Sequence record: OQ718158.1
Source: Escherichia phage vB_Ec-M-J
Direction: 5' to 3' (one strand)
DNA length: 64,000 nucleotides
In this document: one piece after another, positions 1 to 64,000 of the stretch
Layout: each line of letters opens with the position of its first letter
Numbering within the stretch: the stretch's first letter is position 1
Program-made: the position numbers and the translations under genes
Notes under the pieces: generated by a model
What the model was told of the DNA's origin: nothing
Databases searched by the model: none
The model's input: only the letters and a program-made list of their open reading frames with translations

Positions 1-1
1 A

Positions 2-280
2 GTGTTTGAGATTTCTGCTACGGCCTCTAAAACTGGTACTAAAGGTATCATCTATAATATCTTTATGGATATGGTTTCTCATGGTATTAAAGTACTAAGT
101 GACAGTCTTCACACAGATGATGCAATTAAATTCTGGACCCGATTGATTGGTTCACACCAAGTCTACATTGTGGGTGGTGGTGAAGTATTGGCTAAGGCTA
201 GTCCAGAGAAGGTTCACAAGTACTGGAGTGATGATGAATTTAGTCCTAGTGCTGAATTACAATTACTTCTGGTAAAATAA
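2..280 (+). CDS. 3' end of a gene entering from upstream (92 codons); product unknown
   Basis: Open frame from window edge to TAA at 278-280, followed by terminator. Confidence 0.5.
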   Translation: MFEISATASKTGTKGIIYNIFMDMVSHGIKVLSDSLHTDDAIKFWTRLIGSHQVYIVGGGEVLAKASPEKVHKYWSDDEFSPSAELQLLLVK

Positions 281-286
281 TAATTG

Positions 287-316
287 TCGGGGCATTTAAT
301 GTCCCGATATTTTTTT
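287..316 (+). terminator. Rho-independent terminator
   Basis: 7-bp GC-rich stem (tcggggc/gtcccga) followed by T7 run. Confidence 0.7.
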
Positions 317-379
317 GAGACAAACAAAGCATTGATGATACAATGTTGCATGACAAAGAGACATTAAAAAGGAATTCAA

Positions 380-2344
380 ATGGCTAAGAAAGAAAGTGCT
401 GTTCTTCAGGAACATGATGTACAACGTCTAAACGATTATCAACATGCTCGCTTACGTACTGAGATGTATCTGGGTTCACGTTCTGTTCACGAAAGTCAAG
501 TACTGATCTTTGGTGAGTCTGGATATGAAGTTAAAAACGTTGAGTGGGTTCCTGCAATTCTAACTGCTACTCGTGAAATTATCGATAACAGCTTAGATGA
601 ATTTAAAAAAGCTGGAACAAAAGAGCCAGTACTCAAAGTTGATTTCAATGAAGAAGAGTTATCCTTTGAGATCAGTGATAATGGTCGTGGTATTCCAATT
701 GACTATGTTCCTGAGTATCAGAAAAATCTATGTACAATGGTAATGACTGAAACTAAAACTGGTCGCAACTTTGATGACTCGAAGCGTGATGAAACAATCG
801 GTCAGAATGGATTGGGTGGTTCAGTTGCAATGATTGTAAGTTCTAAAGCTGAACTTGAAATCCATCGCCAAGGTCGCCCGTATAAAACACAAAGTAGCAA
901 TGACGGATATGACGGTTTTTATAAGTTCAATCAGAAGTTCGAAGAAGGAACTATTATGTTTCCTGAACTTCATGTACATGAACCAACTATTCGTAAGGTT
1001 CAAGCAGATAAGACTGGAACAACAATTCGCTTCACTCTGAGTTCTGAGGTATTTCCGAACCGTAAACTACCAACCGAATTGCTATACAGTATTTTGAAAG
1101 AAATGTCTGCTGCTAACCCTACCTATAAGATTTTCCTTAACGGTAAGCGTATTGCAATTAAAGGAACTACTGAAAAAGCACTATTCAACGCATCTAAACT
1201 GATGCAATTGAACGTTAAAGATGAATCATTCAACTTTAACAGTACTTTCTACATTGTTCCTAATGCAGTATCGGGTATGAACACTAACTTCCATATGCAT
1301 GGTTTGGTTAACAATGCCCCAGCATTTGATGGTGGTACACATCTTGATACATTCAAGAAATTCTTCTCATTAGGAGTAGGAACTGCTCTAGAGAAAGAAT
1401 CAAAGAAACGCAAGATGAAACCTAACCGCTCTGATATTGAAGAAGGTCTGTTGATTTATAACGTAACAACGATGAAAGCACCATCATTCAACTCACAGAT
1501 TAAATCAAAACTAACTAACGAAAACGTTATTCGTCCAATTCAACAAGCGATGAATTCTGAATGGTTCGATGAATTAGTCAAGAAGAACAAAGAGTGGATT
1601 GATGAAATTTTTGAACGCTGTGCTGCTCGTACCAACAAGAAAGATGCAGAAGAAGATCGCCGTCTAGCTAAAAAACTACTGAAAGGTAAAGTTGCAAAAC
1701 TACTTGACAGTACTGGCACAGATCGTTCCACCTGCATCCTACTAATTGCTGAGGGTGATTCTGCTATTTCCAACATGGCAAGTGCTCGTGATCCTAAAGT
1801 TCATGGTATTCTACCATTGCGTGGTAAGATTATGAACGTCAGTGGTAATGAGAAAACCAAAGAATTAATGGATTCAATGGCATTGCATGATATAATGGCG
1901 AGTATCAACCTGATTCCTGGTGTAAAAGCGGAAAGAGCAGACCTTAACTATGGTAAGCTTTATATCTGTGCCGATGAAGATGAGGATGGAAAGAACATTG
2001 GTGCTTTAGTATGTAACTTCCTATACAAATTCTGGCCTGAACTATTCCAAGACCCAGAGAATCCATTTGTGTATATATTCAAAACACCATTCATCATTCT
2101 AGAGAAAGGCAAGGAATCCAAGTACTACTATGGTCATGATGTACATGAATACAACCCAGATGATTGGAAAGGTTGGAAAGCAACCCGTGCGAAAGGATTG
2201 GGTACGTTAGAAAAAGCAAACTTCCGTGATGCATTCACTAACAGTGTTGCAGTAGCGATTACTGATGATGGACGTCTTGGTGAAACACTTGATTTGATTT
2301 TCAACAAGAAACGTGCAGATGATCGTAAGAACTGGATGGAATAA
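380..2344 (+). CDS. 39: DNA topoisomerase II large subunit (GyrB/ParE-like ATPase + Toprim), T4 gp39(+gp60)-like, 654 aa
   Basis: GHKL motifs EIIDNSLDE and SDNGRGIP; Toprim LLIAEGDSA...ILPLRGKIMNV and CADEDEDG; SD aaaagga before ATG. Confidence 0.9.
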   Translation: MAKKESAVLQEHDVQRLNDYQHARLRTEMYLGSRSVHESQVLIFGESGYEVKNVEWVPAILTATREIIDNSLDEFKKAGTKEPVLKVDFNEEELSFEISDNGRGIPIDYVPEYQKNLCTMVMTETKTGRNFDDSKRDETIGQNGLGGSVAMIVSSKAELEIHRQGRPYKTQSSNDGYDGFYKFNQKFEEGTIMFPELHVHEPTIRKVQADKTGTTIRFTLSSEVFPNRKLPTELLYSILKEMSAANPTYKIFLNGKRIAIKGTTEKALFNASKLMQLNVKDESFNFNSTFYIVPNAVSGMNTNFHMHGLVNNAPAFDGGTHLDTFKKFFSLGVGTALEKESKKRKMKPNRSDIEEGLLIYNVTTMKAPSFNSQIKSKLTNENVIRPIQQAMNSEWFDELVKKNKEWIDEIFERCAARTNKKDAEEDRRLAKKLLKGKVAKLLDSTGTDRSTCILLIAEGDSAISNMASARDPKVHGILPLRGKIMNVSGNEKTKELMDSMALHDIMASINLIPGVKAERADLNYGKLYICADEDEDGKNIGALVCNFLYKFWPELFQDPENPFVYIFKTPFIILEKGKESKYYYGHDVHEYNPDDWKGWKATRAKGLGTLEKANFRDAFTNSVAVAITDDGRLGETLDLIFNKKRADDRKNWME

Positions 2345-2355
2345 TATAGATTAAT

Positions 2356-2378
2356 GGGGAACATGGTGTTCCCCTTTT
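2356..2378 (+). terminator. Rho-independent terminator
   Basis: ggggaacatggtgttcccc hairpin followed by tttt. Confidence 0.7.
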
Positions 2379-2394
2379 ACAAAGAGACAATGGA

Positions 2395-3807
2395 ATGGCT
2401 AAAAGTAAAAAAACCGAAAATCAAAGCATCGATAACCAAACACTAACTCTACTAGATTATAACAGTTCTGATTATGTGAATACCACATCACTAGAATATT
2501 CAATGTACACACTAGACCGTGCAATCCCTGGGATTGATGGCCTTAAGAGTTCACAGCGTAAAGCAATCTTCACCCTCTCAAAAGTTAGTGGTGAAATCAA
2601 AACTGTATCATGTGCTGGTAAAATGATTAGTGATGGTATCTATCTACACGGTGATACATCTGCATCTGGTACTCTTCAGAACCTAGCATCACCAGTCGTA
2701 AACAACTACCCACTCATTGGTAAACGTGGTGGTTTTGGTACACAAGTAAACAGTACTCCAGCTTCTGCTCGTTATACTTATGTTAAAAAGAATAAAAGTA
2801 CTGAAATGTTAGTACTACGTGACTCTGACATTATTCCAATGAAAGAGAACTATGATGGTACTACAATGGAACCAAGTTTCTTTTTACCTATTATCCCACT
2901 ATCTTTGTTTGGTAACGATAGTATGTCAGTAGGTTATAAGAGTACAATTCTACCACATAAGATTGAAGATGTTATTGATAACTGTATTCGTGCTATTGAT
3001 AAAAAACCATTAAAAGAAATGACTCCATACTATGTTTCATGTGGTGCAAGTGATATAGTAACTAAGCTTGATGAAAACAAATATGAGTTCTATGGTAAAG
3101 CACAAGTAATTGATGCAAGTACTGTTAAAGTAACAGGTCTACCACCTAACTACAGTATTGAGAAATTCATCGAGAAACTCATTAAGATGAGCGATGATGG
3201 TGATATTCGTGATTATGATAATGATAGTACTGATGTTATTGATATTACAATCAAATTACCACGCGGAACATCTGCTAAATGGGTGGAGAAAGATGTAATT
3301 GAATACTTTGGCATTCATAAGAAGATGACACAAATCCTAACTGTTCTAGGTGAGAATGGTAAGGTTAAAGTCTATGATAACACAATGGATTTGATTAAGG
3401 ACTTTGTTGAATTCCGTTTCAAATACTATGTGAAACGCTATGAGAAGAAACTTGATGATTGTGCTGCTGAAGTACGTTATAAGATTCTAATCAAAGAATG
3501 TTTTGATAATGATATGATTGCTAAGGTTAAGGGTTTTGCTAACCGTTCAGAAATGGTTGAGTTTGTTAAATCATTAAACACTGAAATCGAAGCAACCGAT
3601 GAGAATATTCAAAGCATCGTAAACTTCCCATCATATCGTTGGACCCAAGACAATTATCAATCAGTACTAGCTGATATTCAACATAACTTGGATTTAATGG
3701 ATGAATATAACAATCTCCTGTCGAATCATGATTTGATTTGGAACATCTATAAAGATGAGTTGAAAGAACTACGTAAGATTGACTTCACGCCAAAAACTGA
3801 AGATTGA
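2395..3807 (+). CDS. 52: DNA topoisomerase II medium subunit (GyrA-like breakage-reunion), T4 gp52-like, 470 aa
   Basis: N-terminal YSMYTLDRAIPGIDGLKSSQRKAIF resembles the GyrA N-terminal signature; directly downstream of the ATPase/Toprim subunit. Confidence 0.85.
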   Translation: MAKSKKTENQSIDNQTLTLLDYNSSDYVNTTSLEYSMYTLDRAIPGIDGLKSSQRKAIFTLSKVSGEIKTVSCAGKMISDGIYLHGDTSASGTLQNLASPVVNNYPLIGKRGGFGTQVNSTPASARYTYVKKNKSTEMLVLRDSDIIPMKENYDGTTMEPSFFLPIIPLSLFGNDSMSVGYKSTILPHKIEDVIDNCIRAIDKKPLKEMTPYYVSCGASDIVTKLDENKYEFYGKAQVIDASTVKVTGLPPNYSIEKFIEKLIKMSDDGDIRDYDNDSTDVIDITIKLPRGTSAKWVEKDVIEYFGIHKKMTQILTVLGENGKVKVYDNTMDLIKDFVEFRFKYYVKRYEKKLDDCAAEVRYKILIKECFDNDMIAKVKGFANRSEMVEFVKSLNTEIEATDENIQSIVNFPSYRWTQDNYQSVLADIQHNLDLMDEYNNLLSNHDLIWNIYKDELKELRKIDFTPKTED

Positions 3808-3817
3808 TTATAAACAG

Positions 3818-3848
3818 GGAAGACCTTTATGGGTCTTCCTTGTCCTTT
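3818..3848 (+). terminator. probable terminator hairpin
   Basis: ggaagacc / ggtcttcc stem, U-rich tail interrupted. Confidence 0.45.
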
Positions 3849-3849
3849 A

Positions 3850-3857
3850 TATAAATA
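3850..3857 (+). promoter_or_regulatory. T4-type late-promoter-like box TATAAATA
   Basis: Exact TATAAATA about 40 nt upstream of the 798-aa ORF start; no -35 element. Confidence 0.4.
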
Positions 3858-3895
3858 ATCTATAGATAATGGTAGCTTGGCTATGGAGAATTATA

Positions 3896-6292
3896 ATGAC
3901 AACTTTTACCCCTAGATGGGATATAAAAGCCGATGCTCGATATATACAAGAAGGACAAGACATTCTTGTGCGTTTGAGTATCAACAAAGAAACCACAACG
4001 GATGATAGTTATATACTTAATGAAAACGAATACTTAGAGATGATTCTAACTATTCAGGGTTTGGACAGTTCTGATGCAGTATTTCAACCAGAAGATCACT
4101 ACGCAGTGTATGTTGGTAATGATGAATCTAATCTCACACCTATATCATCAGGTATTACTGGTAACAAGTTGATTAATGGTAAGCACAAATGTAAAATTGA
4201 TAAAACTCAATTTGATCTATCGGCAAGCACTAATACCGAAGATGTTTATTTTATTAAATTGCATTGTAAAGATGATGGTACATTTAACAACTCTGAACAG
4301 ATTAACTTCTATCTTCAAGCAGTAAATGTTATGTACTATGGTAACATTTCCCCTAGTGGTGAAATTGGTTCAAATGAAGTAACAATTGAATATGATAGTC
4401 AGGAAGTGTGGGTTACTCCTGGAATCGAAATCGGTGATGATGACAAATTATATTGTATTGGTGATATTGAATACGGTTCCAACAGTACTTTATTTGTACA
4501 GGGATTTGGTCGTCGTCGTCCATTTATTTTAGGAACTGATACATCAACTGACCTATCTCCTAGAGTATTTTATCCAGCGTATCGTCTACTCGATATGACC
4601 CCAGCAGAAGTTCCTGTACGCCACATCACTGATGATTATGCAATCCTACGTCCTATTGATAATATATGGCCTGTATTTGGTATTAATAAAGAAATTAAGG
4701 TTAATATTCAAACTAGCTCTGGAGAGTTACTAGATTCAGGATTGGTTTTCAACCCAAATGGACAATTTCTGCAAACATTCCTATATGACTCTGATGCATG
4801 TGATGCATATTTCAAAGTTGAAATTGTTGATATTTTGAGTACATATAGTTATGACACTGACCGCTTCGCTATAAACCAACGTTTCAAAGCATATCAAATG
4901 TGGGTATGTCCAGACAATGTAGATGGTATATACGCTGATGGTGATAAACCTTTACCTAATCATTTGTATCAGTTGAAAGATAACGTTGTATATCCATATG
5001 TAATCTCTGGTGAATATGATCTAGGTGAAACAAAGCCAGTGTTTAAAAGTTCAGATTGGATTGATTTAGGATATTATGATTCAAGCTTAGGTGAGAATAT
5101 TATAGGTGAAGAGAAGATGTTCCGTGTTCTAGTGAACGCAGAAGAAGGAAACTCAATAGACTTCACAACTGATAGTGATTTAGGTAGTATTCATGTGGGT
5201 GAATATTTCGGTCACAGTACTTATCCACAAATACAAACTACCAGTACTAATCAGGTATCTTATGTATTAGATGGTGGACCTGATGATATTCGCAAATATG
5301 GTTTGGACCTCACCGCAGATGGGTTCTTGGTCGGGACGGCATATGCAAAAAGTTTAGATTTCAGTGCAAATGATGATATAAATTTAGAATTCAACATCAA
5401 AGCATATGACACTGAAGGTGGTGTTGCGTCCAAGTTATTTAAACTTAAAATTGTACGTGGTTTTGGACAAAACTACTTAAGTGCACATATTGTACCTTCT
5501 GTTTATTTTGAACGTGAATGGTTTAAGTGTATTAGTACACCATCATTTACAAATCAAGCTTTCCATCGCCAATCAGATGATAGATACGGGTTACAAAAAG
5601 TACCACGTATTTTATTAAAAGAAAACTTTTTGAGTCAGAACTATACTTACACTACGTTGAGTGATATTAAAAAAGTACTTAGGGAAAATATCATAAACCA
5701 AACTGGTGCAACTATACCTGATGGAAAATTTAGAATGGTAATGGGCAACTATAAAGTAATGTCAGCACTTGACAACCAAGGTAACTTGCAGTATGATATA
5801 TTATACCGTGAAGTTTTACCAGCAGGTTCATTGGTGTCAGTTTCTAAGAATCCAAGAAGTTACACGCAAATTGATAACGGAACACTCGGTGAAATATTTG
5901 GCTTGCGTCAAAATATTTTTGCAGCAATTGGCGAAGACACAACTAACCTTGTGAAAGACCCAACTGATTTACAGAACCGTGGTTTGTATGTAGATGCTAT
6001 ACCTGGAATTTCTGATGAGATGCTAGATACTGTTCCTCGCTTCATGAATCACCCATACGAAGAAGATGGAGTTAAAAAGAAATTCATGCCAATCATTCCA
6101 GTTGCATACTGTGCACCAGGAAAGGGTGAAGCATTCTTTAACACTTTACTTCAGAACAATGAACATGGTAAGATGGTTGGTGTTGAGTTTGAAATCACAG
6201 GAGTTGAATTTGGATTCTTTGCACATGAATTCGAAAACTACGTTCATGATACATTTTTGATTTCATTACAAAACAGCAATTTAGGAGGATGA
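3896..6292 (+). CDS. large hypothetical protein (798 aa), possibly a late/virion protein
   Basis: Long ORF; start moved to ATG 3896 (GGAG 8 nt upstream); late-type box upstream; no catalytic motif recognised. Confidence 0.8.
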   Translation: MTTFTPRWDIKADARYIQEGQDILVRLSINKETTTDDSYILNENEYLEMILTIQGLDSSDAVFQPEDHYAVYVGNDESNLTPISSGITGNKLINGKHKCKIDKTQFDLSASTNTEDVYFIKLHCKDDGTFNNSEQINFYLQAVNVMYYGNISPSGEIGSNEVTIEYDSQEVWVTPGIEIGDDDKLYCIGDIEYGSNSTLFVQGFGRRRPFILGTDTSTDLSPRVFYPAYRLLDMTPAEVPVRHITDDYAILRPIDNIWPVFGINKEIKVNIQTSSGELLDSGLVFNPNGQFLQTFLYDSDACDAYFKVEIVDILSTYSYDTDRFAINQRFKAYQMWVCPDNVDGIYADGDKPLPNHLYQLKDNVVYPYVISGEYDLGETKPVFKSSDWIDLGYYDSSLGENIIGEEKMFRVLVNAEEGNSIDFTTDSDLGSIHVGEYFGHSTYPQIQTTSTNQVSYVLDGGPDDIRKYGLDLTADGFLVGTAYAKSLDFSANDDINLEFNIKAYDTEGGVASKLFKLKIVRGFGQNYLSAHIVPSVYFEREWFKCISTPSFTNQAFHRQSDDRYGLQKVPRILLKENFLSQNYTYTTLSDIKKVLRENIINQTGATIPDGKFRMVMGNYKVMSALDNQGNLQYDILYREVLPAGSLVSVSKNPRSYTQIDNGTLGEIFGLRQNIFAAIGEDTTNLVKDPTDLQNRGLYVDAIPGISDEMLDTVPRFMNHPYEEDGVKKKFMPIIPVAYCAPGKGEAFFNTLLQNNEHGKMVGVEFEITGVEFGFFAHEFENYVHDTFLISLQNSNLGG

Positions 6293-6293
6293 T

Positions 6294-6605
6294 ATGTTCA
6301 ATCCATTTTTTGATCCATCAACCATGACCGAGAAAGAGTTACAATTGAAAATTAACGAACAATCGATGCGTATTACGTCTGCTCGTGCAGCAGGTATGAG
6401 TGATATGATTGTTGGTAACATGCAAACCGTTCTGAATCAGTGCTATGCTGAATTAGAGATTCGTCAGGGACAAAAAGAAAAAACCTCCTATGATGAGCAA
6501 GACCCATGTATATTTGACATGAACTCTTACTTAACGGATAACGAAGAGGATCAGAAGAAGAAAAATGAAAGTACAAGGAAACAGATTTATAAGTCCCAAT
6601 GGTGA
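6294..6605 (+). CDS. hypothetical protein (103 aa)
   Basis: ATG preceded by aggagga; starts 2 nt after upstream stop. Confidence 0.6.
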   Translation: MFNPFFDPSTMTEKELQLKINEQSMRITSARAAGMSDMIVGNMQTVLNQCYAELEIRQGQKEKTSYDEQDPCIFDMNSYLTDNEEDQKKKNESTRKQIYKSQW

Positions 6606-7083
6606 TGTAAAATGTAACCTTAATGCAGTCGTGTATGCAATCAACTGTGGTGCAGATATTCAGTACTTACAGCTACAGGAGATTGACGAACCGGAACGAT
6701 TGAAATTTAACGATAATTGTAAAAAATTTGGTTTAGAACAGCGTATGCTGGATTATACAATAGAACATGATAAAAACCATGAGCTATGGCGTTATGATCC
6801 AGTGTACGATAACATCAACTTGCGTGAGTACTTTTTACAGAAATGTACATCGGATGAAGCCCGTGAACGTGTAATGTATGAGATTGATTTGTTTGAACAT
6901 TACAACATGACTAAGCTTTTAAGATGTATGATCTGGTTAGTTGATTATATGGAAGAGCACAATATTTTTTGGGGTCTTGGGCGTGGTAGTTCAGTGGCTT
7001 CGTATTGTTTGTTCCTGATTGATTTGCATATGGTTGATTCTTTGAAGTATAAACTAGATGTAAATGAATTTTTGAAATGGTAG
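6565..7083 (+). CDS. hypothetical protein (172 aa) with a C-terminal GRGSSVAS...IDL...EFL segment reminiscent of a Pol III alpha (DnaE) motif
   Basis: ORF overlaps upstream gene by 41 nt; motif resemblance is by eye only. Confidence 0.5.
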   Translation: MKVQGNRFISPNGDVKCNLNAVVYAINCGADIQYLQLQEIDEPERLKFNDNCKKFGLEQRMLDYTIEHDKNHELWRYDPVYDNINLREYFLQKCTSDEARERVMYEIDLFEHYNMTKLLRCMIWLVDYMEEHNIFWGLGRGSSVASYCLFLIDLHMVDSLKYKLDVNEFLKW

Positions 7084-7146
7084 AAAAACATGTGATATAA
7101 TGTTGTTTGAGGCGTTATATCACTCACATAGAAAAAGGATTTTTAT

Positions 7147-7491
7147 ATGTCAAAACACACAACTTATCGTGGAACCACCATTGATATGGATATGCTAAAG
7201 TATCAAAACCAGCACCAAGTAGCACTAGGTAATGCAAACCTAAATGCTCGTGGTGATAAGATTGGTTCAGGTGGTACGGTTATTAAAACCCGTGAAGAAC
7301 TAATCCAAGAAAAAGAACGTGAAATGCAAATTCCTGATTTCATTCCTGAACACCAACTTCACAGTGCTGAATATAGTACTGAAGAAGTATGGGATGATGA
7401 AAGCTTTGAAGTTCAACCACAAGAACCAGAAGTTGAAGTATCTGAAGAGAAGAAAGCTCCACGCCGAGCAAAAACTAAAGATCAGGAGTAA
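7147..7491 (+). CDS. hypothetical acidic protein (114 aa)
   Basis: ATG with aaaaagga SD; no motif recognised. Confidence 0.7.
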   Translation: MSKHTTYRGTTIDMDMLKYQNQHQVALGNANLNARGDKIGSGGTVIKTREELIQEKEREMQIPDFIPEHQLHSAEYSTEEVWDDESFEVQPQEPEVEVSEEKKAPRRAKTKDQE

Positions 7492-7494
7492 TTC

Positions 7495-7821
7495 ATGACC
7501 AATAAAGTAATGACAGCTTGTAAAGGTAAAGTTATTGTAACTGAACTAGAACATGGTGAGCGTAAAACCGCAGGTGGTATTGTACTTACAAGTGATGATG
7601 GTAAGATTCGTGGTATTCGTTGTCGTTGGGCTAAAGTATATTCTGTTGGTGAAGACATTACCGATATCAAAGAAGGACAATGGATTCTAATTGACCACGG
7701 TCGTTGGTCGAGAACTATTGAGATTGATGGTATTAAAATGAATCTCGTGGATTATCCAGCAGCAGTAAGTTTGGTATCTGACACTGATCCACGCATCTCT
7801 GCTCAAACATTTGGTCGTTAA
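7495..7821 (+). CDS. 31: GroES-like co-chaperonin (T4 gp31-like), 108 aa
   Basis: KVIVTELEHGERKTAGGIVLT matches GroES mobile-loop region; size and position consistent with gp31; SD caggag. Confidence 0.8.
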   Translation: MTNKVMTACKGKVIVTELEHGERKTAGGIVLTSDDGKIRGIRCRWAKVYSVGEDITDIKEGQWILIDHGRWSRTIEIDGIKMNLVDYPAAVSLVSDTDPRISAQTFGR

Positions 7822-7877
7822 AACATAAATCTAAAGCTCGGATATATTATCTGGGCTTTTTATTTGGATGAAAATAC

Positions 7878-8147
7878 ATGATAACTGATGATGGAAAATA
7901 TAGTTTTTCTGACGTTACGTTAGTTTCTAAAAATGGACGATTTATGTTTGAAGATAGAACTAACACGAAGTACGTATATGAAGTTTCTCATGATATGTTT
8001 AAGTACTTACTTATCGTATCAGCCCAGGCCGAAGCAATGGGTGTGAAGAACAAAGCAAACTCATTTAATTTTTTGTTTAATCAACTTGAAATGACAGAAG
8101 ACTTATTCACTGCATTGTTGTATGATTATGCAGATTGGATTTCATAA
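7878..8147 (+). CDS. hypothetical protein (89 aa)
   Basis: ORF in tight array; no motif. Confidence 0.6.
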   Translation: MITDDGKYSFSDVTLVSKNGRFMFEDRTNTKYVYEVSHDMFKYLLIVSAQAEAMGVKNKANSFNFLFNQLEMTEDLFTALLYDYADWIS

Positions 8148-8173
8148 ACACCTAATATACAAGGAAATAAAAC

Positions 8174-9127
8174 ATGACTACATTATGGACTGAAAAATAC
8201 CGCCCACAAACTATGGAAGATTATGTATCGAAGAACGAAGCCCTACGTCAGAAGATGGAAGAATGGATTCGTACTGGTGATATCCCACATATTGGATTTT
8301 TTGGACCAGCAGGGACAGGTAAAACTTCAGCAATCAAAGTACTACTGAATGGTCTGGAAGCTAACGGACACCTTGACCCTAGTGATGTAACAACACTGAA
8401 TATGTCAGATGAAGGTATCGATGCTGTTCGTGACAAAATTGATGCAGCAGCAAAACTATCATGTTTTGGTCGTTATCGTGTATTTGTTCTGGAAGAAATG
8501 GAACAAATGAACCACAAAGCACAGGGTAGCTTGAAACGTGTCATGGAAGATTACCATGAAAATGCTCGTTTCATTCTTACCAGTAATGAACCACATAAGA
8601 TTCAGAAACCTATTATCTCTCGTGTCCAGGTCATCACCATTGAGAAGCATGATATGGAACAATTCATGTCACGCATCTACAACGTACTATTGGCAGAAGG
8701 AGTAGATCTAAGCACTGATGAAAGTATTGAACAAGTACAAAAATACATCAATGCTTCATATCCTGATTTCCGCAAAACGCTAAACGTATTGCAAAGTTCA
8801 GTAGTCGATGGTAAACTTGTAAAACTTGAAGACAGTATTGAGAACTCTGCTGGGTATCGTACTGCCATTGTTGATGCACTAAAAGCTGGTAACATTCGTC
8901 AAATGCGTGAGCAGATCGTGCAAAACATTCCTGATGATGAGATGGATGCATTCTTCTCTTATCTGTATCGTAATGCAGAAATGTTCAGTACTGATGAAAT
9001 TACTCTAATGAAAATTAAGGTTAAGATTCGTGACGCTGTTGTTAAACAAGCTACCGTGTCTGACCGTGAAATGAATCTCAGTGCATTACTGTGTGAGATT
9101 GACCTAATCTGTTCGGGGAACATGTAA
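8174..9127 (+). CDS. 44: sliding-clamp loader large subunit (AAA+ RFC-like), T4 gp44 homologue, 317 aa
   Basis: EKYRPQTMEDYV N-terminus, Walker A GPAGTGKTS, Walker B FVLEEME, SRVQVITI and YPDFRKTLNVLQ match gp44 signature blocks. Confidence 0.9.
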   Translation: MTTLWTEKYRPQTMEDYVSKNEALRQKMEEWIRTGDIPHIGFFGPAGTGKTSAIKVLLNGLEANGHLDPSDVTTLNMSDEGIDAVRDKIDAAAKLSCFGRYRVFVLEEMEQMNHKAQGSLKRVMEDYHENARFILTSNEPHKIQKPIISRVQVITIEKHDMEQFMSRIYNVLLAEGVDLSTDESIEQVQKYINASYPDFRKTLNVLQSSVVDGKLVKLEDSIENSAGYRTAIVDALKAGNIRQMREQIVQNIPDDEMDAFFSYLYRNAEMFSTDEITLMKIKVKIRDAVVKQATVSDREMNLSALLCEIDLICSGNM

Positions 9128-9753
9128 TGAAAGACCGTTGTATTGTATTCGACTGTGATGAAGTACTACTAGATCACATTGGTTCATTAGGAGAATACGC
9201 AAAACTCCAATATGATATCAACCCAACAACACCATACCCACTCGCATACGATTTATCCGAATGGTTTGGTGTTTCACGAGAAAAAGTTCAAGAGATCATT
9301 ACTGAATTCAATCAACGTTCGTATATGTTTGGATTACTAAAACCTGTAGAAACTAACACTGTAAGTATTATGCATGAACTGCGTGATCGTTTTTACAAGG
9401 AAAAATTCATAGTACTGACTAAGTGTGGTAAGAAAGGTTATAGCGAGGTACTTCGCAATACTAATCTTATGCATGTATTTGGTGAGACATGTTTTGATGA
9501 AATCATCATTGTTGAAATGAATGAATCTAAGCATGAAGCACTAGTAGAATTAAAAGAACGATATGACGTAAAACTGATGATTGATGATTATATCAATAAT
9601 ATTGAAACATCAATGGAATTGGGTATCCCATCAGTTATGATGCGAGCGTCCCACAATCATATGTATAAAAATGGTTATGGGTATGACTATGTTAACAACT
9701 GGGATGAACTACGTTTAAAAATCTATTCAGTACTGTCGAAATATTACCAATAA
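9127..9753 (+). CDS. HAD-superfamily hydrolase, possible 5'(3')-nucleotidase/phosphatase (208 aa)
   Basis: Motif I VFDCDEVLLD (DxDxV), IVLTK, motif IV KLMIDDYINN; ATGA overlap with gp44 stop. Confidence 0.6.
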   Translation: MKDRCIVFDCDEVLLDHIGSLGEYAKLQYDINPTTPYPLAYDLSEWFGVSREKVQEIITEFNQRSYMFGLLKPVETNTVSIMHELRDRFYKEKFIVLTKCGKKGYSEVLRNTNLMHVFGETCFDEIIIVEMNESKHEALVELKERYDVKLMIDDYINNIETSMELGIPSVMMRASHNHMYKNGYGYDYVNNWDELRLKIYSVLSKYYQ

Positions 9754-9768
9754 TATAGTAAAAACAAT

Positions 9769-9791
9769 GGGGATTATTTAATCCCCTTTTA
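9769..9791 (+). terminator. Rho-independent terminator
   Basis: ggggat...atcccc hairpin followed by tttt. Confidence 0.7.
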
Positions 9792-9852
9792 TTGTTTTTT
9801 AAAAGTAGTAAATAGTATTATATGTGCTAGTTTTTTAAGGATAATATAAAAC

Positions 9853-10419
9853 ATGGATGATTTAGATTATACAGATAATGCAGTCCAGCAGTTGTATGAT
9901 AACAGCGGTATGCTAGATATACTTCTGGCTGTTGAAAAATATTTTGATGATAATGATTTGTACGCATATCATGGTATCATCGAAGGTGAACTCGTTGAAG
10001 GTCCGATTGTTAGTAAGTACTGGTGTACTGTGACATTCAAATACTATCGTGAGAATTTCCCTGATCCTACTGCATTCTCAATTCTTGAGAAGCACGGGAC
10101 TAAGGTATATGTGAAAGCAGATTATGAAATTACACCTATTCAAGAACCTAACCGTCAGGCTGATATGAAGAGTGTTGCAACGCAATCTGGTTCTGTTCGT
10201 ATTCCGAAAAATGAACGAATTCCAGTTCTATTGGTTCGTGTACAAATTCCTAGAAACCTAATCAACCCTGAAAGTTTTGATGAATACAAACTAATGGCTT
10301 CCGAGTTCAATAGTAATCCTATGAATGCACAAGAACCATCAGATGAACCAATTACTGGTGAAGATGTTGATTTAGATGTAGAAGTATCTGATGATGTACA
10401 ACAAGGTGGTATGCAATGA
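9853..10419 (+). CDS. hypothetical protein with acidic C-terminus (188 aa)
   Basis: ORF; C-terminal EPSDEPITGEDVDLDVEVSDD. Confidence 0.7.
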   Translation: MDDLDYTDNAVQQLYDNSGMLDILLAVEKYFDDNDLYAYHGIIEGELVEGPIVSKYWCTVTFKYYRENFPDPTAFSILEKHGTKVYVKADYEITPIQEPNRQADMKSVATQSGSVRIPKNERIPVLLVRVQIPRNLINPESFDEYKLMASEFNSNPMNAQEPSDEPITGEDVDLDVEVSDDVQQGGMQ

Positions 10420-11096
10420 AAAAGAAACTAAATGAACAAGGTTTACGTCCACAAGTACTAAAGGATTTGATTCATCCTATTATTAGTGTAGATGAATATA
10501 CTCCTAAGATTGAAGATAGTAATATCGTTGTTATGTTTCAAGTACTAAACAACTTTGATGCTGCATATGACCTGTCATCTTTTATTGAGAAGTCACCAAT
10601 TGATGCAGTTGATACGGAAGCTGCTGAAACACCTAATCTGGATGGTCGTTATCAGGTATTCGTTGAAATGGAACGTGATGCGGAATTTCCAGAAAACCTA
10701 CTTCGTCTTATCAAAACTATTGAAAACATTTGCCCAAATCCTGGCTGGAAGATTCAGCTTTATGGTGTGAATGATCCGATTGATGTTGATTTTGATGAAA
10801 TTCAACAACGTATCGATTTGGGTATTCCTAAATCCATCAGTGAATTTTTAGACTTTGCTGGTGTATCTGTTGTTAAAGAAGGTCACATGCTTGCATTAAA
10901 CACTGCATATGGTAAACTACATTACAGTACTGGTAGTGGCTTTGTGTCAGAAGCATACGTAAAACAGCTTCTATCGAACGATACGCAGGTAGATACATCT
11001 CGTTTAAGTTCGGTACTAGGTGAAAGTTATAGCGTCCTACGAAGCGGCAATCAGTATGTAGTAGGCAAAGATGGGAAGTATTTGGTGTTACGATGA
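10416..11096 (+). CDS. hypothetical protein (226 aa)
   Basis: ATGA-coupled ORF; size similar to a sliding clamp but no convincing similarity seen by eye. Confidence 0.7.
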   Translation: MKKKLNEQGLRPQVLKDLIHPIISVDEYTPKIEDSNIVVMFQVLNNFDAAYDLSSFIEKSPIDAVDTEAAETPNLDGRYQVFVEMERDAEFPENLLRLIKTIENICPNPGWKIQLYGVNDPIDVDFDEIQQRIDLGIPKSISEFLDFAGVSVVKEGHMLALNTAYGKLHYSTGSGFVSEAYVKQLLSNDTQVDTSRLSSVLGESYSVLRSGNQYVVGKDGKYLVLR

Positions 11097-11911
11097 GAAT
11101 TTTAAACATGCTTAAATCTCTCCATGAGACTACCAAACTTCACCAAGACGACAAGTATCATCGTAGTACAACTAAAGATTTGGCATGTAGGATGTATATG
11201 AGACGATTCGAAATTTCTCGAATCGGTAAAGGATGGGACGATATCAAACGTGAAGATATCGACCCTGATGCGGTATTCAAAGCATACATGGCACGAAAAG
11301 TTTTTATCAATGAGAAAACTTTTTATATTGACAGCGATAAAGAACTTGAAGTAAAATTTACGAAAGGCTTGTGGAAGATTTGGTGCTTAGAGACGTTCGG
11401 TGAAGTTTTACCAGAGCCACCAGTACCAGAAACTTACAAAGATCTAAAAGCTATATTTGACAATGAACATATACATACAAATTACTCACTATATGAAACT
11501 GTTTCCGAAGCGGTATTTTATGGAGAGTTGAACGGTCATAACAAGTACTTTGATAGTATGGTGAGTTTTGATTTATTCTGTCATCTCCCTGGTATCTCTA
11601 GTTGGACATGTGACCAGCATCGAGCTAGTAAGGTAGACAAGCGTAAGTTCTCTGCTCAACGCTTTATGCAAGCTGCTATGGGTATGTACAAATTGGATTA
11701 TCTTGGGTGTCCAGAACCATATAAACATTTTTGGAAAGAACGTGCACAAAAGTGCATGAACTATTGTATAATTCGTTTAATGGATTCATACATTTTAAAA
11801 TTCAGAAATGCAACTGTGTATGATATGCCGGAACCACCAAAGAATGAAAAGTACCCACCAGTAAAAACATTTGTGTGGTACAAGGACAAGAGTAACAAAA
11901 GGATGCACTAA
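11093..11911 (+). CDS. hypothetical protein (272 aa)
   Basis: ATGA-coupled ORF; no motif recognised. Confidence 0.7.
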   Translation: MRILNMLKSLHETTKLHQDDKYHRSTTKDLACRMYMRRFEISRIGKGWDDIKREDIDPDAVFKAYMARKVFINEKTFYIDSDKELEVKFTKGLWKIWCLETFGEVLPEPPVPETYKDLKAIFDNEHIHTNYSLYETVSEAVFYGELNGHNKYFDSMVSFDLFCHLPGISSWTCDQHRASKVDKRKFSAQRFMQAAMGMYKLDYLGCPEPYKHFWKERAQKCMNYCIIRLMDSYILKFRNATVYDMPEPPKNEKYPPVKTFVWYKDKSNKRMH

Positions 11912-11927
11912 GGTGCGTCCTTTTTTT
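11901..11927 (+). terminator. Rho-independent terminator
   Basis: gatgcac/gtgcgtc stem overlapping stop codon, then T7. Confidence 0.6.
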
Positions 11928-11941
11928 CTTTAAAAAATGGT

Positions 11942-11970
11942 TTGACAAATACATCGTGTGTATGTAGAAT
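11942..11970 (+). promoter_or_regulatory. sigma70-type promoter (TTGACA-17-TAGAAT)
   Basis: -35 TTGACA 11942-11947, -10 TAGAAT 11965-11970, upstream of gene at 12011. Confidence 0.6.
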
Positions 11971-12010
11971 GTACGTATCGTATCAATTTTAATTAATTAA
12001 GAGGTTAGTA

Positions 12011-13138
12011 ATGAAAGGAAAATATTTTTTCATTGACAACGGAAAAGAAGTTGAAATCAAAGAATTTAACTTCAACTACGTTCTTAACTCACTGTTAAAA
12101 CAGTATGATCGTTCATCGAATCGAAAATATATGTATACCATTGTTGTGGACAGAACATACGATTCATTGGGAAATCCACATTTCGACACCCGTTCACTTT
12201 CACTCGACGAGATCTATTTTGATAATCGCCGTTTGAAGGTAATGGATTTGATGAAAGATAAAATTCATTTCTCAAATGTGAGAATCGTTCCAGATCTCCC
12301 AATTCCTCCGTTAGAGAAGGAGTACCGAGACTGGAAGGAAGGCAAACTTCGTCCAAACATGGCAGCAGTAGCTACTTCACCAGAAGTTCCGGCTCCTATT
12401 GTTCTTAAGAAGAAACCTATCGATCCTGAATGTGATATGGTTGCTGACATTGAACGTTGGATGGAATTCCCAGATACAATTAAAAAAGATTCAGTAAAAG
12501 TACTGGATTGGTATGTTAACCTCCCAGTATGTGCACAAGAAGTTGGTATGAAGATTCAGAAGATCTCTGAGCGACAATTGGATTTGAACGCAGCACTACA
12601 ACAACACAGTGATTATATCCGTTTATTAATGGGTAACCTTACAACAGCACTGGAAAAGTTATTCCCGTTGAAGCCTACCTTTGCACAGAAGTTGTTTGGG
12701 AAAGCAGATATCAAAGTTCAACCATCTGATTTACCAAAAGTAATGAAAGCATTGAATGAGGCCGTGAAGTACGATACTAACAAGTTTAGTGGTATTACGT
12801 CTTTATTCACTGAAATTCGTGAGGAAGTTCGTGAAATCAAAAATGAACTTGAGTATGGTAAGATTGGGTGTGAATATGCAATTCGTCGTTTGGAAGATCC
12901 ATTTGAATATGAACTAACGCTTGAACGTATTATGAAAATGGGTATTTCAACAGCAATGACTGAAACTAGTATTGTTGGTGTTAGTAAGCAGTATCAGATT
13001 GATATGAGCCGAATGATTGATATTCAAACTATCACTATCCCATTGATTATAGGTCGTTTACAAGCTCAAACTGGTAAAGCAGTCGATGAAGATACTGCCA
13101 ATATCATTCGCAACCTAGCGTATGGAAATAAAGAGTAA
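12011..13138 (+). CDS. hypothetical protein (375 aa)
   Basis: ATG with gaggttagta SD downstream of strong promoter. Confidence 0.75.
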   Translation: MKGKYFFIDNGKEVEIKEFNFNYVLNSLLKQYDRSSNRKYMYTIVVDRTYDSLGNPHFDTRSLSLDEIYFDNRRLKVMDLMKDKIHFSNVRIVPDLPIPPLEKEYRDWKEGKLRPNMAAVATSPEVPAPIVLKKKPIDPECDMVADIERWMEFPDTIKKDSVKVLDWYVNLPVCAQEVGMKIQKISERQLDLNAALQQHSDYIRLLMGNLTTALEKLFPLKPTFAQKLFGKADIKVQPSDLPKVMKALNEAVKYDTNKFSGITSLFTEIREEVREIKNELEYGKIGCEYAIRRLEDPFEYELTLERIMKMGISTAMTETSIVGVSKQYQIDMSRMIDIQTITIPLIIGRLQAQTGKAVDEDTANIIRNLAYGNKE

Positions 13139-13145
13139 AAAGTAG

Positions 13146-13174
13146 TTGACAGTACTGAGTGTTGCCTGTAGAAT
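13146..13174 (+). promoter_or_regulatory. sigma70-type promoter (TTGACA-17-TAGAAT)
   Basis: -35 13146-13151, -10 13169-13174; -10 flanked by inverted repeat gtgttgc/gcaacac. Confidence 0.6.
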
Positions 13175-13220
13175 GTTTATCACTGAGCAACACTATCTTA
13201 AATTAACTGAGGAATACACA

Positions 13221-14363
13221 ATGTCCGAGAAAGAAATCAATCCGAAAAAAGCAACAGTTAAACAAGCCAAAGCAACCAAAACTGCCAAACGTACTACCAA
13301 AACAGCAGCACACACAATTGACGCAACTGATATCTTCGAACAACAGTCCAAGTCACTTCCAGTACTGAAAGATACTAAAGGCAACAGTATGGCTTTAACT
13401 GTGCAGAATATTAATACCATCGGAACCACTGCTGGGGCAGGTGTAGGACGTTTGGCTGATGAAATCATGTCAAAAGTTAACGTCACTGATGATAATACCG
13501 AATTCGGTAAGTCTATTACTACTATCTTGACATTGACTCGTGCAGTTGATATTGATAGTCTACAGGATGATAAATCAATCGTAGGCTGGGTCAAAAAACT
13601 TTTTGTTAATGCTAAACAGAAAGTTGGCGATCAGTACAAAAACAGTAAAGAACAAATTGATGAAATCATGAACACTCTTCAGGTTGGTATTAACCGCCAG
13701 CATGGGGAATGTGCATGGCTAGACACTGCTTACAACGAAAACAAAAACTATCTCTTTGAACTGCGTGATACGTTAGTTGAGTTGGAAGAAGTTACCAAAG
13801 CACAAGATGCTGAATTGGTAGCAATGCAAGCGAACCCTGACGTTGATTCTTTTGCAATCCAGGAGCAAAAGATGATTTGTGAAGCTCTTTCTAAACAGGA
13901 AGATAAGATTCGTCGTCTTATCATGATGTGTGAACTGAGCGGTCCTCGCCTGATGAGTATGAAGAAAGTAAACCTCAACACTGTTTCTAAGTTTGAGGAT
14001 TTGAAATCAGTTGTTATTCCAGCATGGAAATCACAATTGGCTGAACAGTTGATTTCCGAACGTCAACGTAAAGACAATGAGTTGGGTAATCTGATTGACA
14101 ATGAAACTAACCGTTTACTCGAAGTAAACTCTAAAATGGTAGCAACTAACATGTTGGATGCTGCTAAGGCAAATAATCGTGGTATCGTGGATATTAAAAC
14201 ATTGCGTAATGTACACAAAACAATGATCGATAGCATCGAAGCAGTACTGATTGAAGAGAAGAAAGGTAAAGAAGAGCGTGAGCGAGCTAAGATTGAAATC
14301 GCAAAACTCTCTCATGAACTTGAAGATACTCTTCGTGAAATTGCTGAAAAAGCTAACAAGTAA
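13221..14363 (+). CDS. hypothetical Lys/Thr-rich N-terminus, coiled-coil-like protein (380 aa)
   Basis: ORF-track start (TTG 13146) lies in the promoter; first ATG with SD gaggaa is 13221. Confidence 0.75.
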   Translation: MSEKEINPKKATVKQAKATKTAKRTTKTAAHTIDATDIFEQQSKSLPVLKDTKGNSMALTVQNINTIGTTAGAGVGRLADEIMSKVNVTDDNTEFGKSITTILTLTRAVDIDSLQDDKSIVGWVKKLFVNAKQKVGDQYKNSKEQIDEIMNTLQVGINRQHGECAWLDTAYNENKNYLFELRDTLVELEEVTKAQDAELVAMQANPDVDSFAIQEQKMICEALSKQEDKIRRLIMMCELSGPRLMSMKKVNLNTVSKFEDLKSVVIPAWKSQLAEQLISERQRKDNELGNLIDNETNRLLEVNSKMVATNMLDAAKANNRGIVDIKTLRNVHKTMIDSIEAVLIEEKKGKEERERAKIEIAKLSHELEDTLREIAEKANK

Positions 14364-14366
14364 TAG

Positions 14367-14395
14367 TTGACACAAGAGTGCGTTTTCAATATAAT
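14367..14395 (+). promoter_or_regulatory. sigma70-type promoter embedded in terminator hairpin
   Basis: -35 TTGACA 14367-14372, -10 TATAAT 14390-14395 inside the loop of hairpin 14375-14416. Confidence 0.55.
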
Positions 14396-14422
14396 GTTCT
14401 TATTGAAACGCACTCTTTTTTT
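14375..14422 (+). terminator. Rho-independent terminator (long stem, T7 tail)
   Basis: agagtgcgttttcaa ... ttgaaacgcactct followed by ttttttt. Confidence 0.6.
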
Positions 14423-14445
14423 AATATACTGATAAGGAACGAAAT

Positions 14446-15135
14446 ATGAAACGTCGTCATGTTAGTGTTGATATTGAATCTCTCGGTACTCCTGAAAACT
14501 CTGGCTATGATATTATTATTCCAAATTATGCAGCAGTAGTTGTTCCAAGTAAACCTGAACATGATATCAGACAATTTGTATATGTTAAGTTACCATACCA
14601 AGCACAAGTCAACGCTGGGCTGAAATCAGATGCAGGTGCAATGGATTTCTGGATGAATACATGTCAGAAGGAATATCCTAATGCATATGCTGAAGTTGCC
14701 AGTACTATGGCACTTGTTGCACCAGAATTGTACGGTCCTAATGGTAAATCCAAACAAATCTTTACTTCTAATGGTATTGTCGATTTCTGGAAAGATATCC
14801 GTTTTGATTGTTATGGTAAAGAGGTTGAGCATTCAATTTGGGGAAATGGCTGCAACTTCGACTGTAGTATTTTACAAGCTAATCACTTAAAACTATTGAA
14901 TGTTGGTGATTTGTGGAAATATGATGCTCCTGAAAACGCACGAACCCTGAAGCGTTTATTGAATGAAGAAGCTCGTACTGAAATGGATGAGATTGTGTCA
15001 GTGCAGTTAGCTAAATTCGTGAAGTATGCAGAAAAATGTGGTATTAATGGTTTGGAATTACATCACCCTCTGTATGATGCAGCACGTGAAGCTATCCAAA
15101 TCTCCTATTGTCTCAATAAACTTAAACTGGACTAA
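14446..15135 (+). CDS. dexA: DEDDh-family 3'-5' exonuclease (DnaQ-like), T4 DexA-like, 229 aa
   Basis: Exo I VSVDIESLGT, Exo II NGCNFDCSIL, Exo III HHPLYDAAREA (H-x4-D). Confidence 0.75.
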   Translation: MKRRHVSVDIESLGTPENSGYDIIIPNYAAVVVPSKPEHDIRQFVYVKLPYQAQVNAGLKSDAGAMDFWMNTCQKEYPNAYAEVASTMALVAPELYGPNGKSKQIFTSNGIVDFWKDIRFDCYGKEVEHSIWGNGCNFDCSILQANHLKLLNVGDLWKYDAPENARTLKRLLNEEARTEMDEIVSVQLAKFVKYAEKCGINGLELHHPLYDAAREAIQISYCLNKLKLD

Positions 15136-15138
15136 TAC

Positions 15139-16233
15139 ATGAATTTTATTATTCTGTTGATTCCTTCACTTATCGTTGTATTTGTTATGAAATACATGTA
15201 TGATAAGCATATCAGTACTAAAGAACTGTTGATTCATATTGGTTGTTGTATAGTTGGTGCTGCTCTTGTGCTTGGTATCTCATATGCAATCAACTACAGC
15301 CAATTGTACGATGTAGAGATTCTAAATGGGCAGGTAACATCCAAATATAATCACAAGGAGTTTTGTACACAATCAAGCTCATGTAAGCATTACACGTGGC
15401 ACGAAAAATGCAGAACTCGTTATGATAGTAAGGGGAAATCCCATCGTGAATGTGAGTCCTATAAGGTATTTGATTATTCATACGAAGTTGACTGGTATGT
15501 AAAAAGTACTGTAGGGAAGTTTGAGATTGAGCGAGTAAACCGTCAGGGTACAATGACCCCTCCACGCTGGCAACAGGTTAACATTGGGGATTATGCTGCC
15601 GCAGAAAGTTCTTATATTAACTATCTGTTCGCTGATAAAAACTCATTGTTCAGTCCTGATGAATTACATGAAATGTATGATGAGAAATATCTTAGTACTT
15701 TACCAGAATACCCAAGTGTGGTAGACTATTATAAAACACACCATGTAATCAACACTACTAATTATAATGTAGATGGTTATGATGAGTATCTGCGTGAAGA
15801 ACTAAAAACTATGGGTGCACGTAAACAAGTCAACATCCAAGTTTTGGTTTATGATTATAAAAACGTAGATTTTGTTGAGGCAACACTCGCTTCGTGGCGT
15901 GGTGGTAAGAAGAATGATGTTATTATGTTCTTTGGAATTGATAATGATGGGAAGATTGTTAAATTTGATAGCACATCATTTGCACAAGGTATGAAGAATG
16001 AAGAACTACATGCTAAGATGCGAATGGATGCATTAAATGAAAAATTAACTCTTGACTTACTGACCAAAGAAGTGCATAATATTGACACAAAGTTTGAAAG
16101 ACTCTCTAACAAAGAGTTCGAGTACTTGTCTGTAAAAATGGAACCACGTAAAGATGTTCTCATCGGTGCTTCTATTTTGTTACTGATTGTATCTATTTTC
16201 ATTGGCCTTTATATGAGGGATAACAAGTTATGA
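15139..16233 (+). CDS. hypothetical membrane protein with N- and C-terminal hydrophobic segments and Cys-rich region (364 aa)
   Basis: Hydrophobic N-term IILLIPSLIVVFV and C-term ILLLIVSIFIGLY; CxxxxxC...C...C cluster. Confidence 0.7.
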   Translation: MNFIILLIPSLIVVFVMKYMYDKHISTKELLIHIGCCIVGAALVLGISYAINYSQLYDVEILNGQVTSKYNHKEFCTQSSSCKHYTWHEKCRTRYDSKGKSHRECESYKVFDYSYEVDWYVKSTVGKFEIERVNRQGTMTPPRWQQVNIGDYAAAESSYINYLFADKNSLFSPDELHEMYDEKYLSTLPEYPSVVDYYKTHHVINTTNYNVDGYDEYLREELKTMGARKQVNIQVLVYDYKNVDFVEATLASWRGGKKNDVIMFFGIDNDGKIVKFDSTSFAQGMKNEELHAKMRMDALNEKLTLDLLTKEVHNIDTKFERLSNKEFEYLSVKMEPRKDVLIGASILLLIVSIFIGLYMRDNKL

Positions 16234-16784
16234 ATGGTAAAATTATTGCATTGATTGGTGTTGTTGTTGTATTCGGTCTTATGGCAATTGGATCAGTTAG
16301 TATGTATGTAGATGCACATGACCGTGCTGTTGAATTTGAAGGTAATATTAAAAAGTACTATGATGCATCAGAAAGCCAACTAAGTAAATACACTCTTGTC
16401 ATTCAAGAAAAAGTACAAGTTTCTGATAAGTATAAGGATGCATTGAAAGAAACCATCGAAACATACTTTAAAGGTCGTGAAGGTGTTGACCAGAAGTTTG
16501 TGATGTCACAGATTCAACAACAGGTTCCAAATCTCGATCCTAAGATTTATCAAGAACTTATGGTAACTATCGAGTCAGGACGTACACAGTTCAACAATCT
16601 TCAGAAAATGAAAATTGACCAGTGTACTGATTATGCTAAGTTCCGTAAAGGTTTCTGGAACTCCAAAATTCTTGATACTAACACATTCCCAAGTGAAAAT
16701 ATTGAACATTTATGTACAGTAGTTTCTGATACACGCACTAAGAAAGCAATGGATACTGGTATCCAAGAAGTAATTAAACTATAA
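16230..16784 (+). CDS. hypothetical membrane-anchored protein (184 aa)
   Basis: N-terminal TM IIALIGVVVVFGLMAIG; ATGA overlap with upstream gene. Confidence 0.7.
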   Translation: MNGKIIALIGVVVVFGLMAIGSVSMYVDAHDRAVEFEGNIKKYYDASESQLSKYTLVIQEKVQVSDKYKDALKETIETYFKGREGVDQKFVMSQIQQQVPNLDPKIYQELMVTIESGRTQFNNLQKMKIDQCTDYAKFRKGFWNSKILDTNTFPSENIEHLCTVVSDTRTKKAMDTGIQEVIKL

Positions 16785-16793
16785 TCTAAATCT

Positions 16794-16819
16794 GGGAGTA
16801 CATTGTACTCCCATTTTCT
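16794..16819 (+). terminator. Rho-independent terminator
   Basis: gggagtac att gtactccc hairpin then attttct. Confidence 0.6.
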
Positions 16820-16831
16820 ATAGGATTTATT

Positions 16832-17419
16832 ATGTTTTTAAAAAATACTTATGAATTAATTAAAATGCTTCAAAATATGAATTTCGGTGGTCTATTCCCG
16901 TATCACTCTGAGGATAAAACTCATCGTTTAGTTTTGAAATTGGATGAAACTGGGCGTATTGCATCACTAAGAACGGCTGTTCCAAATATGGATCAAGTAA
17001 TTATGCCAACAACTCCAAATTCAGGAACTGCTGTTAATACACCACAAACATATAACTCAAACTACCAACACCCACAGATGTATACGATTAGTACTCCATC
17101 TATTACAAGAGTTGCTTGTATTGTTACTATAAAAGTATCAAAAGACTATCGTGATTTAATATCAGTTGAATGGTCAGAACTAACATCAGCATTTGCAAAC
17201 AATGGGCTTGTTGTAACAAATGCTGGTATAGCAGTCAATGCAAAAGAAGGACAACAGATAATGAGTGCGTTGTATCTTAGCAATGGTTATGTTATCATTA
17301 ATGGGAAGTTGTATTGTAACACCGAACCAGAAGCACTCACTGAAGATTTGATTAGTGAAAAAGAATATAGTCTTCTTGAAATTATGAATTTAAAAAAGGT
17401 ATATGAAAACTGTGATTAG
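16832..17419 (+). CDS. hypothetical protein (195 aa)
   Basis: ORF after terminator. Confidence 0.6.
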   Translation: MFLKNTYELIKMLQNMNFGGLFPYHSEDKTHRLVLKLDETGRIASLRTAVPNMDQVIMPTTPNSGTAVNTPQTYNSNYQHPQMYTISTPSITRVACIVTIKVSKDYRDLISVEWSELTSAFANNGLVVTNAGIAVNAKEGQQIMSALYLSNGYVIINGKLYCNTEPEALTEDLISEKEYSLLEIMNLKKVYENCD

Positions 17420-17987
17420 ATTTGATCAAGACGATTTGCCATTTATCCAAGAACTAGAAGAACTAGTTACGGTAACGATGCAAGAAATTAGTTCATGGGA
17501 TATAACAGTTTTTAGGAACGTATATGATAAAATCACAAACTTTAAAACTGTTAATATTGAGGTAAAACACAATAACTTTTACTTAACAAAAGAATTCATT
17601 CTAAAAAGACCAGGAACGATCCAACCGAAACGTAATTTGTCTTTTGCTCAAGTTCTCGGTTCTAAGACAAGGGATGATGATGATTTGAATGAATCAATAT
17701 ATTCGTATATTAAAGAGCGTTCCCCTGATGTTAAGAAGAGATATTACCTTTGTGTTACATTTGATGAACAAGGAAAACTAAATTCGTATTCCATAAATTC
17801 ATCATCACACGTTCCATTACATTCAACGTCAATTGGTGATAAACAATTACTAATCGATTCATCAACCTGGCACAATAGGGAAAGTTTCTCCACTGAAACT
17901 TTTCAGTACTCGGTATCTGAACCAAAGTCTCCATTTGATTTTGTGTTTGTTAATAACATCCTTTTACGTTTTGGTGTAGGAGTCTAA
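17403..17987 (+). CDS. hypothetical protein (194 aa), possible divergent FQxS-family member
   Basis: C-proximal STETFQYSVSEP. Confidence 0.6.
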   Translation: MKTVIRFDQDDLPFIQELEELVTVTMQEISSWDITVFRNVYDKITNFKTVNIEVKHNNFYLTKEFILKRPGTIQPKRNLSFAQVLGSKTRDDDDLNESIYSYIKERSPDVKKRYYLCVTFDEQGKLNSYSINSSSHVPLHSTSIGDKQLLIDSSTWHNRESFSTETFQYSVSEPKSPFDFVFVNNILLRFGVGV

Positions 17988-17989
17988 TT

Positions 17990-18343
17990 ATGCTAATTTA
18001 TTTGAGTGTTCTTGTTATTTCATTACTGGTATCATTAGCAGTACTGAAAGTTGTTGCCATCGGTCGTAGTAAAATGGATAGTACTGAAACCAGTTCTGTG
18101 TTGGACCTAATTATGGATCATCCAAAGATCTGTACTGGTATTGTTGTGTTTGTTCTTCTTATAGGAACATTCATTGTACGTACACATTTATACAATATGT
18201 ATGACTGTAGTGTTCGTTCAATTTCCCAGGGTGTTGAAACCGACTATAGCTGGTACTATGAGAAATGCCGATTCAAAAACCAGCATGGTATTTGGGTTGA
18301 TTTTGATAAACTACGTGGTACACCATCAGGCGAAGAAGAGTAA
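17990..18343 (+). CDS. small membrane protein (117 aa)
   Basis: Two hydrophobic segments near N-terminus. Confidence 0.6.
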   Translation: MLIYLSVLVISLLVSLAVLKVVAIGRSKMDSTETSSVLDLIMDHPKICTGIVVFVLLIGTFIVRTHLYNMYDCSVRSISQGVETDYSWYYEKCRFKNQHGIWVDFDKLRGTPSGEEE

Positions 18344-18345
18344 TT

Positions 18346-18837
18346 ATGTTTGAATTTCCTGAAGAGTCATTTAACTATATTGACCCTACTGATGACGGAT
18401 ACAGACATATTAATATCTATAGTAAAGCTAAGACTAAGTTAGGTAGGGATCTATCTAACTTTTCGTCACATAGTTTTACCTTAGAACTATACGGTTGGTT
18501 CCCATCGGTAGAAACTTTTTATTTTTGGTTTTTAACAGGCCAGAAACATGATGATCTTAGAAAAGTGTCGGGTGCTGCTGCAAAAGCAGCGGCGAACAAG
18601 TATATGCACGACCGTATTGAAATGACACCCGAATGCATTTCTTGTATCCAGGATGCAATATGTGCTAAGATATTTCAAAACCCAGAACTTGCTGAACGAT
18701 TGAGGAAAAGTAAGTTACCCTTCTATCATTACTATGTTTATGGTGGGAAGGTGGTTGATGTATCTGATGAACATGACTGGTTTGTTAAAACATTCGAAGA
18801 TATAAGAATTGTTTTGAAGGAGAACCACAATGAGTAA
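18346..18837 (+). CDS. hypothetical protein (163 aa)
   Basis: ORF in tight array. Confidence 0.65.
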   Translation: MFEFPEESFNYIDPTDDGYRHINIYSKAKTKLGRDLSNFSSHSFTLELYGWFPSVETFYFWFLTGQKHDDLRKVSGAAAKAAANKYMHDRIEMTPECISCIQDAICAKIFQNPELAERLRKSKLPFYHYYVYGGKVVDVSDEHDWFVKTFEDIRIVLKENHNE

Positions 18838-19108
18838 ATGTTGGGTATGTTGTAAGCAATTCGATGAAGATTATATTATTTCTTTGGATGTATTACCACA
18901 ACAATACATGATATCTTCAGGGAAATATAAACTAGATACAGTTCCAACACCTAAGTATATGGGGATTTGTCCATTGTGTAATGGGAATGGTGTATCGAAT
19001 GAAGTTGTTGCATTCACAAATACACAAACTACTGATTGTGTCGCCGAATATATAAGAAAGAATCTGGCTTTTTTCACTAGGAGATTATATGAACGAGAGA
19101 ATCTTTAA
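18830..19108 (+). CDS. small Cys-rich (zinc-ribbon-like) protein (92 aa)
   Basis: CWVCC ... CPLCNGNG cysteine pairs. Confidence 0.6.
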   Translation: MSKCWVCCKQFDEDYIISLDVLPQQYMISSGKYKLDTVPTPKYMGICPLCNGNGVSNEVVAFTNTQTTDCVAEYIRKNLAFFTRRLYERENL

Positions 19109-19325
19109 TTCATATGATATGGAAGATTTACTAATACCATCTGATAACAGTACTGTTAAAATGCAAATGTATTGGTTAGTAAAAGATGGCAAGGTATTCC
19201 AGCACAAAGTTACAAAAGTATGGCAATGTAATAAAAACAAATCTATAGTTGATGCACTCGCAACTGCATTTCCTGGGGTAGAGGTTGTATTTTTACCATT
19301 TGCCTACATTAAGGAAATAAAATGA
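19089..19325 (+). CDS. hypothetical protein (78 aa)
   Basis: ORF; overlaps upstream gene by 20 nt. Confidence 0.55.
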   Translation: MNERIFNSYDMEDLLIPSDNSTVKMQMYWLVKDGKVFQHKVTKVWQCNKNKSIVDALATAFPGVEVVFLPFAYIKEIK

Positions 19326-19489
19326 AAAAAACATGGACAATATTCGTAATACCTACTATAATGTTGTTATTGTCACTTACGGTCCCACAAGGGCATGTTG
19401 TGGCACTGAATGTAGTAGAAATTATTCTTCTTGTAATTCACTGCATTGTATGTTACTATTATGTAAAATCGGATGATAAAAAAATATGA
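19322..19489 (+). CDS. small hydrophobic protein (55 aa), not in ORF track
   Basis: ATGA overlaps at both ends; two hydrophobic stretches. Confidence 0.4.
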   Translation: MKKTWTIFVIPTIMLLLSLTVPQGHVVALNVVEIILLVIHCIVCYYYVKSDDKKI

Positions 19490-19908
19490 AGTACTATCGA
19501 ATTCGAGTTGGTGTAAGCTCTGGTTTTAGTAATTGGGTATATTATGATTTACCTGATAGCTATACAGTAGAAGATGTAATTGACTTATATTATGAAGAAG
19601 AGTCATGGGTATCCAGTACTGAAACGCACAGTGTTGTGTGTGAAGAACTGAGTGCAGAAGATTACAAGCACTGTACCCAAGCAATGAAGTATTACAGTAA
19701 AGATGTGAAGATGTTATCTGAAAACGTTTTTCCTGTAAAAGAATGGGCAATTTTGCTTGCAAATCCTAACAAACCTGTTAGAATAGGTTATCCAAACAAT
19801 CATATGGTTTATCGAATGAATGATAAACGTGAGCTAAGTTATCAGTATGATTACAGTGCTTCTAAGTTTGGAGTTCTAAAACAATTTATGAAGGCTTATC
19901 CAGTATGA
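19486..19908 (+). CDS. hypothetical protein (140 aa)
   Basis: ORF in coupled array. Confidence 0.65.
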   Translation: MKYYRIRVGVSSGFSNWVYYDLPDSYTVEDVIDLYYEEESWVSSTETHSVVCEELSAEDYKHCTQAMKYYSKDVKMLSENVFPVKEWAILLANPNKPVRIGYPNNHMVYRMNDKRELSYQYDYSASKFGVLKQFMKAYPV

Positions 19909-20240
19909 GCAAAGACAGCAAAGAATTTATAGTACGTTGTAGTTGTGGCGATAATACGGAACATTGTGTTCACATTTCACAATTTGACTTGACACAAGAA
20001 CATGGAGATGATAAACTTGGTCAATGTCTGGTGAGTATGCGTTTGAATCCTTTCTTAAAATGGTACAAACGTGTATGGGTTGCATTGAAGTATATTTTCG
20101 GCGTAAACGACTTTCAATACAAAGAAGCAATGATTGATGTTGACATTCTGAAAGAAGTTGTGTTACAATTAGAAGATACCCGCTCTGATGAGGTAAAGAA
20201 AGAAGAAAGAGATAAACGTAGTGATGTGAAGGTTTTATGA
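19905..20240 (+). CDS. hypothetical protein (111 aa)
   Basis: ATGA-coupled. Confidence 0.6.
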   Translation: MSKDSKEFIVRCSCGDNTEHCVHISQFDLTQEHGDDKLGQCLVSMRLNPFLKWYKRVWVALKYIFGVNDFQYKEAMIDVDILKEVVLQLEDTRSDEVKKEERDKRSDVKVL

Positions 20241-20431
20241 GTACTGAACTTTATGAAAAAAAGTACTGTACAAATTGTTCAACCGAGTATACAATACAGG
20301 GTATGTTGATTTGTACAATATGCCAATCAAAACAGTCTGCCACTTTTATCGTTGATGATAGATTTGGTGATTTAAAACAGTTTAAAGCAAACCGTAATCT
20401 TCGTAACTTTAGCAATCTATATAAGGAATAA
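20237..20431 (+). CDS. small zinc-ribbon-like protein (64 aa)
   Basis: CTNCSTEY...CTICQSKQ. Confidence 0.55.
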   Translation: MSTELYEKKYCTNCSTEYTIQGMLICTICQSKQSATFIVDDRFGDLKQFKANRNLRNFSNLYKE

Positions 20432-20434
20432 CAC

Positions 20435-20863
20435 ATGAATATCGAACAAACTATCCGTAACCACTCTTTCTTCGCTGCTGAAACTGGTCGTGTAATCGAG
20501 AGCGTCAAAATTGAAGAACTGATGATTAACGTTAAATATAAAGAACTGAATGATGAGATTAGCAGCACCATTTGTGCACTACGTGCTCCATTCCGTTCTG
20601 AAGCAGCTAAGAAACCTGCCTATGTACTGGCGATTGCATTGGGTTGTGTAGTGAAATTGGTCGTTGATGAAAATCAACTAAATATCAAAGTTGCTCCAAC
20701 CAACGATGAAGAAAACATCGACCTGAACTTTGAAGGTAATCTGGCTGAAGACGTATTCTTCCAACAATCACTGGTTTATGATTTCCGTACCGTAACTCAT
20801 GACCATATCAACTTTGTCAATGAGATGGTTGACATTGTAGCTGAATACGAAGCTTCCCTATAA
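20435..20863 (+). CDS. FQxS-motif family protein (142 aa)
   Basis: C-proximal NLAEDVFFQQSLVYD; SD aaggaa. Confidence 0.7.
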   Translation: MNIEQTIRNHSFFAAETGRVIESVKIEELMINVKYKELNDEISSTICALRAPFRSEAAKKPAYVLAIALGCVVKLVVDENQLNIKVAPTNDEENIDLNFEGNLAEDVFFQQSLVYDFRTVTHDHINFVNEMVDIVAEYEASL

Positions 20864-20875
20864 TTAGATTAACAA

Positions 20876-20899
20876 AAGCCTCCGTAATGGGGGCTTTTT
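20876..20899 (+). terminator. Rho-independent terminator
   Basis: gcctcc gtaat gggggc then ttttt. Confidence 0.6.
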
Positions 20900-20919
20900 C
20901 CAACATAAGGATATGTATA

Positions 20920-21471
20920 ATGATTGACCAAATTAAAATCCTAACTGAACAAATCACTGATTTTCTAGCAGATAAAGATGGATTCAGTACTGAAGTTAAA
21001 ATGCATGGTGTTAGTCTCGATGTAACTGCACCAAATGGCGAAACAACCAATTATGATATGTATGAAATCCTACTTTATACATTGGCTGTTCGTAAACTTG
21101 GTAGTGATATTGAACTAAACATTAACAAAACCGAGAACGGTGACCAAGTGTTTGCAATCAACACTGGTGCACAAATGGACGTAGTAGCTGAAATCAACAA
21201 GATCAACCAATCTTTTGTGGGTTTCAAGCATGATACAATCCAATCTGTGTTCCTGGGTAAACAAACCGGAAACAGCCACTGTCCTTATTGTGTAATGACA
21301 ACCTATAAGAATGGTAACTGGATGCGTCAGGATCTAGTACTTGCTGAAATGCTTTATGCAATCACACACGGCCTAGAACTTGAACTTGATGATAGCGTGT
21401 ACTGTTTCAAGAAAATCCGTAAACTTTCTGGTGATATACAAGCTCAATTAAAAGAATTAAATGATAAATAA
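20920..21471 (+). CDS. hypothetical protein (183 aa)
   Basis: ORF-track ATG 20887 lies inside terminator hairpin; ATG 20920 has SD taagga 9 nt upstream. Confidence 0.65.
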   Translation: MIDQIKILTEQITDFLADKDGFSTEVKMHGVSLDVTAPNGETTNYDMYEILLYTLAVRKLGSDIELNINKTENGDQVFAINTGAQMDVVAEINKINQSFVGFKHDTIQSVFLGKQTGNSHCPYCVMTTYKNGNWMRQDLVLAEMLYAITHGLELELDDSVYCFKKIRKLSGDIQAQLKELNDK

Positions 21472-21582
21472 TTATACCAGTAATGGTTAACATTATCATG
21501 TTACTTTCCTCCCTTACATAATAATGATGCGTTATTATTTTATTGTATTATTCCCCTTTTTGTACAAAATCTTTTTCGTACT

Positions 21583-21605
21583 GCCCCGACCTTCGGGGCA
21601 TTTTT
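21583..21605 (+). terminator. Rho-independent terminator
   Basis: gcccc...ggggc hairpin then ttttt. Confidence 0.65.
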
Positions 21606-21627
21606 CTTGTCTAAATTTTGAGGTTCT

Positions 21628-22023
21628 ATGAATAATACTATTGGTAGTACAATATCTAAACCACTCTCTTATTACCTTGAAAAATTCAGAAGTACAAATG
21701 GTAAAAAATTTAATGGTATATACCAATTCTCACATAAAGAATATATTACAGTTGATTGTTATTCAAATAAACTTATGTACGTAGATGATACTGAATACTG
21801 TATGAAATTGTCATTGGATGTAGAATTAGATAAGTTAACATTTATTGAATATACATCCAAAAGAACATCATTTCTTGGGAAATGTAATCGAAAAGTATAT
21901 AAAAATATTTCAATGTACTTAAATGAAGATTACCACTTCCAACAAACAACGATTGAAGATGTTCTATTCAGTACTGAAGAATTGAAAGAACTATATTATT
22001 GGTATAAGAAATTTACAACTTGA
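21628..22023 (+). CDS. FQxS-motif family protein (131 aa)
   Basis: NEDYHFQQTTIED. Confidence 0.7.
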   Translation: MNNTIGSTISKPLSYYLEKFRSTNGKKFNGIYQFSHKEYITVDCYSNKLMYVDDTEYCMKLSLDVELDKLTFIEYTSKRTSFLGKCNRKVYKNISMYLNEDYHFQQTTIEDVLFSTEELKELYYWYKKFTT

Positions 22024-22078
22024 CATTATCGTGGATTTATCCTACACTGTAAGATAATGATGAATAGAGGATAAATTT

Positions 22079-22489
22079 ATGAGTTTAGATTTACACAATG
22101 AACTAAAATATTATTTCGATTTGGATATATCACATTTGAACCAACACGTCAATTATATGACTAGTACTATTTGGTGGTCTGATGAGTTTGATGAACCAAA
22201 AATCCAACTTTGTGGTGATTTGTCCGTTTTGAGGTTGTATGCCCTTGATTCGGAAATGAATATCAAGATCACATACATACCATACACAAACAAACTTATT
22301 GTAAACACCCTAAACCCAGTTACAGTATTGAAAATTTCTGATTTGGACACGATACAGTCAGATGAATCACTATTCCAACGTTCTTTGATTGATGATATGG
22401 GTGGTATTTTATATGAAGATATTGTACAATTGAAGAAGATGTATAGTGAATTGTTAGAAATTAAAAACACAGTAATTGTGGGGAGTTGA
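22079..22489 (+). CDS. FQxS-motif family protein (136 aa)
   Basis: SDESLFQRSLIDD. Confidence 0.7.
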   Translation: MSLDLHNELKYYFDLDISHLNQHVNYMTSTIWWSDEFDEPKIQLCGDLSVLRLYALDSEMNIKITYIPYTNKLIVNTLNPVTVLKISDLDTIQSDESLFQRSLIDDMGGILYEDIVQLKKMYSELLEIKNTVIVGS

Positions 22490-22490
22490 T

Positions 22491-22895
22491 ATGGTAAGTT
22501 TACTTGATATTGATAATACCAGTCTAGTACTGGCAAAAAAAGGTGTAATTCCCAATTCTACAAAAATTGATTATGCAGTTATTGAAACAAATATTGGAAA
22601 TATCTGGTATGACTCCGAAAGGGATATTGTGATTAGCTGCGTAGACAGTGACCGTGCTGAGTGTTGTAGGGTTGGTCATGACGGGCAATTTATTTTCGAA
22701 TTCCGTTACTGGAAAGATGCTAAATTCCATCATGAGCATGTTTCAATTACAGGTGTGTATTGCACCGAAGAATCGTTCTTCATGGATAGTACTGTTAATG
22801 ATTTTGGTTCAGTTACATTTGAGTACTATAAAAAAGTATACAACGTATCCAGAGAAGTAATGCGAATCATCAGAAATGCTGAGGGCCAAGATTAA
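22491..22895 (+). CDS. FQxS-motif family protein, FM variant (134 aa)
   Basis: TEESFFMDSTVND; ORF-track TTG start replaced by ATG 22491 with SD ggggag. Confidence 0.7.
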   Translation: MVSLLDIDNTSLVLAKKGVIPNSTKIDYAVIETNIGNIWYDSERDIVISCVDSDRAECCRVGHDGQFIFEFRYWKDAKFHHEHVSITGVYCTEESFFMDSTVNDFGSVTFEYYKKVYNVSREVMRIIRNAEGQD

Positions 22896-22896
22896 C

Positions 22897-23271
22897 ATGA
22901 CTACTATATATGACATTCTAGGTGACTTGAATAAAAATATAGATAATGATTTTGTTATTGTTGGAACTACACAAAATATAATCCATCTTCCATTGGGTAC
23001 ACCAGATAGGTTAATTTTTAATATATACGGAAAAACACTGACATACCTACACAATGGTATGGTTATATTGGTACTTGATATTAAAGAAAATACAATACGA
23101 TATGCATATGACTTCAACGATTATTGGTCAAGAACCCATAGTATTGATATTGAGGAAGATGAACTATTTCAATTGTCGTTAATCGAGAAAAATGTAATAG
23201 GAGTTACCGAAATTGGCATTGTTAAAAAAGCATTAGAATATGTAAATAGCAAATTAAATGGTGAGCTATGA
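22897..23271 (+). CDS. FQxS-motif family protein (124 aa)
   Basis: EEDELFQLSLIEKN; start could instead be ATG 22876. Confidence 0.65.
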   Translation: MTTIYDILGDLNKNIDNDFVIVGTTQNIIHLPLGTPDRLIFNIYGKTLTYLHNGMVILVLDIKENTIRYAYDFNDYWSRTHSIDIEEDELFQLSLIEKNVIGVTEIGIVKKALEYVNSKLNGEL

Positions 23272-23723
23272 TGAAAATTGATGAAATAAAAAATCATTTT
23301 GAAATTGCATTGTCTTGTAAATTTGATGGCTCTTATGTTCCTGATCCAGAAGAGATAATTAGAATTTCCACATCGTTTTCGGAAGAGTACAATGTTCTTA
23401 TTGAGAAAACATATGACAGTACTGAACTCGCATTTTACAATAAGAATTCACGAACAACAACATTTATATTATTATATAACACAACATCGGATATAATAGA
23501 AATTATAACATGTAAAACAAGCAAAGATATACATTATGAGACTATCTCAAATGTGAGTTATTGCTCAACTGAAGAAGGATACTTTCAGGAATCTCTTATT
23601 AAAAATTTAACAGTTAGTTATTCTGATTTAAGCACTATAATCAATTGTGTTGAAAAGCTAAATGATTTCGTTCTATCTATGTTTGATATCACAGAGCAAA
23701 ACCCGAAGGTAATCAAATGCTAA
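23268..23723 (+). CDS. FQxS-motif family protein (151 aa)
   Basis: TEEGYFQESLIKN. Confidence 0.7.
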   Translation: MMKIDEIKNHFEIALSCKFDGSYVPDPEEIIRISTSFSEEYNVLIEKTYDSTELAFYNKNSRTTTFILLYNTTSDIIEIITCKTSKDIHYETISNVSYCSTEEGYFQESLIKNLTVSYSDLSTIINCVEKLNDFVLSMFDITEQNPKVIKC

Positions 23724-24172
23724 ATCCAGGACAGTTTTTTCATTTACTTGGTATTACACCTATACCGGATTTAATCAGTGAAGCGAATCAATATCGTGAT
23801 ATAGGAATTGTATCTATGGAATACGATTCACCTGACTTTAAATGTTACGTAACATATGATTTGGTAGCCTATGAGTCAGAAACTGAGATAAAAAAACCAT
23901 CATACATTTTTGTGTTCATATATAATGATTATAGTGGTGATCTACTCAATGATGTTCATATTGACACATTTGAAATATGTGATAATATTATAACAGATGA
24001 TTCATCATGTACATTTGATTTATCAGAAAACAGTACTGAAGAGGCACTTTTTCAGTTGAGTACTGTTAGTGACACTGTACTAACTCTTGATGACATTGAG
24101 AAATTTAAAGAACAGCTTGACGCAGTACGTGAGATGTTCTATAATCATTATCCAGAAATCGAGTTCAATTAA
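23717..24172 (+). CDS. FQxS-motif family protein (151 aa)
   Basis: TEEALFQLSTVSD. Confidence 0.7.
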   Translation: MLNPGQFFHLLGITPIPDLISEANQYRDIGIVSMEYDSPDFKCYVTYDLVAYESETEIKKPSYIFVFIYNDYSGDLLNDVHIDTFEICDNIITDDSSCTFDLSENSTEEALFQLSTVSDTVLTLDDIEKFKEQLDAVREMFYNHYPEIEFN

Positions 24173-24186
24173 CTAAAGGTATCAAA

Positions 24187-24447
24187 ATGACTAAAGTAGT
24201 TCGTAAACGCCACATGATGAACATGGATGAATTTCGCACCTTTGACAAATACCGTACTATGTTTCGTATGCTGTCACAGGGCCGTCCAATCGTCATTGTA
24301 ACGGAGAATTACATGTCACCTGAGATGATGTTCGGTAATTATGAAAAGGTCTTCATGTTGTACGTGAAGCGTGAATTGCTAACGATTAAGACCTTAGCTG
24401 AAGCTACAGATGAAGATATGGATGGTGATAATACATTTACCATGTGA
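24187..24447 (+). CDS. hypothetical protein (86 aa)
   Basis: ORF with SD. Confidence 0.6.
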   Translation: MTKVVRKRHMMNMDEFRTFDKYRTMFRMLSQGRPIVIVTENYMSPEMMFGNYEKVFMLYVKRELLTIKTLAEATDEDMDGDNTFTM

Positions 24448-24455
24448 GGAAATAT

Positions 24456-24533
24456 ATGGCAGAAAAACCAAAAGAACCATTGGACCGTGATGATGATTTT
24501 TACGACGAACGATATGGGGAATCAGATGAGTGA
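24456..24533 (+). CDS. very small acidic ORF (25 aa), not in ORF track
   Basis: ATG with SD tgagga 6 nt upstream; overlaps next start by 8 nt. Confidence 0.3.
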   Translation: MAEKPKEPLDRDDDFYDERYGESDE

Positions 24534-24777
24534 ACATCGTGCAGTACTTAAAAAGATTTTAAATGAACTTGGTGATGAGTTTAATGTTACTGAAGAAGAA
24601 TATCAATGTTGGAAGAAGGATTTTGAACTCCTTGCTGAGTATGATAAAGTCTTCAATATGATTGGTGTCATTAGCCAGTACTTACTTGGTGGTGGTCGAG
24701 CCAGTGCTTCAATTCTTGCATCTGCGATCATCTGTACTTCTCGATGGTGCGATGAAAAAAGTCTGGAAGATTTCTAA
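24526..24777 (+). CDS. hypothetical protein (83 aa)
   Basis: ORF-track GTG 24487 replaced by ATG 24526 (SD gggga). Confidence 0.55.
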   Translation: MSEHRAVLKKILNELGDEFNVTEEEYQCWKKDFELLAEYDKVFNMIGVISQYLLGGGRASASILASAIICTSRWCDEKSLEDF

Positions 24778-24829
24778 ATAAGATGCTATAATGTATTATA
24801 GTACCTTAACAATATAAAAAGGATTTTAT

Positions 24830-25690
24830 ATGAAACCTATCAGAGTACTGTCACTTTTTAATGGAATGAGCGTTGGATATATGGCATTGGCAGATGCAGG
24901 TATTCCAGTTGAAAAATATTACTCATCTGAAATTGACAAGTACGCAATTGCTGAATCTTCCGAGAATTTTCCTGATATTATCCAGTTAGGTGATGTGACT
25001 AAGTGGAAAGAATGGGATATTGAGTGGGATAAGATAGATTTACTCATGGGAGGATTCCCATGTCAAGCCTGGTCTGTTGCTGGTAAGCAAGGTGGCTTGA
25101 ATGATATACGTGGACAGTTATTTTTGGTTATGGTTGACATTTTTGAGCACATCAAAAGTGTAAATCCAAACTTGCAATTTCTGTTCGAGAATGTTAAAAT
25201 GAAGGAAGATTTCAAAGAATACATTAATAGTATTTTAGGAATCACACCAGTACTGATAAATTCCCAGCATTATACGCCTCACTTCAGGCAGAGATACTAC
25301 TGGTGCAGTACTGATAAGCTTTTTATACCACCTGCATTATCAAATGCCCCTAAACTTCAAGATATCATTGAAGATGGTTGGTACACTGACAGAACCGCTT
25401 CGTACTGTATAGATGCTAACTATTTTAAGGGTGGTGATTGTAACCAGTACTTTAATAAATCAAGACGACAGTTGGTGTTTCGTGACCCAACGATTAATCG
25501 TCAATATCTATTGGAGAATGGTAAAAGAAATATTGACTATAGACACTTAAGTGTAGTAGAATGTTGTAAATTACAGGGTATTCCTGTAGATTTCTTTAAA
25601 GTGTCTAGTAAGACACAAGCATACAAAATGCTTGGAAATGGATGGACTATGCCAGTTATATCACACTTACTAAGAGAGATATTCTTTTGA
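24830..25690 (+). CDS. DNA (cytosine-5) methyltransferase, 286 aa, orphan
   Basis: Motif I LFNGMSVG, motif IV GFPCQAWS, motif VI LFENVK, C-terminal KMLGNGWTMPV; no adjacent restriction gene. Confidence 0.85.
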   Translation: MKPIRVLSLFNGMSVGYMALADAGIPVEKYYSSEIDKYAIAESSENFPDIIQLGDVTKWKEWDIEWDKIDLLMGGFPCQAWSVAGKQGGLNDIRGQLFLVMVDIFEHIKSVNPNLQFLFENVKMKEDFKEYINSILGITPVLINSQHYTPHFRQRYYWCSTDKLFIPPALSNAPKLQDIIEDGWYTDRTASYCIDANYFKGGDCNQYFNKSRRQLVFRDPTINRQYLLENGKRNIDYRHLSVVECCKLQGIPVDFFKVSSKTQAYKMLGNGWTMPVISHLLREIFF

Positions 25691-25692
25691 AC

Positions 25693-26172
25693 ATGAAGAA
25701 CTACCCCACCTATACTGAACGTGTAATGAAATTTCAACGTCAGTCATCAAAGGAAGAATTAGAATTTAATTTGTACTATCCTAATATTGGTGATGAGGTA
25801 TTCTATTGTTCTCATACAAAGAATGGAACTTTACTTAAATCTGGTAAAGGTATTATTGTTGATATGATTAGCACTTTCAAAGGTAAACTTAATGTAATGT
25901 ACAAAGTACAAGATTCAAGTACTGAGTGCATTCATGAAGTGATGCATAATATACCTGCATATCCAAAGGATTTTGTTGAGCTAATATCTCGAAGGGAGAA
26001 ACCTATGTTTTATTGTGGTTATGACAAACTAACCAAACAAATTATTCCTAATACTATGGGAAAATTTAAAAGTGATGTTAAAACTGAACTTAATAAGAAA
26101 TTAGGTTCATCATGGGAAACTGAAAACGAATTCATCGAAATTCGTTTGATTGAAGTTACTATACTCGATTAA
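25693..26172 (+). CDS. hypothetical protein (159 aa)
   Basis: First ATG after MTase stop, in frame with ORF-track 25642. Confidence 0.6.
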   Translation: MKNYPTYTERVMKFQRQSSKEELEFNLYYPNIGDEVFYCSHTKNGTLLKSGKGIIVDMISTFKGKLNVMYKVQDSSTECIHEVMHNIPAYPKDFVELISRREKPMFYCGYDKLTKQIIPNTMGKFKSDVKTELNKKLGSSWETENEFIEIRLIEVTILD

Positions 26173-26178
26173 TTACAG

Positions 26179-26201
26179 ATCCACGCTATGCGTGGATTTT
26201 T
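26179..26201 (+). terminator. Rho-independent terminator
   Basis: atccacgc tat gcgtggat then tttt. Confidence 0.7.
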
Positions 26202-26216
26202 CATAGGTGCATATAT

Positions 26217-26729
26217 ATGACAGTTCCTTATGTTAAAATTATTAATAATATCCTTGATTCGTGGGAAGATGTTATTACTGGTAAAAAGAAACCAATGCCA
26301 GTATACGCACTAACCGGAAGACTACAATTCAGAATGTCAAACCAAACTGAAACTTTTAATAATCATGATGTTCACATTACTATAACACCTGTACGTATTG
26401 TAATTAAAAAAAATCAAGATGATGAATTGACATTATCTATTGGTAGTGATAAAATCATTTTAAGTAATTTATCCGAAGAAGAATTCTTTCAACGTAGTAC
26501 TATCATCGATATGAAAGATTTCACATATGAATCATTGGTTGAAGTCAATGCACGTTTCAACGATATTCAGGAACGATTGCGACCAATCCTCCGCAAAGAA
26601 GAAGAAGCATGGAATGAAAGTGTGAGAAAAATGCAAGAAATGTTGAAAGAAAATATTAACAATCTGGGTAAAGCTACAATGGAATTTGGTAAATCTTTTA
26701 AACTGAACTTTTCAAAGGATCGTAAATGA
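26217..26729 (+). CDS. FQxS-motif family protein (170 aa)
   Basis: SEEEFFQRSTIID. Confidence 0.7.
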   Translation: MTVPYVKIINNILDSWEDVITGKKKPMPVYALTGRLQFRMSNQTETFNNHDVHITITPVRIVIKKNQDDELTLSIGSDKIILSNLSEEEFFQRSTIIDMKDFTYESLVEVNARFNDIQERLRPILRKEEEAWNESVRKMQEMLKENINNLGKATMEFGKSFKLNFSKDRK

Positions 26730-27181
26730 AAATTGATAATTTGATTCATGTCTTAGGGACTTTACATAAAATATTATTACATCTTAACGAGATGAATAAA
26801 CTAGGTTATAATGTCCATAATGTATTTGAACCTACATTTAAATATAACTCAATCACTGGAGATGGTAATTACATAATCGAATATACATATGAAACCGATC
26901 CAGACTTCTATCCTCTTACGTTGCGAATTTATCCAACAAGTCCGATAGGCATTCACGATATATCATCAATTTCACTTGATCCAGATGGTGAAACGAGTAT
27001 TGAATACAATAATGATTCAAAACCAGAATTTTACATTGATGATATTAAAAAGTTGTTCAATGATGAATATGTTTTCCAACAAAGTACTGTGCATGATGTT
27101 GGTAGTACTAATGGGCAATTTTGGAATACATGTTATTATCATATGATTGAAATTTGTAAATTACTAAAAGGTGTTGAATAA
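26726..27181 (+). CDS. FQxS-motif family protein (151 aa)
   Basis: NDEYVFQQSTVHD. Confidence 0.7.
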   Translation: MKIDNLIHVLGTLHKILLHLNEMNKLGYNVHNVFEPTFKYNSITGDGNYIIEYTYETDPDFYPLTLRIYPTSPIGIHDISSISLDPDGETSIEYNNDSKPEFYIDDIKKLFNDEYVFQQSTVHDVGSTNGQFWNTCYYHMIEICKLLKGVE

Positions 27182-27564
27182 TGAAATACTGCATTGAAGT
27201 ACATTACACTACAGGTGATACTGAAAATTGTTATGACGTTCTTAATACAATTGATATTCAATGGTCTTCTAAAGAGGAAGCAGTTGCTGCTTTACAGTGC
27301 CTAAAAGAGCATTGGGTGTTTTATATGAAGCAAGATAATTGCTATACAAAAGAACACGAAACCATCGTCGAAAATGCTAAACAAAAAGAGTGGTTTGACC
27401 CAATATCACCAGCATATTCATTCTTGGTTAAAGTTGGTGATGTGACAGTTCCATTACGAACACCGTGGAACGGCTACTTTGAAACTCTTCATAATGCACG
27501 AGTTGTCGCTGTTGATAACCCTGAACAAATCGATTTCGATTCATTGGACTGGAAAAAACTATGA
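27181..27564 (+). CDS. hypothetical protein (127 aa)
   Basis: ATGA-coupled ORF; no family motif. Confidence 0.65.
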   Translation: MKYCIEVHYTTGDTENCYDVLNTIDIQWSSKEEAVAALQCLKEHWVFYMKQDNCYTKEHETIVENAKQKEWFDPISPAYSFLVKVGDVTVPLRTPWNGYFETLHNARVVAVDNPEQIDFDSLDWKKL

Positions 27565-28004
27565 CAGTACTGCACCGATTGAAGAAGGTTAAGCATCCAG
27601 TTGTATATGAGGACTGGAAACGACAGAAGTTGCTGGGTGATTTTTATTACCCAAAATCTAAAGTTCTTGCGAATTCAAGATGTACATATTGCACACATAA
27701 TCATAAAGATACAGTATTTGTTGAAATGGGTTTCCATCCATCAAACACAATGTTCACTACTAACCAAACGTTTTACAAATTTCATATACAAAAAGATTCA
27801 TTTACTGTTATGATTATAAAACATTTAGTTGAAGATCTGGCATTCAGTGAAGAACGAGTACCTTTATCATTAGTGGATATTCCTTATAATAATTTAGAGG
27901 AAATGTACTTCCAACAGTTGACAGTACAAGAAAACTTTGGTATGATAGGACTTCAAGAGTTAGAGATGATTAAGCAAATTCGTGATATCTACTTTAAGGA
28001 GTAA
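27561..28004 (+). CDS. FQxS-motif family protein (147 aa)
   Basis: LEEMYFQQLTVQE. Confidence 0.7.
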   Translation: MTVLHRLKKVKHPVVYEDWKRQKLLGDFYYPKSKVLANSRCTYCTHNHKDTVFVEMGFHPSNTMFTTNQTFYKFHIQKDSFTVMIIKHLVEDLAFSEERVPLSLVDIPYNNLEEMYFQQLTVQENFGMIGLQELEMIKQIRDIYFKE

Positions 28005-28006
28005 CT

Positions 28007-28150
28007 ATGCCAGTACGTAACAGTACTTCACGCTTTACGCTTCAACAGAAAGCAGATCTTTTGAATATGGCAAACAAAGATTCTAATTTTCACTATCTAG
28101 TACTCGGTGGTTCAGTTGAAAAGATTGACCTACGTGAGTGTATGAAATAA
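28007..28150 (+). CDS. small ORF (47 aa), not in ORF track
   Basis: ATG with strong SD aaggag 7 nt upstream. Confidence 0.45.
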   Translation: MPVRNSTSRFTLQQKADLLNMANKDSNFHYLVLGGSVEKIDLRECMK

Positions 28151-28166
28151 CAAAAAGGGGACTAAA

Positions 28167-28337
28167 ATGAGTCTACGTGAATCATGGGAACAATTTAAAG
28201 AAGAGATTGGTTATCGTGGTGTCAAAATCGAACCAATCAATCGCACCGAAAGCATCAAAGCTAGTACTAATGGCACTACCTATGATCGTTATGATGAAAA
28301 GTATGGTTTACATTCTAAACCAAAGGATACTGAGTAA
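28167..28337 (+). CDS. small ORF (56 aa), not in ORF track
   Basis: ATG with SD aagggga. Confidence 0.35.
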   Translation: MSLRESWEQFKEEIGYRGVKIEPINRTESIKASTNGTTYDRYDEKYGLHSKPKDTE

Positions 28338-28480
28338 TGGTGTATACTAATATTTTTACTGGTATTATGCGTAAGTTTGTTAATGGTATTGGATATGTAT
28401 CCAATGACAACGGTAGTACATGGGTAAAAAATAATACGTCAGAATCTTTAGTGAAAAGTCTTCCGTATTATAAAGCTTGA
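28337..28480 (+). CDS. small ORF (47 aa), not in ORF track
   Basis: Start overlaps upstream stop (TAATG). Confidence 0.3.
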   Translation: MVYTNIFTGIMRKFVNGIGYVSNDNGSTWVKNNTSESLVKSLPYYKA

Positions 28481-28505
28481 CACATGAAAATGGAGTATGT
28501 ATAAT
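28477..28505 (+). promoter_or_regulatory. sigma70-type promoter (TTGACA-17-TATAAT)
   Basis: -10 flanked by inverted repeat ggagtat/atactcc. Confidence 0.55.
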
Positions 28506-28537
28506 ACTCCTATATTAATCAAATGAGGATATACGAA

Positions 28538-29110
28538 ATGGCTGGTGTTGATAAAATTTGTGAATTCAGTGGCGATTATGAAGGTTACGAAATGTACAAG
28601 TCCAAGCGTAATCACATTCAAGTTCTGTCAAAGTACCGTAAAGAATTCCGAGGACACAAAGCAACATTGTATGTTTTTGAGAATGGATATTCTGAAGTTT
28701 TCACAAGTGGTGGGTATAGTACAGCTAACATGGCACATATCAACCCAAACCCAACTGAAGATGATTGGAATAGTGGTAACGCTTTTCGTATTTCAATTTT
28801 GAATAAAATGAATCGTTACGACCGTTATTGTACATTCTTTGAAAATATTTCAGAATACAAGCAAGCATTAAAGAAATATAATCAACGCTTACTAATGAAT
28901 TATGATTACATTCTTCATGTTCCTACTGTTCCAGGTCAGGTTAATGGTCTGTATACGAACAGTACACATGATTTAACTGCGGTGAAGCGTCGCCTCAAAC
29001 GTATGTTGGGTTGTGGTAATTTAACAATCAAGGTTATGCGTAATGAATCAATGTATAACTTTTTAAATGTACTACACTACACATTGAAGGATAATAATGG
29101 AAACGATTAA
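28538..29110 (+). CDS. hypothetical protein (190 aa)
   Basis: ATG 28538 with SD gaggat 7 nt upstream. Confidence 0.65.
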   Translation: MAGVDKICEFSGDYEGYEMYKSKRNHIQVLSKYRKEFRGHKATLYVFENGYSEVFTSGGYSTANMAHINPNPTEDDWNSGNAFRISILNKMNRYDRYCTFFENISEYKQALKKYNQRLLMNYDYILHVPTVPGQVNGLYTNSTHDLTAVKRRLKRMLGCGNLTIKVMRNESMYNFLNVLHYTLKDNNGND

Positions 29111-29294
29111 GTTTATGTTTGAGGTGTTTGTTGCATTCATCTTATGTGCTGTATCTATTGCTATTGCTTTAATCCCAGTAATCGTTTACCAAGTTAATGG
29201 TGGTACAGACCCAACAGTTGATCTGTTTCTTCGTTGCGTGGGATTCTGCATATGGTTGGCGATGTTTATGTACTATATGCATCGTGAGGATTGA
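29097..29294 (+). CDS. small membrane protein (65 aa)
   Basis: Two hydrophobic segments. Confidence 0.5.
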   Translation: METIKFMFEVFVAFILCAVSIAIALIPVIVYQVNGGTDPTVDLFLRCVGFCIWLAMFMYYMHRED

Positions 29295-29296
29295 TT

Positions 29297-30127
29297 ATGT
29301 CATTGGAAAAAGTAATTATTTCTGAATTCCGAAAGTACATCATTGATTGTGATAGAGATACCCAGCGTAAGTTCAATGAGTATCTTGACAAATATCCATA
29401 TTTGATGTTTAATCCATTTGAAACTCAATCCGATGTTAATCTTGGATTTTACATTGGGTTTACACAACGAATTCTACAACAATATGAGATGAAACAGCCA
29501 GAGGTTTGGGTAGAAACTGATTCGAATGAGACGAATGTTTTTTATCTGTACTCTTATTATGCGGAAATTGTTAGTTCAATGACGCTAGAAGGGTATCTAT
29601 TCGTCAAAACATCTGATATTGAAAAAATATACATAGAACCTGTATCTTTGGATATGGTTGCCCAGCTTCCAACAGTTCAATATTTGGATGCAAATGAGTT
29701 GACATATTCGGTGTTTGAGTACCTTAACCGAGACGATTTAACTCAAGAAATTGAGAATATGGTTTCAAAATATACCACAACTCTTATATCTAATGGTTCA
29801 CTTAGAATAGAACTGATTTACGACGATACTAGTACTAATGCAGTACGAGGAACTCGAATTGGAAAAGTTACTATACGTGTTGTCCACAATGATGTAGTAC
29901 TTGGTTATATTTCGAAACGTGGTCATGACTTGTGTTTGATTAACACATATGTTATTGAACGAAAAGAATGGAACGATTTAATGCAAAAAATCGTAGACGG
30001 AAGTGGAATTCGTGATATAATGTGTAATGAGGTAGTGACAATGAATCCTGACATTGACTGTGATGTATATTTCCCAGTTCCTGGATTTACTCTACGTAAT
30101 TTTGGTACATTAAAGGGTACAAAATGA
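29297..30127 (+). CDS. hypothetical protein (276 aa)
   Basis: ORF-track start 29291 is TTG; first ATG is 29297. Confidence 0.7.
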   Translation: MSLEKVIISEFRKYIIDCDRDTQRKFNEYLDKYPYLMFNPFETQSDVNLGFYIGFTQRILQQYEMKQPEVWVETDSNETNVFYLYSYYAEIVSSMTLEGYLFVKTSDIEKIYIEPVSLDMVAQLPTVQYLDANELTYSVFEYLNRDDLTQEIENMVSKYTTTLISNGSLRIELIYDDTSTNAVRGTRIGKVTIRVVHNDVVLGYISKRGHDLCLINTYVIERKEWNDLMQKIVDGSGIRDIMCNEVVTMNPDIDCDVYFPVPGFTLRNFGTLKGTK

Positions 30128-30414
30128 AAATTTTAGAAGTCTTACTTGAAAAGGATGCATCTGGTACACTTTATGTTGGTAATGAGTTTAGTCCTGATCC
30201 AATTGATATGATGCAGCGTATTCAAACACTGACCCAATCAATTTCAGTTAAACAACCTTTCCTAAAAGAATTGGAAATTCACTGCGATAAAGATATGGAA
30301 CAACATGATAATGTTATTTCTGATATCAAAAGTCTATTGACAAAGAATGGATATGTGGAATATAATCCTTCTATCGTAATCGTTATCCCTGACTTTATGA
30401 AAGGAACATTGTAA
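30124..30414 (+). CDS. hypothetical protein (96 aa)
   Basis: ATGA-coupled. Confidence 0.65.
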   Translation: MKILEVLLEKDASGTLYVGNEFSPDPIDMMQRIQTLTQSISVKQPFLKELEIHCDKDMEQHDNVISDIKSLLTKNGYVEYNPSIVIVIPDFMKGTL

Positions 30415-30683
30415 TGACTAAAGAAGAAATGAAATCTCGCCTAAGCGAACTTAAGAAAGAACGAAAACTAGTCCGTTTGGACTGGGACATTCTTAACAAA
30501 AAAGATGAGCAATCATATGCTAACTGGAGTTCCGATAAAGTTCGCAATGACCGTTCCAAAGAAGACGCTAAACAGTTTATGGCATTGACCAAACGTTTAT
30601 CTTCACTGAATAGTGAAATTACAGGTCTTCAAAAGGAAATTATTTCAATTCTTCAAGTGGAGATCAACTCACTGTATGAATAA
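30414..30683 (+). CDS. hypothetical coiled-coil protein (89 aa)
   Basis: ORF, charged heptad-like sequence. Confidence 0.6.
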   Translation: MTKEEMKSRLSELKKERKLVRLDWDILNKKDEQSYANWSSDKVRNDRSKEDAKQFMALTKRLSSLNSEITGLQKEIISILQVEINSLYE

Positions 30684-30972
30684 ACATGAAGTGATTCATT
30701 TTGATGGTAAGATTTATGTACCAAACAATGATAGTACTGAATCTTATTATCTAATCAATGCAATTATGTCAGAAACACAAACATGTTGCCGTCAGCGTCC
30801 AGGTGAGTATGAGTTCAGTCAGACCATTGGTTATTATCGTTATACTGAACTTGATAAATTTACAATCGATTCTAAAAAAGTTATTGACGTTCTCACGAAG
30901 AACGGATATAATGAATCCGAATCAAACGAAACAGAGTTACCAGTCGTGAAATTTGTTCTAAAAAATAATTAA
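30676..30972 (+). CDS. hypothetical protein (98 aa)
   Basis: ORF-track GTG 30613 replaced by ATG 30676. Confidence 0.55.
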   Translation: MNKHEVIHFDGKIYVPNNDSTESYYLINAIMSETQTCCRQRPGEYEFSQTIGYYRYTELDKFTIDSKKVIDVLTKNGYNESESNETELPVVKFVLKNN

Positions 30973-31089
30973 TTTTTGGGACAACGCTGAAAAGCATGAT
31001 ATAATGTATATTATCGGCAGATGTAAAAATGCAAACCATTCCTCAATGATGAGGGTTTTTCATAAAAAAGAAATAAAAGGGTATTAAAA

Positions 31090-31299
31090 ATGGCTAAAGA
31101 AACTAACGCACAAGTACTAGATATCACCGACTTCGACCGCACTGTGAACTACATTCAGTTCCAGATTCATCAAGCTGAAGAAGCTCTCGCAGTATTCCAC
31201 GGTACTGGTGCAAGGCCAATCCGTTTTGCTCATCTAATTGCATGGAAGAAAAGTCTACAAGAAGAACTTTCTGAACTGCGTAAAGCAAACCGTAAGTAA
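31090..31299 (+). CDS. hypothetical protein (69 aa)
   Basis: ATG with SD aaaaggg. Confidence 0.6.
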   Translation: MAKETNAQVLDITDFDRTVNYIQFQIHQAEEALAVFHGTGARPIRFAHLIAWKKSLQEELSELRKANRK

Positions 31300-31306
31300 T
31301 TGATTT

Positions 31307-31337
31307 CCCGCCTCATCAATGTTGATGGGGCTTTTTT
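31307..31337 (+). terminator. Rho-independent terminator
   Basis: cccgcctcatcaa tgt tgatggggc then tttttt. Confidence 0.65.
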
Positions 31338-31364
31338 AATAAAATACAAACTGAGGATATATTA

Positions 31365-31871
31365 ATGAGTGTTGAATATTGGTTTTTGTTTATATGTCTT
31401 GGTACACTAGTACTGATTACATTGGGCTTAATCTTCAATACGGTAATCAGTGGTAGTAATTACTTCAAGTCCTTTCAACTTCTAATGTCAGCTATGCAGT
31501 ACAGTGACGAGGCAGAAGAAACCACTACGTTGATTTTGAATAAACTTGAAGCTAACTTACTGGTTGCTAAAATTTCTTCGTGTAATACAAATATTGTATT
31601 TTATGCATCACCCGTGGACATTAATGGGTACGAAATGAGTTACCAACCAGCCGTTGCTGAAATTTTTATTGGTTCTAAGTATTATGCATATGGATATATC
31701 CGAAAGTATTATACTGAAGCAAAAGCCGAGCTAACAAAGAAACGACCGTCAATTAAGACATTAAAGCGTATCATCGCACTAGAAAAGAAACTACGAGGTG
31801 ATGTGACAAAAAATGATTCACCCACTGTAGTAAATACAAAGAAAAAAAATAACGTAGTGGAGTTGGATTAA
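31365..31871 (+). CDS. membrane-anchored protein (168 aa)
   Basis: N-terminal TM WFLFICLGTLVLITLGLIF. Confidence 0.65.
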   Translation: MSVEYWFLFICLGTLVLITLGLIFNTVISGSNYFKSFQLLMSAMQYSDEAEETTTLILNKLEANLLVAKISSCNTNIVFYASPVDINGYEMSYQPAVAEIFIGSKYYAYGYIRKYYTEAKAELTKKRPSIKTLKRIIALEKKLRGDVTKNDSPTVVNTKKKNNVVELD

Positions 31872-32176
31872 TGGACGCAGATAAATCAAACAGTATTCTT
31901 ATTGATGTACAAACGAAGTTATTAGATGTTATGGAAATCATCAAAGATTTACCACAAGGATATCAGTTTAAAGTTCGTGAAATGTTATCTTGTGCAGAAA
32001 CGGTTGTGTCTATGTACAATGATGTGCAGCATGGAATTATCCCTGAAATTCTTCAAGATGGTCTAAATATTAACACAAAGATTCCAGCACAAGAGCCTGA
32101 AGAGGTTGTTCAGCCTGAACCAGAACCTCCTATACGTAAAGTACTGGATCTGTCTGGCATCAAAATTAACATCTAA
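31871..32176 (+). CDS. hypothetical protein (101 aa)
   Basis: ATGA-type coupling. Confidence 0.6.
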   Translation: MDADKSNSILIDVQTKLLDVMEIIKDLPQGYQFKVREMLSCAETVVSMYNDVQHGIIPEILQDGLNINTKIPAQEPEEVVQPEPEPPIRKVLDLSGIKINI

Positions 32177-32198
32177 AATACATTCAATAGGAGAAGTA

Positions 32199-32348
32199 AT
32201 GAGTAATCAAAAAATCGACTTAGTAGTAAAACTTCAAGAGATTCAAGCACTAGCTAAAGAACTTGATGAAAAACGTGCAGCAGCAGTTGATTCACTGTGT
32301 GCAACAATTCTGACTGTTTTTGCAGATTACGAAAAGAAATCTGATTAA
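32199..32348 (+). CDS. small coiled-coil protein (49 aa)
   Basis: ORF-track TTG 32106 overlaps upstream gene; ATG 32199 has SD aggaga. Confidence 0.4.
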   Translation: MSNQKIDLVVKLQEIQALAKELDEKRAAAVDSLCATILTVFADYEKKSD

Positions 32349-32360
32349 ACATTACTTTAT

Positions 32361-32387
32361 ACCCAGTCTAGTACTGGGTATTTTTTT
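32361..32387 (+). terminator. Rho-independent terminator
   Basis: acccagt ctagt actgggt then ttttttt. Confidence 0.7.
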
Positions 32388-32398
32388 AAGGAAATAAA

Positions 32399-32791
32399 AT
32401 GACTGAATCAGAACTACATGAAATGATAGATTTCATTTATGAAATGATACAAGATAAAAATAACATCAATACAATTATTTCTGGTCCAAGACAAATTGGT
32501 AATCAAATGACATATTCTTTATCTTTATGGATAAAACAGAACTACAAAGTTGATTGTTTGTATTTCCGTCCTGATATTGATGCTTATTATTTTGTCAATC
32601 ATGATGCATTAATGAAACCAAATAAGCGTCCAGTTGATGATACCTTTGTGACACACCCATTTTACCTGGCTGATTCCGAAGAAGATGAGTTTCAAAAGAA
32701 CACAACGTTAAGCCCAGGTGAAATTTGCATCCCTTACACACTAAAAGATAAAATGATTTACATCACAGAAGTTATGAAAACATGCTGGTAA
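32399..32791 (+). CDS. FQxS-like family protein (130 aa), divergent
   Basis: SEEDEFQKNTTLS. Confidence 0.65.
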   Translation: MTESELHEMIDFIYEMIQDKNNINTIISGPRQIGNQMTYSLSLWIKQNYKVDCLYFRPDIDAYYFVNHDALMKPNKRPVDDTFVTHPFYLADSEEDEFQKNTTLSPGEICIPYTLKDKMIYITEVMKTCW

Positions 32792-32839
32792 GTGCAATGA
32801 AACTCTGATATAATACAAATAATGATAATAGGAGGATAT

Positions 32840-33058
32840 ATGAAATTTATTAATTTTGATATTTCTAAGGTCAAAGAATTATTTGTAAGAAATGCAGTTT
32901 ATGATATCATGTTACATAACGGTACTGTACAAGAAGATGTTGTATTGTTTTCGTTTGATGGTGAAAATCTCGAAACTATATATAAATTCAGCAACTTAGA
33001 TGGTGACTTTTGGGAAACCAGTGCTGTTAAAATGTATAGAATTAAAAAGGAGCAGTAA
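32840..33058 (+). CDS. hypothetical protein (72 aa)
   Basis: ATG 32840 with SD ggagga. Confidence 0.55.
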   Translation: MKFINFDISKVKELFVRNAVYDIMLHNGTVQEDVVLFSFDGENLETIYKFSNLDGDFWETSAVKMYRIKKEQ

Positions 33059-33059
33059 T

Positions 33060-33548
33060 ATGCCAATTCGTGGTGTACCAGAACCATTAATGGAAGTTAT
33101 TAAGCATGTTCGCATTGGAGATCGAGAAGTTAATCTTCGCCGTAATAACATTTTTTACTTTAAAACTTCAGAAATGAGTTCTGTACAGATTGTCATTGGT
33201 ACATCTATTAAGATTACTCGTGTACTTGATGGTAGTACTGACTTCGTTGAATATAATGTACTTACTAATAAAGTAACGCATATATATAAATGGAGTGGGT
33301 ATAAAACTATTAAGTATGAATTTGACTTAGCTAGAACTGAAGAAGAACGATTTATGCTGAGTACTATCAATCCAGCAAACTATCCTGACCTTGATGCATT
33401 TTTGCTAATTTTAAAATTGTATAATGAAGCAAATCAGAAAGCCAAAGATTATGATAGAATCATGTATGAACGCCGAAAAGAACGTGCACAAAAAAGTTAT
33501 GATCTGTATGATAGCCCATACGTGAAATATAGTAAGGGGTCGAAATGA
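33060..33548 (+). CDS. FQxS-motif family protein, FM variant (162 aa)
   Basis: TEEERFMLSTINP; ATG 33060 with SD aaaaggag. Confidence 0.65.
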   Translation: MPIRGVPEPLMEVIKHVRIGDREVNLRRNNIFYFKTSEMSSVQIVIGTSIKITRVLDGSTDFVEYNVLTNKVTHIYKWSGYKTIKYEFDLARTEEERFMLSTINPANYPDLDAFLLILKLYNEANQKAKDYDRIMYERRKERAQKSYDLYDSPYVKYSKGSK

Positions 33549-33949
33549 ATAAAGAAGTTCAAATTATCATAACTCCACCTATACAAAGTCTGGATGTATC
33601 CATTAGTGATTTTTTGGAAAAATACTATGAATGGTTTAATGAAGATTCAGTAATTTATAACCATTCATTACCTGATGGTTTCGTTGAGCTTATTGAATTA
33701 AATGCCAAATCACTATACTTCTGTGTTGAATACAATGATTATATGACAGATGAAGCATATCGTTTTCGTTGTACATTGTATCCTAACCATTTTTCCATTG
33801 GTTATAAAGACTATCAGTACTGCACCACAAACTATAGTGTAGAGGAAGAATTTCAGTACAATTTACTTTATCCTGATTTGGATTATACGATTGCAGTACT
33901 GTTGACTAAAATCATGGATTTTTATAAAGATAAATATAATGCAGCCTAA
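33545..33949 (+). CDS. FQxS-like family protein (134 aa), divergent
   Basis: VEEEFQYNLLYPD. Confidence 0.65.
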   Translation: MNKEVQIIITPPIQSLDVSISDFLEKYYEWFNEDSVIYNHSLPDGFVELIELNAKSLYFCVEYNDYMTDEAYRFRCTLYPNHFSIGYKDYQYCTTNYSVEEEFQYNLLYPDLDYTIAVLLTKIMDFYKDKYNAA

Positions 33950-34124
33950 GACATTTGATGAGTGGTTTAATCTACACTATAATATAAATGCAGCAGATAT
34001 ATACTATTTTAAGCTTGAATTGTATATATCATTGCGTAACCCAATTGAGTACTATAACAACATTATCAATTGTGATGATTTTGGTACATATTTTAGTATA
34101 GCAGTCATGGACAAAATAAGATGA
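33939..34124 (+). CDS. hypothetical protein (61 aa)
   Basis: ORF overlapping upstream by 11 nt. Confidence 0.5.
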   Translation: MQPKTFDEWFNLHYNINAADIYYFKLELYISLRNPIEYYNNIINCDDFGTYFSIAVMDKIR

Positions 34125-34291
34125 CACACAAAGAATGGTTAGATGAACTAAAATTTAAACATAATCCTTTTGGTTTTGGTATACGCCAAGGTCATTATGA
34201 TGTGTTAAAAGATAAACAACTTTTCAAATCATTTGTACTTGATGAGGATAGTAATCACTGGTACATCTATGAGCTTGCAATTAGGAAATAG
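34121..34291 (+). CDS. small protein of the MTHxEW mini-family (56 aa), not in ORF track
   Basis: N-terminus MTHKEWLDELKF resembles the three tandem genes at 35620-36106; ATGA overlap. Confidence 0.45.
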   Translation: MTHKEWLDELKFKHNPFGFGIRQGHYDVLKDKQLFKSFVLDEDSNHWYIYELAIRK

Positions 34292-34301
34292 AAGATATAG
34301 T

Positions 34302-34651
<350 letters not shown>

Positions 34652-34664
34652 CGAGGAATCCAAA

Positions 34665-34862
34665 GTGACTAAAGCAGAACTTGTAGCATTATTGGAATCA
34701 TATCCCGATGATGCATGTATTGAAGTTGTTCATAGTGCGAGACATTTTGACATTGAAGATGTAGTACGTTATAATGATAAAGGTGTACTCATCATGGAAC
34801 TATGTATTGGTGAAATGAAAACTGTACCCGAATCAGAAAAACGTAAAAATAGTAAACCGTAA
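34665..34862 (+). CDS. hypothetical protein (65 aa), GTG start
   Basis: GTG preceded by SD acgaggaa. Confidence 0.5.
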   Translation: MTKAELVALLESYPDDACIEVVHSARHFDIEDVVRYNDKGVLIMELCIGEMKTVPESEKRKNSKP

Positions 34863-34872
34863 GGAAAATAAA

Positions 34873-35091
34873 ATGGAATCTACTCTATTAGAAGTTATTA
34901 ACTCATTAAACGCTGGCGACAATGTTCAAGTACTCCTACAGGGATACCGTGTAAAAGGTTCAGTAGTTTTAGTTAATGACACCACTGTTGTTGTAACTGA
35001 AACTAACCCGTTTGACAGTAATGAACTTGCTAATATCCATATTGATATTAAAAGTATTATTGGTGTTGGTGTAACTAAACCACAAGAATAA
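34873..35091 (+). CDS. hypothetical protein (72 aa)
   Basis: ATG with SD aaggaaaa. Confidence 0.55.
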   Translation: MESTLLEVINSLNAGDNVQVLLQGYRVKGSVVLVNDTTVVVTETNPFDSNELANIHIDIKSIIGVGVTKPQE

Positions 35092-35112
35092 CAATTGTTA
35101 TTGGGGATTACT

Positions 35113-35379
35113 ATGCATTTTGAAAAATTCAATACAAATCGTAACACACGCATTGACGTTCTTTATGAAACACAAGACTCAATAAGCATTCGTACACGTA
35201 GTGGTGATGTATATCATGACTGTACTATTGGTTGGGAACAGGGAAGAACACGTAGTGCAGAATTCGATAACTATCGCTTCTACCAAGGGGACACCACAAT
35301 CTGGCCTGAAGACGTAGAAGATATTGCGTTTGAAGATGAACATAAAGATGAATTTATAAAATTTAATCCCGAATCATAA
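35113..35379 (+). CDS. hypothetical protein (88 aa)
   Basis: ORF-track TTG 35095; first ATG 35113. Confidence 0.55.
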   Translation: MHFEKFNTNRNTRIDVLYETQDSISIRTRSGDVYHDCTIGWEQGRTRSAEFDNYRFYQGDTTIWPEDVEDIAFEDEHKDEFIKFNPES

Positions 35380-35396
35380 ATATTGGAACAGACTAT

Positions 35397-35512
<116 letters not shown>

Positions 35513-35516
35513 AAAT

Positions 35517-35602
<86 letters not shown>

Positions 35603-35619
35603 CAATTAAAGGTTAAACC

Positions 35620-35780
<161 letters not shown>

Positions 35781-35784
<4 letters not shown>

Positions 35785-35941
35785 CACATGAAGAATGGAT
35801 GAATGACATTAATTTTAGATATTCGGGTATCGGTAAATGGCTAAAGTATCATTGGGAATTCATTTCAGAGCCACATCTGTATGATAAACTTATCAACGAT
35901 CCAGCATATGAAATGTACTTAATTGAACTACTGGTACGAAT

Positions 35942-35945
<4 letters not shown>
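35781..35945 (+). CDS. small protein, MTHEEW mini-family copy 2 (54 aa)
   Basis: MTHEEWMNDINFRYSGIGKW...; near-identical 5' 50 nt to copy 1. Confidence 0.5.
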
Positions 35946-36113
<168 letters not shown>

Positions 36114-36114
36114 G

Positions 36115-36536
<422 letters not shown>

Positions 36537-36540
<4 letters not shown>

Positions 36541-36565
36541 CTAAATAGTTCAGTACTGATATAAT
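36537..36565 (+). promoter_or_regulatory. sigma70-type promoter, repeated cassette copy 2
   Basis: Identical 22-nt ttgactaaatagttcagtactg then aTATAAT; -35 overlaps stop codon. Confidence 0.6.
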
Positions 36566-36571
36566 GAATTC

Positions 36572-36912
36572 CACAATCAGACGTATATGGTGTAAGTTAC
36601 GTCGATGTAATCCAGAACAAGATCTCTGGTACTCTAGGAAGTGGTGAATGTTAACCTAGACGGGTTTGATAATTGGACGATAGGCAATTATTACTTGACT
36701 AGCAGGTTTAAACTAGAGGTGACAGTCCTTTACCAAACTGGAAAACCGGATGGACTTTTATTTAAAAGGGTAAGGCGTGGAAATATGTTTACAGTAGTTG
36801 CTTTTAGTAGCCTGTACGCCCCACGTCAAGGTAGCCGAAAGGCAAGTTAAAACGGGTGGTTATAAAGCTGAATTAACAGCGGCGTTTAAAAGCGTCACCA
36901 TCCATTTTTTTT
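36572..36912 (+). ncRNA. candidate structured non-coding RNA (~340 nt), unknown class
   Basis: No well-initiated ORF; locally elevated GC; several hairpins; bounded by promoter copy 2 and T8 run at 36905-36912. Confidence 0.3.
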
Positions 36913-36928
36913 AATTAAAGTTGGTGAT

Positions 36929-37568
<640 letters not shown>

Positions 37569-37572
37569 CAAA

Positions 37573-37730
<158 letters not shown>

Positions 37731-37755
37731 CAAAAAAAAACAATGAGAGGTATAA

Positions 37756-38253
<498 letters not shown>

Positions 38254-38254
38254 T

Positions 38255-38286
<32 letters not shown>

Positions 38287-38330
38287 GATTCCCGATTCAG
38301 TAGTTTTAAAGCAGACCCGTATGTGCCTAT

Positions 38331-38422
<92 letters not shown>

Positions 38423-38441
38423 AGAGGTACTTCGAGTATGC

Positions 38442-38493
<52 letters not shown>

Positions 38494-38582
38494 TCAGTAC
38501 TACTTTTTAATTGACATATCATTGGATGAGGTGTAATATGGTTCAAGAAGAAAACTGGGGTTTTTAACACAAAGAGGCCAAT

Positions 38583-38629
<47 letters not shown>

Positions 38630-38654
38630 TGCTGCACCTATGCCTACTCTTGGC

Positions 38655-38725
<71 letters not shown>

Positions 38726-38726
38726 A

Positions 38727-38766
<40 letters not shown>

Positions 38767-38894
38767 TCAGGTCGATTAGTTAAAAGAGTATAACACGGAC
38801 CTTGTAAGTCTGAATAATCAGTGCAATTCTGATATTGACCTCAAAAATGATATTTTTCTTACATATAAATACTCCATAATATATGGAGAACTAT

Positions 38895-39290
38895 ATGAAA
38901 GAAAAACGTTATTGTACATGTTGTAAAATTGAATTGGTTCGAAAGGGCCAAACAAAATATTGTAGTGTTGCATGTCAACAAGAGCTACAATATCAACAGA
39001 AAGTTGATAAATGGCTTAACGGTGAACATCCTGGATATAAAGGTATTACCATACAGTTATGTCCATTTGTGAGAAGATATCTACATGAAACACGCGGAAC
39101 TGCATGTGAAGAATGTGGATGGGATAAACGTCATCCAATAGATGGTGCAGTACTGACAGAAGTTGAGCACATTGATGGTGATGCTACAAATAATGACCTA
39201 CCAAATTTAAAAATCCTTTGCCCTAATTGTCATTCGATGACACCAACATTCAGAGCAAGGAACAAGAACTCCGCAAGGAATCGTAAATAA
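38895..39290 (+). CDS. HNH homing-type endonuclease (131 aa)
   Basis: N-terminal Cys-rich zinc ribbon; HNH core EVEHIDGDATNNDLPNLKILCPNCH; ATG 38895 with SD ggag. Confidence 0.8.
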   Translation: MKEKRYCTCCKIELVRKGQTKYCSVACQQELQYQQKVDKWLNGEHPGYKGITIQLCPFVRRYLHETRGTACEECGWDKRHPIDGAVLTEVEHIDGDATNNDLPNLKILCPNCHSMTPTFRARNKNSARNRK

Positions 39291-39306
39291 TTTTTTAAGG
39301 TACAAT

Positions 39307-39726
39307 ATGACATACAACATTGTTAAAATGGTGAACTACGTATTAAAAAACAACGCATGGTCACTGCATGATGTACAATTAGAAGATATTGGTGAAGTTA
39401 GAGTTTTTTGCTATGATGACGATTTGAACGAAACCACAGATTTGAGTAAATGTTTTAATATTTTTCTTGGTTATGAAATCGATAATCATTTTTATTCATT
39501 TGATGTGTATGTTGAACGAGTTAAAATCAGAATTTCTAATGTAAATAGTGATTATTTTGACACTATTATGATTGAATTGAATTTTGACGATATTGATACT
39601 GAAGAAAAATTCTTTCAGTACTGTCTCGTAAACGATCTAAATGGATTGACATTTGAGGACATTAAAGCTATACTTATAGTTCAAAGATTAATTCCAGAAG
39701 AGGTTATAAATCCCTTTAATGACTAG
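39307..39726 (+). CDS. FQxS-motif family protein (139 aa)
   Basis: TEEKFFQYCLVND. Confidence 0.7.
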   Translation: MTYNIVKMVNYVLKNNAWSLHDVQLEDIGEVRVFCYDDDLNETTDLSKCFNIFLGYEIDNHFYSFDVYVERVKIRISNVNSDYFDTIMIELNFDDIDTEEKFFQYCLVNDLNGLTFEDIKAILIVQRLIPEEVINPFND

Positions 39727-40078
39727 TTTAATAACTCGTATAATGCAAGATGTTCGTAAGAATCTTCATACTGGTAATTTTGATGATCCTAACATAAAAA
39801 TATTATGTTATGATGTATTCACACTGGTACACCCATCTGAATCTAATAATATATACATAGCATATACTTCTCCTAATATTTTGTATCAATTTGACTTATA
39901 TAGTACAATGGCTAAGATAACATTAGATGTTTCTAAGGAGCCATTTTTTATAGCAGTACGTGATTTTGAGTACACAGAAGAGTCATTATTCCAGTACTCA
40001 ATGATAAATGACATTGGTGACTTGACATTAGAAGAGATAAATGTTATAGTTGGTATGTGTCGTTTGATTAATCCATAA
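39719..40078 (+). CDS. FQxS-motif family protein (119 aa)
   Basis: TEESLFQYSMIND. Confidence 0.7.
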   Translation: MTSLITRIMQDVRKNLHTGNFDDPNIKILCYDVFTLVHPSESNNIYIAYTSPNILYQFDLYSTMAKITLDVSKEPFFIAVRDFEYTEESLFQYSMINDIGDLTLEEINVIVGMCRLINP

Positions 40079-40091
40079 CTCGGAGCTTAAT

Positions 40092-40283
40092 ATGTTTTTG
40101 AATTTGTTATGCTTATTTGGTCGTACATTGGTTCTTGCTATTATTCATACACCTGGTATTCGTAATTATGTTTCTTATGAATTTAAGAAAAATTACCACA
40201 ACAATACTGAAGTTCGTGCAACTAAGATGTGCAAAGACTTCAATGGAGATGTTCCACCATTCAAGAAGTACGAGGATGAATAA
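40092..40283 (+). CDS. small hydrophobic protein (63 aa)
   Basis: ATG with SD cggagc; N-terminal hydrophobic segment. Confidence 0.45.
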   Translation: MFLNLLCLFGRTLVLAIIHTPGIRNYVSYEFKKNYHNNTEVRATKMCKDFNGDVPPFKKYEDE

Positions 40284-40567
40284 TGGAATTTATTGTTGCA
40301 CCTGATGAACTAAAAACATTCACGTTCCGAGACAATAACAATTATCCTTATACAAATCATTCATTGAATTCATTGCATGTTATTTCAATCATTGCATCTG
40401 AATACAGAGACAATCCATGTATTGATTTTAAAACCACTGATGGTGAATATACATGGGTAGTTCCGAACGATAAATACAGTTATCAGGGTGCAGTAGAGAT
40501 CCGCGACTCGATTCTAAAGCAAATCGAAGATGGACATACTCATCCTAAACTAAACATTCAGTACTGA
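40283..40567 (+). CDS. hypothetical protein (94 aa)
   Basis: Start overlaps upstream stop. Confidence 0.6.
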   Translation: MEFIVAPDELKTFTFRDNNNYPYTNHSLNSLHVISIIASEYRDNPCIDFKTTDGEYTWVVPNDKYSYQGAVEIRDSILKQIEDGHTHPKLNIQY

Positions 40568-40758
40568 AATCGTTTAACCGGATAGCTTCTAGTCGGTACT
40601 GAATTCCTCCTTTTGTCTAGAAGCTATCACTCTTTTAAAGTATAATGATATCACCCTCATGGTTCATTATATTCGTTACCCTCTAACAGTATCTTTTTAT
40701 TCCTCTTTGATACTGTATTTTAGAAGTTGACATTTTTACTTCTACTGTGTTATACTTA

Positions 40759-40789
40759 AGGCTGATTCATTATGAATCGGCCTTTTTTC
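40759..40789 (+). terminator. Rho-independent terminator / leader hairpin
   Basis: aggctgattcat t atgaatcggcct then tttttt; a TTGACA-18-TATACT promoter-like pair (40727-40756) sits immediately upstream. Confidence 0.55.
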
Positions 40790-40806
40790 TTGTGGGGATT
40801 AATGTA

Positions 40807-41223
40807 ATGAATAAAGAAGTTATTAGTTTAATGGATGAGTATATCAACCAAACATATCGTTTTATATTTTTTAATGCATTTGAGTCCAGGACAACGTATC
40901 ATTCTGGTGAATATGAGATAATAACTGGATCATTTCTTAACGGATACATGGAGTTTTTAGAACAAAGCGATAATGTTTTCATTTCCATATCTGAAAAACA
41001 TGGTGATGATTATGTTATTGATGTATGGCCTAATAAAGTAGAGATTGACACTACAAAGAAAATTGTAATTGATGTGGACGAATCATTGTATGATTTAACT
41101 GAAGATATGTATATGCAACTAAATTTCGTATACGATCTAACTAACATAAGTTATTCTAATCTAAGTAAATTATTTTATATTTGTGGTGTACTACATAAAA
41201 ACGTACAACAAAATAAAGGATAA
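40807..41223 (+). CDS. FQxS-like family protein, divergent (138 aa)
   Basis: TEDMYMQLNFVYD; ORF-track GTG 40747 runs through the terminator hairpin; first ATG is 40807. Confidence 0.6.
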   Translation: MNKEVISLMDEYINQTYRFIFFNAFESRTTYHSGEYEIITGSFLNGYMEFLEQSDNVFISISEKHGDDYVIDVWPNKVEIDTTKKIVIDVDESLYDLTEDMYMQLNFVYDLTNISYSNLSKLFYICGVLHKNVQQNKG

Positions 41224-41295
41224 ACATTTAAATGTTGACAATTGACAACATAAATGGTATCTTTGAAATTGCCAGAAACCTACGAGGAATATGAT

Positions 41296-41703
41296 ATGGT
41301 CAAAATTTTAAGTGACAATGCGGTTGATATTGTCATTGATGTACTTGAAAACAGTAATACATTTGAGAAGAAACACAGTACTGTATACTTCGGTAAAGAT
41401 TGTTGGCTGAACTATACATCTGATAGTTCATTTATAATTCGTGTTGAGAAGGGTGATATTGGATTAACGATACATGCTTCCTATACTAAAACAATCACTG
41501 TTATTGCCAACAAGCCAAGTACTTCTGATTTCTGGGATAGAATTGATGATTGTGACCATTTCATGTCAACATTCTATAAAACAGAAGAAGAACATTTCAT
41601 GGATAGTACTGTCAAAGAATTAGCTATTCCATTTAAACTTATGAAAGCAGCAAGAGATTTTATTTTAAAATACAAAAAAATAGGAGTTGATGATGCAATT
41701 TAA
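41296..41703 (+). CDS. FQxS-motif family protein, FM variant (135 aa)
   Basis: TEEEHFMDSTVKE; ATG 41296 with SD cgaggaa (alternative ATG 41254). Confidence 0.65.
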   Translation: MVKILSDNAVDIVIDVLENSNTFEKKHSTVYFGKDCWLNYTSDSSFIIRVEKGDIGLTIHASYTKTITVIANKPSTSDFWDRIDDCDHFMSTFYKTEEEHFMDSTVKELAIPFKLMKAARDFILKYKKIGVDDAI

Positions 41704-42139
41704 TGGTAAGGTTTCTAAAGTAGGTTTAGTTTTTGAAAATTGTGAGTTCATTGAGATTGATGTAAAGAATGTTTTATGGATGCATATTGCTGACGTGAAA
41801 ACTCTTTGTAGTCGTTTTTCCAACGGTCTAACTATTAGTACTGGTATTGGTGAGTTCGGTATTGCATTGCGTAGTGATACTCCATCGGATTTCATGGATA
41901 ACTCTACACTGTTAGACCGTTTAAAAATGCGTGATGTTACACACGTTTATCTTTATGATACTAATGGTGTTGAACAGCGTTATGTAGTTGAATGGGCTAA
42001 TTATAACCTTAGTGATCAATATTCAGTAAACCAGCGTGTTCAACTCACCCCTGGTGGTAATATTGTGTTTGTTAGTTCAACTGGTAAATTAATCAGTGTA
42101 GATGATGAAAGTATTGATCTATTCACTTCATATAACTAA
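41687..42139 (+). CDS. hypothetical protein (150 aa)
   Basis: ATG with SD taggag; overlaps upstream gene by 17 nt. Confidence 0.6.
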   Translation: MMMQFNGKVSKVGLVFENCEFIEIDVKNVLWMHIADVKTLCSRFSNGLTISTGIGEFGIALRSDTPSDFMDNSTLLDRLKMRDVTHVYLYDTNGVEQRYVVEWANYNLSDQYSVNQRVQLTPGGNIVFVSSTGKLISVDDESIDLFTSYN

Positions 42140-42150
42140 TACGAGATAAT

Positions 42151-42570
42151 ATGAAAACAATCAAAACACATTTCAAAGATACATGGACAGAAGTAAGTAC
42201 TGGTAATATTCAAGATATTTTATACAGTACTGAAACTATTCATGTATATGATGAAGAGACAGCAGCCGAGCAGTTAAAGGTATTGCATCGTAGTGTAGGT
42301 GAACACACCGAGTACGGTGTCAAACATACTCGTGAATTGGTAAGTACTGATCATATTGACACCCGCACTGTAAATCTATCAAAAGAAGAAATGTTTGATT
42401 TTATTCTAAACAATACTTTAGCAATTCAACCAGATGGTTCACTATACAGTAAAACAGATGGTACACAAGTTCGTAAAAAGTACAATGTGACCATCAATGA
42501 TACGGTGATGTCTGGATATGATTTAGTTGATGCAATCAACGAGTACGTTTCTATGCAGAGGTTGAAATGA
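42151..42570 (+). CDS. hypothetical protein (139 aa)
   Basis: ORF in array. Confidence 0.65.
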   Translation: MKTIKTHFKDTWTEVSTGNIQDILYSTETIHVYDEETAAEQLKVLHRSVGEHTEYGVKHTRELVSTDHIDTRTVNLSKEEMFDFILNNTLAIQPDGSLYSKTDGTQVRKKYNVTINDTVMSGYDLVDAINEYVSMQRLK

Positions 42571-42932
42571 TTAATCTGATATATTTTACAATTATTTGTT
42601 GCATTACTATTGTACTTTGTCGTCTAATTCATGTATACTCATATCATAAAGCGTTGAGAATCGAACAAGAGATTTACAACGAAAACCGTGAGCCAGAGCC
42701 AGAGAAGCTACCCCGCTCACCATATGCATTGAAGCGTGAGATGCATTCGGAGAGTAAGAAGTGGGGTTATGCAATAACCAAGCATGGTTATATCTACACT
42801 GCTGCAAATGGCTATTTTCAAATTCACCATGATCTTTCAGTTGCGATTGGAATTTTATGGGAAATGGAGGATATAGGTGGTTATGAGCGTACTAAATTCC
42901 CAAACTTACAAAATGATCCAGGAACTTCATGA
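42567..42932 (+). CDS. membrane-anchored protein (121 aa)
   Basis: N-terminal hydrophobic segment; ATGA coupling. Confidence 0.6.
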   Translation: MINLIYFTIICCITIVLCRLIHVYSYHKALRIEQEIYNENREPEPEKLPRSPYALKREMHSESKKWGYAITKHGYIYTAANGYFQIHHDLSVAIGILWEMEDIGGYERTKFPNLQNDPGTS

Positions 42933-43086
42933 AGAACATGATATAATTGTAGATGTAGAAAAGAAGGAAGTTGTTATGAAGAAGCAAGCATACCGCATCT
43001 TAGACAACTTCTATCTTAAGGCATTTATAATGAAGTTCTGTGCAGACGAGCACTTAACAGGACGTGTTATACGCAAGGAGTCGTAG
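42877..43086 (+). CDS. hypothetical protein (about 69 aa), start uncertain
   Basis: GTG 42877 or ATG 42883 after SD ggagg; overlaps upstream gene by about 50 nt. Confidence 0.4.
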   Translation: MVMSVLNSQTYKMIQELHEEHDIIVDVEKKEVVMKKQAYRILDNFYLKAFIMKFCADEHLTGRVIRKES

Positions 43087-43428
43087 ATGGACATGAGTTC
43101 AACAATTCAGTACTTGAGCGAGAATTTTGTCAAAATCATTTCACGTGGTGGTATGATTGTGCATCCTGAAACTGAAGATATGTATATCATTCGTTTTGAT
43201 GCAAATTCTTATGATCAAGTACTTGTTGTTTCGAAATTAGTAGGTTATAATGAAGTCGTTCAGTTCTGCTGTACCGAGTTCGGTATCTATATTAAAGATG
43301 CAGAAACCAATGAGATTTCACATTATTTTTATCACACACTGATGGGTACTAAAGATTTTGGATTGAAATTCAATGATTTAGTACAATGTCACTATATGTT
43401 TAAAACATACCCAGCATCTGGGAAATAA
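43087..43428 (+). CDS. hypothetical protein (113 aa)
   Basis: ORF in array. Confidence 0.6.
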   Translation: MDMSSTIQYLSENFVKIISRGGMIVHPETEDMYIIRFDANSYDQVLVVSKLVGYNEVVQFCCTEFGIYIKDAETNEISHYFYHTLMGTKDFGLKFNDLVQCHYMFKTYPASGK

Positions 43429-43439
43429 GGAGTAACAAT

Positions 43440-44255
43440 ATGAGCAACATTTTCTTCAAAACCATTTCCTTCAAAAAAGAATCTTACTCTTACGCTTATG
43501 TAGATGGTAAAGTACTCAATATCGTTCTAGATGGTGTTGATGTGCCTGTTCAATTTACCAGTCATCAAGAAGCGATTGAGGGTGCTCAAGAGCTTAACAG
43601 CTTACTAAATGGTATTGAGAAGAAACCTGAAGTTAAATCTGACCTTGATTTATTGGTTGACAAAATTAAAAGTGGTGAACTATTATCAATTCTAGACCAG
43701 TGTAATGAAAAATTACGTGGTGTTGTTGGTGATGTACGTACTACAGTTCAAGATCGTCTACTTGAGCAAGCATTCAAAGAAGTTACTAAGAAAACTGAAG
43801 AACGTGTTGAAGGTATGATTAAAAACATTGATGACGTTCTCACTCATATGTTCACCAAGCCATACGAATCAAGTACTGATTCTGAAGAGAAACAAGAAGA
43901 ACCAGTAGAACGCACCAAGCCATCTATTGTTACTAAAGTTAAACATAGTTTTGGTTCACTGGATGATGTATTTGGCTTTACAAATGTACGTGTTAGTACT
44001 GATGAAAAACCAGAAGTTGATGAAATGCTAATTGGTGACATGACAACTGGACAACTCAAAAAAGAGATTGATACCTTTGTTAATGAACTAATTAGTTCTG
44101 AACGTGCTGAAAATATGTTTAGCAGTATTTCAGCAAACTTCGGTAAAGAAGCAACTGAGCAAGCAGTACAGGCATTCAAAGATTTGATTTACACTGTTGC
44201 AATTGCTAATCCAGAACAAACACTGGAAGAAGTTCTACGTAAAAACTTCAAATAA
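43440..44255 (+). CDS. hypothetical acidic protein (271 aa)
   Basis: ATG with SD aaggag. Confidence 0.7.
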   Translation: MSNIFFKTISFKKESYSYAYVDGKVLNIVLDGVDVPVQFTSHQEAIEGAQELNSLLNGIEKKPEVKSDLDLLVDKIKSGELLSILDQCNEKLRGVVGDVRTTVQDRLLEQAFKEVTKKTEERVEGMIKNIDDVLTHMFTKPYESSTDSEEKQEEPVERTKPSIVTKVKHSFGSLDDVFGFTNVRVSTDEKPEVDEMLIGDMTTGQLKKEIDTFVNELISSERAENMFSSISANFGKEATEQAVQAFKDLIYTVAIANPEQTLEEVLRKNFK

Positions 44256-44269
44256 GATATAGATAAAAG

Positions 44270-44296
44270 AAAAGCCACTACAATGTAGTGGCTTTT
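44270..44296. terminator. bidirectional Rho-independent terminator
   Basis: aaaagccactacaatgtagtggctttt: A-run before and T-run after the hairpin, between convergent genes. Confidence 0.75.
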
Positions 44297-44299
44297 TTG

Positions 44300-45457
44300 T
44301 TATGCGTTATAACCAACAATGACTACAGTACAGCCAAATGGTTCAACAACTTTTAATACAACATTATCATCTGCATCGAGTTCAACTTCACTTAGAACAA
44401 CATGATTGTCTTCAGCATATACTTGAACTTGTGGGAGGATTTTACCATGTTCACTGACAGGAATGGACAGTGTGTACATAGAATCACCATCAACTACCCA
44501 ATCACTATCGGTATACGTGTTGTGATATGGAGTGGTGTGTAAGGTTTTACCAATAATACTCAATGAGATTGGAGCGTCATCAGTTTGGTACACAGTAATA
44601 TTACCGCTAGGATCTACAATGAGGTCTACTCCAATTTGGAATAAATCACCACTGTATGCTTGTAGAGCAAGATACTCACCACGCTCATGCACAGTAGCTG
44701 GTACAGTTGCCATGTACATACCATCGGACGTGTACTCAAACTGAGATAGAAGTACTGAAGTAACGAAGTCAATATCTTCGCCGCTTTCTAGTATATCAAA
44801 TTCAATAGTTTTGGTATTATATATGTCAGAAGTGAGTATGATGGTTCCTTTACCGGATTGAGTAATTGGATCAACTGGAATACTAAAAACATCATCAATT
44901 ATTTCAGTTGTGAAGTACTCGGTTCCGTCAGGAAGTATAACGGTAATACGCATTCCAGTTGTATCAATGGCTGAACCTGCGTTGAATAGGCGACCACCTA
45001 CCAAATCATCACCTACGAACGTTGGGAACATAAGGATGTTGTCTATATCTCTATCTATAATCCCGCATTCAGGGGTGTACATATTATATAGTGTTTGTGA
45101 ACTACCTAGAATTGTTTTGTGCAAAAGAAACTTATAAACAAACCCAGTAGGATCTGATTCAAGTTTAGCATCTGAGTATCCTCTTACGAAAAAAGAGTTC
45201 TTTCTTATTTCACTTAGGATTTGGTCATTAGTTTTGTTGTAGTTTAATTGATATCCTTGTATATCCTTTGTTGTAATTTGTACTTTACGATAAATTACAT
45301 TACTTACAGGATCAAGTAAATCATATAATCTATGGCTTCTCTGACGATAGATTCGAACATTTTTGAGTTTAGTCCCATCGTTGAGAATTGCACCATCGAC
45401 TACATATCCACATTCACCGAACTTATATCGTCCAGCAGCAGCAATCGATCTTGACAT
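44300..45457 (-). CDS. hypothetical protein (385 aa), only clear minus-strand gene
   Basis: Long ORF; SD ggaggg 5 nt upstream of ATG on minus strand; late-box-like AATAAATA upstream; function not recognisable. Confidence 0.8.
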   Translation of the reverse strand: MSRSIAAAGRYKFGECGYVVDGAILNDGTKLKNVRIYRQRSHRLYDLLDPVSNVIYRKVQITTKDIQGYQLNYNKTNDQILSEIRKNSFFVRGYSDAKLESDPTGFVYKFLLHKTILGSSQTLYNMYTPECGIIDRDIDNILMFPTFVGDDLVGGRLFNAGSAIDTTGMRITVILPDGTEYFTTEIIDDVFSIPVDPITQSGKGTIILTSDIYNTKTIEFDILESGEDIDFVTSVLLSQFEYTSDGMYMATVPATVHERGEYLALQAYSGDLFQIGVDLIVDPSGNITVYQTDDAPISLSIIGKTLHTTPYHNTYTDSDWVVDGDSMYTLSIPVSEHGKILPQVQVYAEDNHVVLSEVELDADDNVVLKVVEPFGCTVVIVGYNA

Positions 45458-45517
45458 TCATCCCTCCATTGGTATAATTATTATAACGTATTTATTCTAG
45501 ATAGGTAAAAAAGCACC

Positions 45518-45546
45518 TTGACTGAGTTGTGTTTTTGACGTATACT
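45518..45546 (+). promoter_or_regulatory. sigma70-type promoter (TTGACT-17-TATACT)
   Basis: Upstream of gene at 45574, divergent from the minus-strand gene. Confidence 0.45.
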
Positions 45547-45573
45547 TAAATGGAATATCAATAAGGGGATTTT

Positions 45574-46158
45574 ATGAGTGTTGTAGAAAAACGTTTAGTA
45601 CTGAAAAATGGTAAAATGACTGTTAAGCTATACAAAGATGAAGCTGATTCTTTTATGGCTAAAGCAATTGAGAAATCCGAACGATATAAAATTCTTGCAC
45701 CTGCAAGTAAATCGCCGTATGGGTTTAATCACGCTCACAGTCATTTTGTTGGTATGGTATGTGAACATGCTTCATTTGTACTTTTTAATGAAATTGAAAA
45801 CTATTCAGGTATTGCACTTAACATCGATCCAGCGTTCCAAAGTGATGGACGTGATGGGGAATGTGATATCAAAGTAAACAACTTAAGAATTGAAGTGAAA
45901 GGTATCAAGTACAAATCGTGGACCGACTTTGGACCATGTGTTAGTACTCGACAGTTAAAAAATATACAGAAAAAAGCTGACGTTATTCTGTGGGTATTGT
46001 ATAATGAGAAAAAGCAAGAATTCACATTTGAGGGATTCAACTATGTAAAAGACATTAGTTCGATTCCAGTTGTGCTAACAGGTGTACCAGGGCGACCAAT
46101 GATTGAAAATCACCCAGTACTGAGTATTATTAAACCACTTCAGGAGTTACCATTATGA
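45574..46158 (+). CDS. hypothetical protein (194 aa)
   Basis: ATG with SD aagggga. Confidence 0.7.
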   Translation: MSVVEKRLVLKNGKMTVKLYKDEADSFMAKAIEKSERYKILAPASKSPYGFNHAHSHFVGMVCEHASFVLFNEIENYSGIALNIDPAFQSDGRDGECDIKVNNLRIEVKGIKYKSWTDFGPCVSTRQLKNIQKKADVILWVLYNEKKQEFTFEGFNYVKDISSIPVVLTGVPGRPMIENHPVLSIIKPLQELPL

Positions 46159-46382
46159 TTACTGCCACTGTATATCAAGATATTAATGAAGAATTTAATT
46201 CTAAAATTGCATTTTTATCCTTTCCCGTATTGCCAGCTATTGGTGCTACGTTGAATCTTACAATCTGTGGCTTTGAAAAATACTATGAAGTACTAGATAT
46301 TGAGTACTGTGCAGATGTTTATTCATGCAACAGTGAGATTGCTATTCCTGTGCAAATCGACATTATTGTAAAAGAGGTTTGA
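46155..46382 (+). CDS. hypothetical protein (75 aa)
   Basis: ATGA-coupled. Confidence 0.55.
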   Translation: MITATVYQDINEEFNSKIAFLSFPVLPAIGATLNLTICGFEKYYEVLDIEYCADVYSCNSEIAIPVQIDIIVKEV

Positions 46383-46843
46383 TTATGTTTAAACACTTTC
46401 TAGTAATCACTGCTGTTGTATTCAGTACTTCCTGCTTTGTTGCACCAGTACATGCGGAAGACCAGCGTCAAACAATCAAGACGATTGGAACAGGGAAAGC
46501 CCAACCAAAACGTACTGCTGAAGAATACATGCCTGAGATGCGTGAACGTTACCGCCAGCAATACCGTGAAAAACATGCTAATGATAAGCCTATCAAAAAG
46601 CATAAATGGAATGTAGTCAAATCGCCATCGTTTTGTGCTGGGTATGCTAAGGTTAAGGATGAACAGCACAACAAACAGTACTATAAAGATATGTACACAT
46701 TCTATGATTCGAGGATCTCGGATGATGACATGATGGCTGCTAAGGTTGATAAAGAAGAATTTCTTCAGGGTTATGACATGACCGATGATGACAAGATCAT
46801 GGAATGTGTTGAAGTATATGAAAAATACAGAGGTTTTGAATGA
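46379..46843 (+). CDS. secreted/periplasmic protein with signal peptide (154 aa)
   Basis: N-terminus MIMFKHFLVITAVVFSTSCFVAPVHA looks like a cleavable signal peptide. Confidence 0.65.
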   Translation: MIMFKHFLVITAVVFSTSCFVAPVHAEDQRQTIKTIGTGKAQPKRTAEEYMPEMRERYRQQYREKHANDKPIKKHKWNVVKSPSFCAGYAKVKDEQHNKQYYKDMYTFYDSRISDDDMMAAKVDKEEFLQGYDMTDDDKIMECVEVYEKYRGFE

Positions 46844-47283
46844 CACTTTTGCTGATTCTAGGTTTATTAGTGTCATATTTCATTTTTCTTAACATCTTCT
46901 CTGATGCATCACATTTTGCATATGCTTCAGCTATTGCAAAACACGAAGGGATAAAGAAGTATATTCCTGCATTGTTATTCTCATATATGTACCATCCAAG
47001 GTACTTTACACTAGGTGTGTTTGACAAGTATGTATACGACGAAAAAGCACTCAATGAAATTGAATACTTTGTAAGAACTCATGCTAATAACAATCCAAAA
47101 TCATTAATTAACTTTACTGATAATCGCAAACGTGTTAGTATTAGAAGTGACTTGTATCCTACCAGTCACTTTCATCTAGGCGATTGTAGTGTGTACAGGG
47201 TTAGATACGAAAACTTACTGTTACCACCATCACATATAAGATACATAGAAAAATACTTGTTGAAATGTGTTGACTCCAAATAG
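46840..47283 (+). CDS. membrane-anchored protein (147 aa)
   Basis: N-terminal TM LLLILGLLVSYFIFL. Confidence 0.6.
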   Translation: MTLLLILGLLVSYFIFLNIFSDASHFAYASAIAKHEGIKKYIPALLFSYMYHPRYFTLGVFDKYVYDEKALNEIEYFVRTHANNNPKSLINFTDNRKRVSIRSDLYPTSHFHLGDCSVYRVRYENLLLPPSHIRYIEKYLLKCVDSK

Positions 47284-47336
47284 TAAATGGCAGTATAATA
47301 GCTTCGTACCGCAATAACTGACAAGAGGATTTAACG

Positions 47337-47795
47337 ATGGACGTATTAGCTACTCAATTCAAACGCAACGCAGAAGAACGTGAAGGTTACCTAAGTATCA
47401 GTGAAGTGGTTGAAGATGGATTCAAGCAGTACATTTTCAACAGTGCAATTAAACTGAAGCCAACAAAAGATTCACCGGACCGCAGCTTCACCAAGTGGAT
47501 TGCATTCTGGGAAGAGTCACCAATTGCAATCGAAATGACTGTCATCACTACAGTACTGGAAACTGGTTACATCAAAGCAATTGTAGTTGATAAGAAAGTT
47601 CGTACTCTTGATGAAATCGGGACATACCCAGCACGTAACTCTAAAGTATTTGGGTGTTTAGTTGATGGTAAGTTTATGATTGAAAAAGATGCTAAGAACT
47701 ATGTAATTGATAAACTACAAACCAGTGCTACTAAACAGGAAGTCGTAGACCAGAACGCAGTGGATGCTATTAAAAAGGCATGGGGTCTGAAATAA
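47337..47795 (+). CDS. hypothetical protein (152 aa)
   Basis: ATG with SD agagga. Confidence 0.65.
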   Translation: MDVLATQFKRNAEEREGYLSISEVVEDGFKQYIFNSAIKLKPTKDSPDRSFTKWIAFWEESPIAIEMTVITTVLETGYIKAIVVDKKVRTLDEIGTYPARNSKVFGCLVDGKFMIEKDAKNYVIDKLQTSATKQEVVDQNAVDAIKKAWGLK

Positions 47796-48217
47796 TGTTC
47801 ACACTTAGCAATGCAAAGTATCTATTTCTTATTGCTATTATTGGTTGGGTGATGGCTCCAGTGCTTAATGCACTGGGGTTTCCAGACGGACATAAACTTG
47901 TAAATGTTTCAGGTGTAATCCAGGGCATTTCATGGTATTCATTGATTATATTTTCTATATGTATTCATACATTTGCACGTGATCACCGCCGTCTGCTTTT
48001 TGTTAAAGTATTCGGTACTAAGAGATATAGTTTTGTGTTTACATTTATTTTAATACCATGTATTATCTATGCTTTTGTATTTGATTACTATACTTATCTG
48101 TGGGTGTGTGGTTCTATGTTTGTTATGTTGGAATATACAAGAACTGTTCAAAACTCATATGCTGATGAGTATTATGATCTTGAAGTTAAACGAAAATTAA
48201 CGGAGCTAAACAAATGA
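47780..48217 (+). CDS. polytopic membrane protein (145 aa)
   Basis: At least three hydrophobic segments. Confidence 0.6.
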   Translation: MGSEIMFTLSNAKYLFLIAIIGWVMAPVLNALGFPDGHKLVNVSGVIQGISWYSLIIFSICIHTFARDHRRLLFVKVFGTKRYSFVFTFILIPCIIYAFVFDYYTYLWVCGSMFVMLEYTRTVQNSYADEYYDLEVKRKLTELNK

Positions 48218-48639
48218 GGGGATACAATAAGATTTGTATTTTTGTATTTTTAGTTTGTGCAATCAATACATTTGGATATTACTGTACTGAAAACAACATT
48301 TCATATGGTTTAAATCCTTTGTGGTTTACAATTGCCAATGTAGCACAAATTGGTATTGCTGTTATGTCTGCACTTATGTTCTGTCCAATTGTCACTATGG
48401 ATACTGATCATGAAAGGCTTGGATTTATCCGTGATACTGGAGACGAACCTTACAGTAGATTGATTGTGTTGTATCCATTTATTGTTATTTTAGGTACTAA
48501 CATCCAACTTGGGTCTTTATCTAATAGTGTTACTTCAGCAGCCATTACAGTCTTTGCATTCACATTTTTTATGGTACACAAATCAGTACTCAAATGGCAC
48601 ATCACCAAAATGGCAGAGAAAGGTACGGAAAACAGTTGA
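48214..48639 (+). CDS. polytopic membrane protein (141 aa)
   Basis: Several hydrophobic segments; ATGA coupling. Confidence 0.6.
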   Translation: MRGYNKICIFVFLVCAINTFGYYCTENNISYGLNPLWFTIANVAQIGIAVMSALMFCPIVTMDTDHERLGFIRDTGDEPYSRLIVLYPFIVILGTNIQLGSLSNSVTSAAITVFAFTFFMVHKSVLKWHITKMAEKGTENS

Positions 48640-48698
48640 CGTGAGTTATTGAGAGATATATAATTATTACATCAAAACTGGGAAATGGTAAGGAACTT

Positions 48699-48950
48699 AT
48701 GAACATCGATAAGGTCAAAGAACTTAGTGAAGCACTAATTAAGAACGAAGAAGCTTGTGAAGAACTTCGCAGTACTATCAAAGTTGAGTACGCACGTCTT
48801 CAAGCTATGCTTCAGGAATCCGAATGGGTTGTAACTAAATCTATCGAAGCAATCTATAAGGATATCGAATCCCTTTTCAACAAGAAAAGTAAGATTGAAT
48901 CTGATTCATATAACAAACGTAAAGAGTTATCTACTGCACTTGGTATCTAA
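48699..48950 (+). CDS. hypothetical protein (83 aa)
   Basis: ORF with SD. Confidence 0.55.
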   Translation: MNIDKVKELSEALIKNEEACEELRSTIKVEYARLQAMLQESEWVVTKSIEAIYKDIESLFNKKSKIESDSYNKRKELSTALGI

Positions 48951-48956
48951 AAGTAT

Positions 48957-48985
48957 TTGACTTAACCAATAACATGGAGTACAAT
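48957..48985 (+). promoter_or_regulatory. sigma70-type promoter (TTGACT-17-TACAAT)
   Basis: Upstream of gene at 49025. Confidence 0.5.
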
Positions 48986-49024
48986 GTGCTCCTAATTTAA
49001 TTATCAGCTAAAAAGGAAAACATT

Positions 49025-49285
49025 ATGAAATCTATTCTCGTTGCAGTTAACCTGGTTGCTTCCCCATCTTTTAACTTCAAACAAGTTGTTGCTGATAATC
49101 TGAAGAAGATCTGTCCAAACGCTGAATTGACTTTCTGTGTGTTTGATTCAGAAAAAGTAACTAAAGTTGATCTAAACTATCTTTTGAACGAAGTACAAAG
49201 TATTTCTGGTGAAAGTAGTTTGGAAGTACTGAATACGGTTGCTGATGACTATGATGATACACTGGTAATTTCGGAGAAATTCTAA
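49025..49285 (+). CDS. hypothetical protein (86 aa)
   Basis: ATG with SD aaaagga. Confidence 0.6.
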   Translation: MKSILVAVNLVASPSFNFKQVVADNLKKICPNAELTFCVFDSEKVTKVDLNYLLNEVQSISGESSLEVLNTVADDYDDTLVISEKF

Positions 49286-49290
49286 ATCCA

Positions 49291-49710
49291 ATGCTTAGAT
49301 TTATACATTACTTAATCAGTAAGTTCTTTGGTTATTATACTATTGAAGGTAAAGCTACGCTTGCACATAAAATCTTTGTAGCATTATGTGTGGGTGATTA
49401 TGACGTATTGAATAAGCACTGTAAATCTAAAGCATGTATTGACATAATGGCACTTCGTATCTATGAGTGTCAGTTCAATAGATATAATTTTTACCAGTAC
49501 AGATATGATAAAGATGATTTTGATAGCATTAAAATGCTAAAGAATTTATGTAATAATAAAAAGAATATGCATATATCTGAATTTGTTGCATTGTATTTTT
49601 ATTTAAAAAGTTCATTATACATGAATACACTACAACGCTTCGATACTAGAATTAATGTATTCAACGATAAAGAATTTTATATCTATGATAAATTTTTAGA
49701 TAAGGTTTAA
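49291..49710 (+). CDS. hypothetical protein (139 aa)
   Basis: ORF in array. Confidence 0.6.
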   Translation: MLRFIHYLISKFFGYYTIEGKATLAHKIFVALCVGDYDVLNKHCKSKACIDIMALRIYECQFNRYNFYQYRYDKDDFDSIKMLKNLCNNKKNMHISEFVALYFYLKSSLYMNTLQRFDTRINVFNDKEFYIYDKFLDKV

Positions 49711-49711
49711 T

Positions 49712-50209
49712 ATGACAACTGTTTATATTGATAAACGCTTGGGAGTATTACTTACTGATTCAAAAGTGACATCAACTGAGCAACGTTCATTTTTGAACCT
49801 ATTCCCGTTGAAGCCAAAACTTAGTTATGGTGTAGTTTCACAAAAAACATTGTATGTACACGACCGACTGTTTAGTGCTTGCGGTGAGGTTAGTGAAATT
49901 AACAAAGTACTGAGATACTTGATTTCACAAGAGACTGTGATACCAGACCGCAAGGCGAGTTGTCACTGTGTTCTTGTGTCAAAAGATTACATCATTCACT
50001 TAATCGTTAATAAGGGTAAGTTTACCAAGAAGATTGATTATCTCCATAATGATTATACATTCTTTATGGGTAGTGGTGGTGAATACATGCTTGATGCAGC
50101 AGTACATGAAGAGTATAATACTCTTCTTGATAAGGTATTTGATACCTTCATGGATGTTCATAACCATGATATCTATACCGATGATAATATTAATGTATAC
50201 CGTTTTTGA
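49712..50209 (+). CDS. hypothetical protein (165 aa)
   Basis: ORF in array. Confidence 0.65.
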   Translation: MTTVYIDKRLGVLLTDSKVTSTEQRSFLNLFPLKPKLSYGVVSQKTLYVHDRLFSACGEVSEINKVLRYLISQETVIPDRKASCHCVLVSKDYIIHLIVNKGKFTKKIDYLHNDYTFFMGSGGEYMLDAAVHEEYNTLLDKVFDTFMDVHNHDIYTDDNINVYRF

Positions 50210-50231
50210 TTTCATTCATTAGGAGAAGTAA

Positions 50232-51200
50232 GTGAAAAAGCTTGATTTAAATGCAATTTCTGAAGAAGTACTGGATGAGTGTTTTGCTAGTGAAGAAGTC
50301 AACGTATTAGAGGCTCTTGATTCCGTAGAAGAAGAAGAAGAACATGACGGTCACAAGTTTGAGAAACCAAAAACAGGTATCAGCTTAACTCGCCCTAAAG
50401 GGATAACGAATGAAATGCTCATCCAAGCAGTGCGTGATGGCATAGACGTTAAAAAGAACATTGACCTTTTGGTTCGCTACAACTATCCAATGGTAGTAAG
50501 TGTTGCACGTAAGTGTACATGTTTTATCCCATTTGAAGATAAGATTTCTTATGGTGTTGAAGGTTTAATGCGAGCAATTCATACGTTCGACACTACCAAA
50601 AATGTTAAGTTCATTACATATGCAACAACAACTGTGTACATGACAATCTATAACGAAAGTGCAGATGCTAATTATCTAGTGCATTTCCCACGTTATATGA
50701 GTGTTAATAACATTTATGTGAAACGTTGTGTTGAAGAGTATCAAAGGAAACATGGTAAATACCCAACTCCTGAGATGGTGTCAAAAGAGACTGGTATTGA
50801 GATTCAACACGTTAAGAATTGTCTAACTTACAATAACACTTATGTAGCATTGAATATGAAAATGAGTAATGATTCAGAAAGTACATTATCTGACATTGTT
50901 ACTTCAGTTGAACCTGATTACAACTTAGGTGTAGAAACTGTCAGTACCCCACTGGTACAAAGTATTGCAGAAATGATGAGTAACCTATCTACCAAAGACC
51001 GTGAATTGATTGAACGTGTACATGGTATTGGTTCTTATTCTGAACCAGAAACGCTACGAGAAATCATTGAGAGTGGTTTTGAAGATGAGAAGGGTAAGGT
51101 CATGACTGCTCGTTCTTCATTGCACCGTAAGTACTCTGAAGCAATGGAACGACTGCGTAAGATGGTTAAGACAAAAGGTTATGAGTTCGAAGATTTTTAA
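50232..51200 (+). CDS. sigma-70 family RNA polymerase sigma factor (322 aa), GTG start
   Basis: Region 2 ISYGVEGLMRAIHTFDTTKNVKFITYATTTVYMTIYNE, linker KYPTPEMVSKETG, region 4 HTH at C-terminus; GTG after SD aggaga. Confidence 0.85.
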   Translation: MKKLDLNAISEEVLDECFASEEVNVLEALDSVEEEEEHDGHKFEKPKTGISLTRPKGITNEMLIQAVRDGIDVKKNIDLLVRYNYPMVVSVARKCTCFIPFEDKISYGVEGLMRAIHTFDTTKNVKFITYATTTVYMTIYNESADANYLVHFPRYMSVNNIYVKRCVEEYQRKHGKYPTPEMVSKETGIEIQHVKNCLTYNNTYVALNMKMSNDSESTLSDIVTSVEPDYNLGVETVSTPLVQSIAEMMSNLSTKDRELIERVHGIGSYSEPETLREIIESGFEDEKGKVMTARSSLHRKYSEAMERLRKMVKTKGYEFEDF

Positions 51201-51206
51201 GATTAA

Positions 51207-51234
51207 AGGGTTGACTTCGGTCAGCCCTTTTTTT
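51207..51234 (+). terminator. Rho-independent terminator with UUCG loop
   Basis: agggttgac ttcg gtcagccct then ttttttt. Confidence 0.75.
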
Positions 51235-51239
51235 ATGGG

Positions 51240-51770
51240 ACAAATTTATTAATGGTGATACAATGATCTATGTACAATCACAATGACAGTACTGGTACTG
51301 ACAATCTTCCCCTACTTCACTTGAAAATGTAAAGGATAGATGAGCTTTTCATTGTAGCGAACAGCAAAAGAAACCCGTTAGATGTGGGCATAGTTTGAAC
51401 CCCTCACGGCAATGCGGCTGTATAAAGAACCACGTTAGGATAGCTGGTGGTTCCTCGATAGACATATAAGGATAACACCTTACGAATTATCTAAGGGAGA
51501 GTTATCGAATTTTGTACAGGAAAGTTGCGTCCAAAATTTGAGTACTCACATTAAGTATTTGATTGCATAGATACTTAATGAAGATACACTATGTTTAAAA
51601 GTGTAGACCGTCATATGAAACTGAAGTAGAGAGAAACAGGATGACCCGCTTTCGCACTCGTTATGAGTAATCTTCAATGCAATAGCTCTGATACCATTAG
51701 CGTCAAATTTCCCTCCGTGCGGGGGGGAAGAAAAATCCCTTCCTCAAATCCCGTCAATATTAAAAGTCCT
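51240..51770 (+). other. ~530-nt ORF-free region, candidate structured RNA or regulatory region
   Basis: No ORF of 60 aa or more in the six-frame track on either strand, and none found by eye in the + strand reading; nested inverted repeats; locally GC-richer. Confidence 0.3.
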
Positions 51771-51798
51771 TGACAGTTATGATTCATTCGCGTAGAAT
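51770..51798 (+). promoter_or_regulatory. sigma70-type promoter (TTGACA-17-TAGAAT)
   Basis: Upstream of gene at 51863. Confidence 0.55.
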
Positions 51799-51862
51799 AC
51801 GTAGTATTAGAAGCGAACAGACATCTCGAAGAGATGGATGATTAACCACTAAGGAATATCTA

Positions 51863-52072
51863 ATGAATTCAGTAATCTTTTTAATTATTGCTCTTTCACC
51901 ACAATCTGGTGTACAAATCACCCCAATGAATTCAATGAATCAATGCATTGCAGTACGTGACAGTACGTATGAACAAGTAAACAGCGTTTCACTTAGAACA
52001 GTTGGTGAAGAATTAATGTGGTGTTACAATAGTAATACTAAAGAAAAACTAATTGTTGGACAAACAGAATGA
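51863..52072 (+). CDS. small protein with N-terminal hydrophobic segment (69 aa)
   Basis: ATG with SD aaggaa. Confidence 0.5.
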   Translation: MNSVIFLIIALSPQSGVQITPMNSMNQCIAVRDSTYEQVNSVSLRTVGEELMWCYNSNTKEKLIVGQTE

Positions 52073-52296
52073 GTTATGGTGTTCGTTTTGAGATTCGTTC
52101 TATTGTTATCAATGACGAGAAACAAGCATCGTTGGATGACGATATACGAGAACTATATCTATCATGTATCCGTGCAAAATCTGAAGCAGATGCATTATCA
52201 CAAATGATTGGTTTTAATTTCTTTCATGGATACTATTTGGTACGAGTTATCGAAGTTAAAAAAGTCACTTTTGAGTGTCTTGCTGGAGAAATATAA
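52069..52296 (+). CDS. hypothetical protein (75 aa)
   Basis: ATGA-coupled. Confidence 0.5.
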   Translation: MSYGVRFEIRSIVINDEKQASLDDDIRELYLSCIRAKSEADALSQMIGFNFFHGYYLVRVIEVKKVTFECLAGEI

Positions 52297-52297
52297 A

Positions 52298-53092
52298 ATG
52301 AGCACTATAGATGAATTGATTCGCCGGAATTCAAAATACTACGAACCATCAGAAATTGTCGGCAACATTACTAAATCTGAGTTCGGACCAAATACTCGAA
52401 AACTCATTCATGTAATGTCACGTGATGGCTTTAAATGTGATTGTTGTGGTGAATCCAATGTGGTATTCACTTTACATAAGCACAGTACTAAAGACCGTTA
52501 TAAATTCAGACCTTATGTACTTAAAGGGAAACGCCTTGTACGCATGACGTTAGACCATAATGTACTAGACTGTCTTCAGGGCGGTAATGATAAAGAGAAC
52601 ATGACTGCATTGTGTGAGGATTGTAACGCATTACGCCAGCATAAGTTTGCTGAGTACAGTGAGTTTAAGTACTGGTATCATAACGCAGATCGTTCCATCG
52701 AGCCTGACGTTAACTACTGCTTCATTGAGTACATTAAGAATGCAAAAGATACATACATTCTAAAATCAATGTCACCTATTACAGTGTTCCCTGAGAATCT
52801 ATTCAGTACTATGCAGCGTGATTTTAAACGTGGTATCATTAATGCATTCAAACACTTAGACAAAGGTATCAAGCACTTTGAGGTGCAATGCTTAAATGAA
52901 GGAATGAATCGTTTAGTACAAATTTACATGAAATCATTTATAGGTGTTGACACCGCACGTCTACCAGTATATAATTACTTTATTGAAAGCGAAGAAGGTG
53001 AATCACTTCGTGATTATGGTGAAAGATTTAATAATAAAGTTTTCACTGCAATCGCAAACGAGATTCATTACTATAAACCATATGTAATTTAA
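52298..53092 (+). CDS. HNH-motif nuclease-like protein (264 aa)
   Basis: CDCCGES ... MTLDHNVLDCLQGGNDKENMTALCEDCNALRQ; ATG 52298 with SD ggagaa (ORF-track TTG 52208). Confidence 0.65.
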   Translation: MSTIDELIRRNSKYYEPSEIVGNITKSEFGPNTRKLIHVMSRDGFKCDCCGESNVVFTLHKHSTKDRYKFRPYVLKGKRLVRMTLDHNVLDCLQGGNDKENMTALCEDCNALRQHKFAEYSEFKYWYHNADRSIEPDVNYCFIEYIKNAKDTYILKSMSPITVFPENLFSTMQRDFKRGIINAFKHLDKGIKHFEVQCLNEGMNRLVQIYMKSFIGVDTARLPVYNYFIESEEGESLRDYGERFNNKVFTAIANEIHYYKPYVI

Positions 53093-53106
53093 TTAGAGGA
53101 TATATC

Positions 53107-53289
53107 ATGCAAATCATCATTCTTATCGTAGGTATCATTCTTGGTGTATATGGTCACTCCTGGATGAACGAGAAGTTCCCTAATACCCGTCCTGAGTATT
53201 GCAGTACTAATGTATTCCAGAATAGTGATAAACCAAAGGATAGTATTGGTAAGAAACTGGACAAAGTACTTGACGTAATCAACGAATAA
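53107..53289 (+). CDS. small membrane protein (60 aa)
   Basis: N-terminal TM; SD agagga. Confidence 0.45.
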   Translation: MQIIILIVGIILGVYGHSWMNEKFPNTRPEYCSTNVFQNSDKPKDSIGKKLDKVLDVINE

Positions 53290-53298
53290 GGGTAAAGT

Positions 53299-53499
53299 AT
53301 GTTTAAATCAAATACAAATGTTGGTAAGAAGGTTCAATTACTTGAGGATGTATCCACTATGAGTGGAACCTTCACTAAAGGTCACATCATGACTATTATT
53401 GCCGAAACATCCCGTGGGTGGGATTTGGAAGATGCTGATGGTAATCGCATCCTTGAGGCTGGATTCTATGGTCATCGTGAATATAAAATCATTGATTAA
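53299..53499 (+). CDS. hypothetical protein (66 aa)
   Basis: ORF with SD. Confidence 0.5.
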   Translation: MFKSNTNVGKKVQLLEDVSTMSGTFTKGHIMTIIAETSRGWDLEDADGNRILEAGFYGHREYKIID

Positions 53500-53595
53500 G
53501 GATGCAACATGACTTTAGAGATTGTCTTTGGTATTGTTAGCTTAGTCGTCTGTGTGGGTTGGTTTGGGTATCTGATGATTTTTGGTGATTAATAC

Positions 53596-53623
53596 TTGAC
53601 ATAAGATATCAGTACTGTATAAT
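53596..53623 (+). promoter_or_regulatory. sigma70-type promoter (TTGACA-16-TATAAT)
   Basis: cagtactgTATAATgtttatatcaaa block shared with the promoter at 53944. Confidence 0.6.
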
Positions 53624-53668
53624 GTTTATATCAAACGACACCCACTTTAACAAATAATAGGAAATATT

Positions 53669-53947
53669 ATGTCTTTTACCAAAGAAGAACGTGACCTTAT
53701 TAAAAAAGCAATCTGGTTTTATGCTAATGAAGGGGAGTGCGATGAAGAAAAAGCACGTGAACTGTGTAATATCCTTGAGCAGAAACAAGAACTGAAAGTT
53801 TATCGTATCCGTGTTTTGGATGACGGGGATCGTATTGTCCTAGCTGAAACAAAAGAAGAAGCAGAACAAATCTTCACTGATAAAAACGAAAATCCACATT
53901 GGATGGAAGAAGTCTGTGAAGTAAAAAAAGGTACTTATATCGATTGA
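53669..53947 (+). CDS. hypothetical protein (92 aa)
   Basis: ATG with SD aataggaaa. Confidence 0.6.
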   Translation: MSFTKEERDLIKKAIWFYANEGECDEEKARELCNILEQKQELKVYRIRVLDDGDRIVLAETKEEAEQIFTDKNENPHWMEEVCEVKKGTYID

Positions 53948-53972
53948 CTGTACTGAATAATAGCAGTATAAT
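53944..53972 (+). promoter_or_regulatory. sigma70-type promoter (TTGACT-17-TATAAT)
   Basis: -35 overlaps stop codon of upstream gene. Confidence 0.6.
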
Positions 53973-54065
53973 GTTTATATCAAAGGGAATGCAGTGAAAG
54001 GAAAGACAGCATAATCGTACTCGTCACTGCGTTTCCACCCTTTTAAATTAAATGAGGAATTAACT

Positions 54066-54374
54066 ATGTTTCAAACTAACACTCAAGGTTTTGTAATCAT
54101 CGATTTGAATCAAAACAGCGGTTATTGGATGAAACCTACTGACGCATGTATGCAGTTTGATTTTTTAGGTTACAGGATTAGTGTAAGTACTGGTGCTTCT
54201 GTACTGCGTGGTGGTTGTATCGTTGAACATCTGGTAACTGATCCAGAAGGTCGTGAGTATGAAATCGCAGGTTCAGTACAAGATGCCATTATGTTTGTAT
54301 GTCAGCGTGAAATGAATAGTTCGAATTCAAATGCACTGACTCATGCTCTTTCTCAAGAAGTGGAGGTTCGTTAA
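54066..54374 (+). CDS. hypothetical protein (102 aa)
   Basis: ATG with SD gaggaa. Confidence 0.6.
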   Translation: MFQTNTQGFVIIDLNQNSGYWMKPTDACMQFDFLGYRISVSTGASVLRGGCIVEHLVTDPEGREYEIAGSVQDAIMFVCQREMNSSNSNALTHALSQEVEVR

Positions 54375-54625
54375 TGAAATATATCGTAGCAGTACTCGTT
54401 GCATTTTTACTCACTGCATGTGACGCTTCAACCAAAGAACGCACAAGTGATTTTATTCTCCCTATTGAATTACAAGAAGCAGGATGTAAGATTTATCGTA
54501 TGCAAAAGGATGGTGCTGGCGTAACCTTGTATACAGTTTATTGCCCTAATGCAAATACCAGTACTGGATACAGCAGCGGTAAAACACGAATCAATACTTC
54601 AGTGATTAATGGAGTACAACAATGA
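54374..54625 (+). CDS. putative lipoprotein (83 aa)
   Basis: Signal peptide ending in lipobox-like LLTAC. Confidence 0.6.
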   Translation: MKYIVAVLVAFLLTACDASTKERTSDFILPIELQEAGCKIYRMQKDGAGVTLYTVYCPNANTSTGYSSGKTRINTSVINGVQQ

Positions 54626-54990
54626 GCCTTGATACAACCCGTGCAACAGATTTATTAACTCGTATGAATAATGAAGAATTTCTTGCTGAAATAAAGTACA
54701 AGCTTGAAAAACTGGCACGAAGTGCTGAAGTAATTGAAGTTGAAGGTCACTTACCAATGGACCAATTCCATACGTTCAACGAAGATATGGTTTATTATCC
54801 AAATGAAATTTGGATTGAGTGGGAGTCATGGACTAACAAAACTCTACGCATTGAAGGTTATTGTGTGAATTATGAATCTGAACCTGGTGATGTTACAAAA
54901 ACTCTCTCCATTTGGTGTACAAAAACACATGAACTCGTTGAGGTGAATTTGAATTATATGAAAGGTTTCCGTTGGGGTGATGTTCAATGA
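54622..54990 (+). CDS. hypothetical protein (122 aa)
   Basis: ATGA-coupled. Confidence 0.6.
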   Translation: MSLDTTRATDLLTRMNNEEFLAEIKYKLEKLARSAEVIEVEGHLPMDQFHTFNEDMVYYPNEIWIEWESWTNKTLRIEGYCVNYESEPGDVTKTLSIWCTKTHELVEVNLNYMKGFRWGDVQ

Positions 54991-55262
54991 TTAAAAAACT
55001 ATTGACAGTTGTCTTTGTATTCTGTACAATGTTTCTTACAGCATGTAATGATGACGGCAGGTTTAGTGCAAAAGACTTAGTTCGTCAGGATTGTACATTC
55101 ACAGGTAAGTCTTTTATTAACGAGTATGAAATATGTACACAATCAGGTCGTATCTGTGGTGGTTGGGAAAAACGTCAGGAGCGATTGTATGTATATGAAT
55201 GCCCTGGTCATCTCAACAAAGTACTAAGCACACACAAACTTGTTTATGATAAGGTTGAATAA
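54987..55262 (+). CDS. putative lipoprotein (91 aa)
   Basis: Signal peptide ending in lipobox-like FLTAC. Confidence 0.6.
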   Translation: MIKKLLTVVFVFCTMFLTACNDDGRFSAKDLVRQDCTFTGKSFINEYEICTQSGRICGGWEKRQERLYVYECPGHLNKVLSTHKLVYDKVE

Positions 55263-55477
55263 TGACTACCAATGAAATGATGCAGGTTATTTGGGATAAA
55301 GGTTGCGATCTTAAAATCACCAGTACTGATGTTCGTGTATTCAAAACTGAATATATGGAGTACTTGGACCTTGATACTTATAATAATATTGTATCAATTG
55401 AACACAAAGGTGCAGTACTGGAAACAATTGACGTAGTACTGAAGAAAGCTACCGACCTATTAGGAGCGGCAGTGTGA
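55262..55477 (+). CDS. hypothetical protein (71 aa)
   Basis: Coupled ORF. Confidence 0.55.
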   Translation: MTTNEMMQVIWDKGCDLKITSTDVRVFKTEYMEYLDLDTYNNIVSIEHKGAVLETIDVVLKKATDLLGAAV

Positions 55478-55620
55478 ATAACAAAGAGTGGGAAGAGTAC
55501 CGTAAGAAGTGCAGGGAGTTTGATAAAGAACTAACTGGTACAGTGAATGCAGTAATGTGGGTATCTGTAATTATTGCAGTTCTTGCGTTGGGTGCTATTA
55601 TTATTAATAAATTATTCTAA
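55474..55620 (+). CDS. small membrane protein (48 aa), GTG start, not in ORF track
   Basis: GTG 7 nt after SD aggag; C-terminal TM WVSVIIAVLALGAIII. Confidence 0.4.
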   Translation: MNNKEWEEYRKKCREFDKELTGTVNAVMWVSVIIAVLALGAIIINKLF

Positions 55621-55630
55621 GGCGAATATC

Positions 55631-55831
55631 ATGTTTACTTTATATCTCGCAGTAGTTCTCACCAATGGTGAAATCACTCGTACTATTGGTGAAGGTGTAT
55701 ATAAAACACCAGACCAGTGCTACTCTGCTACTCATTGGCCTCGCGATAGTGGGGATGAAACTCGCACTGAATTCAAATGCATGAAAGTAAAAGGTGATTT
55801 TGTTAACCTTAAGGTTATCGAGGCGAAATAA
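55631..55831 (+). CDS. small secreted/membrane protein (66 aa)
   Basis: ORF-track TTG 55574 overlaps upstream small ORF; ATG 55631; N-terminal hydrophobic segment. Confidence 0.5.
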   Translation: MFTLYLAVVLTNGEITRTIGEGVYKTPDQCYSATHWPRDSGDETRTEFKCMKVKGDFVNLKVIEAK

Positions 55832-56346
55832 TGGATATTAATGAGTTGTTGATCTTATTGTTTAATCGTGGAAATGATGTAAGACGTTCTGAATATCAAG
55901 ACAAAATTCACATTGAAACTGATAAATGTTATGGTAAAACAACTCATGAGATTTTGAAGCCAAATGGCAAACGATATGCCGATGTATGTTTTCATGAACG
56001 AAGTGATGGTAGTGAAATAATCAGTACTGAAATTGTGTTTTATGATAGATCCTCGGAAGGTTCGTATGAAATAGAACTTATATATTGTCCTGGTTCAGAA
56101 ACACACAATAAACGTCAGATATTATATGATGTTTATTCACCTCCAGGTGTAGCTGAATATTTTGTTATTGATTACAGTACTGAAGAAAGTGTGTTTCAAC
56201 AGAGCTTGATTCATAACTTCCAGTTGAATGATCCAAATGTACCAAAGTTGTTCAAACTACTCGATACTATCGATGTTGATTTTGAATTTGTTATGTGCAT
56301 TAGAACTTCCTTGATCGATGAATTTATGGAACTACTTAATATATGA
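55831..56346 (+). CDS. FQxS-motif family protein (171 aa)
   Basis: TEESVFQQSLIHN. Confidence 0.7.
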   Translation: MDINELLILLFNRGNDVRRSEYQDKIHIETDKCYGKTTHEILKPNGKRYADVCFHERSDGSEIISTEIVFYDRSSEGSYEIELIYCPGSETHNKRQILYDVYSPPGVAEYFVIDYSTEESVFQQSLIHNFQLNDPNVPKLFKLLDTIDVDFEFVMCIRTSLIDEFMELLNI

Positions 56347-56564
56347 ATCGTTACTACATTGTGTATGAGCATGTATCTGAGTTTAATAATGTACGTGGTT
56401 ATAAGAAAGAAGTACAGAAGATTGATGTATTTGTTCGTGCATTAAGTCCAACACATGCACTATTTAAATTGTTTGATGAAGTAACTAAGTACAACACACC
56501 AAAAACACAACGCTATATTGAAACAGTACATAGTGTAATACTCACTGAATATGATGGAGAATGA
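56343..56564 (+). CDS. hypothetical protein (73 aa)
   Basis: ATGA-coupled. Confidence 0.55.
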   Translation: MNRYYIVYEHVSEFNNVRGYKKEVQKIDVFVRALSPTHALFKLFDEVTKYNTPKTQRYIETVHSVILTEYDGE

Positions 56565-56567
56565 CAA

Positions 56568-56786
56568 ATGAATTTATATCTAGTTGAAGGGTCAGTACAA
56601 GTATCCAAGCAAGACGGAGAAGGGTATCGTTTTTCACATGTAGAATATTTTAAGTACGTAGTAAAGGCCGATGGTCAGTACGACGCAGAAATTCAGGTTG
56701 AAGAATCATTCCGTAAGAAGAATGATATTGGTAAATTTGAATACCAAGACTTACAATTCACTGTATGGCCTAGCATTAATGACTAA
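56568..56786 (+). CDS. hypothetical protein (72 aa)
   Basis: ORF with SD. Confidence 0.55.
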   Translation: MNLYLVEGSVQVSKQDGEGYRFSHVEYFKYVVKADGQYDAEIQVEESFRKKNDIGKFEYQDLQFTVWPSIND

Positions 56787-56991
56787 GATGTGGTGGTGTC
56801 ATGGTGTCTACAATGTCTATGAATATGGTAGATTCAAAATGAGCAGCACCTATGCCAGACGTGTTAATGCGAAAAACCAAGTTGATGCTGCTTGTGAGAT
56901 TGTAGAGTGGTATGCAGAGTTCAATGCAATTGATTTTATGTACGAAATAGTTACAATAAATGTTGTACAAATTGACACGTCTTTGATATAA
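56779..56991 (+). CDS. hypothetical protein (70 aa)
   Basis: ORF-track ATG 56671 lies deep inside upstream gene; ATG 56779 overlaps upstream stop by 8 nt. Confidence 0.45.
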   Translation: MTKMWWCHGVYNVYEYGRFKMSSTYARRVNAKNQVDAACEIVEWYAEFNAIDFMYEIVTINVVQIDTSLI

Positions 56992-57025
56992 TAACTGTAT
57001 CAAAACAACCGCAACTGAGGATACT

Positions 57026-57688
57026 ATGTTAGTTAATCTTAATTTCATCACTTCTCCTGATTGGGCATTGCGTGGTGTTTCTTTGAACTTTAAAGAAACT
57101 AATTTCGACTACATTGGTGATTGTACTTTAGTTAATGCTAAATTTGATCCTCATCATCCTTTTTGGGCTGAAATTCATGATCCTAATGTAAACAATAGTA
57201 CATCTGTTATGACTATTGTACAGACGAAACATACAGGTATCCTCGCAGGTTACAGACCAGGACATGCGATTGAACACTTCACTGATTATGATGTAGTAGA
57301 TGAGTATCCAATGATCCATGAAGATGGAAGTTTATACACGTCAGAAGACTTCCGTGCTATCTTTAATAGTACTGATGACATTCTACCAAGTGGTCGTCCA
57401 CGTCCTGAGTCTTATCTTATGCACTCGTCTTATGGTGTAGCAGATACGCTTGAACAGATTTTGACGAAGTACAAGAACCTTATTGAAGGTCCAGAAGAAA
57501 TTGTCATGTGCTATCATCCAGTACTGAAGTCTGACCAACCAGAGAGTGGTGGGTGGCGTTGGCATAAGAATGGTGAGTACATCGGTACTAAGCGTAGTAA
57601 AGAACGCTTTGAGTACTTGTATGATGAGCCAGATGTTGAGGTTGTTTTATGTTATAATTTTCTTAAGGTGAAAAAGAAATGTATCTAG
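57026..57688 (+). CDS. hypothetical protein (220 aa)
   Basis: ATG with SD gaggat. Confidence 0.7.
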   Translation: MLVNLNFITSPDWALRGVSLNFKETNFDYIGDCTLVNAKFDPHHPFWAEIHDPNVNNSTSVMTIVQTKHTGILAGYRPGHAIEHFTDYDVVDEYPMIHEDGSLYTSEDFRAIFNSTDDILPSGRPRPESYLMHSSYGVADTLEQILTKYKNLIEGPEEIVMCYHPVLKSDQPESGGWRWHKNGEYIGTKRSKERFEYLYDEPDVEVVLCYNFLKVKKKCI

Positions 57689-57921
57689 TATTGAGTTTTG
57701 TAGTTGCATTATTGTTTATGTTCTACCCTACACTAGTAGCAGTAGCCACTAAACGAAAGCTGGTGGATATCACTACTGTATTCTTGCTAAACGTGGCACT
57801 CGTTCTAGTGTCTATTATAATTCCCGTGAGCTTTACGGTTATTGATATGGCATCTGTATTACTATTCGTCTTCAGTTATCTTATGCTTATTGAAGAAAAA
57901 CCTGTTGACAAACGTTTGTAG
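57679..57921 (+). CDS. small two-TM membrane protein (80 aa)
   Basis: Two hydrophobic segments. Confidence 0.55.
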   Translation: MYLVLSFVVALLFMFYPTLVAVATKRKLVDITTVFLLNVALVLVSIIIPVSFTVIDMASVLLFVFSYLMLIEEKPVDKRL

Positions 57922-57932
57922 TACTGTATAAT
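57905..57932 (+). promoter_or_regulatory. sigma70-type promoter (TTGACA-16-TATAAT)
   Basis: -35 overlaps the last codons of the upstream gene; gtagtactgTATAAT block. Confidence 0.6.
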
Positions 57933-57979
57933 GGTTCTTGTAGTCTGAAACTTAACACTTAAACTTGAGGATATAAAAC

Positions 57980-58306
57980 ATGTTATCAGTTCTAATTTCA
58001 ATTCCTGCTCTAATTCTGTTATGGGTTATGGTTTTCGAATTCTTCATTAAAGACGAAACCGAGCGTGATGAGTTTCGTGAGTTGTTTATGTTAGACTCAC
58101 CCATTGTACGAATCTTCTTCGTTGTAGTACTTATTTCAGTACTGTCATGGTTAGTAAATTTTGTATTACCAATTGGACCATTTGTTTCAATTATGAATTT
58201 AGTTGAGAACATTGTTGGTATTGTGTGGTTTACTAATGCATTGTTTGCTGGTAAAGTTTCCATTTGGTTTGATATCTTGAAAGATAAACTAACTAGTAAG
58301 AAGTAA
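57980..58306 (+). CDS. membrane protein (108 aa)
   Basis: Multiple hydrophobic segments; SD gaggat. Confidence 0.6.
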   Translation: MLSVLISIPALILLWVMVFEFFIKDETERDEFRELFMLDSPIVRIFFVVVLISVLSWLVNFVLPIGPFVSIMNLVENIVGIVWFTNALFAGKVSIWFDILKDKLTSKK

Positions 58307-58384
58307 CGTTCAAAAAGTCTCTAATAGTATTAAATACTTCTGTACAAATAATATGTGCAGAAGTATTGCTCGTTAGAGGTTATA

Positions 58385-58750
58385 ATGAAAAAATATATAA
58401 GAATGATAATGGTGTTTGTAGTATTCATGCTTTATTCAAGGTTCAGTACAGCCGTACCTGCTTACCTTGATTGTATGGGAAACGATGGAACATGGCATGT
58501 ACTTTCTAATGACCCACAAAATGGAAACAATATTGTCGTAGATAATGAGGTTTACCGTTTCAGGGCCGAGAGTTTGATTGGGAATAAAAAGGTATCGACA
58601 TATAAATCAGATGCTGGTATAATAGCAAATGTAATATTGATAGTGGACCCCAAGACAAAGGATGGGGATATTTACATAGTCATTTATCAAGATTCGTCGA
58701 ACAAACGCGATCAGGATATTGATAAATTGAATATTCATTGTGAACTGTAA
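58385..58750 (+). CDS. secreted protein with signal peptide (121 aa)
   Basis: ORF-track GTG 58355; ATG 58385 with SD agagg; signal peptide-like N-terminus. Confidence 0.6.
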   Translation: MKKYIRMIMVFVVFMLYSRFSTAVPAYLDCMGNDGTWHVLSNDPQNGNNIVVDNEVYRFRAESLIGNKKVSTYKSDAGIIANVILIVDPKTKDGDIYIVIYQDSSNKRDQDIDKLNIHCEL

Positions 58751-58760
58751 GGTATAACAA

Positions 58761-59144
58761 ATGATAAACGATGTAATGCTTTATGTATTAATTACTCCGA
58801 TTCTTATTAACTCAGTAATAACTATTTCAATGGCATTATTTGGTATAGTAGCAATTGTTTATGCGGTTAGTACTGGAAAGTATACTTTAATTAGTAAGGT
58901 TGATTCATGGTTCGCATCTGATAGTGTACCATATTCAGCTAGTATGATTACGATTGGTATTCTAATCGTTGCATTTACACTGCACTGTATTGGTTTTATT
59001 AATACAAGTATTTTTTCAGTTTTTATTGGTCTATCATTATATCCATCACTTTGGTACTTGATTTATGTAATCGATGTTTGGTATAATAACTACAAGCAGT
59101 ACAAAGTGAAGAAATCCATTTTATCCAAAGGAAACAAATCATGA
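58761..59144 (+). CDS. polytopic membrane protein (127 aa)
   Basis: Four hydrophobic segments. Confidence 0.6.
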   Translation: MINDVMLYVLITPILINSVITISMALFGIVAIVYAVSTGKYTLISKVDSWFASDSVPYSASMITIGILIVAFTLHCIGFINTSIFSVFIGLSLYPSLWYLIYVIDVWYNNYKQYKVKKSILSKGNKS

Positions 59145-59491
59145 AAGTAATTTTGTTTTTTGTTTGTATGATTATATGTGGTATGTCTTATGCAGAACCA
59201 TTACCTGGACTAGTCTGTACTGAAGGTGATATTAAACACATTTACCAAGGTGATAGCGATGACCATACTATCGTTTATATCGATGGTGAAGTGTATAATT
59301 TTGTTAAAGAACATACTGTAGGTGACATTAGTTTTACGCAGTACTCGAATGATACTGATCCCAATATGCTTGCATTTCTTCAAGTTGATGTATATGAAGA
59401 AAGTAATGGTGAACAGTATGTTAAACTTGTGATGATGCGTAAGGCAGCAAAACAGGCAACATTCGGTGGCTTGTGTAAATATGAGGACTAA
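59141..59491 (+). CDS. secreted protein with signal peptide (116 aa)
   Basis: N-terminus MKVILFFVCMIICGMSYA. Confidence 0.6.
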   Translation: MKVILFFVCMIICGMSYAEPLPGLVCTEGDIKHIYQGDSDDHTIVYIDGEVYNFVKEHTVGDISFTQYSNDTDPNMLAFLQVDVYEESNGEQYVKLVMMRKAAKQATFGGLCKYED

Positions 59492-59495
59492 ACAT

Positions 59496-59687
59496 ATGTT
59501 GATTTATCAATGTGATAACATTCGTGTTATGCAGCATCCCTACTTACAAATCTTTGATGTGCAGCAGTATATGGAAGGTGATGACCCAAGAACCTATGGT
59601 CGTAAGTATGATTACTTCACTGTAAAGCAGTGTCATAACATCAAAGAAGTACGACAATTAGTTCAAGAACTTCAAAATAAAGGTTGA
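59496..59687 (+). CDS. hypothetical protein (63 aa)
   Basis: ORF-track GTG 59466 overlaps upstream gene; ATG 59496 with SD gagga. Confidence 0.5.
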   Translation: MLIYQCDNIRVMQHPYLQIFDVQQYMEGDDPRTYGRKYDYFTVKQCHNIKEVRQLVQELQNKG

Positions 59688-59706
59688 CTTCGGTCAACCT
59701 TTTTTG
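59681..59706 (+). terminator. Rho-independent terminator with UUCG loop, doubling as -35 of a promoter
   Basis: aggttgac ttcg gtcaacct then tttttt; TTGACT in the stem is 18 nt upstream of TATAAT at 59708-59713. Confidence 0.7.
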
Positions 59707-59742
59707 TTATAATTACTTCATCAACTACTGGGGATTTTAATT

Positions 59743-60183
59743 ATGTACGTATATCGTTTTGAACTTAAATTCAGTTATATTGAACCTAACTTAGATCCAG
59801 CAAAAACAGTAGGGCCGTTCGCACGGTACTCTTCACGATACAGTACTAAAAATGGATTTGACCGTTTGTGCATGACCACGCCTTCGCAATTCCAACCAGA
59901 ACCAACTGAAGATGGAATCTATTCAATCAAACGTGGCTGGGCATTTGGCTGTCAGAGTTTGAATGATTTGTTTAAGTTCTTTACTATGGACTTGGGTAAA
60001 TTACATCGTGCAGGGTTTGCTGTATCAGTATATGAAGTTCCTGATAATCATGTTGACATTGGTCGTAGTCAGGTTCAGTACTATTGTGGTAGTGCCAATC
60101 TGGTTCGTATTATGTCAGTGAGAGAAGCAAAGGATGAGTACCGCCAAAGTAAAAGAGTAATACATGAGGCTGTATATGGATAA
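59743..60183 (+). CDS. hypothetical protein (146 aa)
   Basis: ATG with SD ggggat. Confidence 0.65.
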   Translation: MYVYRFELKFSYIEPNLDPAKTVGPFARYSSRYSTKNGFDRLCMTTPSQFQPEPTEDGIYSIKRGWAFGCQSLNDLFKFFTMDLGKLHRAGFAVSVYEVPDNHVDIGRSQVQYYCGSANLVRIMSVREAKDEYRQSKRVIHEAVYG

Positions 60184-60520
60184 GACTCAAATAGAATTAA
60201 AAAAATTTGTATCGTTTTATCTACCCAATGACCCACGTTGTACACAATATGATGTTGCATATTACAATGCATTGACTACACAGTTAATGAAGAAATTCAA
60301 ACAGTGTTTGACTGTATTCAATGATGATGGTAGACGTAGATATAGAATCATTCCAATGAATGATGAAAACGATAACTACTTTGACTTTGATGTTGTTTTT
60401 CGAGCATATAATGATGATAGAATAAAATTAAATTATGAGCAAATAATGCTTGACCTCAGTGTTATCTGTGTTATAATTACTCACATAGCCGAACTTGATG
60501 GTTTAAAAGAATGGTATTAA
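60176..60520 (+). CDS. hypothetical protein (114 aa)
   Basis: ATG 60176 with SD gagg (ORF-track ATG 60164 lacks SD). Confidence 0.55.
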   Translation: MDKTQIELKKFVSFYLPNDPRCTQYDVAYYNALTTQLMKKFKQCLTVFNDDGRRRYRIIPMNDENDNYFDFDVVFRAYNDDRIKLNYEQIMLDLSVICVIITHIAELDGLKEWY

Positions 60521-60534
60521 CTTAGAGGATAATC

Positions 60535-60801
60535 ATGAAGCTTAAATTACAATACAATGGTTTTACTTTGCGTAACGACACTGAGTTTGTCAATCGTTCA
60601 CCAGGTGCTGAGTTGTTTTTGCGAGAGATGAACATTCCTTTCGTCATCACTACTGTTGGTGACCGTGAAGTGCTACAATACGCAGAGCATCCAGTTATTG
60701 ATGTTCCGTGGTATTCTGAGCATATGTATATGGATATGGCCCGTCGCTACGACTGTAAGTTCGTAGTTGAAGGTGATAAAATTACAGTCCAATTCAAATA
60801 A
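60535..60801 (+). CDS. hypothetical protein (88 aa)
   Basis: ATG with SD agaggat. Confidence 0.6.
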   Translation: MKLKLQYNGFTLRNDTEFVNRSPGAELFLREMNIPFVITTVGDREVLQYAEHPVIDVPWYSEHMYMDMARRYDCKFVVEGDKITVQFK

Positions 60802-60812
60802 GGTAACTTAAA

Positions 60813-61106
60813 ATGATCAGTACTTCAGTAAATGCAAGCATCGTGGCAGACGTAGAAATGGTTAAAGAATGTACAGACGAAACCCTTCGCAACATGTACA
60901 TCAATGATTTGATTTCAGAGTACGGAAGTCGTGGTGTTCATGAGTTTGTTCGCCTAAGCGGTGAATTGATGAAGAATCGCATTCGTATGAAGCTTAATGT
61001 GCATCCAAAAGCATGGGCGTTTACAATGAAGTACGCTGAAGATATTGTTGAGTTGCGTCGCAATGATGTGTATAATCGTTTACACAATGGTACATTAAAG
61101 GACTAA
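60813..61106 (+). CDS. hypothetical protein (97 aa)
   Basis: ATG with SD aaggtaa. Confidence 0.6.
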   Translation: MISTSVNASIVADVEMVKECTDETLRNMYINDLISEYGSRGVHEFVRLSGELMKNRIRMKLNVHPKAWAFTMKYAEDIVELRRNDVYNRLHNGTLKD

Positions 61107-61156
61107 ATTATAGGAATCCGTAAAAGGATTCCTGTTCTTGTTTATAAGGTAATAAA

Positions 61157-61381
61157 ATGAAATATCTAGTACTAGTACTGCTATTCTTGAGTACTGTTGT
61201 ATGTGCTAAACCAAAGTATCATGTAGTGTGTATCAACGAGATGGAAGGATATACTGAAACATATAAGAACCATATTGTTGAAGTTGCAGCCCAAGGTTCC
61301 TATGGGACCATCATCTTCCTTAAGAACAATGTGATTGTTCAGTACAAAAAAGATTCAAATTGTAAAGTGACTAAAAAATGA
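61157..61381 (+). CDS. secreted protein with signal peptide (74 aa)
   Basis: N-terminus MKYLVLVLLFLSTVVCA. Confidence 0.55.
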   Translation: MKYLVLVLLFLSTVVCAKPKYHVVCINEMEGYTETYKNHIVEVAAQGSYGTIIFLKNNVIVQYKKDSNCKVTKK

Positions 61382-61451
61382 TCTAGATCAATTTTTCAGA
61401 TATTCTCTGTAAATAATAGCAGTACAGAACATTATTTTACGGAGGTGTAAT

Positions 61452-61688
61452 ATGGAAACTATAATCATCATATGTGCGTTGTTTGCATTTTTGGTAATGT
61501 GGTCACCAACATTCATTGCATATAAAATGAAAAATAAAAATGCAGAAGCAATTATGTACGTAAACTTATGTTGCATACTAACTTATGGAATACTTTTATT
61601 CTTTACTGAATTTACATTAATCCCAGTAGTAGTTTGTTCATCAATGTTTATTTGGTTGTTTCTGCTTTATGAATCTATTAAAAAATAA
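61452..61688 (+). CDS. small membrane protein (78 aa)
   Basis: Three hydrophobic segments; SD ggaggtg. Confidence 0.55.
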   Translation: METIIIICALFAFLVMWSPTFIAYKMKNKNAEAIMYVNLCCILTYGILLFFTEFTLIPVVVCSSMFIWLFLLYESIKK

Positions 61689-61742
61689 AAGATATAGGGT
61701 TGGTAATATGCCATCCCTTTTACTTTATGTGGGGTTTAATTA

Positions 61743-62315
61743 ATGAATAGAAAAGGTAAGTTCAAAGTATCAAAGAAGAACAAAAGTTCTAGATTTAGAC
61801 CTATAACTTTAACTTTTAAGGCTAAAGAAGAATTAACTGCACTTAGTAAAAAGATAATTTCATCTAAGATTAAAGTATCATACGTAAATTCGGTAAAATT
61901 TCAGAAGGTTAAACCACAAGACAAACTCATTTCACTTATATTTAAACGTAATGATTTTGAGATATTAGTAGATGATTATAGAGCCTATAATGCTGGATTC
62001 ATTCATGTCACTTGTAATACCGAACTAACTGAGTTGGAACATTTGACATGTATCATAAGTGTAGATAACGGTGTGGTGAAGTACAATTTTTTACATTTTA
62101 CCAATATCAATAATGGAATGGGTGTACAATCCAGACCTATAGTACCTACATGTGATGTGACTAATTTAGCAAAGCTCAATGAAGAAGAATATTTTCAAGA
62201 AAGCATTGTAACTGAGCATTTAGATGCTATAATAGCAACTTACAAAGAATGCATATGGGTTTTGAATGCGATAAAGCCCAAATTGTGTTTAATGAATGTC
62301 GTTCGTGATTTATAA
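61743..62315 (+). CDS. FQxS-motif family protein (190 aa)
   Basis: NEEEYFQESIVTE. Confidence 0.65.
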   Translation: MNRKGKFKVSKKNKSSRFRPITLTFKAKEELTALSKKIISSKIKVSYVNSVKFQKVKPQDKLISLIFKRNDFEILVDDYRAYNAGFIHVTCNTELTELEHLTCIISVDNGVVKYNFLHFTNINNGMGVQSRPIVPTCDVTNLAKLNEEEYFQESIVTEHLDAIIATYKECIWVLNAIKPKLCLMNVVRDL

Positions 62316-62328
62316 CTGGAGATGTAGT

Positions 62329-62772
62329 ATGGGTTGGATTAACGTTAATAGCATTGAACTAAATGAGCAAGACATATTTGCCTTTGTTAATTTGGTAGAG
62401 AACATTGCTATTAAAGGTCGTCTGTTTAGTTCATCGGACGGTAAAAAATGGATCTCTCTTATGAACGACAATGGCGAGATTTATGACGTTATGCAACTAC
62501 CTCATTGGGCTTATAAGAATACATCTGATGATGTGATGGCTGCTGTTATGCGTGAGTTTGAGAAGCTGCCAGGTGGTGATATTAAGAACATCGTATTCAA
62601 TGCAGAACGCATGAACTACACACCAGAGCAGCTTCAACAGTTGGCAATTGCTGCCTATCAAGCTGCCATTAAGAAACCTGAATGTGTGATATTAAAGTAC
62701 ACACCGAACTTGAAGTTAACACTAGAAGATATGGATTCCTTTATCTTCAGTTCAGAACTTAAACAGTACTGA
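62329..62772 (+). CDS. hypothetical protein (147 aa)
   Basis: ATG 62329 with SD ggag (ORF-track ATG 62296 overlaps upstream gene). Confidence 0.55.
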   Translation: MGWINVNSIELNEQDIFAFVNLVENIAIKGRLFSSSDGKKWISLMNDNGEIYDVMQLPHWAYKNTSDDVMAAVMREFEKLPGGDIKNIVFNAERMNYTPEQLQQLAIAAYQAAIKKPECVILKYTPNLKLTLEDMDSFIFSSELKQY

Positions 62773-62883
62773 TTTGACTTTGGAACAACCATTTCATATG
62801 TGATATAATCTTAAGTGTCTGTTGAAATAAACAGCACATGAAGTATAAATATTAAAGTAATTTATCTCTTTAAGGAGTATGAA

Positions 62884-63267
62884 ATGGTTGATAAATGGAA
62901 TAAGAAAGATCCATCGCATGATGTGGATATTTCTGGAATTGATAATGCACATAAGCATAAGTATCTTGATTCACTAGGTCTACTAAAGCCTGACCAAAGT
63001 CTTGCACATGATCGTCCTTCACGCGAAAAAGCTTTCAGTTTAGAATCACTAGGCCATGAATTGAATCGTGTATTTGAAGATCATCCAATTTATGTACGTG
63101 ATATCATTGAGAAACTTAAAGTGACTCCTAAAGAGCACTTCAAGGCAACAGTACACGCAGCATTCCGTGCACTACATGAAGCACTAAAGAAAACTCATAA
63201 CCTTCGTAAGATTCATGATGATATCGTGAACTCTATTGAAGGCGAAAAACATAAGTTTAAAAAATAA
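62884..63267 (+). CDS. hypothetical basic protein (127 aa)
   Basis: ATG with SD aaggag. Confidence 0.65.
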   Translation: MVDKWNKKDPSHDVDISGIDNAHKHKYLDSLGLLKPDQSLAHDRPSREKAFSLESLGHELNRVFEDHPIYVRDIIEKLKVTPKEHFKATVHAAFRALHEALKKTHNLRKIHDDIVNSIEGEKHKFKK

Positions 63268-63273
63268 TTAAAA

Positions 63274-63297
63274 GGGGTTGACTTCAGTCAGCCCTTT
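63274..63297 (+). terminator. terminator-like hairpin, TTGACT in stem and TATAAT 19 nt downstream
   Basis: ggggttgac ttca gtcagccc then tttg; weak U-tail. Confidence 0.45.
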
Positions 63298-63354
63298 GTC
63301 GTATAATATTTTCATCAAGTGATACAAAATACAAACAACGTGAGGTATTAAATT

Positions 63355-63468
63355 ATGCAAGGTACTAAATTCATCATCGCTGCCCTAATCGCTGCTGTTG
63401 TAGTGGGTACAGTATGTTATTCAATTGACACCTATATCAATACACCTAGTGTTGAACAAACCAAATAA
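63355..63468 (+). CDS. small membrane protein (37 aa), not in ORF track
   Basis: ATG with SD gtgagg; hydrophobic core FIIAALIAAVVVGTV. Confidence 0.4.
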   Translation: MQGTKFIIAALIAAVVVGTVCYSIDTYINTPSVEQTK

Positions 63469-63476
63469 GGGATATC

Positions 63477-63740
63477 ATGGCTGAAACATTATCACTATAT
63501 GCGTTAGTACTGTTATTTGTCGGATTTCTTCCCGCACTCATTACAGCCATTCGTGTTGTTAAACATGAAGCTGCATTGATTGTATGTAGTATTGGGTCGA
63601 ACATTCTATTGTATTTCTTTTTGACAAACACTATTGTACTGTTCGCTTTCTTTATCATGATTCTGTGGGTACTTGTAATTCTCGGATTCTTCATTTGGTC
63701 ATTGGTTGATCCTAAGAAAAAAACAGGAGAAGTGAAATGA
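63477..63740 (+). CDS. polytopic small membrane protein (87 aa)
   Basis: Three hydrophobic segments. Confidence 0.6.
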   Translation: MAETLSLYALVLLFVGFLPALITAIRVVKHEAALIVCSIGSNILLYFFLTNTIVLFAFFIMILWVLVILGFFIWSLVDPKKKTGEVK

Positions 63741-64000
63741 AATTAATTATTGTAATGATGATGTTTTTGGCTTTCCCAGTACTGGCTACTCCTAATCTGG
63801 ACTGCACACTGTTGCGTTCAGATGGTGACACACTTGAAATCAACACATATGAACTCTTTGGTCCAAGTGTAGTGGAGAATGAAACCACCTACAATTTCAA
63901 AGCTATTGACTTTGAAGGTAATGTTCCAGTACTAACTACAATGACTATTGACAAAACTACTTTACTCGGACGAATCACCACACAACGCGGAGAAAGTAAA
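63737..64000 (+). CDS. 5' part of a secreted protein gene running off the window end
   Basis: ATGA overlap with upstream stop; signal-peptide-like N-terminus; no stop before window end. Confidence 0.5.
   Translation, partial: MKLIIVMMMFLAFPVLATPNLDCTLLRSDGDTLEINTYELFGPSVVENETTYNFKAIDFEGNVPVLTTMTIDKTTLLGRITTQRGESK

Follow-up and report, generated by a model that had tools for sequence, protein, structure and literature searches.

What is encoded between a strong promoter and a run of eight T residues in the tRNA region of a jumbo coliphage: one stable RNA, a small protein, or something else? The question concerns positions 36572-36912 of a 64,000-nt window, the whole stretch of DNA analysed here, which comes from Escherichia phage vB_Ec-M-J (OQ718158.1) and is of the 121Q/PBECO4 type. 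The original prediction proposed a single structured RNA of about 340 nt, and the sequence features that it listed were all found where it had placed them. These include a near-consensus sigma-70 promoter with an extended -10 element (TTGACT-17-TATAAT), the T8 run at 36905-36912, and an ORF of 69 aa that starts at GTG. The region is also GC-rich as claimed, at 40.8% G+C versus a window mean of 34.9% (the 97.5th percentile among same-size windows). Same-strand tRNA genes flank it at 35423, 37332, 37575, 37658 and 38770, and a gene at 36929-37300 begins 17 nt past the U8 run. An identical 22-nt promoter cassette is present three times in the window (36116, 36537 and 37297; chance expectation 0), with the copy at 36116 preceding a gene and the copy at 37297 preceding tRNA-Ser.

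That the region is structured and non-coding held up, but the notion of one continuous RNA did not: comparison with other phages resolves it into two modules with differing phylogenetic distributions, and in Klebsiella phages a promoter stands between them. The principal features are:

36537-36565, + strand: promoter cassette (TTGACT, a 17-nt spacer containing TG, TATAAT)
36571-36757, + strand: module A, an RNA of about 185 nt with three pseudoknots, delimited by BLAST, alignments and a covariance model (R1)
36641-36850, + strand: spurious 69-codon ORF across both modules, with in-frame stops in homologues
36774-36912, + strand: module B, a composite of a long hairpin, a GNRA hairpin, a three-way junction and U8

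We consider it likely, with a probability of about 0.78, that module A is a structured non-coding RNA gene belonging to a family absent from Rfam. Homologues are present in 69 phage records by BLAST and fall into five lineages: the RaK2/121Q jumbo phages (Asteriusvirus/Alcyoneusvirus, with carriers including 121Q, PBECO4 and Turkey3), the T4-like Bragavirus, the T5-like Novosibvirus, T4-like Aeromonas phages (Ishigurovirus/Ceceduovirus) and L008, a 120-kb uncultured contig from IMG/VR that no isolate closely resembles. The R1 model scores these homologues at 135-226 bits, and in 702 kb of otherwise unrelated viral DNA the true RaK2 copy was its sole match below E = 0.05. Efforts to widen the family, which combined degenerate-pattern scans of IMG/VR, metagenomes and bacterial genomes with further BLAST rounds started from the divergent copies in L008 and the Aeromonas phages, brought in the L008 lineage, near-identical metagenome copies and nothing else. 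Among 185,579 genomes of bacteria and archaea, none had a true match to the core motif, and a 27-nt pattern match in an Actinomycetota MAG was set aside as a chance match. BLAST against 5,426 E. coli genomes was likewise negative, and plasmids yielded a single marginal match of 32 nt; mimicry of a host sequence was rejected on this lack of similarity.

The argument from tRNA adjacency turned out to be stronger than expected, as module A lies between two tRNA genes in other phages. Wherever tRNAs were mapped, by annotation or by ARAGORN, it sits on the tRNA strand within a tRNA array. Module A fills the gap between tRNA-Gly and tRNA-Asp in Bragavirus and between two tRNA-Leu genes in Novosibvirus, and it makes up most of the gap between tRNA-Pro and tRNA-Thr in Aeromonas phages. 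The T4-like and T5-like copies have no promoter or terminator of their own and are followed by a tRNA within about 10 nt; the unit in the window contains no tRNA and has its own probable terminator and its own promoter, the latter identical to that of tRNA-Ser. An all-against-all ORF comparison identified no flanking protein gene common to the lineages. Its only cross-lineage "protein" matches were translations of the module A RNA or of tRNAs, and the idea of a protein partner encoded nearby was dropped on this basis. Genome annotations routinely and wrongly place one to three hypothetical proteins at this locus. Homing endonuclease genes also occur in its surroundings: in Shigella phage SdyM_006, tRNA-Gly and module A are immediately preceded by a segD-like gene, and Turkey3 and RaK2 have HNH genes near the locus.

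A comparative model of module A contains seven helices and three pseudoknots, with these elements:

36571-36574, + strand: 5' leader CCAC, which pairs with GUGG (36641-36644) in the H3 loop to form the 5' pseudoknot
36577-36605, + strand: H1, UC(A)GACGUA/UACGUCGA, with the conserved loop GGYGYA; 4 pairs with changes on both sides
36612-36629, + strand: H2, CCAGA/UCUGG, a hairpin of variable length, from alignment and covariation
36633-36660, + strand: H3, UCUAGG/CCUAGA, whose loop carries the GUGG strand of the 5' pseudoknot; 100% paired, 4 of 6 pairs covary
36661-36668, + strand: J3/4, CGGGWUUG, single-stranded and almost invariant in the alignment
36669-36691, + strand: H4, AUAAUUG/CAAUUAU, with the invariant loop GACGAUA; closing pair AU:7, GC:7, UA:3
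36693-36716, + strand: core H-type pseudoknot; S1 99% paired, S2 100% paired
36718-36755, + strand: 3' H-type pseudoknot, comprising H6 (GGUGA/UUACC) and a pseudoknot helix that is 100% paired
36738-36749, + strand: H7, a small hairpin inside loop 3 of the 3' pseudoknot

Support for this model comes from comparative folding, in which 52 pairs of module A and 15 pairs of the three-way junction are backed by covariation. The 52 pairs are 90.3% canonical, versus 26-39% when their partners are slid. Twenty-three of them changed on both sides, a number reached by 0 of 500 shuffles, and the covariation score is 0.305 versus 0.125 for shuffles, a control that ignores the relatedness of the sequences. 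Because there are only about five or six independent lineages, several of the covarying pairs represent one or two evolutionary events. RNAalifold independently finds parts of H1, H3, core S1 and H6.

The individual helices illustrate how pairing is kept as the sequence changes. The 5' pseudoknot is 97% paired (CG:11, GC:6) and reads GCAC/GUGC in Aeromonas phages and CUACA/UGUAG in L008. For H1, inspection by eye gives GGGAUA/UAUCCC in the Aeromonas phages, and L008 has AUGCAU/AUGCAU. The one hairpin spelled out in the original prediction, ccaga/tctgg (36612-36616 with 36625-36629), is real and corresponds to H2, and in other phages it changes to CCG/CGG and CCAA/UUGG; the alignment shifts the Aeromonas rows by one column here, but CCAG/CUGG pairing is seen in them by eye. 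The core pseudoknot is built from S1 (ACUUG/CAGGU, 36693-36697 with 36703-36707) and S2 (CUAG/CUAG, 36699-36702 with 36713-36716). Aeromonas phage 65 carries a two-sided C-G to A-U change in this core that is absent from its relative avDM6. The core also includes an invariant U-G pair, and invariant U-G pairs establish the + strand as that of the RNA. The assignment of one core helix is ambiguous, since the second CUAG has an alternative partner in CUGG (36738-36741) and the same substitutions compensate both pairings. In the 3' pseudoknot, GUCC (36725-36728) in the 7-nt H6 loop pairs with GGAC (36752-36755), and the variants GUCC/GGAC, ACCC/GGGU, GCCC/GGGC and AUCC/GGAU are all found.

Folding energy contributes little to this picture. 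Single-sequence thermodynamic folding of the whole region was not above chance (z = -1.8 on either strand) and was not strand-specific. The case for structure thus lies in the comparison of homologues and not in the visible hairpins. Minimum-free-energy folding of module A by itself was no better than for shuffles (z = -1.0) and predicted a fold that differs from the comparative model, a poor showing that is expected of a pseudoknotted RNA and leaves energy without independent weight. Transcription in the window is expected to start at about 36572, so that the transcript would lack some of the conserved leader, AUUCCAC, from which the 5' pseudoknot is formed.

Downstream of module A, module B consists of four elements:

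36774-36827, + strand: B1, a long irregular hairpin with outer stem GGCGUGG/CCACGUC and inner stem UACAG/CUGUA
36834-36843, + strand: GNRA-tetraloop hairpin GCC-GAAA-GGC, also in the EJP2 copy, between tRNA-Ser and tRNA-Arg
36854-36903, + strand: 50-nt three-way-junction cassette, with a 7-bp outer stem and two hairpins
36905-36912, + strand: U8 run that immediately follows the junction's outer stem

Here folding is better than for shuffled sequences, both for B1 (z = -3.2) and for the 3' segment that contains the GNRA hairpin and the junction (z = -3.7). B1 is 81% shared with a non-coding region of Kuravirus podophages, where the outer stem reads GCUGUGG/CCUCAGC by eye; this Kuravirus relative had no Rfam match. 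We considered a GAAA-tetraloop receptor in the H1 loop and dropped the idea because the relevant loop feature is not conserved in Aeromonas phages. The three-way junction is 96.7% paired, has 5 pairs changed on both sides, and recurs behind tRNAs and upstream of module A in RaK2-group phages. Together with U8 it is probably the intrinsic terminator of the unit. A simple terminator scan missed this site because the stem is branched, and the U runs of the Klebsiella and EJP2 copies of the junction are weak or interrupted.

Comparisons between phages also bear on how module A is inherited. Jumbo coliphage copies are 87-91% identical to those of Proteus T4-like and T5-like phages, whereas isoacceptor tRNAs from the same phage pairs are only 59-73% identical, which supports horizontal exchange of module A between phage families. 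In phAPEC6, the promoter and 36 nt of the RNA are kept and the remainder is lost, so that the promoter is now close to the downstream gene. In Sharanji, G17 and other Asteriusvirus records, the match is similarly confined to the promoter plus the first ~36 nt. Judged from these genomes, module A is dispensable, accessory and not essential.

We propose that the locus in the window is a non-coding RNA transcription unit in which a strong early-type promoter would drive module A, followed by module B with its long and GNRA hairpins and then by the branched junction and U8 as terminator. Module A would be the functional core and an autonomous RNA gene, able to move from one phage family to another. 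Within a T4-like or T5-like phage, it would instead be transcribed inside a tRNA precursor and freed by tRNA-maturation nucleases, with an endonucleolytic cut just past the CCA of the upstream tRNA presumably setting the 5' end and RNase P, acting at the 5' end of the downstream tRNA, the 3' end. In the model, both ends are anchored in loops, the 5' leader in that of H3 and the 3' end in that of H6, and a third pseudoknot occupies the core; such tied ends would be expected to confer exonuclease resistance and allow accumulation as a stable RNA. The transcript ends, stability and abundance of module A RNA are thus predicted features.

What such an RNA would do is a more tentative matter. It is possible, although we would not bet on it, that module A RNA is processed and acts in trans by binding a host factor. 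The bound component would be a conserved one, contacted through the invariant loops and junctions CGGGWUUG, GACGAUA and GGYGYA, and would plausibly be linked to tRNA or translation. A more specific and distinctly less likely form of this idea casts module A as an "RNA moron" that is exchanged horizontally and acts in trans, serving as decoy, sponge or inhibitor of a conserved host factor in the sphere of tRNA and translation, for example a tRNA-directed defence nuclease or an enzyme of tRNA processing or RNA decay. If so, phages of three families would acquire module A along with their tRNA arrays and thereby protect translation. A new small ribozyme is less likely still. A sponge for CsrA-type GGA-binding proteins was rejected, as the Aeromonas copies do not preserve the GGA motifs.

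Several other explanations of the locus have to be weighed against a non-coding RNA gene. Coding constraint on the 69-codon ORF, or on another small ORF, might account for the nucleotide conservation, given that the ORF exists with an SD-like AGGAAG upstream and that several GenBank records annotate a "hypothetical protein" here. Protein-level conservation was looked for in homologues and not found, however: in Klebsiella-phage homologues, whose module A is ~95% identical, the ORF is broken by two in-frame stops and an insertion of 44 nt, and it is absent from the T4-like and T5-like copies, which stop at the position matching 36757 (codon 39). The GUGG strand of the 5' pseudoknot doubles as the GTG "start codon", substitutions are compensatory in RNA helices, and the ORF matches no Pfam or PHROG family. 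The coding reading is already contradicted and is the least credible of all, and the sequence comparisons support a structured non-coding RNA in its place. Scarcely more plausible is a highly diverged universal RNA (tRNA, tmRNA, RNase P RNA or group I intron) missed by standard models. Its location among tRNAs and its tandem pseudoknots, which recall tmRNA, would fit, as would a loop AGUCC forming a long-range helix that we take to be superficially like the P4 helix of RNase P RNA (M1 RNA). Yet ARAGORN reported no tmRNA and no extra tRNA, Rfam 15 gave nothing above noise over 36400-37100, and module A has no T-arm, acceptor stem, conserved tag frame or flanking half-tRNA exons.

Two further alternatives accept a structured RNA and deny it a role in trans. 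The window, with its order of promoter, structured RNA, terminator and ORF 17 nt on, could be read as a cis-regulatory leader, a riboswitch or attenuator with module A as sensor and with module B and U8 as expression platform for the gene at 36929-37300. The two mutually exclusive and substitution-compatible pairings of the second CUAG suit such a switch, as does the phAPEC6 deletion, which puts the promoter beside the same downstream gene. Against this, in T4-like and T5-like phages a tRNA and no terminator or ORF follows module A, a promoter divides the two modules in Klebsiella phages, the terminator junction is a generic cassette also found after tRNAs, and no Rfam riboswitch family matches. 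We regard a leader as very unlikely. A somewhat better, though still unlikely, account is that module A lacks a trans function and either serves tRNA operons in cis, as a spacer or processing element (such as a folding insulator or an entry site for nucleases), or is a neutral passenger spread along with segments of tRNA clusters by homing endonucleases. It is always within tRNA arrays, viable sister phages have lost the unit without obvious consequence, the inter-family identity above that of tRNAs fits recent transfer, and homing endonuclease genes lie nearby in SdyM_006, Turkey3 and RaK2. There is also a T4 precedent in SegB, reported to drive preferred inheritance of the tRNA region (PMC2330249). 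On the other side, module A cannot act on a tRNA precursor in E. coli jumbo phages, since their unit has its own promoter and probable terminator and contains no tRNA. Loops and junctions are moreover invariant from Aeromonas phages to L008 while stems covary, which argues for selection on a folded, interacting RNA and not for a neutral passenger.

A non-coding RNA gene at this locus would be of wider interest. Module A represents a new family, absent from Rfam and carried in the tRNA arrays of large phages of unrelated types: it is more conserved between jumbo, T4-like and T5-like phages than their tRNAs are, and the locus merits an RNA family model. It would provide a second example of a stable RNA from a tRNA cluster, unrelated to those of T4 and much better constrained. 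The three-pseudoknot model is detailed and testable, and natural deletion mutants (phAPEC6, Sharanji and G17) are held in culture collections alongside the carriers 121Q, PBECO4 and Turkey3. Together, the second example, the model and the deletions open the role of tRNA-cluster RNAs to experiment.

How does module A relate to known RNAs? Rfam provides a family for neither module. A Rfam 15 scan of the whole window at gathering thresholds returned tRNAs only, and its RF00005 matches are the five annotated tRNAs, none of which lies in 36572-36912; a permissive scan of 36400-37100 (E up to 10) gave just two noise-level matches, at E = 1.8 and 7.6. Families without a match include RNase P, group I intron, 6S, GOLLD, ROOL, HEARO, self-cleaving ribozymes, riboswitches and the tmRNA clan, and literature searches found no description of the module A RNA.

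Resemblances are instead of architecture and position. Consecutive H-type pseudoknots are also found in the pseudoknot string of tmRNA and in the domains upstream of plant-virus tRNA-like 3' ends, where terminal pseudoknots likewise make compact ends, but the likeness is one of architecture only: unlike those RNAs, module A has no tRNA-like domain, CCA end or tag ORF. The ideas of a tmRNA, a tag peptide and an SD decoy were rejected, as candidate frames are not conserved and the invariant GAGGU lies within helices. GOLLD, ROOL and HEARO often adjoin tRNA genes and, like module A, are structured RNAs of unassigned function often found in phages or prophages. They are several hundred nucleotides long and their Rfam models are silent here, whereas module A is much smaller and found only in phages of Enterobacterales and Aeromonas. 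T5 encodes small stable RNAs other than tRNAs among its tRNA genes, as described in older literature. The likeness in this case is one of position in the tRNA region, and module A is present in the T5-like Novosibvirus; BLAST with module A returned no Tequintavirus record.

The closest known kind is that of the species 1 and 2 stable RNAs of T4 (rnaC and rnaD), small RNAs of the T4 tRNA cluster that have been known for decades without an assigned function (PMC9697503). Like module A, these are small ORF-less RNAs on the tRNA strand, inside or ending a phage tRNA cluster, and module A is non-coding and lies on the tRNA strand within such a cluster. Homology was rejected, both by covariance-model search and by inspection of the T4 sequence: with E values of up to 1 allowed, R1 had no match in the tRNA/rnaC/rnaD region of T4, and BLAST with module A returned no T4 record. 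The T4 stable RNAs are 139 and 119 nt long, compared with about 185 nt for module A, and rnaC has a T-arm sequence like that of tRNAs, GGTTCGAATCC, which has no counterpart in module A. Unlike rnaC and rnaD, module A is common to three phage families.

Escherichia phage Turkey3 matches positions 36500-36930 at 100% identity, and 121Q, PBECO4 and related jumbo coliphages do so at 97-99% (BLAST). The features that the original prediction had pointed out are present: a near-consensus promoter at 36537-36565, a T8 run at 36905-36912, a 69-codon ORF with a GTG start at 36641-36850, an elevated G+C content (40.8% versus a window mean of 34.9%, the 97.5th percentile among same-size windows) and five same-strand tRNA genes surrounding the region. 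The promoter belongs to a 22-nt cassette, TTGACTAAATAGTTCAGTACTG, of which the window holds three identical copies (chance expectation 0):

36116-36137: promoter cassette of a protein gene
36537-36558: promoter cassette of the RNA unit
37297-37318: promoter cassette directly 5' of tRNA-Ser at 37332

Between a tRNA-Ser and the first cassette lie three paralogous 54-aa ORFs in tandem, each overlapping the next (35620-35784, 35781-35945 and 35942-36106; together 35620-36106) and each beginning MTHEEWM.

The interval had been proposed to encode a single structured RNA of ~340 nt. A structured RNA is upheld, but made up of two modules: BLAST splits the region into module A (36571-36757, + strand, an RNA of ~185 nt) and a 3' module B (36774-36912). 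Folded as a single sequence, the whole region did no better than shuffles on either strand (z = -1.8), and a single sequence alone proves nothing about its structure. Comparative folding, by contrast, supports both helices and pseudoknots in module A. Seven helices, H1 to H7 from 5' to 3', are backed by a 16-sequence alignment (A2) and by an 18-sequence alignment realigned to a covariance model (A5). A scan for more covarying antiparallel runs added the pseudoknotted helices, giving a final model of 10 helices and 52 pairs with three knots:

36571-36574 with 36641-36644, + strand: 5' pseudoknot, leader CCAC paired with GUGG of the H3 loop
36693-36716, + strand: core H-type knot, ACUUG/CAGGU interleaved with CUAG/CUAG
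36725-36728 with 36752-36755, + strand: 3' H-type knot, GUCC of the 7-nt H6 loop paired with GGAC, 100% paired

Canonical pairs fill 90.3% of cells in this model; sliding the 3' partners by 1-3 columns lowers this to 26-39%. Changes on both sides occur at 23 pairs, a count reached by none of 500 shuffles, and the covariation score is 0.305 versus 0.125 in shuffles; these figures represent only ~5 or 6 independent lineages, relatedness is disregarded in the shuffle control, and A5 is an alignment that had itself been fitted to the model's nested helices. The 5' pseudoknot recurs as GCAC/GUGC in Aeromonas phages and as CUACA/UGUAG in L008 (an uncultured contig), and the 3' knot takes four forms (GUCC/GGAC, ACCC/GGGU, GCCC/GGGC and AUCC/GGAU). 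In the core knot, a C-G pair is replaced on both sides by A-U in phage 65 but not in its relative avDM6. While the stems vary, hardly any change is seen in loops and junctions (H1 loop GGYGYA, the H3-H4 junction at 36661-36668 CGGGWUUG, H4 loop GACGAUA), and U-G pairs that never change place the RNA on the + strand. RNAalifold independently recovered parts of H1, H3, core S1 and H6. Minimum-free-energy folding of module A, a method that cannot form pseudoknots, did not reproduce the model (z = -1.0).

Two details of the model leave room for alternatives. Transcription, predicted to begin at about 36572 in the window, would cut into the AUUCCAC leader, which may be supplied by read-through from the 36116 promoter or may form a shortened CAC/GUG pairing. 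The second CUAG (36713-36716) can pair with 36699-36702 or, extending H6, with CUGG at 36738-36741. These pairings are mutually exclusive and fit the same lineage-specific substitutions; judged from sequence, they may represent alternative conformers.

Among 50,697 phage records, module A (about 36567-36757) was found by BLAST in 69. Identity is 94-100% in jumbo phages infecting E. coli, Salmonella and Klebsiella, 85-91% in T4-like Bragavirus (Proteus PM2 and Pm5461, Morganella Mm5, Shigella SdyM_006), 86% in T5-like Novosibvirus (Proteus phages 1 and 2) and ~80-87% over the core in Aeromonas T4-like phages (65, CC2, AS-zj, avDM6 and others). Searching by sequence pattern contributed some copies in metagenomes and one divergent copy in L008, a 120-kb IMG/VR contig for which no close cultured relative was found. 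Mapped tRNAs (annotation or ARAGORN) always lie on the same strand as module A; in Morganella phage vB_Mm5 (PP397179), the GenBank tRNA strand is opposite to ARAGORN's.

In PM2, Pm5461 and SdyM_006, module A takes up the ~200 nt that separate tRNA-Gly from tRNA-Asp; in Proteus phage 2 it fills a tRNA-Leu/tRNA-Leu gap, and in Aeromonas phages it forms the first ~190 nt of a tRNA-Pro/tRNA-Thr gap. The ~80 nt left over before tRNA-Thr in Aeromonas phages (L003, about 2590-2667, and its equivalents) include the conserved hairpin GGUUGAU...AUCAACC and could be one more small RNA module. In tRNA-flanked copies, the conserved leader starts 1-4 nt 3' of the upstream tRNA's encoded CCA, and about 5-10 nt separate the last helix from the next tRNA. 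Such copies have no space for a promoter or terminator, which suggests that the RNA would be transcribed within the tRNA precursor and freed by the nucleases that mature the neighbouring tRNAs. In the window, module A has gained the standard promoter cassette of this phage and a probable terminator, in a unit without a tRNA, and jumbo coliphages would make the RNA from its own promoter.

The unit is also accessory. A natural deletion of ~330 nt in phAPEC6 (L027 1499-1560 versus window 36565-36930) retains the promoter, now near the downstream gene, plus 36 nt from the 5' end of module A; the rest of both modules is gone. BLAST matches in Sharanji, G17, EC22.5-2 and ECO103 4-12-1 likewise cover only the promoter and first ~36 nt. 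These deletion phages are ready-made mutants for phenotype work. Module A of the jumbo coliphage is 87-91% identical to its copies in the Proteus T4-like and T5-like phages, whereas isoacceptor tRNAs compared between these pairs reach just 59-73%. This sequence comparison suggests that phages of Enterobacterales exchanged the RNA gene horizontally fairly recently, in addition to purifying selection. Homing endonuclease genes adjoin several copies and are a plausible vehicle. Module A is autonomous, mobile and dispensable.

By BLAST, only the jumbo group carries module B (about 36765-36912). It comprises three elements:

36774-36827, + strand: B1, a long irregular hairpin (fold z = -3.2)
36834-36843, + strand: GNRA hairpin 3' of B1
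36854-36903, + strand: 50-nt three-way junction immediately 5' of U8

Klebsiella phages carry a 44-nt insert with TTGAAC-17-TATAAT between the modules, which makes module B its own transcription unit there. B1 has an 81% match to an ORF-free region of ~650 nt in Kuravirus podophages, its outer stem changing from GGCGUGG/CCACGUC to GCUGUGG/CCUCAGC. In Escherichia phage XT18 (Kuravirus; L024, about 1640-2290), this region looks like a patchwork of short conserved segments common to other Kuravirus, N4-like/Gamaleyavirus and Klebsiella podophages, with 2001-2054 shared with B1. It has no Rfam match and may hold more phage RNAs outside Rfam.

The junction consists of a 7-bp stem, a CUG-AAUURA-CAG hairpin and a 5-bp hairpin with a UUAAAA loop. 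It recurs in phages of the RaK2/121Q group, at L004 2451-2494 and 4424-4467, L012 373-416 and 1764-1807, L025 1540-1583 and L026 about 13780-13835; across eight copies, 96.7% of pairs are canonical and five have changed on both sides. In RaK2-group phages it also lies 3' of tRNA-Ser or tRNA-Arg, directly 5' of module A, and in EJP2 the junction and GNRA hairpin sit between tRNA-Ser and tRNA-Arg. The window's junction is most likely the terminator of the RNA unit. Other copies have weak U runs, and in general the cassette may serve as terminator, processing signal or stabiliser.

We considered several explanations for module A. A small protein gene is opposed by the broken ORF, in agreement with the non-coding reading originally proposed. 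Three Klebsiella-phage homologues (module A ~95% identical) have two in-frame stops in the equivalent of the 69-codon ORF, and the promoter insert also splits this frame; in copies flanked by tRNAs, the sequence ends at what would be codon 39. The GTG start sits in a pseudoknot strand, and neither this ORF nor two smaller ones matched Pfam or PHROGs. Many GenBank records place one to three 'hypothetical proteins' over module A or B, several of them because the RNA itself or tRNAs were translated, and such translations are the only proteins common to the locus across lineages. The variable downstream context speaks against a leader or riboswitch of the gene at 36929, and the own-promoter arrangement against a cis-acting or passenger element.

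Negative model searches speak against a diverged universal RNA. The covariance model of module A (R1) scored every homologue at 135-226 bits, had no match in the T4 tRNA/rnaC/rnaD region and, in 702 kb of unrelated viral DNA, matched only a true RaK2 copy. Rfam 15 returned five tRNAs and nothing else across the window, a permissive scan of 36400-37100 gave only two noise matches, and the region thus has no known family; ARAGORN detected no tmRNA. None of 185,579 bacterial and archaeal genomes contained the invariant core motif. A relaxed-pattern match in an Actinomycetota MAG fails the model and is due to chance. By BLAST, 5,426 E. coli genomes showed no similarity, and plasmids gave a single marginal match of 32 nt. 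As far as the searched collections show, the family is phage-only.

Module A is thus a conserved, strand-specific, pseudoknotted non-coding RNA gene in tRNA arrays. It would most likely act in trans by binding a conserved host component, because its loops stay invariant across the phage families of Enterobacterales and Aeromonas although these have no neighbouring protein gene in common. Pseudoknot-locked ends should slow exonucleases and let the RNA accumulate. From genomic context, we would guess that the putative target is tied to tRNA or translation.

We found no description of this RNA in the literature. Closest in kind are rnaC and rnaD, two small stable RNAs from the tRNA cluster of T4 that still lack an assigned function (PMC9697503). 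They share a genomic logic with module A but neither sequence nor structure. We class module A as a new family, probably among the stable phage RNAs encoded in tRNA clusters, unusual for its three-pseudoknot architecture and its spread over phage families.

Follow-up and report, generated by a model that had tools for sequence, protein, structure and literature searches.

The DNA of Escherichia phage vB_Ec-M-J (sequence record OQ718158.1), of which a stretch of 64,000 nucleotides, here called the window, was analysed, carries two genes for HNH proteins lying near unusual non-coding DNA, which raises the question of whether these genes arrived recently and what the DNA beside them is. In the preliminary description both genes were regarded as candidates for recent mobile insertion, by reference to T4-like phages, and the non-coding regions as candidate landing sites or scars. 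Comparison with related genomes assigns the window to an Asteriusvirus-type jumbo coliphage of the PBECO4/121Q group instead, so that the premise of a T4-like phage has to be abandoned. Both open reading frames, starting at 38895 (131 aa) and 52298 (264 aa) and termed HNH-1 and HNH-2 below, are confirmed. They are separate ORFs with their own ribosome-binding sites, placed between other genes, and neither belongs to the intron- or intein-encoded class, as no intron family was found in Rfam scans. The locus probably comprises three separate things: a mobile cassette with HNH-1, an old resident HNH-2, and a stand-alone gene for a structured RNA located after a sigma factor gene (Table 1).

Table 1. 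Features of the two HNH loci in the window (position 1 is its first nucleotide)
Feature	Position	Strand	Remarks
Non-coding region 1	38238-38769	+	palindromes, promoter, 37-aa gene, inverted repeat
Three GTATTCAGTACTGAAT palindromes	38255-38270, 38375-38390, 38490-38505		
Sigma-70 promoter TTGACA-17-TAATAT	38511-38539	+	
Conserved 37-aa gene	38583-38696	+	PHROG 38501
12-bp inverted repeat	38707-38718 / 38753-38764		
Divergent AT-rich tRNA-Thr(UGU)	38770-38842	+	left half of cassette; ARAGORN; Rfam tRNA 52.8 bits
HNH-1, free-standing 131-aa HNH (His-Me finger) endonuclease gene	38895-39290	+	right half of cassette
Phage sigma-70-family factor gene	50232-51200	+	Pfam Sigma70_r2 and r3; so annotated in relatives
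Intrinsic terminator of sigma gene	51205-51237	+	11-bp stem, then T run
Extended -10 promoter TGgTGATACAAT	51253-51264	+	promoter of RNA gene
Structured non-coding RNA gene, ~490 nt	~51271-51760	+	ends inferred: 5' from promoter, 3' from end of conservation
Sigma-70 promoter TTGACA-17-TAGAAT	51770-51798	+	for downstream genes; 11/12 matches
Two small conserved ORFs, 69 aa and 75 aa	51863-52072, 52069-52296	+	PHROG 37707, PHROG 28392
HNH-2, 264-aa resident HNH-domain protein	52298-53092	+	

The product of HNH-1 fits the beta-beta-alpha-metal core of HNH / His-Me finger nucleases (a catalytic His, an Asn, a metal-binding His/Asn, and two CxxC pairs of zinc ligands), with the motif C71xxC74...H92...N104...C109xxC112-H113. 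Its score against the Pfam HNH model PF01844 (21.4 bits, E 2.8e-4) exactly equals the gathering score, and it matches PHROG 1271, 'HNH endonuclease', at 5e-18. A GGAG ribosome-binding site lies 5 nt upstream of the gene, the mechanical start of the ORF being 38883. Together with the tRNA-Thr(UGU) directly upstream, HNH-1 forms a cassette of ~530 bp, from 38770 to ~39296. Besides the window, the gene is present only in TH47, EC.P1, and WPEC5 among ~38 related genomes (98-99% aa identity), and homology to all other relatives stops exactly at 38769 and resumes at ~39297, which gives clean breakpoints at 38769/38770 and about 39296/39297. In the relatives without HNH-1 the same slot holds one or two canonical tRNA-Thr genes, two in tandem in Turkey3 and BF17; the cassette replaced these genes of the phage lineage. 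Its own tRNA-Thr, identical in WPEC5, is very unlike the canonical tRNA-Thr of Turkey3 and BF17, differing at most positions; the C2-G71 pair and the GG of the D loop are missing, and its T loop reads TGCAATT. Being atypical, it may not be functional. It is also worth mentioning that Turkey3 and WPEC5 carry a different HNH gene elsewhere in the same tRNA cluster.

The next-best homologues of HNH-1 (63-72% aa identity) belong to unrelated phages, namely T5-like phages, GAP32, and Ochrobactrum and Pectobacterium phages, and in GAP32 and the T5-like phage HdH2 a tRNA-Thr(UGU) adjoins them. The mobility postulated for HNH-1 is thus supported by its occurrence in three of ~38 relatives, by the clean breakpoints, and by the homologues beside tRNA-Thr in unrelated phages. 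Sporadic presence at a single locus, combined with the recurrent tRNA-Thr neighbourhood, fits a free-standing homing endonuclease. The canonical tRNA-Thr gene is its putative target, proposed solely from that recurrent neighbourhood. When a cassette-bearing phage and a cassette-less relative infect the same cell, HNH-1 would cut the relative's canonical tRNA-Thr gene, and recombinational repair from the cassette-bearing genome would copy in the HNH-1 gene along with its tRNA-Thr; the latter, divergent in sequence, would presumably be uncleavable. SegB acts in this manner in the tRNA cluster of T4. The target-site duplications suggested as a check were sought around the cassette and only a weak 18-nt repeat (72%), judged to be due to chance, was seen; none are expected for homing.

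The same distribution could also reflect loss rather than gain, the tRNA-Thr/HNH-1 arrangement being ancestral and most relatives having lost it through replacement by canonical tRNA-Thr. GAP32, from another genus of the same clade, also has a tRNA-Thr followed by a homologous HNH gene, and CBB keeps a 98-nt remnant of the HNH-1 gene, both in favour of such a history; but the cassette is found in only four of ~38 genomes (window included), its copies are 98-99% identical, the tRNA-Thr of GAP32 is unrelated in sequence to that of the window, and equally close HNH-1 homologues exist in T5-like phages. An ancestral cassette is therefore considered unlikely, and gain of a mobile cassette is the preferred reading.

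The region upstream of the cassette, initially described as palindrome-rich and ORF-free, only partly answers to that description. The palindromes are real, GTATTCAGTACTGAAT occurring three times at a spacing of 115-120 nt, but the stretch 38238-38882 contains the 37-aa gene as well as the cassette tRNA-Thr (38770-38842). Non-coding region 1 shows 90-97% conservation, inside Asteriusvirus only, has a folding z-score of only -2.0, and is unchanged in the relatives without HNH-1, which argues against its being a scar; it is a regulatory region of ordinary kind, particular to the genus and situated within the tRNA cluster. The motif ATTCAGTACTGAAT is enriched (13 occurrences against 0.78 expected); as a general intergenic signal it was rejected, most copies outside 38.2-38.5 kb and 40.5 kb lying within coding sequence.

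HNH-2 has a different history. Its protein consists of an HNH core (~aa 45-123) and a C-terminal region of ~140 aa, and here too the zinc-ligand pairs of the HNH / His-Me finger core are present, in the motif C47xxC50...D86-H87...N101...C106xxC109-N110, invariant across the homologues. It scores under the Pfam cut-off (15.7 bits) and matches PHROG 35175 (2e-148) and PHROG 25420 (6e-31), both 'HNH endonuclease', and at least 11 further PHROGs of that name. An AlphaFold2 model from a four-sequence alignment has a pLDDT of 49.8, and a sequence search of the PDB returned only a zinc-ribbon noise hit. The gene occupies an identical position in essentially all Asteriusvirus genomes (~37; 78-100% aa identity), the very outcome of a synteny comparison that had been named in advance as speaking against recent insertion, and remote homologues (26-40%) are found in Eneladusvirus, Mimasvirus, Munch-like, and Xanthomonas jumbo phages. 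In place of sporadic presence and absence there are decay variants only: phage A4 has lost the nuclease domain and keeps aa 170-264, and CMSTMSU and SD-1_S14 each have a split version of the gene. The decay in these few genomes is the only sign of a selfish past of HNH-2. Judged by sequence comparison, HNH-2 is an old, vertically inherited gene of the whole jumbo-phage clade rather than a recent arrival; it is dispensable, given the deletion in A4, and probably represents a homing-type nuclease that has become fixed and is partly decaying.

The stretch without ORFs downstream of the sigma gene (non-coding region 2) measures 662 nt (51201-51862) rather than the 530 nt originally given, and HNH-2 does not follow it directly, as had been thought, two small conserved ORFs of PHROG families without functional annotation standing between them. 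What this stretch contains is most simply described as a promoter-driven, stand-alone gene for a structured RNA of ~490 nt. The structure is evident from the alignment of its homologues. At least 15 helices within 51271-51760 are supported by covariation, and one of them, a pseudoknot (51610-51614 with 51641-51645), is 100% paired, with CG replaced by UA in 10 sequences. RNAalifold finds 32 of 61 pairs to be compensatory. In a 95-pair model, 62 pairs have changes at both positions, against 18-23 for the slid model; 88.9% of cells are paired, against 38-45%; and the covariation score of 0.412, against ~0.07, was reached by none of 500 shuffles. Compensatory changes above these controls characterise a conserved structured RNA. 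Invariant blocks include GATAGACATATAAGG (51457-51471), a hairpin ACCTTAC...TAAGGGAG (51478-51496), and GAAACAGGATGACCCGCTT, and the 3' part contains a GC hairpin (51709-51729) with ...CGTCAA repeats on both sides (51696-51707, 51747-51758). A TGnTAYAAT promoter precedes 18 of the 22 aligned family members, which, like the intrinsic terminator closing the sigma gene upstream, is in keeping with transcription of the element. In some paralogues a hairpin resembling a terminator lies internally, before the conserved GC hairpin of the 3' part, and this is hard to reconcile with one transcript of ~490 nt.

The RNA element occurs as four same-strand paralogues per genome, at syntenic sites; in TH47 they are co-oriented and spread round the genome, at 49.6, 146.3, 262.2, and 345.8 kb. 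None of the others falls within the window or within the stretch 1-50 kb of the Turkey3 genome, the paralogues being situated elsewhere in the genome. Identity of ~70% at the nucleotide level extends to unannotated DNA of distant genera with non-homologous flanking proteins, and the family comprises loci from Asteriusvirus, Mimasvirus, Eneladusvirus, Munch-like, Yersinia, Erwinia, and Xanthomonas jumbo phages; viral contigs contribute 16 loci and metagenomes about 22. It is absent from 185,579 bacterial genomes; a single bacterial match, in a Chitinophagaceae MAG, proved non-homologous. Rfam 15, whose families include GOLLD, ROOL, HEARO, RNase P, tmRNA, and group I/II introns, gives no match for 51271-51760 at the gathering score, nor at E <= 1 in the window, and none recurs at E <= 10 in 15 homologous loci; ARAGORN found no tmRNA. 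Literature searches retrieved no description of a ~490-nt RNA of this kind and no published transcript data.

Several other candidates were discarded: the RNA-seq-defined, 451-nt ncRNA002 of the related jumbo phage PA5oct has no similarity to the element by eye or by nhmmer, the Munch protein upstream of the RNA is not the sigma factor, and the protein of ~265 aa encoded after the RNA in CBB and BF was rejected by BLASTP as an HNH-2 orthologue. By eye, parts of the element resemble RNase P CR-IV/V and the 3' end of 16S rRNA, resemblances unsupported by any model.

The arrangement of the copies also suggests that the element might act at the level of DNA, for instance by serving as an origin of replication or an organising site, or might be a transcript that primes an origin, rather than a trans-acting structured RNA. 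The four TH47 copies are co-oriented and spread round the genome, and the 3' end forms a GC-rich palindrome that includes a G run and lies between two CGTCAA repeats, kept even behind the terminator-like inserts. Against this stand the more than 15 hairpins with compensatory changes and conserved loops, the excess of G-U (121) over A-C cells (45) on the plus strand, the pseudoknot and dedicated promoter, all pointing to a folded RNA, and the lack of any inflection of the cumulative GC skew at the locus, so that a DNA-level role seems rather improbable.

Another reading makes the RNA and HNH-2 functional partners, either an RNA-associated or RNA-guided nuclease or a nuclease processing the RNA or targeting its gene. 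In Asteriusvirus, CBB, BF, and eight metagenomic phages, an RNA copy has an HNH-2-family gene on the same strand at a distance of +0.54, -0.85, +2.2, or +3.5-3.7 kb, and in TH47 neither of the two such genes is more than 1.1 kb away from an RNA copy. A proximity of 0.5-3.7 kb in several genera indicates that RNA and HNH-2 may not be independent. A partnership is still very unlikely: two of the four RNA copies lack a neighbouring HNH gene, the distance and intervening genes vary, phage A4 keeps the RNA without the nuclease domain, the linkage in the CBB/BF group is explicable by a conserved syntenic block, and no RuvC or other guide-RNA effector domain is present.

As to the original view of two recent insertions beside their landing sites, HNH-1 is indeed polymorphic among relatives, and in this part it coincides with the mobile cassette; genes of nuclease type do tend to settle in the tRNA cluster and at the RNA locus, and in TH47 the RNA promoter is separated from the RNA body by an inserted ORF of 210 aa that matches the C-terminal portion of PHROG 953 'HNH endonuclease'. 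Taken as a whole the view has very little probability, being already refuted for HNH-2, with its syntenic position in ~37 relatives and its homologues in other genera, while non-coding region 2 is conserved, with covarying structure, far beyond the genus. Of the presumed landing sites, one is a conserved regulatory, small-gene, and tRNA region and the other an RNA gene.

With somewhat more confidence than doubt, the element is taken as a new class of large structured RNA that is confined to the Rak2/121Q/GAP32 clade and present as ~4 syntenic paralogues, which may work with HNH-2-family nucleases or mark or prime sites in the genome. As to function, the favoured guess is a trans-acting RNA, a scaffold or part of an RNP, that host RNA polymerase would produce early and in abundance. 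The family matters more than HNH-1, being large, covariation-rich, multi-copy, and phage-specific, and it has no Rfam model and is left unannotated in dozens of jumbo-phage genomes on deposit. Its study could bring to light an RNA function new for giant phages, and its carriers include culturable coliphages. Several deposited records place spurious small ORFs over the RNA, an annotation that is hereby corrected. HNH-1, in turn, is a clean natural example of a homing-type nuclease travelling with its own tRNA gene, and its cassette illustrates the reshuffling of phage tRNA sets, a topical matter because phage tRNAs counter tRNA-cleaving host defences.

Among known systems, HNH-2 is the orthologue of 121Q gp170 and of the PBECO4 'HNH endonuclease' (PHROG 35175; 78-79% aa identity, same locus), from which it differs in nothing of substance; the gene is thus already annotated in public records. 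For HNH-1 the closest parallels are T4 SegB (GIY-YIG) and F-TflI/II/IV of T5, homing endonucleases whose free-standing genes lie in the tRNA clusters of these phages; the cleavage sites of SegB are in tRNA genes, at the T-psi-C motif, and adjacent tRNA genes are carried along with it (PMC2330249). HNH-1 likewise is free-standing in a tRNA cluster, present or absent between close relatives, and brings its own tRNA-Thr, but it is of the HNH family, unlike SegB, and differs from both in its specific link to tRNA-Thr(UGU) in three phage lineages and in its Asteriusvirus jumbo-phage host. The ~490-nt RNA recalls the large ornate RNAs GOLLD and ROOL, for which phages are frequent carriers (PMC12286853), in being hundreds of nucleotides long, covariation-rich, non-coding, and located in phage genomes. 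It differs from them in matching neither Rfam model at E <= 1-10, in its enterobacterial jumbo-phage hosts, and in its four paralogues per genome, each with its own promoter. HEARO and the IscB omega-RNA are HNH-endonuclease-associated RNAs with their ORFs, and the present locus resembles them as a structured RNA of several hundred nucleotides near a same-strand HNH-domain ORF. It differs from them in that the element has no Rfam HEARO match and also occurs without an HNH neighbour, HNH-2 has neither RuvC nor PLMP domain, and the variable 5' part of the RNA is a hairpin with no obvious free guide.

Both HNH open reading frames reported for the window are present, HNH-1 (131 aa) beside the tRNA cluster and HNH-2 (264 aa) downstream of the sigma factor gene. 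Contrary to the premise of the preliminary description, the phage itself is not T4-like, because in megablast searches both loci match 350–386-kb Escherichia and Salmonella jumbo phages of the genus Asteriusvirus, PBECO4, 121Q, BF17, Turkey3, and TH47 among them, at 85–99.8% identity. The window is a mosaic: its nearest relatives around HNH-1 are TH47, EC.P1, and WPEC5, and around HNH-2 Turkey3 (99.8%). The sole long minus-strand ORF amid a plus-strand gene block, of 385 aa at 44300–45457, has no Pfam match.

Positions of the features discussed (window coordinates unless a genome is named; L-numbers are retrieved sequence pieces)
Feature	Position	Strand	Remarks
HNH-1 gene	38895–39290		131 aa
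HNH-2 gene	52298–53092		264 aa
Palindrome GTATTCAGTACTGAAT, three copies	38255–38270, 38375–38390, 38490–38505		115–120-nt spacing, upstream of consensus promoter
Consensus promoter and 37-aa gene			other contents of non-coding region 1
Atypical AT-rich tRNA-Thr(UGU)	38770–38842		with HNH-1 fills the slot between the breakpoints in window and WPEC5
Strong sigma-gene terminator	51205–51237		end of sigma gene
Extended -10 promoter TGgTGATACAAT	51253–51264		after sigma-gene terminator
Invariant RNA hairpin	51478–51496		ACCUUA pairs with UAAGG(GAG)
RNA module AAUUUUG-UACAAnAnAGnUCCGUC-CAAAAUU	51508–51538		~31 nt
Pseudoknot	51610–51614 (GTCAT) with 51641–51645 (ATGAC)		part of 95-pair model
Consensus promoter for downstream genes	51770–51798		after RNA element
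RNA copies in TH47	49.4–49.9, 146.05–146.53, 261.96–262.47, 345.49–346.06 kb	same strand
210-aa ORF in TH47	146555–147185 (L012:46555–47185; ~ window 51265–51310)	-	between RNA promoter and RNA body
Reduced HNH-2 in phage A4	L062:2525–2788 (~ window 52805–53092)		87-aa ORF, aa 170–264
PHROG 59 HNH site	36929–37300 (Turkey3, L002:304–828)		between tRNA-Ser genes in Turkey3 and WPEC5
HNH-1 remnant in CBB	KU574722.1 275923–276020		98 nt, unannotated

HNH-2 scores under the Pfam cut-off and matches PHROG 35175 at 2e-148, as well as a dozen more HNH PHROGs, and its motif CxxC...DH...N...CxxCN is invariant among homologues. The proposal that it was inserted recently is refuted on the preliminary description's own terms, since the gene occupies the identical position in essentially every Asteriusvirus genome (78–100% aa) and remote homologues (26–40%), usually two per genome, are found in BF, the pEa_SNUABM phages, CBB, GAP32, XbC2, the Munch-like phages, and fHe-Yen9. 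HNH-2 is a resident gene, and one previously annotated. It is nonetheless dispensable, because in phage A4 the N-terminal ~170 aa with the whole HNH domain are deleted (the upstream RNA gene being intact) and CMSTMSU and SD-1_S14 have a split gene. The AlphaFold2 model of the protein (pLDDT 49.8) is too poor for use.

The non-coding stretch reported as 530 ORF-free nucleotides beside HNH-2 is real, but it spans 662 nt (51201–51862), and two small ORFs intervene before HNH-2. This region, judged from sequence comparison, is most readily described as one of a family of jumbo-phage RNA genes that is unannotated, multi-copy, and supported by covariation, an outcome more interesting than HNH mobility. 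In the alignment of this predicted ~490-nt plus-strand RNA (51271–51760), hairpins with covarying stems separate long invariant blocks, and RNAalifold, run on 22 distinct sequences, predicted 61 pairs, of which 32 show compensatory changes. A model of 95 pairs in 19 helices, which we derived from the window sequence, has both-side changes at 62 pairs (18–23 with the 3' partners slid) and scores 0.412 for covariation, versus ~0.07; 88.9% of its cells are paired versus 38–45% when slid, a measure that, unlike the compensatory counts, is biased toward the unslid register by drawing the model from one member. None of 500 shuffles reached the values of the model, and pairing is 100% in seven helices, including the pseudoknot. 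On the plus strand there are 121 G-U cells to 45 A-C cells.

A TGnTAYAAT sequence lies upstream of 18 of the 22 RNA copies, and the 5' ~45 nt of the RNA form a hypervariable hairpin. The invariant hairpin is reminiscent of an anti-Shine-Dalgarno/Shine-Dalgarno duplex, with no conserved ORF after it. The module AAUUUUG-UACAnnAnAGnUnCGUC-CAAAAUU is found in 0, 1, or 2 copies at differing hairpin tips depending on the paralogue, also within a hairpin at alignment columns ~505–540 in the pieces L030 and L016 (TH47), and behaves like a transplantable structural module. The 3' part contains a GC hairpin between two ...CGUCAR repeats, kept even in paralogues with a terminator-like hairpin just upstream. 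No Rfam match to the RNA was obtained in the window, nor in 15 homologous loci at E <= 10, ARAGORN found no tmRNA in the window, and a literature search retrieved no paper on this RNA. PA5oct ncRNA002, considered as a relative, is unrelated.

Distant-mode BLAST of the region revealed ~70% identity to unannotated DNA, in 2–5 places per genome, of jumbo phages including Pectobacterium CBB, Cronobacter GAP32, Serratia BF, and those of Erwinia, Yersinia, Salmonella (Munch), and Xanthomonas; in the distant genera the flanking proteins are homologous neither to the sigma factor nor to HNH-2. Motif scans located 16 RNA loci in viral contigs, including four in 121Q and two in CBB, and 25 in metagenomes, about 22 of these being true homologues; among 185,579 bacterial genomes there was no true homologue. 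The paralogues share syntenic contexts across genera and are therefore ancient; one copy, in 121Q, TH47, Munch, fHe-Yen9-04, and two phages from metagenomes, has a baseplate gene on one side and an ATPase/recombination-endonuclease pair on the other. The window holds a single copy, and the whole TH47 genome four, all on one strand, at 49.6, 146.3, 262.2, and 345.8 kb, spread round its 352 kb with spacings of 97, 116, 84, and 56 kb. Such a same-strand spread might reflect a genome-organising or origin-related role, and the marking of an origin or site is the main alternative to the function that we favour, that of an abundant trans-acting scaffold or RNP RNA.

Genes of the HNH-2 family lie near RNA copies on the same strand, at +0.54 kb in this locus and -0.85 kb at another Asteriusvirus copy; in CBB, BF, and eight metagenomic phages the distance is +2.2 kb or +3.5–3.7 kb. 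In TH47 each of the two family members has an RNA copy no more than 1.1 kb away, which is above chance by a rough estimate (p ~ 1e-3, for two matches in ~3-kb windows at four sites in 352 kb). Old synteny can nevertheless account for this proximity. No HNH gene neighbours two of the RNA copies, and A4 retains the RNA while lacking the nuclease domain. The 210-aa ORF of TH47 takes the place of the variable 5' hairpin, and its match is limited to the C-terminal (DNA-binding) half of PHROG 953 'HNH endonuclease' (E 1e-73); since it is an insertion between the RNA promoter and the RNA body, nuclease-type genes do traffic at the RNA locus.

Non-coding region 1, upstream of HNH-1, likewise exists but is not ORF-free, as it holds a conserved 37-aa gene and tRNA-Thr. 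Over 38238–38769 its conservation is confined to the genus (90–97%), about as high as that of the neighbouring genes, and its predicted folding is marginally better than that of shuffles (z = -2.0). The region is not an insertion scar, because it is unchanged in relatives without the HNH gene. Its palindrome may be an operator or processing site; two further copies, 35 nt apart, lie at 40556–40604, past the gene ending at 40567. Around the promoter/RBS of the 37-aa gene, 60 nt (38523–38582) stand in place of the 117 nt (TH47 160261–160377) present in TH47 and many relatives, a further small indel polymorphism of the region.

The mobility claimed for HNH-1 is borne out. The protein, whose Pfam HNH score exactly equals the gathering score, matches 15 'HNH endonuclease' PHROGs and has an N-terminal Cys4 ribbon followed by the core C71xxC74...H92...N104...C109xxC112-H113. 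Of ~38 related genomes, just three (TH47, EC.P1, and WPEC5) encode it at 98–99% identity by tblastn, the next tier, at 63–72%, comprising T5-like phages, GAP32, an Ochrobactrum jumbo phage, and Pectobacterium CB7. The breakpoints are clean: the DNA alignment of all other Asteriusvirus genomes ends at 38769, and in Turkey3 and BF17 homology returns at ~39297, just 5' of the next gene's ribosome-binding site, the slot being filled in each of these phages by a tandem pair of canonical tRNA-Thr(UGU) genes. The cassette tRNA differs from canonical tRNA-Thr at most positions, with G2-C71 instead of C2-G71, a D loop without GG, the T loop UGCAAUU (DNA TGCAATT), and discriminator U; it may charge poorly or be a variant that escapes nucleases of the tRNA or its gene. 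An HNH-1-family gene also lies directly downstream of tRNA-Thr(UGU) in GAP32 and adjoins it in the T5-like phage HdH2, and the CBB remnant, which shares 82% identity with the 3' part of the gene, is evidence that in another genus the gene was once gained and has decayed.

The tRNA cluster is a general hotspot. Where Turkey3 and WPEC5 carry another HNH endonuclease, of PHROG 59, the window and BF17 have an unrelated 123-aa ORF (PHROG 38341, unknown function), a second presence/absence polymorphism of the cluster. HNH-1 itself is half of a mobile cassette, the pattern being that of a free-standing homing endonuclease; canonical tRNA-Thr DNA is its predicted target, and the divergent cassette tRNA presumably a resistant allele. 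The nearest precedents are T4 SegB, whose cleavage at the T-psi-C motif in tRNA genes drives the tRNA region's inheritance, and F-TflI/II/IV, nucleases of the T5 tRNA cluster (PMC2330249); HNH-1 is a new member of an already known kind of element.

Follow-up and report, generated by a model that had tools for sequence, protein, structure and literature searches.

The window analysed here (the whole stretch of 64,000 nucleotides from Escherichia phage vB_Ec-M-J, OQ718158.1) contains one gene that runs in the opposite direction to all of its neighbours. This raises the question of what the gene encodes, and why it alone is inverted. An earlier note on this DNA had suggested that an inverted gene of this kind may be independently regulated or acquired. 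We propose that it is a virion gene native to the phage, which very probably forms a self-contained late transcription unit, inverted within a long early block. The features discussed are listed in Table 1.

Table 1. The inverted gene, its neighbours and the signals around it. Positions are those of the window.
Feature	Position	Strand	Basis and remarks
Convergent neighbour, virion protein	43440..44255	+	Family match to phrog_14991 (121Q gp154, phAPEC6 gp078c, CBB_494)
Predicted two-way intrinsic-terminator hairpin	44270..44296	.	Fold energy, conservation in nine lineages, UE-S1 annotation
CDS, virion structural protein on the best reading, 385 aa	44300..45457	-	N-terminal anchor-like module and three Ig-like domains
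Predicted sigma70 promoter P1, TTGACA-16-TGgTATAAT, towards gene 45574	45451..45478	+	Consensus scan, 12/12
Shine-Dalgarno GGAGGG	45462..45467	-	4 nt before ATG; conserved in upstream alignments
Putative T4-type late promoter ATAAATACGTTATA	45482..45495	-	ATAAATA core; Porf_496 at the CBB orthologue
Predicted sigma70-like promoter P2, TTGACT-17-TATACT, for gene 45574	45518..45546	+	Scan; equivalent to Porf_497 in CBB
Divergent neighbour, 194 aa	45574..46158	+	phrog_16175; 64% to GAP32_476, 53% to XaC1_541

The open reading frame begins with ATG and ends with TAA. Its coding potential was scored with a codon model trained on long plus-strand genes only, and comes to +0.32 bits per codon, as compared with a mean of 0.40 and a minimum of 0.12 for the plus-strand genes. 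The remaining minus-strand ORFs of the window score at about zero or below in their own frame, and nearly all of them are outscored by a plus-strand frame over the same stretch. The claim made previously, that this is the sole convincing minus-strand gene in 64 kb, is thus borne out. About 75 kb of the related phage fEgEco12 contain a single minus-strand CDS, the orthologue g507, and in phAPEC6 gp011c to gp076c all lie on one strand, with gp077 as the exception. The gene also has its own Shine-Dalgarno, as had been noted, and this sequence is kept in the upstream alignments. Comparison with 121Q, Turkey5, UE-S1 and A4 gives dN/dS values of 0.08–0.20 (about 0.1) with synonymous sites saturated, and these alignments indicate that the gene is under purifying selection. 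The possibility that the ORF is spurious was rejected on the basis of codon score, composition and purifying selection.

The protein matches phrog_10468 ('virion structural protein') with E = 2.4e-157, residues 1–384 aligning with positions 1–384 of the 384 in the profile, and its counterpart in 121Q, gp155, is annotated as 'virion structural protein, Ig-domain'. There are 16 orthologous clusters, at 31–99% identity. The family match to 121Q gp155, phAPEC6 gp077 and CBB_496 is full-length, with 76% identity to the 121Q protein and 40% to that of CBB. Two of these orthologues have been detected in virions by mass spectrometry: phAPEC6 gp077 was identified in purified virions from 10 unique peptides, which covered 37.8% of it (PMC7247149 Table 1), and CBB_496 from 4 peptides, which covered 17.5% (PMC5259590 Table 4). 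The best reading of the gene, given these family matches, is that it encodes a virion structural protein of an Asteriusvirus-type jumbo myophage. Sequence searches of Pfam, NCBIfam and the PDB with the protein gave nothing significant, tblastn found no paralogue within the window or in 75 kb of fEgEco12, and no close homologue outside these phages was found in 5.8 billion proteins.

The orthologues in 121Q, phAPEC6 and CBB share the inversion, the neighbouring genes, and the positions of the hairpin and late box. There is no substantive difference between them and the window copy, which is 99% identical to those of EC.P1, BF17 and fEgEco12. The arrangement is therefore ordinary and largely already described, the virion gene being known, and the late promoter and the terminator having appeared in publications or in the annotation of relatives. 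On this gene, the Sharanji and fEgEco12 papers give no transcriptome, promoter or proteome data.

The conservation of the locus extends well beyond the closest relatives. The 2.8 kb around the gene is 99.0–99.4% identical to EC.P1, BF17, fEgEco12, Ecwhy_1, WPEC3 and WPEC5, and about 77% identical to 121Q, PBECO4 and phAPEC6 (Asteriusvirus, with genomes of 350–385 kb). The same single-gene inversion is present in 121Q, phAPEC6, Turkey5, UE-S1, A4, EJP2, GAP32, CBB and XaC1, with protein identity down to 32%, and the hosts of these relatives include E. coli, Cronobacter (GAP32), Pectobacterium (CBB) and Xanthomonas (XaC1). The flanking genes are orthologous across nine lineages (the convergent neighbour matches GAP32_473 with E = 2e-14), and the hairpin and late box are also kept. 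The divergent neighbour is annotated as 'putative endonuclease' in fEgEco12, and across the clade it has changed less than the virion gene. The earlier note had envisaged that the ORF might be disrupted in close relatives. It is intact in all nine lineages examined, and in 60 of 61 phage records from Asteriusvirus, Mimasvirus and related groups a single place accounts for at least 80% of the protein. In the CMSTMSU record the orthologue aligned in two pieces. In Salmonella phage SD-6_S16, which has a genome about 30 kb shorter than its relatives, the orthologue (601–1697 in the coordinates of the extracted locus) is annotated as two CDSs of 729 and 294 nt; the gene may truly be disrupted there, or the split may stem from the assembly.

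These data bear directly on the question of origin. The gene has its own promoter-like sequence, Shine-Dalgarno and terminator, and an orientation opposite to all its neighbours, as might suit a recently acquired and autonomously expressed island, similar to a moron, lying outside the phage's own programme. However, the same inverted position, with orthologous flanks, occurs in nine divergent lineages and 61 phage records; the codon usage resembles that of the plus-strand genes; the GC content is 36–38%, as in the flanks, with the GC skew merely switching sign across the gene; dN/dS is around 0.1; and the product is a virion component, as judged from mass spectrometry of the orthologues. An island would be expected to show atypical composition and a patchy distribution, whereas the composition is native and the gene is present throughout the clade. 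We therefore regard this explanation as highly improbable. The native codon usage and GC content, together with the low dN/dS, imply that the gene is ancient, and the proposal that it was acquired is not upheld, the inversion and its flanks being conserved from phages of E. coli to those of Xanthomonas.

The two convergent virion genes are separated by 44 nt between their stop codons in the window. This gap contains the hairpin AAAAGCCACTAC-aat-GTAGTGGCTTTT, which has a 12-bp stem and a 3-nt loop, with an A-run on its 5' side and a T-run on its 3' side. It starts 14 nt past the stop of the plus-strand gene, and lies 3 nt from the stop codon of the minus-strand gene. The RNA is predicted to fold with -20.9 kcal/mol on the plus strand (z = -5.6) and -17.7 kcal/mol on the minus strand (z = -4.8), and equally good folds were found in none of 200 shuffles. 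The flanking tracts mean that either strand reads the hairpin and then a U-run (TTTTTTG on the plus strand and TTTTCTTTT on the minus strand). The symmetric hairpin that had been described at this convergence is thus present, and stable on both strands.

A hairpin is found in the convergent gap in all nine lineages, with at least four different stem sequences: GCCACTACA in the window, 121Q and UE-S1; GCCTCC in Turkey5 and A4; GGCTCC in EJP2 and GGAGCC in XaC1; and GGCACTC in GAP32 and CBB. The structure has thus been maintained by covariation while its place has stayed fixed. A terminator is annotated at this site in the UE-S1 record, and another is listed for G17 inside the matched 2.8-kb region. 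In the Mimasvirus lineage, represented by GAP32 and CBB, an inserted methyltransferase gene separates the two convergent virion genes (GAP32 6149–6691 and CBB 6150–6689, in extracted-locus coordinates), and its stop codon is overlapped by the hairpin.

Bidirectional intrinsic terminators between convergent genes of bacteria and phages likewise consist of a GC-containing stem-loop between an A-tract and a T-tract. Unlike these, the stem seen here is formed in part by A-T pairs from the two runs, and its terminator function is a predicted one. It might therefore be asked whether the hairpin works in one direction only, or is mainly a stabiliser of mRNA 3' ends, with the matching A-run a by-product of AT-rich sequence. 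Four other sites in the window (3818–3839, 9769–9786, 59679–59701 and 61112–61132) carry similar hairpins between an A-run and a T-run, with no minus-strand gene nearby, and these hairpins also score as terminators on both strands. Symmetry is thus a house style of the phage and not unique to this gap. In XaC1, moreover, the reverse-side run is weak (TTCATTATTT). Nevertheless, eight of the nine lineages retain both runs, with four or more A on one side and four or more T on the other, despite replacement of the stem, and with convergent genes only 14–44 nt apart, a single element must serve both. On balance a one-way terminator or stabiliser seems unlikely, and the hairpin is taken here as a predicted two-way terminator.

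On the upstream side of the gene, the spacer to the divergent neighbour is 116 nt long. When five Asteriusvirus lineages are aligned, three parts of it stand out as conserved islands amid variable sequence: ATAAATA with a TATAA-like stretch after it; GTCAAG, the P2 -35 sequence CTTGAC as read on the other strand; and the Shine-Dalgarno. The first of these includes the box ATAAATAC (45495–45488, minus strand), which lies 38 nt before the ATG. This confirms the presence of the late-box-like sequence mentioned in the earlier note, and it is conserved: (A/G)TAAATA(C/T) is kept in all nine lineages. In the form AATAAATA, the putative late promoter box agrees with TATAAATA at seven of eight positions, at this distance from the ATG and in all nine lineages. 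The 20 nt on the 5' side of the box are not conserved among close relatives, as expected for a promoter that has no -35 element. This motif was found by MEME upstream of structural genes in CBB and likened by the authors to the T4 late promoter (PMC5259590), and Porf_496 (ATAAATACTTTATA) is listed as the predicted late promoter of the CBB orthologue (PMC5259590 Table S7).

The frequency of these motifs is in itself uninformative. ATAAATAC occurs 3 times in the window as against 6.6 expected, and TATAAATA is depleted, with 3 copies as against 9.7 expected; neither these nor the extended late motif exceed chance in the window, and only their positions carry information. The significance of the box thus comes from its position and conservation and not from motif count. 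There are 11 copies of ATAAATA in the window, 6 of which fall between genes, in the non-coding DNA that makes up only about 7% of the window, and the only minus-strand copy (45495–45489) stands in front of the only minus-strand gene. All three copies of TATAAATA are just upstream of start codons, two of the three belonging to virion-protein genes. They are found on the plus strand at 3850–3857, upstream of an 807-aa virion protein (3869); at 38864–38871, upstream of an HNH-endonuclease-like ORF (38883) adjoining the tRNA cluster; and at 62844–62851, upstream of a virion protein (62884). The extended form taken from the published CBB list, VTAAATA-N4-ATA, has three matches, all of them upstream of a start codon in the sense direction; by a rough estimate of our own, the chance of this placement is about 1e-4. 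The 120 nt upstream of the virion genes at 43440 and 19905 contain no late box, so that some virion genes of the window would lack a late promoter of their own.

The box overlaps a second possible promoter. A scan of the minus strand gives a 10/12 match to the sigma70 consensus, TTTACC-18-TATAAT (45509–45480), and its exact TATAAT (45485–45480) is shared by the window, 121Q, Turkey5, UE-S1 and CBB. The host sigma70 polymerase might therefore use this site, giving early or constitutive expression, in which case ATAAATA would be incidental. Conservation favours the other box: ATAAATA is invariant and stays in place, whereas the -35 region varies even among close relatives and the second box decays (TATAAG in A4, CATAAT in EJP2, AGAAAT in GAP32 and CATAAA in XaC1). 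Nor is an AT-rich stretch past ATAAATA peculiar to this site, being common to the 35 predicted late promoters of CBB. Together with the nature of the product, a virion protein, and the distribution of sigma70 sites described below, this makes host sigma70 transcription of the gene quite unlikely, and a late promoter at ATAAATA remains the preferred reading. CBB encodes a late sigma factor of the gp55 family, which matches gp55 of T4-like cyanophages and has a 75.6%-identical homologue in BF17.

The plus strand presents a very different picture. A scan for TTGACA-N16-18-TATAAT with a cut-off of 11/12 found 36 sites on the plus strand of the window, nine of them perfect, and none on the minus strand, as compared with about 3 per strand and 0.1 perfect in random sequence of the same composition. 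This corresponds to a strong host-type promoter roughly every 1.8 kb on the plus strand. The window would thus appear to be a dense block of sigma70-driven, and hence early, genes. It matches the 'early region' described for CBB, which comprises CBB_390–546 and includes CBB_496 (PMC5259590).

Two of the plus-strand promoters lie at the head of the inverted gene. P1 overlaps its start codon and Shine-Dalgarno and faces the late box, with the two predicted start sites about 2 nt apart; the -35 of P1 falls within the coding sequence, and its -10 outside. This face-to-face consensus promoter is kept in the window, 121Q, Turkey5 and UE-S1, is absent in A4, CBB and GAP32, and is thus found in a subset of Asteriusvirus only. 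Given this limitation to the closer lineages, it may be a by-product of a compact spacer rather than a designed switch. As to P2, its -35 sequence is invariant in the five Asteriusvirus sequences aligned, copies of GTCAA(G/C/A) recur in EJP2, GAP32 and CBB, and the equivalent spacer of CBB contains the RpoD-like Porf_497 (PMC5259590).

On the basis of these observations, we suggest the following sequence of events. Early in infection, host sigma70 RNA polymerase would transcribe the plus strand from its many consensus promoters. Transcription arriving from the left would halt at the hairpin and restart at P1 and P2 (45451–45546), so that the inverted gene would be neither read in antisense nor expressed early. 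Late in infection, polymerase carrying the phage gp55-family sigma would recognise ATAAATA and start about 25 nt before the ATG. The resulting mRNA would be translated from the GGAGGG Shine-Dalgarno, and would terminate at the same hairpin, approached from the opposite direction. In this way a late structural gene could lie within an early block and yet remain silent and escape antisense read-through. The suggestion that the gene is independently regulated thus gains indirect support, from a late-type box, a Shine-Dalgarno and a terminator of its own amid sigma70 promoters on the opposite strand.

There is a clear parallel in T4, where early and middle transcripts have one polarity and late transcripts either polarity, and where late promoters consist of a single 8-bp TATA box with no -35 element (PMC2988020). 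By analogy, the locus follows the T4 rule on the polarity of late genes. Like the late genes of T4, which use TATAAATA together with gp55, gp33 and gp45, it has an AT-rich 8-bp box without a conserved -35, a short leader and a strong Shine-Dalgarno, and a gp55-family sigma is encoded by the lineage, as in T4. The resemblance is not complete. The box here is (A/G)TAAATA(C/T) rather than TATAAATA, the late sigma of the lineage has 286 aa, of which only the C-terminal part aligns with cyanophage gp55, and the lineage also encodes an RpoD-like sigma. Homologues of gp33 and gp45 were not found by the CBB authors (PMC5259590). The locus matters mostly as a clean worked example: the combination of strand inversion, ATAAATA box and two-way hairpin would be a reliable marker, readable from sequence only, of a late virion gene in an early region.

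The protein itself is predicted to fold into an N-terminal anchor-like module (residues ~1–135) followed by three Ig-like β-sandwich domains (~140–225, 232–302 and 311–384). The module is the most conserved part, with 86% identity to 121Q as compared with 69–75% for the Ig domains. This fits an attachment domain bearing exposed, faster-evolving Ig-like domains, and it is most likely that the module anchors the protein to the particle, with the variable domains exposed on its surface. The architecture recalls Hoc of T4, which has one non-Ig attachment domain and three tandem Ig-like domains. The two proteins are of similar size and both are virion components, presumably late in the present case, and as in Hoc-type decoration proteins it is the exposed domains that evolve faster. 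The domain order is reversed, however, the non-Ig module being N-terminal here, and no homology to Hoc or any other known capsid-binding domain was found by sequence or fold.

A profile of the N-terminal 135 residues identified 94 representative clusters, nearly all of which have the module at residues 1 to ~120. The proteins that carry it range from 124 to 1859 aa, and in the members sampled, which come from contigs of up to 358 kb, it is followed by anything from none to more than seven Ig-like domains of the Big_2, Big_1 or Invasin type. In Rak2, CBB, Serratia phage BF and the 121Q group, proteins that begin with a homologous module are annotated as 'major tail protein' or 'structural protein with Ig domain'. 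In phages of about 350 kb, such as phAPEC6, for which some 83% of predicted proteins are reported to have no known function, a shared module with variable chains of Ig domains provides concrete candidates for the surface fibres and hairs left without genes by the phAPEC6 and CBB studies. The cryo-EM study of phAPEC6 describes a hexamer-centre fibre, a second-layer decoration protein and tail hairs, to none of which a gene was assigned, and one may speculate that the present protein is one of these in a virion of the phAPEC6 type. A bolder proposal, which we consider doubtful, is that the paralogous proteins with an N-terminal anchor and a string of Ig-like domains form the hair-like or hexamer-centre fibres of the 'hairy' Rak2-like jumbo phages, and that the Asteriusvirus spacer, with P1 and the late box opposed, acts as a mutually exclusive early/late switch.

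Some further features of the window are worth recording. The RpoD-like sigma (50232–51200, plus strand, 322 aa) contains regions 2 and 3, and differs from the late sigma of gp55 type. The next 1 kb or so (51200–52208) has no ORF of at least 100 aa, and some 660 nt at this place are likewise unannotated in fEgEco12. Neither 35992–36207 nor 38224–38487 has a frame with positive coding potential on either strand in the codon model; these stretches may be non-coding, or may hold very short or atypical genes. A search with Rfam over the window found five tRNA genes only, with no match at the inverted gene. They lie on the plus strand between 35423 and 38842, and correspond to Ser-TGA, Ser-GCT, Met-CAT, Asn-GTT and Thr-TGT. 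A second class of promoter published for the clade (TGGAAC/TGAAAT-N-TGnTATAAT) is represented by three matches on the plus strand at 7073, 35384 and 62781, the site at 35384 being immediately 5' of the tRNA-Ser gene at 35423.

Follow-up and report, generated by a model that had tools for sequence, protein, structure and literature searches.

A divergent RpoD-like sigma factor and a candidate class of middle promoters in a Rak2/121Q-like jumbo coliphage

The window (the whole 64-kb stretch of phage DNA analysed here) carries at 50232..51200, on the + strand, a 322-aa ORF with a GTG start and a TAA stop, which is a real gene and a member of the sigma-70 family. To judge from its sequence, the product is a divergent member of the family and could well be functional; its phage is a jumbo coliphage of the Rak2/121Q type with ~360 kb of DNA, and the factor probably moves host RNA polymerase away from early promoters and on to those of replication genes (“middle” promoters). 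It is the likeliest middle-gene specificity factor, a role to which we give roughly even chances and for which we infer the binding to core polymerase, the timing and, above all, the match of factor to promoter class. Identifying the sigma factor adds little by itself, the gene and its status as a group hallmark being public; what is added is a concrete and testable proposal for its function, built on a promoter class found ahead of replication genes, on -35 sequences that change with the lineage and with the recognition helix, and on an unusual stretch inserted into the turn of the helix-turn-helix.

The sigma gene and its product

A Shine-Dalgarno sequence, AGGAG, can be read directly at 50221..50225 (+), 6 nt ahead of the GTG; no in-frame Met follows until residue 62. 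In favour of the GTG start put forward in the original prediction, 10 homologues share an invariant opening stretch of 18 residues (KKLDLNxIxxEVLDECF). These residues open an N-terminal module (aa 1-58; 50232..50405, +) that continues as an acidic, poorly conserved linker. This module is predicted to be disordered (AF2 pLDDT <50 for aa 1-49) and has no homology to region 1.1; the protein matched neither Pfam r1_1 (PF03979) nor r1_2 (PF00140). A region 1.2-like segment and region 2 (sigma2) follow at aa 60-150 (50409..50681, +), as placed by Pfam PF04542, hhalign and the residue map, then region 3 (sigma3; aa 154-225; 50691..50906, +) by Pfam PF04539, and region 4 (sigma4; aa 241-315; 50952..51176, +) by AF2, hhalign and the PF04545 matches of clade members.

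Profile support for these assignments is far above chance. Over aa 80-142 the protein reaches 37.2 bits with Sigma70_r2 (PF04542; cut-off 24), a model that 27/27 clade members match, and over aa 163-225 it reaches 44.8 bits with Sigma70_r3 (PF04539; cut-off 25.3; 1.4e-11). The region 2 string FITYATTTVYMTIYNE (aa 127-142) aligns without gaps with FSTYATWWIRQAITR of SigA/SigB. Sigma70_r4 (PF04545) gave no match to the single protein at E<=1, because about nine residues are inserted in the turn of the helix-turn-helix. This clade-specific insertion in region 4.2 (SGFEDEKGKV; 51075..51104, +) is modelled as a small beta-hairpin, and its consensus, G-[FY]-x-D-x-x-G-K, is kept throughout the clade. 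Despite the Pfam miss, a sigma4 domain with a helix-turn-helix is recovered by profile-profile alignment, by AF2 and by PF04545 itself in 9/27 clade members: helices are predicted at 254-264 and 275-280, with the recognition helix at 294-315 (RSSLHRKYSEAMERLRK; AF2 pLDDT 87-90). Alignment of the phage-clade profile with a bacterial RpoD-like profile (hhalign; 99.9% probability, E 1e-34, 234 columns) covers regions 2-4, including the 4.2 recognition helix, and extends beyond the sequence matches to solved structures (SigB, 1.7e-17; RpoS, 6e-15), which begin near region 1.2 and stop at region 4.1. The sole PHROG match is PHROG 351, “RNA polymerase sigma factor” (3e-48). The AF2 model matches sigmaS and SigA folds over 260-277 columns, sigmaS giving the best full-length matches. 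With NCBIfam RpoD_Cterm (TIGR02393) the protein reaches 96 bits where 354 are required, and scores for the remaining NCBIfam models are also far under their curated cut-offs.

The original prediction of a sigma-70-family factor with region 2 and a region 4 helix-turn-helix is borne out by these results; of the region 2, 3 and 4 profiles it had named as a check, Pfam recovered the first two but not the third, which came from hhalign. Its word “canonical” has to be given up, with most DNA-specificity residues replaced, the Trp dyad lost and region 4.2 interrupted. In E. coli sigma70 numbering, D403, F419, F427 and Y430 (D103, F119, F127 and Y130 of the phage protein) and P453 are retained, and across the 27-member clade the invariant columns are only D403, F427 and P453. 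Replacements affect W433/W434 (T133/T134), Q437 (M), T440 (Y), R441 (N), H455 (Y), E458 (V), E585 (S), R588 (H) and Q589 (R); the R584 equivalent is kept, and 0/27 clade members have Trp at the W433/W434 equivalents. Among the region 2.2 positions that in sigma factors serve to bind the beta' coiled-coil of core enzyme, the D403 equivalent is the invariant one; G408, G411, L412 and M413 are kept as well, with S, Y and V in place of Q406, E407 and N409.

Set against the bacterial groups, the protein has the sigma2 profile match expected of any sigma-70-family member and the sigma3 domain expected of groups 1-3. Of the -10 recognition and melting residues of groups 1/2 it keeps only Y430, and of their -35 contacts only R584, in a helix-turn-helix that is interrupted; it falls outside group 1 (RpoD equivalog), with regions 1.1/1.2 missing by profile and a score below the equivalog cut-off. 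It shares sigma2, sigma3 and sigma4 with E. coli sigma70 (RpoD) and sigmaS (RpoS), and differs from sigma70 in lacking region 1.1 and the non-conserved region and in having the turn insertion. The recognition helix, R-S-S-x-H-R-K-Y, is invariant in 10 close homologues (alignment A1). This conserved helix, the insertion motif and the retention of F419, F427 and Y430 argue for selection on DNA binding and melting beyond the binding of core. The acidic/aromatic, invariant C-terminus GYEFEDF was considered as a T4-style clamp-binding tail and dropped, as it is unconserved outside the close clade.

Phage lineage and operon setting

Sequence comparison identifies the source genome as that of a Rak2/121Q-like “group 2” jumbo phage and excludes a T4-type one: the window is ~99.8% identical to Escherichia phages Turkey3 and fEgEco12. 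[quoted passage not shown] The gene is therefore already known by annotation and as a group hallmark, and its presence is not the surprise in a T4-like context that had been supposed. Distant homologues of T4 core genes do occur in the genome, but “next to” was loose: those of gp39, gp52, gp44 and gp31 lie at 380-9127, 41-50 kb upstream. The searched literature yielded no experiments on this protein family.

The window protein is 99% identical to those of Turkey3, WPEC5 and BF17, 60% to those of 121Q/PBECO4, 40% to RaK2-type proteins and 37% to that of CBB. It belongs to the Rak2-like sigma clade (15 cluster representatives at E<1e-30) by full-length similarity, by the motifs KKLxLNxIxxEVLDECF and G-[FY]-x-D-x-x-G-K, and by its Rak2-like genome. 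The orthologues CBB_513, 121Q gp167, PBECO4 gp356, Sharanji WNN14470 and fEgEco12 g519 have the same length and N-terminal motif and share with it regions 2, 3 and 4, the insertion in the helix-turn-helix turn and a position in the early region, and there is no difference in kind between them and the window protein. The allele is, all the same, a local divergence hot spot: protein identity to PBECO4 is 60%, against 82-91% for the flanking ORFs, and the RNA adjoining the gene has 97% nucleotide identity.

The sigma gene appears to close an operon. An intrinsic terminator just 3' of its stop (51205..51230, +) has an 11-bp hairpin, AAAGGGTTGAC-TTCG-GTCAGCCCTTT, followed by a T run. The nearest upstream host-type promoter, TTGACT-17-TACAAT at 48957..48985 (+), probably drives the ORFs at 49025, 49291 and 49712 together with the sigma gene; a stronger one, TTGACG-17-TATAAT, lies at 48636-48664. 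The three ORFs likely to be co-transcribed (49025..50209, +; 86, 139 and 165 aa) have matches to PHROG 24804 and 1040 (2.8e-6) and none in Pfam; the 165-aa ORF is weakly HslV-like. A weak hairpin at 48976-48992 (7 pairs, no clear T run) overlaps the -10 of the 48957 promoter, and a hairpin/terminator scan reported nothing further between 48992 and 51205. Host-consensus promoters (at least 11/12 sigma70 positions) are found 36 times on the + strand of the window and 0 times on the - strand, with 2.6 expected per strand, and they are dense around the sigma gene; early promoters include those at 45451 and 53596. The CBB orthologue is within the predicted early region of that phage (PMC5259590). 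The idea of a virion-packaged sigma factor acting on immediate-early promoters found no support in the structural-proteome passages of the phAPEC6 paper, where the sigma factor comes up solely among the annotated genes and a topoisomerase subunit and SSB are reported from virions.

Promoter classes and a separate late factor

A second promoter class, TGrGACA-N13-TGnTATAAT (in fuller form tTTGrGACAAa-N11-TGnTATAATG), lies upstream of replication genes. It has 16 unique sites on the + strand and 0 on the - strand, with ~1 expected, concentrated in the replication-gene region; this lends plausibility to the earlier suggestion of a distinct transcription programme. Replication genes with such a site upstream are the DNA polymerase operon and those for sliding clamp, SSB, primase, exonuclease and topoisomerase; a tRNA gene and a conserved non-coding RNA have one too. 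In the window the class is represented, always on the + strand, by a candidate at 314..344 (TTTGAGACAAAC-N-TGATACAAT) ahead of the topoisomerase II large subunit (gp39-like) gene, a variant at 7072..7101 (TTGAAATG-N13-TGATATAAT) ahead of gene 7147, matches at 29991..30021, 30975..31005 (TTTGGGACAAC...TGATATAAT) and 62779..62809, one at 35382..35412 directly 5' of tRNA-Ser(tga), and one at 51234..51264 (TATGGGACAAAT...TGATACAAT) directly 3' of the sigma terminator, preceding a conserved structured RNA. TGAAACG, the middle motif published for CBB, shows no enrichment in the window (8 on +, 6 on -), where its counterpart, in the same register, is TGrGACA.

Orthologous middle promoters keep TGnTATAAT, and the -35-like part varies by lineage (9-13 sites per lineage): TGrGAC in fEgEco12-type phages, TGAAAC(G) in CBB and TTGAAC(A) in RaK2. 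The recognition helices vary in the same pattern (RSSLHRKY, KATLSRRY and RGTLHYKF, respectively), and CBB and Yersinia phage Yen9-04 have both helix and motif in common; this match between helix and motif spans 3-5 lineages, whose phylogeny is a confounding factor. The DNA contacts of sigma70 region 4.2 are expected to be conserved among these enterobacterial hosts, and a lineage-specific -35 element therefore points to a reader encoded by the phage.

Late transcription is probably covered by other means. The same genome has a gp55-type late sigma factor (fEgEco12 g336; PHROG 12791 at 1.4e-152, PHROG 234 at 1.5e-16), beside gp46/47-like genes, together with a sliding clamp and T4-late-like TATAAATA motifs preceding structural genes; a candidate late promoter with TATAAATA lies at 3850 of the window. 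The window protein matches neither PHROG 234 nor PHROG 12791. The original prediction's contrast, of a full-length sigma factor in place of gp55, falls away with the gp55-type gene: the window protein is additional to gp55 and not its replacement. Like T4 gp55 (which acts with gp33 and the gp45 clamp), it is a sigma-family protein encoded by a phage and would work on host core polymerase, but gp55 is a minimal region-2-like factor of ~185 aa and the window protein has full regions 2, 3 and 4. The fEgEco12 “transcription regulator” g390 is PHROG 16215, a virion structural protein, and thus no candidate for gp33 or MotA.

Proposed role and alternatives

The proposed sequence of events begins with host sigma70 holoenzyme, which would read the four-gene operon early, starting at consensus host-type promoters and passing through the sigma gene, the last of the four, to the intrinsic terminator. 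With its conserved sigma2 and sigma4 the product would then take hold of host core RNA polymerase in competition with sigma70 and steer it to the phage-specific class tTTGrGACAAa-N11-TGnTATAATG, with the altered recognition helix RSSLHRKY and the conserved turn insertion reading the altered -35-like element; late genes would be left to the separate gp55-type factor and its TATAAATA-like promoters. A more elaborate reading is held tentatively, at somewhat less than even chances: the factor reads a lineage-specific middle class by way of helix and beta-hairpin, factor and promoters co-evolve rapidly across Rak2-like jumbo phages (60% identity for the factor against 84% for SSB), the multi-copy ~470-nt RNA immediately downstream is a direct target, and three sigma factors (host sigma70, the RpoD-like factor, the gp55-like factor) act in cascade.

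Parallels for such an arrangement can be drawn from other phages. Bacillus phage SPO1 has a cascade of gp28 (middle) and gp33/34 (late). By analogy, the window protein would act as gp28 does, an early phage sigma factor displacing the host primary one from core polymerase to turn on middle promoters, with a further phage factor taking over late genes. The likeness would be one of mode of action: gp28 is smaller, more divergent and from a phage of a Gram-positive host, and the late factor of the window phage is of gp55 type, unlike gp33/34. The middle promoters that T4 serves with MotA/AsiA are also similar, in combining a host-like (often extended) -10 with a phage-specific upstream element in place of the -35, ahead of replication genes; T4, however, remodels region 4 of host sigma70, whereas the window phage encodes a new sigma factor. 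No MotA/AsiA homologue was seen in the inspected parts (~230 kb) of the window phage genome. If the proposal is right, middle transcription would take a route other than T4's MotA/AsiA; confirmation would explain how T4-related jumbo phages achieve it without these proteins, and could furnish orthogonal sigma/promoter pairs for E. coli engineering.

Another possibility, unlikely on balance and yet the most serious of those considered, is that the protein is a genuine sigma factor with other targets (another promoter set or a delayed-early subset), and that sigma70, perhaps with a MotA/AsiA-like activator, reads TGrGACA-N13-TGnTATAAT as an extended -10 promoter with a weak -35. Such reading by host sigma70, unaided or with an activator, is conceivable because the middle-class -10 is a perfect sigma70 extended -10 (TGnTATAAT) and the phage protein lacks the Trp dyad and the equivalents of H455/E458, which contact the TG in sigma70, and of Q437/T440, which contact -12. 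The middle -35 elements still resemble TTGACA, matching it at 4-5/6 positions with an 18-bp (or 16-bp) spacer, and for PA5oct, a related phage that relies on the RNA polymerase of its host, only TTGAC/TATAATA-type promoters have been reported (PMC7318152). Consistent lineage-specific -35 variants are, however, hard to square with a conserved host sigma70; a MotA/AsiA-type gene is not annotated in the ~230 kb inspected; and the intergenic regions showed no further recurrent motif besides the early, middle and late classes.

The loss of W433/W434 and of specificity residues could also be read as a sign that the protein is mainly a competitor or decoy for core or for sigma-binding regulators, shutting off host or sigmaS transcription with little promoter specificity of its own; its best full-length structural matches are to sigmaS, and the gene sits among early genes of host-takeover type. 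The recognition helix invariant in close homologues, the clade-wide insertion motif and the retained F419, F427 and Y430 make this improbable. The view that the ORF arose by chance, or that its product is some unrelated helix-turn-helix protein mistaken for a sigma factor, which the missing Sigma70_r4 match and the low NCBIfam scores might have suggested, is effectively refuted by regions 2 and 3 scoring above their cut-offs, the hhalign result over regions 2-4, a predicted fold matching sigma factors and the many phage records that contain the protein.

Some neighboring features deserve mention in their own right. The ~470-nt structured RNA immediately downstream of the sigma gene is apparently undescribed: Rfam gave nothing real for this non-coding stretch, at gathering thresholds or at E<=5. 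A repeat search and local blastn found no second copy inside the window; nhmmer found a paralogue elsewhere in the same genome, and the number of paralogues is put at 4-5 per genome. GAAACAGGNNNACCCGC proved too unspecific for a scan of IMG/VR, where the 120 loci were mostly chance matches; the relevant loci came from nhmmer. The sequence CAGTACTG, for which a literature search returned only unrelated primer sequences, is in genome-wide excess. The structured RNA and this excess are probably the more novel leads in the window.

A sigma-70-family factor with altered promoter contacts

The sigma ORF lies at 50232..51200 on the + strand and encodes 322 aa from a GTG start, exactly where the original prediction placed it, with a Shine-Dalgarno sequence (AGGAG) 6 nt before the start codon and a terminator-like 11-bp GC-rich hairpin plus T run (51205-51230) after the stop codon. 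The GTG start is credible because residues 1-18 (KKLDLNxIxxEVLDECF) are invariant in ten homologues; GTG is also the start in the PBECO4 and CBB orthologues, and TTG in that of UE-S1.

The protein passes the Pfam cut-offs for Sigma70_r2 (37.2 bits, cut-off 24) and Sigma70_r3 (44.8 bits, cut-off 25.3) and matches PHROG 351, “RNA polymerase sigma factor,” at 3e-48; the NCBIfam RpoD, RpoS, SigB, and FliA models match below threshold only (RpoD_Cterm, 96 bits vs. a cut-off of 354). The nearest sequences of solved structure are SigB (1.7e-17), SigA, RpoS (~6e-15), and RpoD (1e-13), and the region 2 string singled out originally (aa 127-142) has an ungapped counterpart, FSTYATWWIRQAITR, in mycobacterial SigA and SigB. 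The Pfam region 4 model does not match the window protein; PF04545 is matched by 9 of the 27 members of its clade of Rak2-like jumbo-phage RpoD-like sigmas. AlphaFold2, run on the clade alignment, predicts helices in region 4 (pLDDT 87-90), and its model fits chains of sigmaS and SigA across 260-277 columns. By hhalign, the clade profile matches 14 bacterial RpoD-like proteins (99.9% probability, E 1e-34, 234 columns); the match continues through the recognition helix of region 4.2, and the bacterial side has a nine-column gap at the helix-turn-helix turn. The product thus belongs to the sigma-70 family and has sigma2, sigma3, and sigma4 domains; its N-terminal 50-60 residues are a clade-specific acidic module, predicted to be disordered, rather than region 1.1.

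It is not the “canonical” factor it had been called. Mapped onto the C-terminal 239 residues of E. coli sigma70 (checked at 17 landmark residue numbers), it keeps the core-binding and -11A pocket residues D403, F419, F427, Y430, and P453, but the Trp dyad W433/W434 is TT, and no member of the 27-member clade has Trp at that position. Also replaced are the -12 contacts (Q437 to M, T440 to Y, R441 to N), the extended -10 contacts (H455 to Y, E458 to V), and, in the -35 recognition helix, E585 (S), R588 (H), and Q589 (R), with R584 kept. Only D403, F427, and P453 are invariant columns across the clade. A conserved insertion, G-[FY]-x-D-x-x-G-K, sits in the helix-turn-helix turn and is predicted by the structural model to form a small beta-hairpin. 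Together, the replaced contacts and the insertion predict that its promoter specificity differs from that of the host.

The locus is also fast-evolving. Identity to PBECO4 is 60% (aa) for sigma, against 82-91% for flanking ORFs and 97% (nt) for the core of the RNA downstream; toward 121Q, RaK2, and CBB it is 60%, 40%, and 37%, compared with 84%, 81%, and 68% for SSB. The HslV-like ORF upstream is, like sigma, unusually diverged from PBECO4 (75% aa vs. ~90% in the next two ORFs).

Genomic setting and early expression

The window shares 99.8% identity with Escherichia phage Turkey3, 99.4% with fEgEco12, and ~84% with 121Q and PBECO4 (Asteriusvirus), with RaK2, GAP32, CBB, and Erwinia, Yersinia, and Xanthomonas jumbo phages farther off; fEgEco12 is ~813 bp longer at some point in the interval that corresponds to 9-49 kb of the window. 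The gene is labelled RNA polymerase sigma factor in Turkey3, fEgEco12, WPEC5, BF17, 121Q, PBECO4, and other public records, and is merely hypothetical in a few (e.g., EC.P1 and CMSTMSU). The CBB orthologue, CBB_513, was described with regions 2-4 and located in a predicted early region (PMC5259590); Iyer et al. reported both a minimal gp55-like and an RpoD-like sigma in all group 2 (Rak2/121Q-like) jumbo phages (PMC7824862), and the Sharanji paper treats the RpoD-like sigma as a group 2 hallmark (PMC11895373). The presence of the factor in this phage is thus already a known finding, and the surprise attached to it in the original prediction was misplaced, although a distinct transcription programme remains plausible. 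Its function is one we infer: the searched literature yielded no experimental characterization.

The T4-like homologues said to adjoin the gene are present, but 41-50 kb away: gp39-like (380-2344), gp52-like (2395-3807), GroES (7495-7821), and clamp loader (8174-9127). A gp55-type late sigma is encoded in the same genome (fEgEco12 g336; PHROG 12791 at 1.4e-152, PHROG 234 at 1.5e-16), beside gp46/47-like genes just as gp55 is in T4, so the RpoD-like sigma is an addition to gp55, not a substitute.

Host-type promoters matching TTGACA-N16-18-TATAAT at 11 or more of 12 positions number 36 on the + strand of the window and 0 on the - strand (~2.6 expected per strand); near-perfect ones span 5769-63307, and a host-polymerase “early” region, made up of small ORFs, takes in nearly all of the window. 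Sigma is the fourth and last ORF between the host-type promoter at 48957 and the terminator at 51205, with a second such promoter at 48636; the sole other terminator-like site that the scan returned for that interval is a weak 7-pair hairpin (48976-48992) overlapping the promoter's -10. This arrangement fits early expression of sigma by the host sigma70 holoenzyme. The 165-aa ORF directly upstream (49712-50209), called HslV in fEgEco12, is probably co-transcribed with it; it matches PHROG 1040 weakly (2.8e-6) and no Pfam model.

An HNH endonuclease ORF ~1 kb downstream of sigma (52208-53092) holds a perfect 12/12 sigma70 promoter (52947-52975). Composite terminator/promoter elements occur at 51205-51230, 59684-59713, and 63278-63307. 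Since their hairpin, GGGTTGACTTCGGTCAGCCC, includes a TTGAC(T) -35 hexamer, with TATAAT 18 bp downstream at 59684 and 63278, one element could both terminate one transcript and start the next.

Promoter classes and a candidate target for the phage sigma

Three promoter classes are found in the intergenic regions. The early class consists of host consensus promoters, highly stereotyped in the terminal-repeat region. The second, or middle, class (tTTGrGACAAa-N11-TGnTATAATG) has 16 unique + strand sites and 0 on the - strand (~1 expected). They cluster in front of genes for replication functions: sliding clamp, SSB (two sites), primase, exonuclease, topoisomerase II large subunit, and the gene that precedes DNA polymerase. 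Others lie ahead of a tRNA-Ser gene and of the non-coding sequence just past the sigma terminator. The late class, (T/G/A)ATAAATA, resembles T4 late promoters and precedes structural genes. T4-late-like TATAAATA motifs lie at 3843-3857, directly before an 807-aa virion structural protein gene (3869-6292), and at 38857-38871 and 62837-62851; they fit the presence of a gp55-type late sigma gene in another part of the genome.

Three lineages share the same -10 part at orthologous promoters of replication genes, but the -35-like part, in a fixed register, is lineage-specific, and the sigma recognition helices vary in the same pattern: TGrGAC(A) with (A/S)RSS(L/I)HRKY in the window phage, fEgEco12, and PBECO4; TGAAAC(G), published as a “divergent RpoD-like promoter,” with SKATLSRRY in CBB; TGAAAC (one promoter) with the same helix in Yersinia Yen9-04; and TTGAAC(A) with VRGTLHYKF in the RaK2 type. 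The comparison covers 3-5 phylogenetically nested lineages. Enterobacterial hosts such as these generally share the residues with which sigma70 contacts DNA, so a lineage-specific -35-like element points to a phage-encoded reader, for which the phage sigma is the obvious candidate. There is a serious counter-argument: sigma70 itself would find an ideal extended -10 in TGnTATAAT, and the residues by which it reads the TG and -12 are missing from the phage sigma. Weighing the two, we would put assignment of the phage sigma to the second class at about even chances.

A cluster of five tRNA genes (35423-38842; Ser-tga, Ser-gct, Met, Asn, Thr) begins behind a middle-class promoter (35382-35412); others have sigma70-type promoters containing AGTACTG, the commonest 7-mer. 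The AGTACT palindrome (core CAGTACTG) occurs at 171 sites (e.g., 36131, 53611, 57920), 8 times over-represented in the whole window, with a 5-12-fold excess in loci of fEgEco12, CBB, and RaK2 (L004, L005, L006, L007). It is found in all three reading frames, so the excess is a DNA-level signal. It also lies between -35 and -10, immediately upstream of -10, in the immediate-early promoters of stereotyped form (TTGACA..CAGTACTGTATAAT), and might serve as a target for binding or modification. Within the tRNA cluster, three tandem 161-nt units (35601-35964), 76-81% identical over their first 42 nt and each beginning with ATGACACATGAAGA(A/G)TGGATGAA, resemble a small family of ORFs duplicated in tandem.

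A conserved structured RNA downstream of sigma

Directly past the sigma terminator is an ORF-free stretch (~51271-51765, core 51309-51763), a conserved structured RNA of ~470 nt, apparently undescribed so far. RNAalifold predicts 63 pairs, with compensatory double changes in 35; 92% of alignment cells are paired, vs. 34-47% with the partners slid, and none of 500 shuffles reached the observed value on any measure. Rfam 15 contains no match. Its 414-nt core shares 98-99% identity with 121Q-type phages, compared with ~84% for neighboring genes, and the RNA is ~70% identical over ~400 nt in CBB, GAP32, EJP2, and Erwinia, Serratia, Yersinia, Salmonella, and Klebsiella phages. Overall, identity of ~70% extends across Rak2-like jumbo phages from seven host genera.

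The RNA occupies an unannotated ~650-nt gap in the loci examined; for Salmonella phage 7t3 the annotation of this gap consists solely of short minus-strand ORFs. Wherever upstream sequence was captured, the RNA is preceded by the middle-type promoter of its lineage (51234-51264 in the window); EJP2 is a partial case, keeping only the TGnTATAAT part, with TGAGCA in the -35 register. By blastn, copies occur in 4-5 places per genome; a full-length paralogue is at ~195.8 kb of fEgEco12 (L137 7776-8241), beside endonuclease VII.
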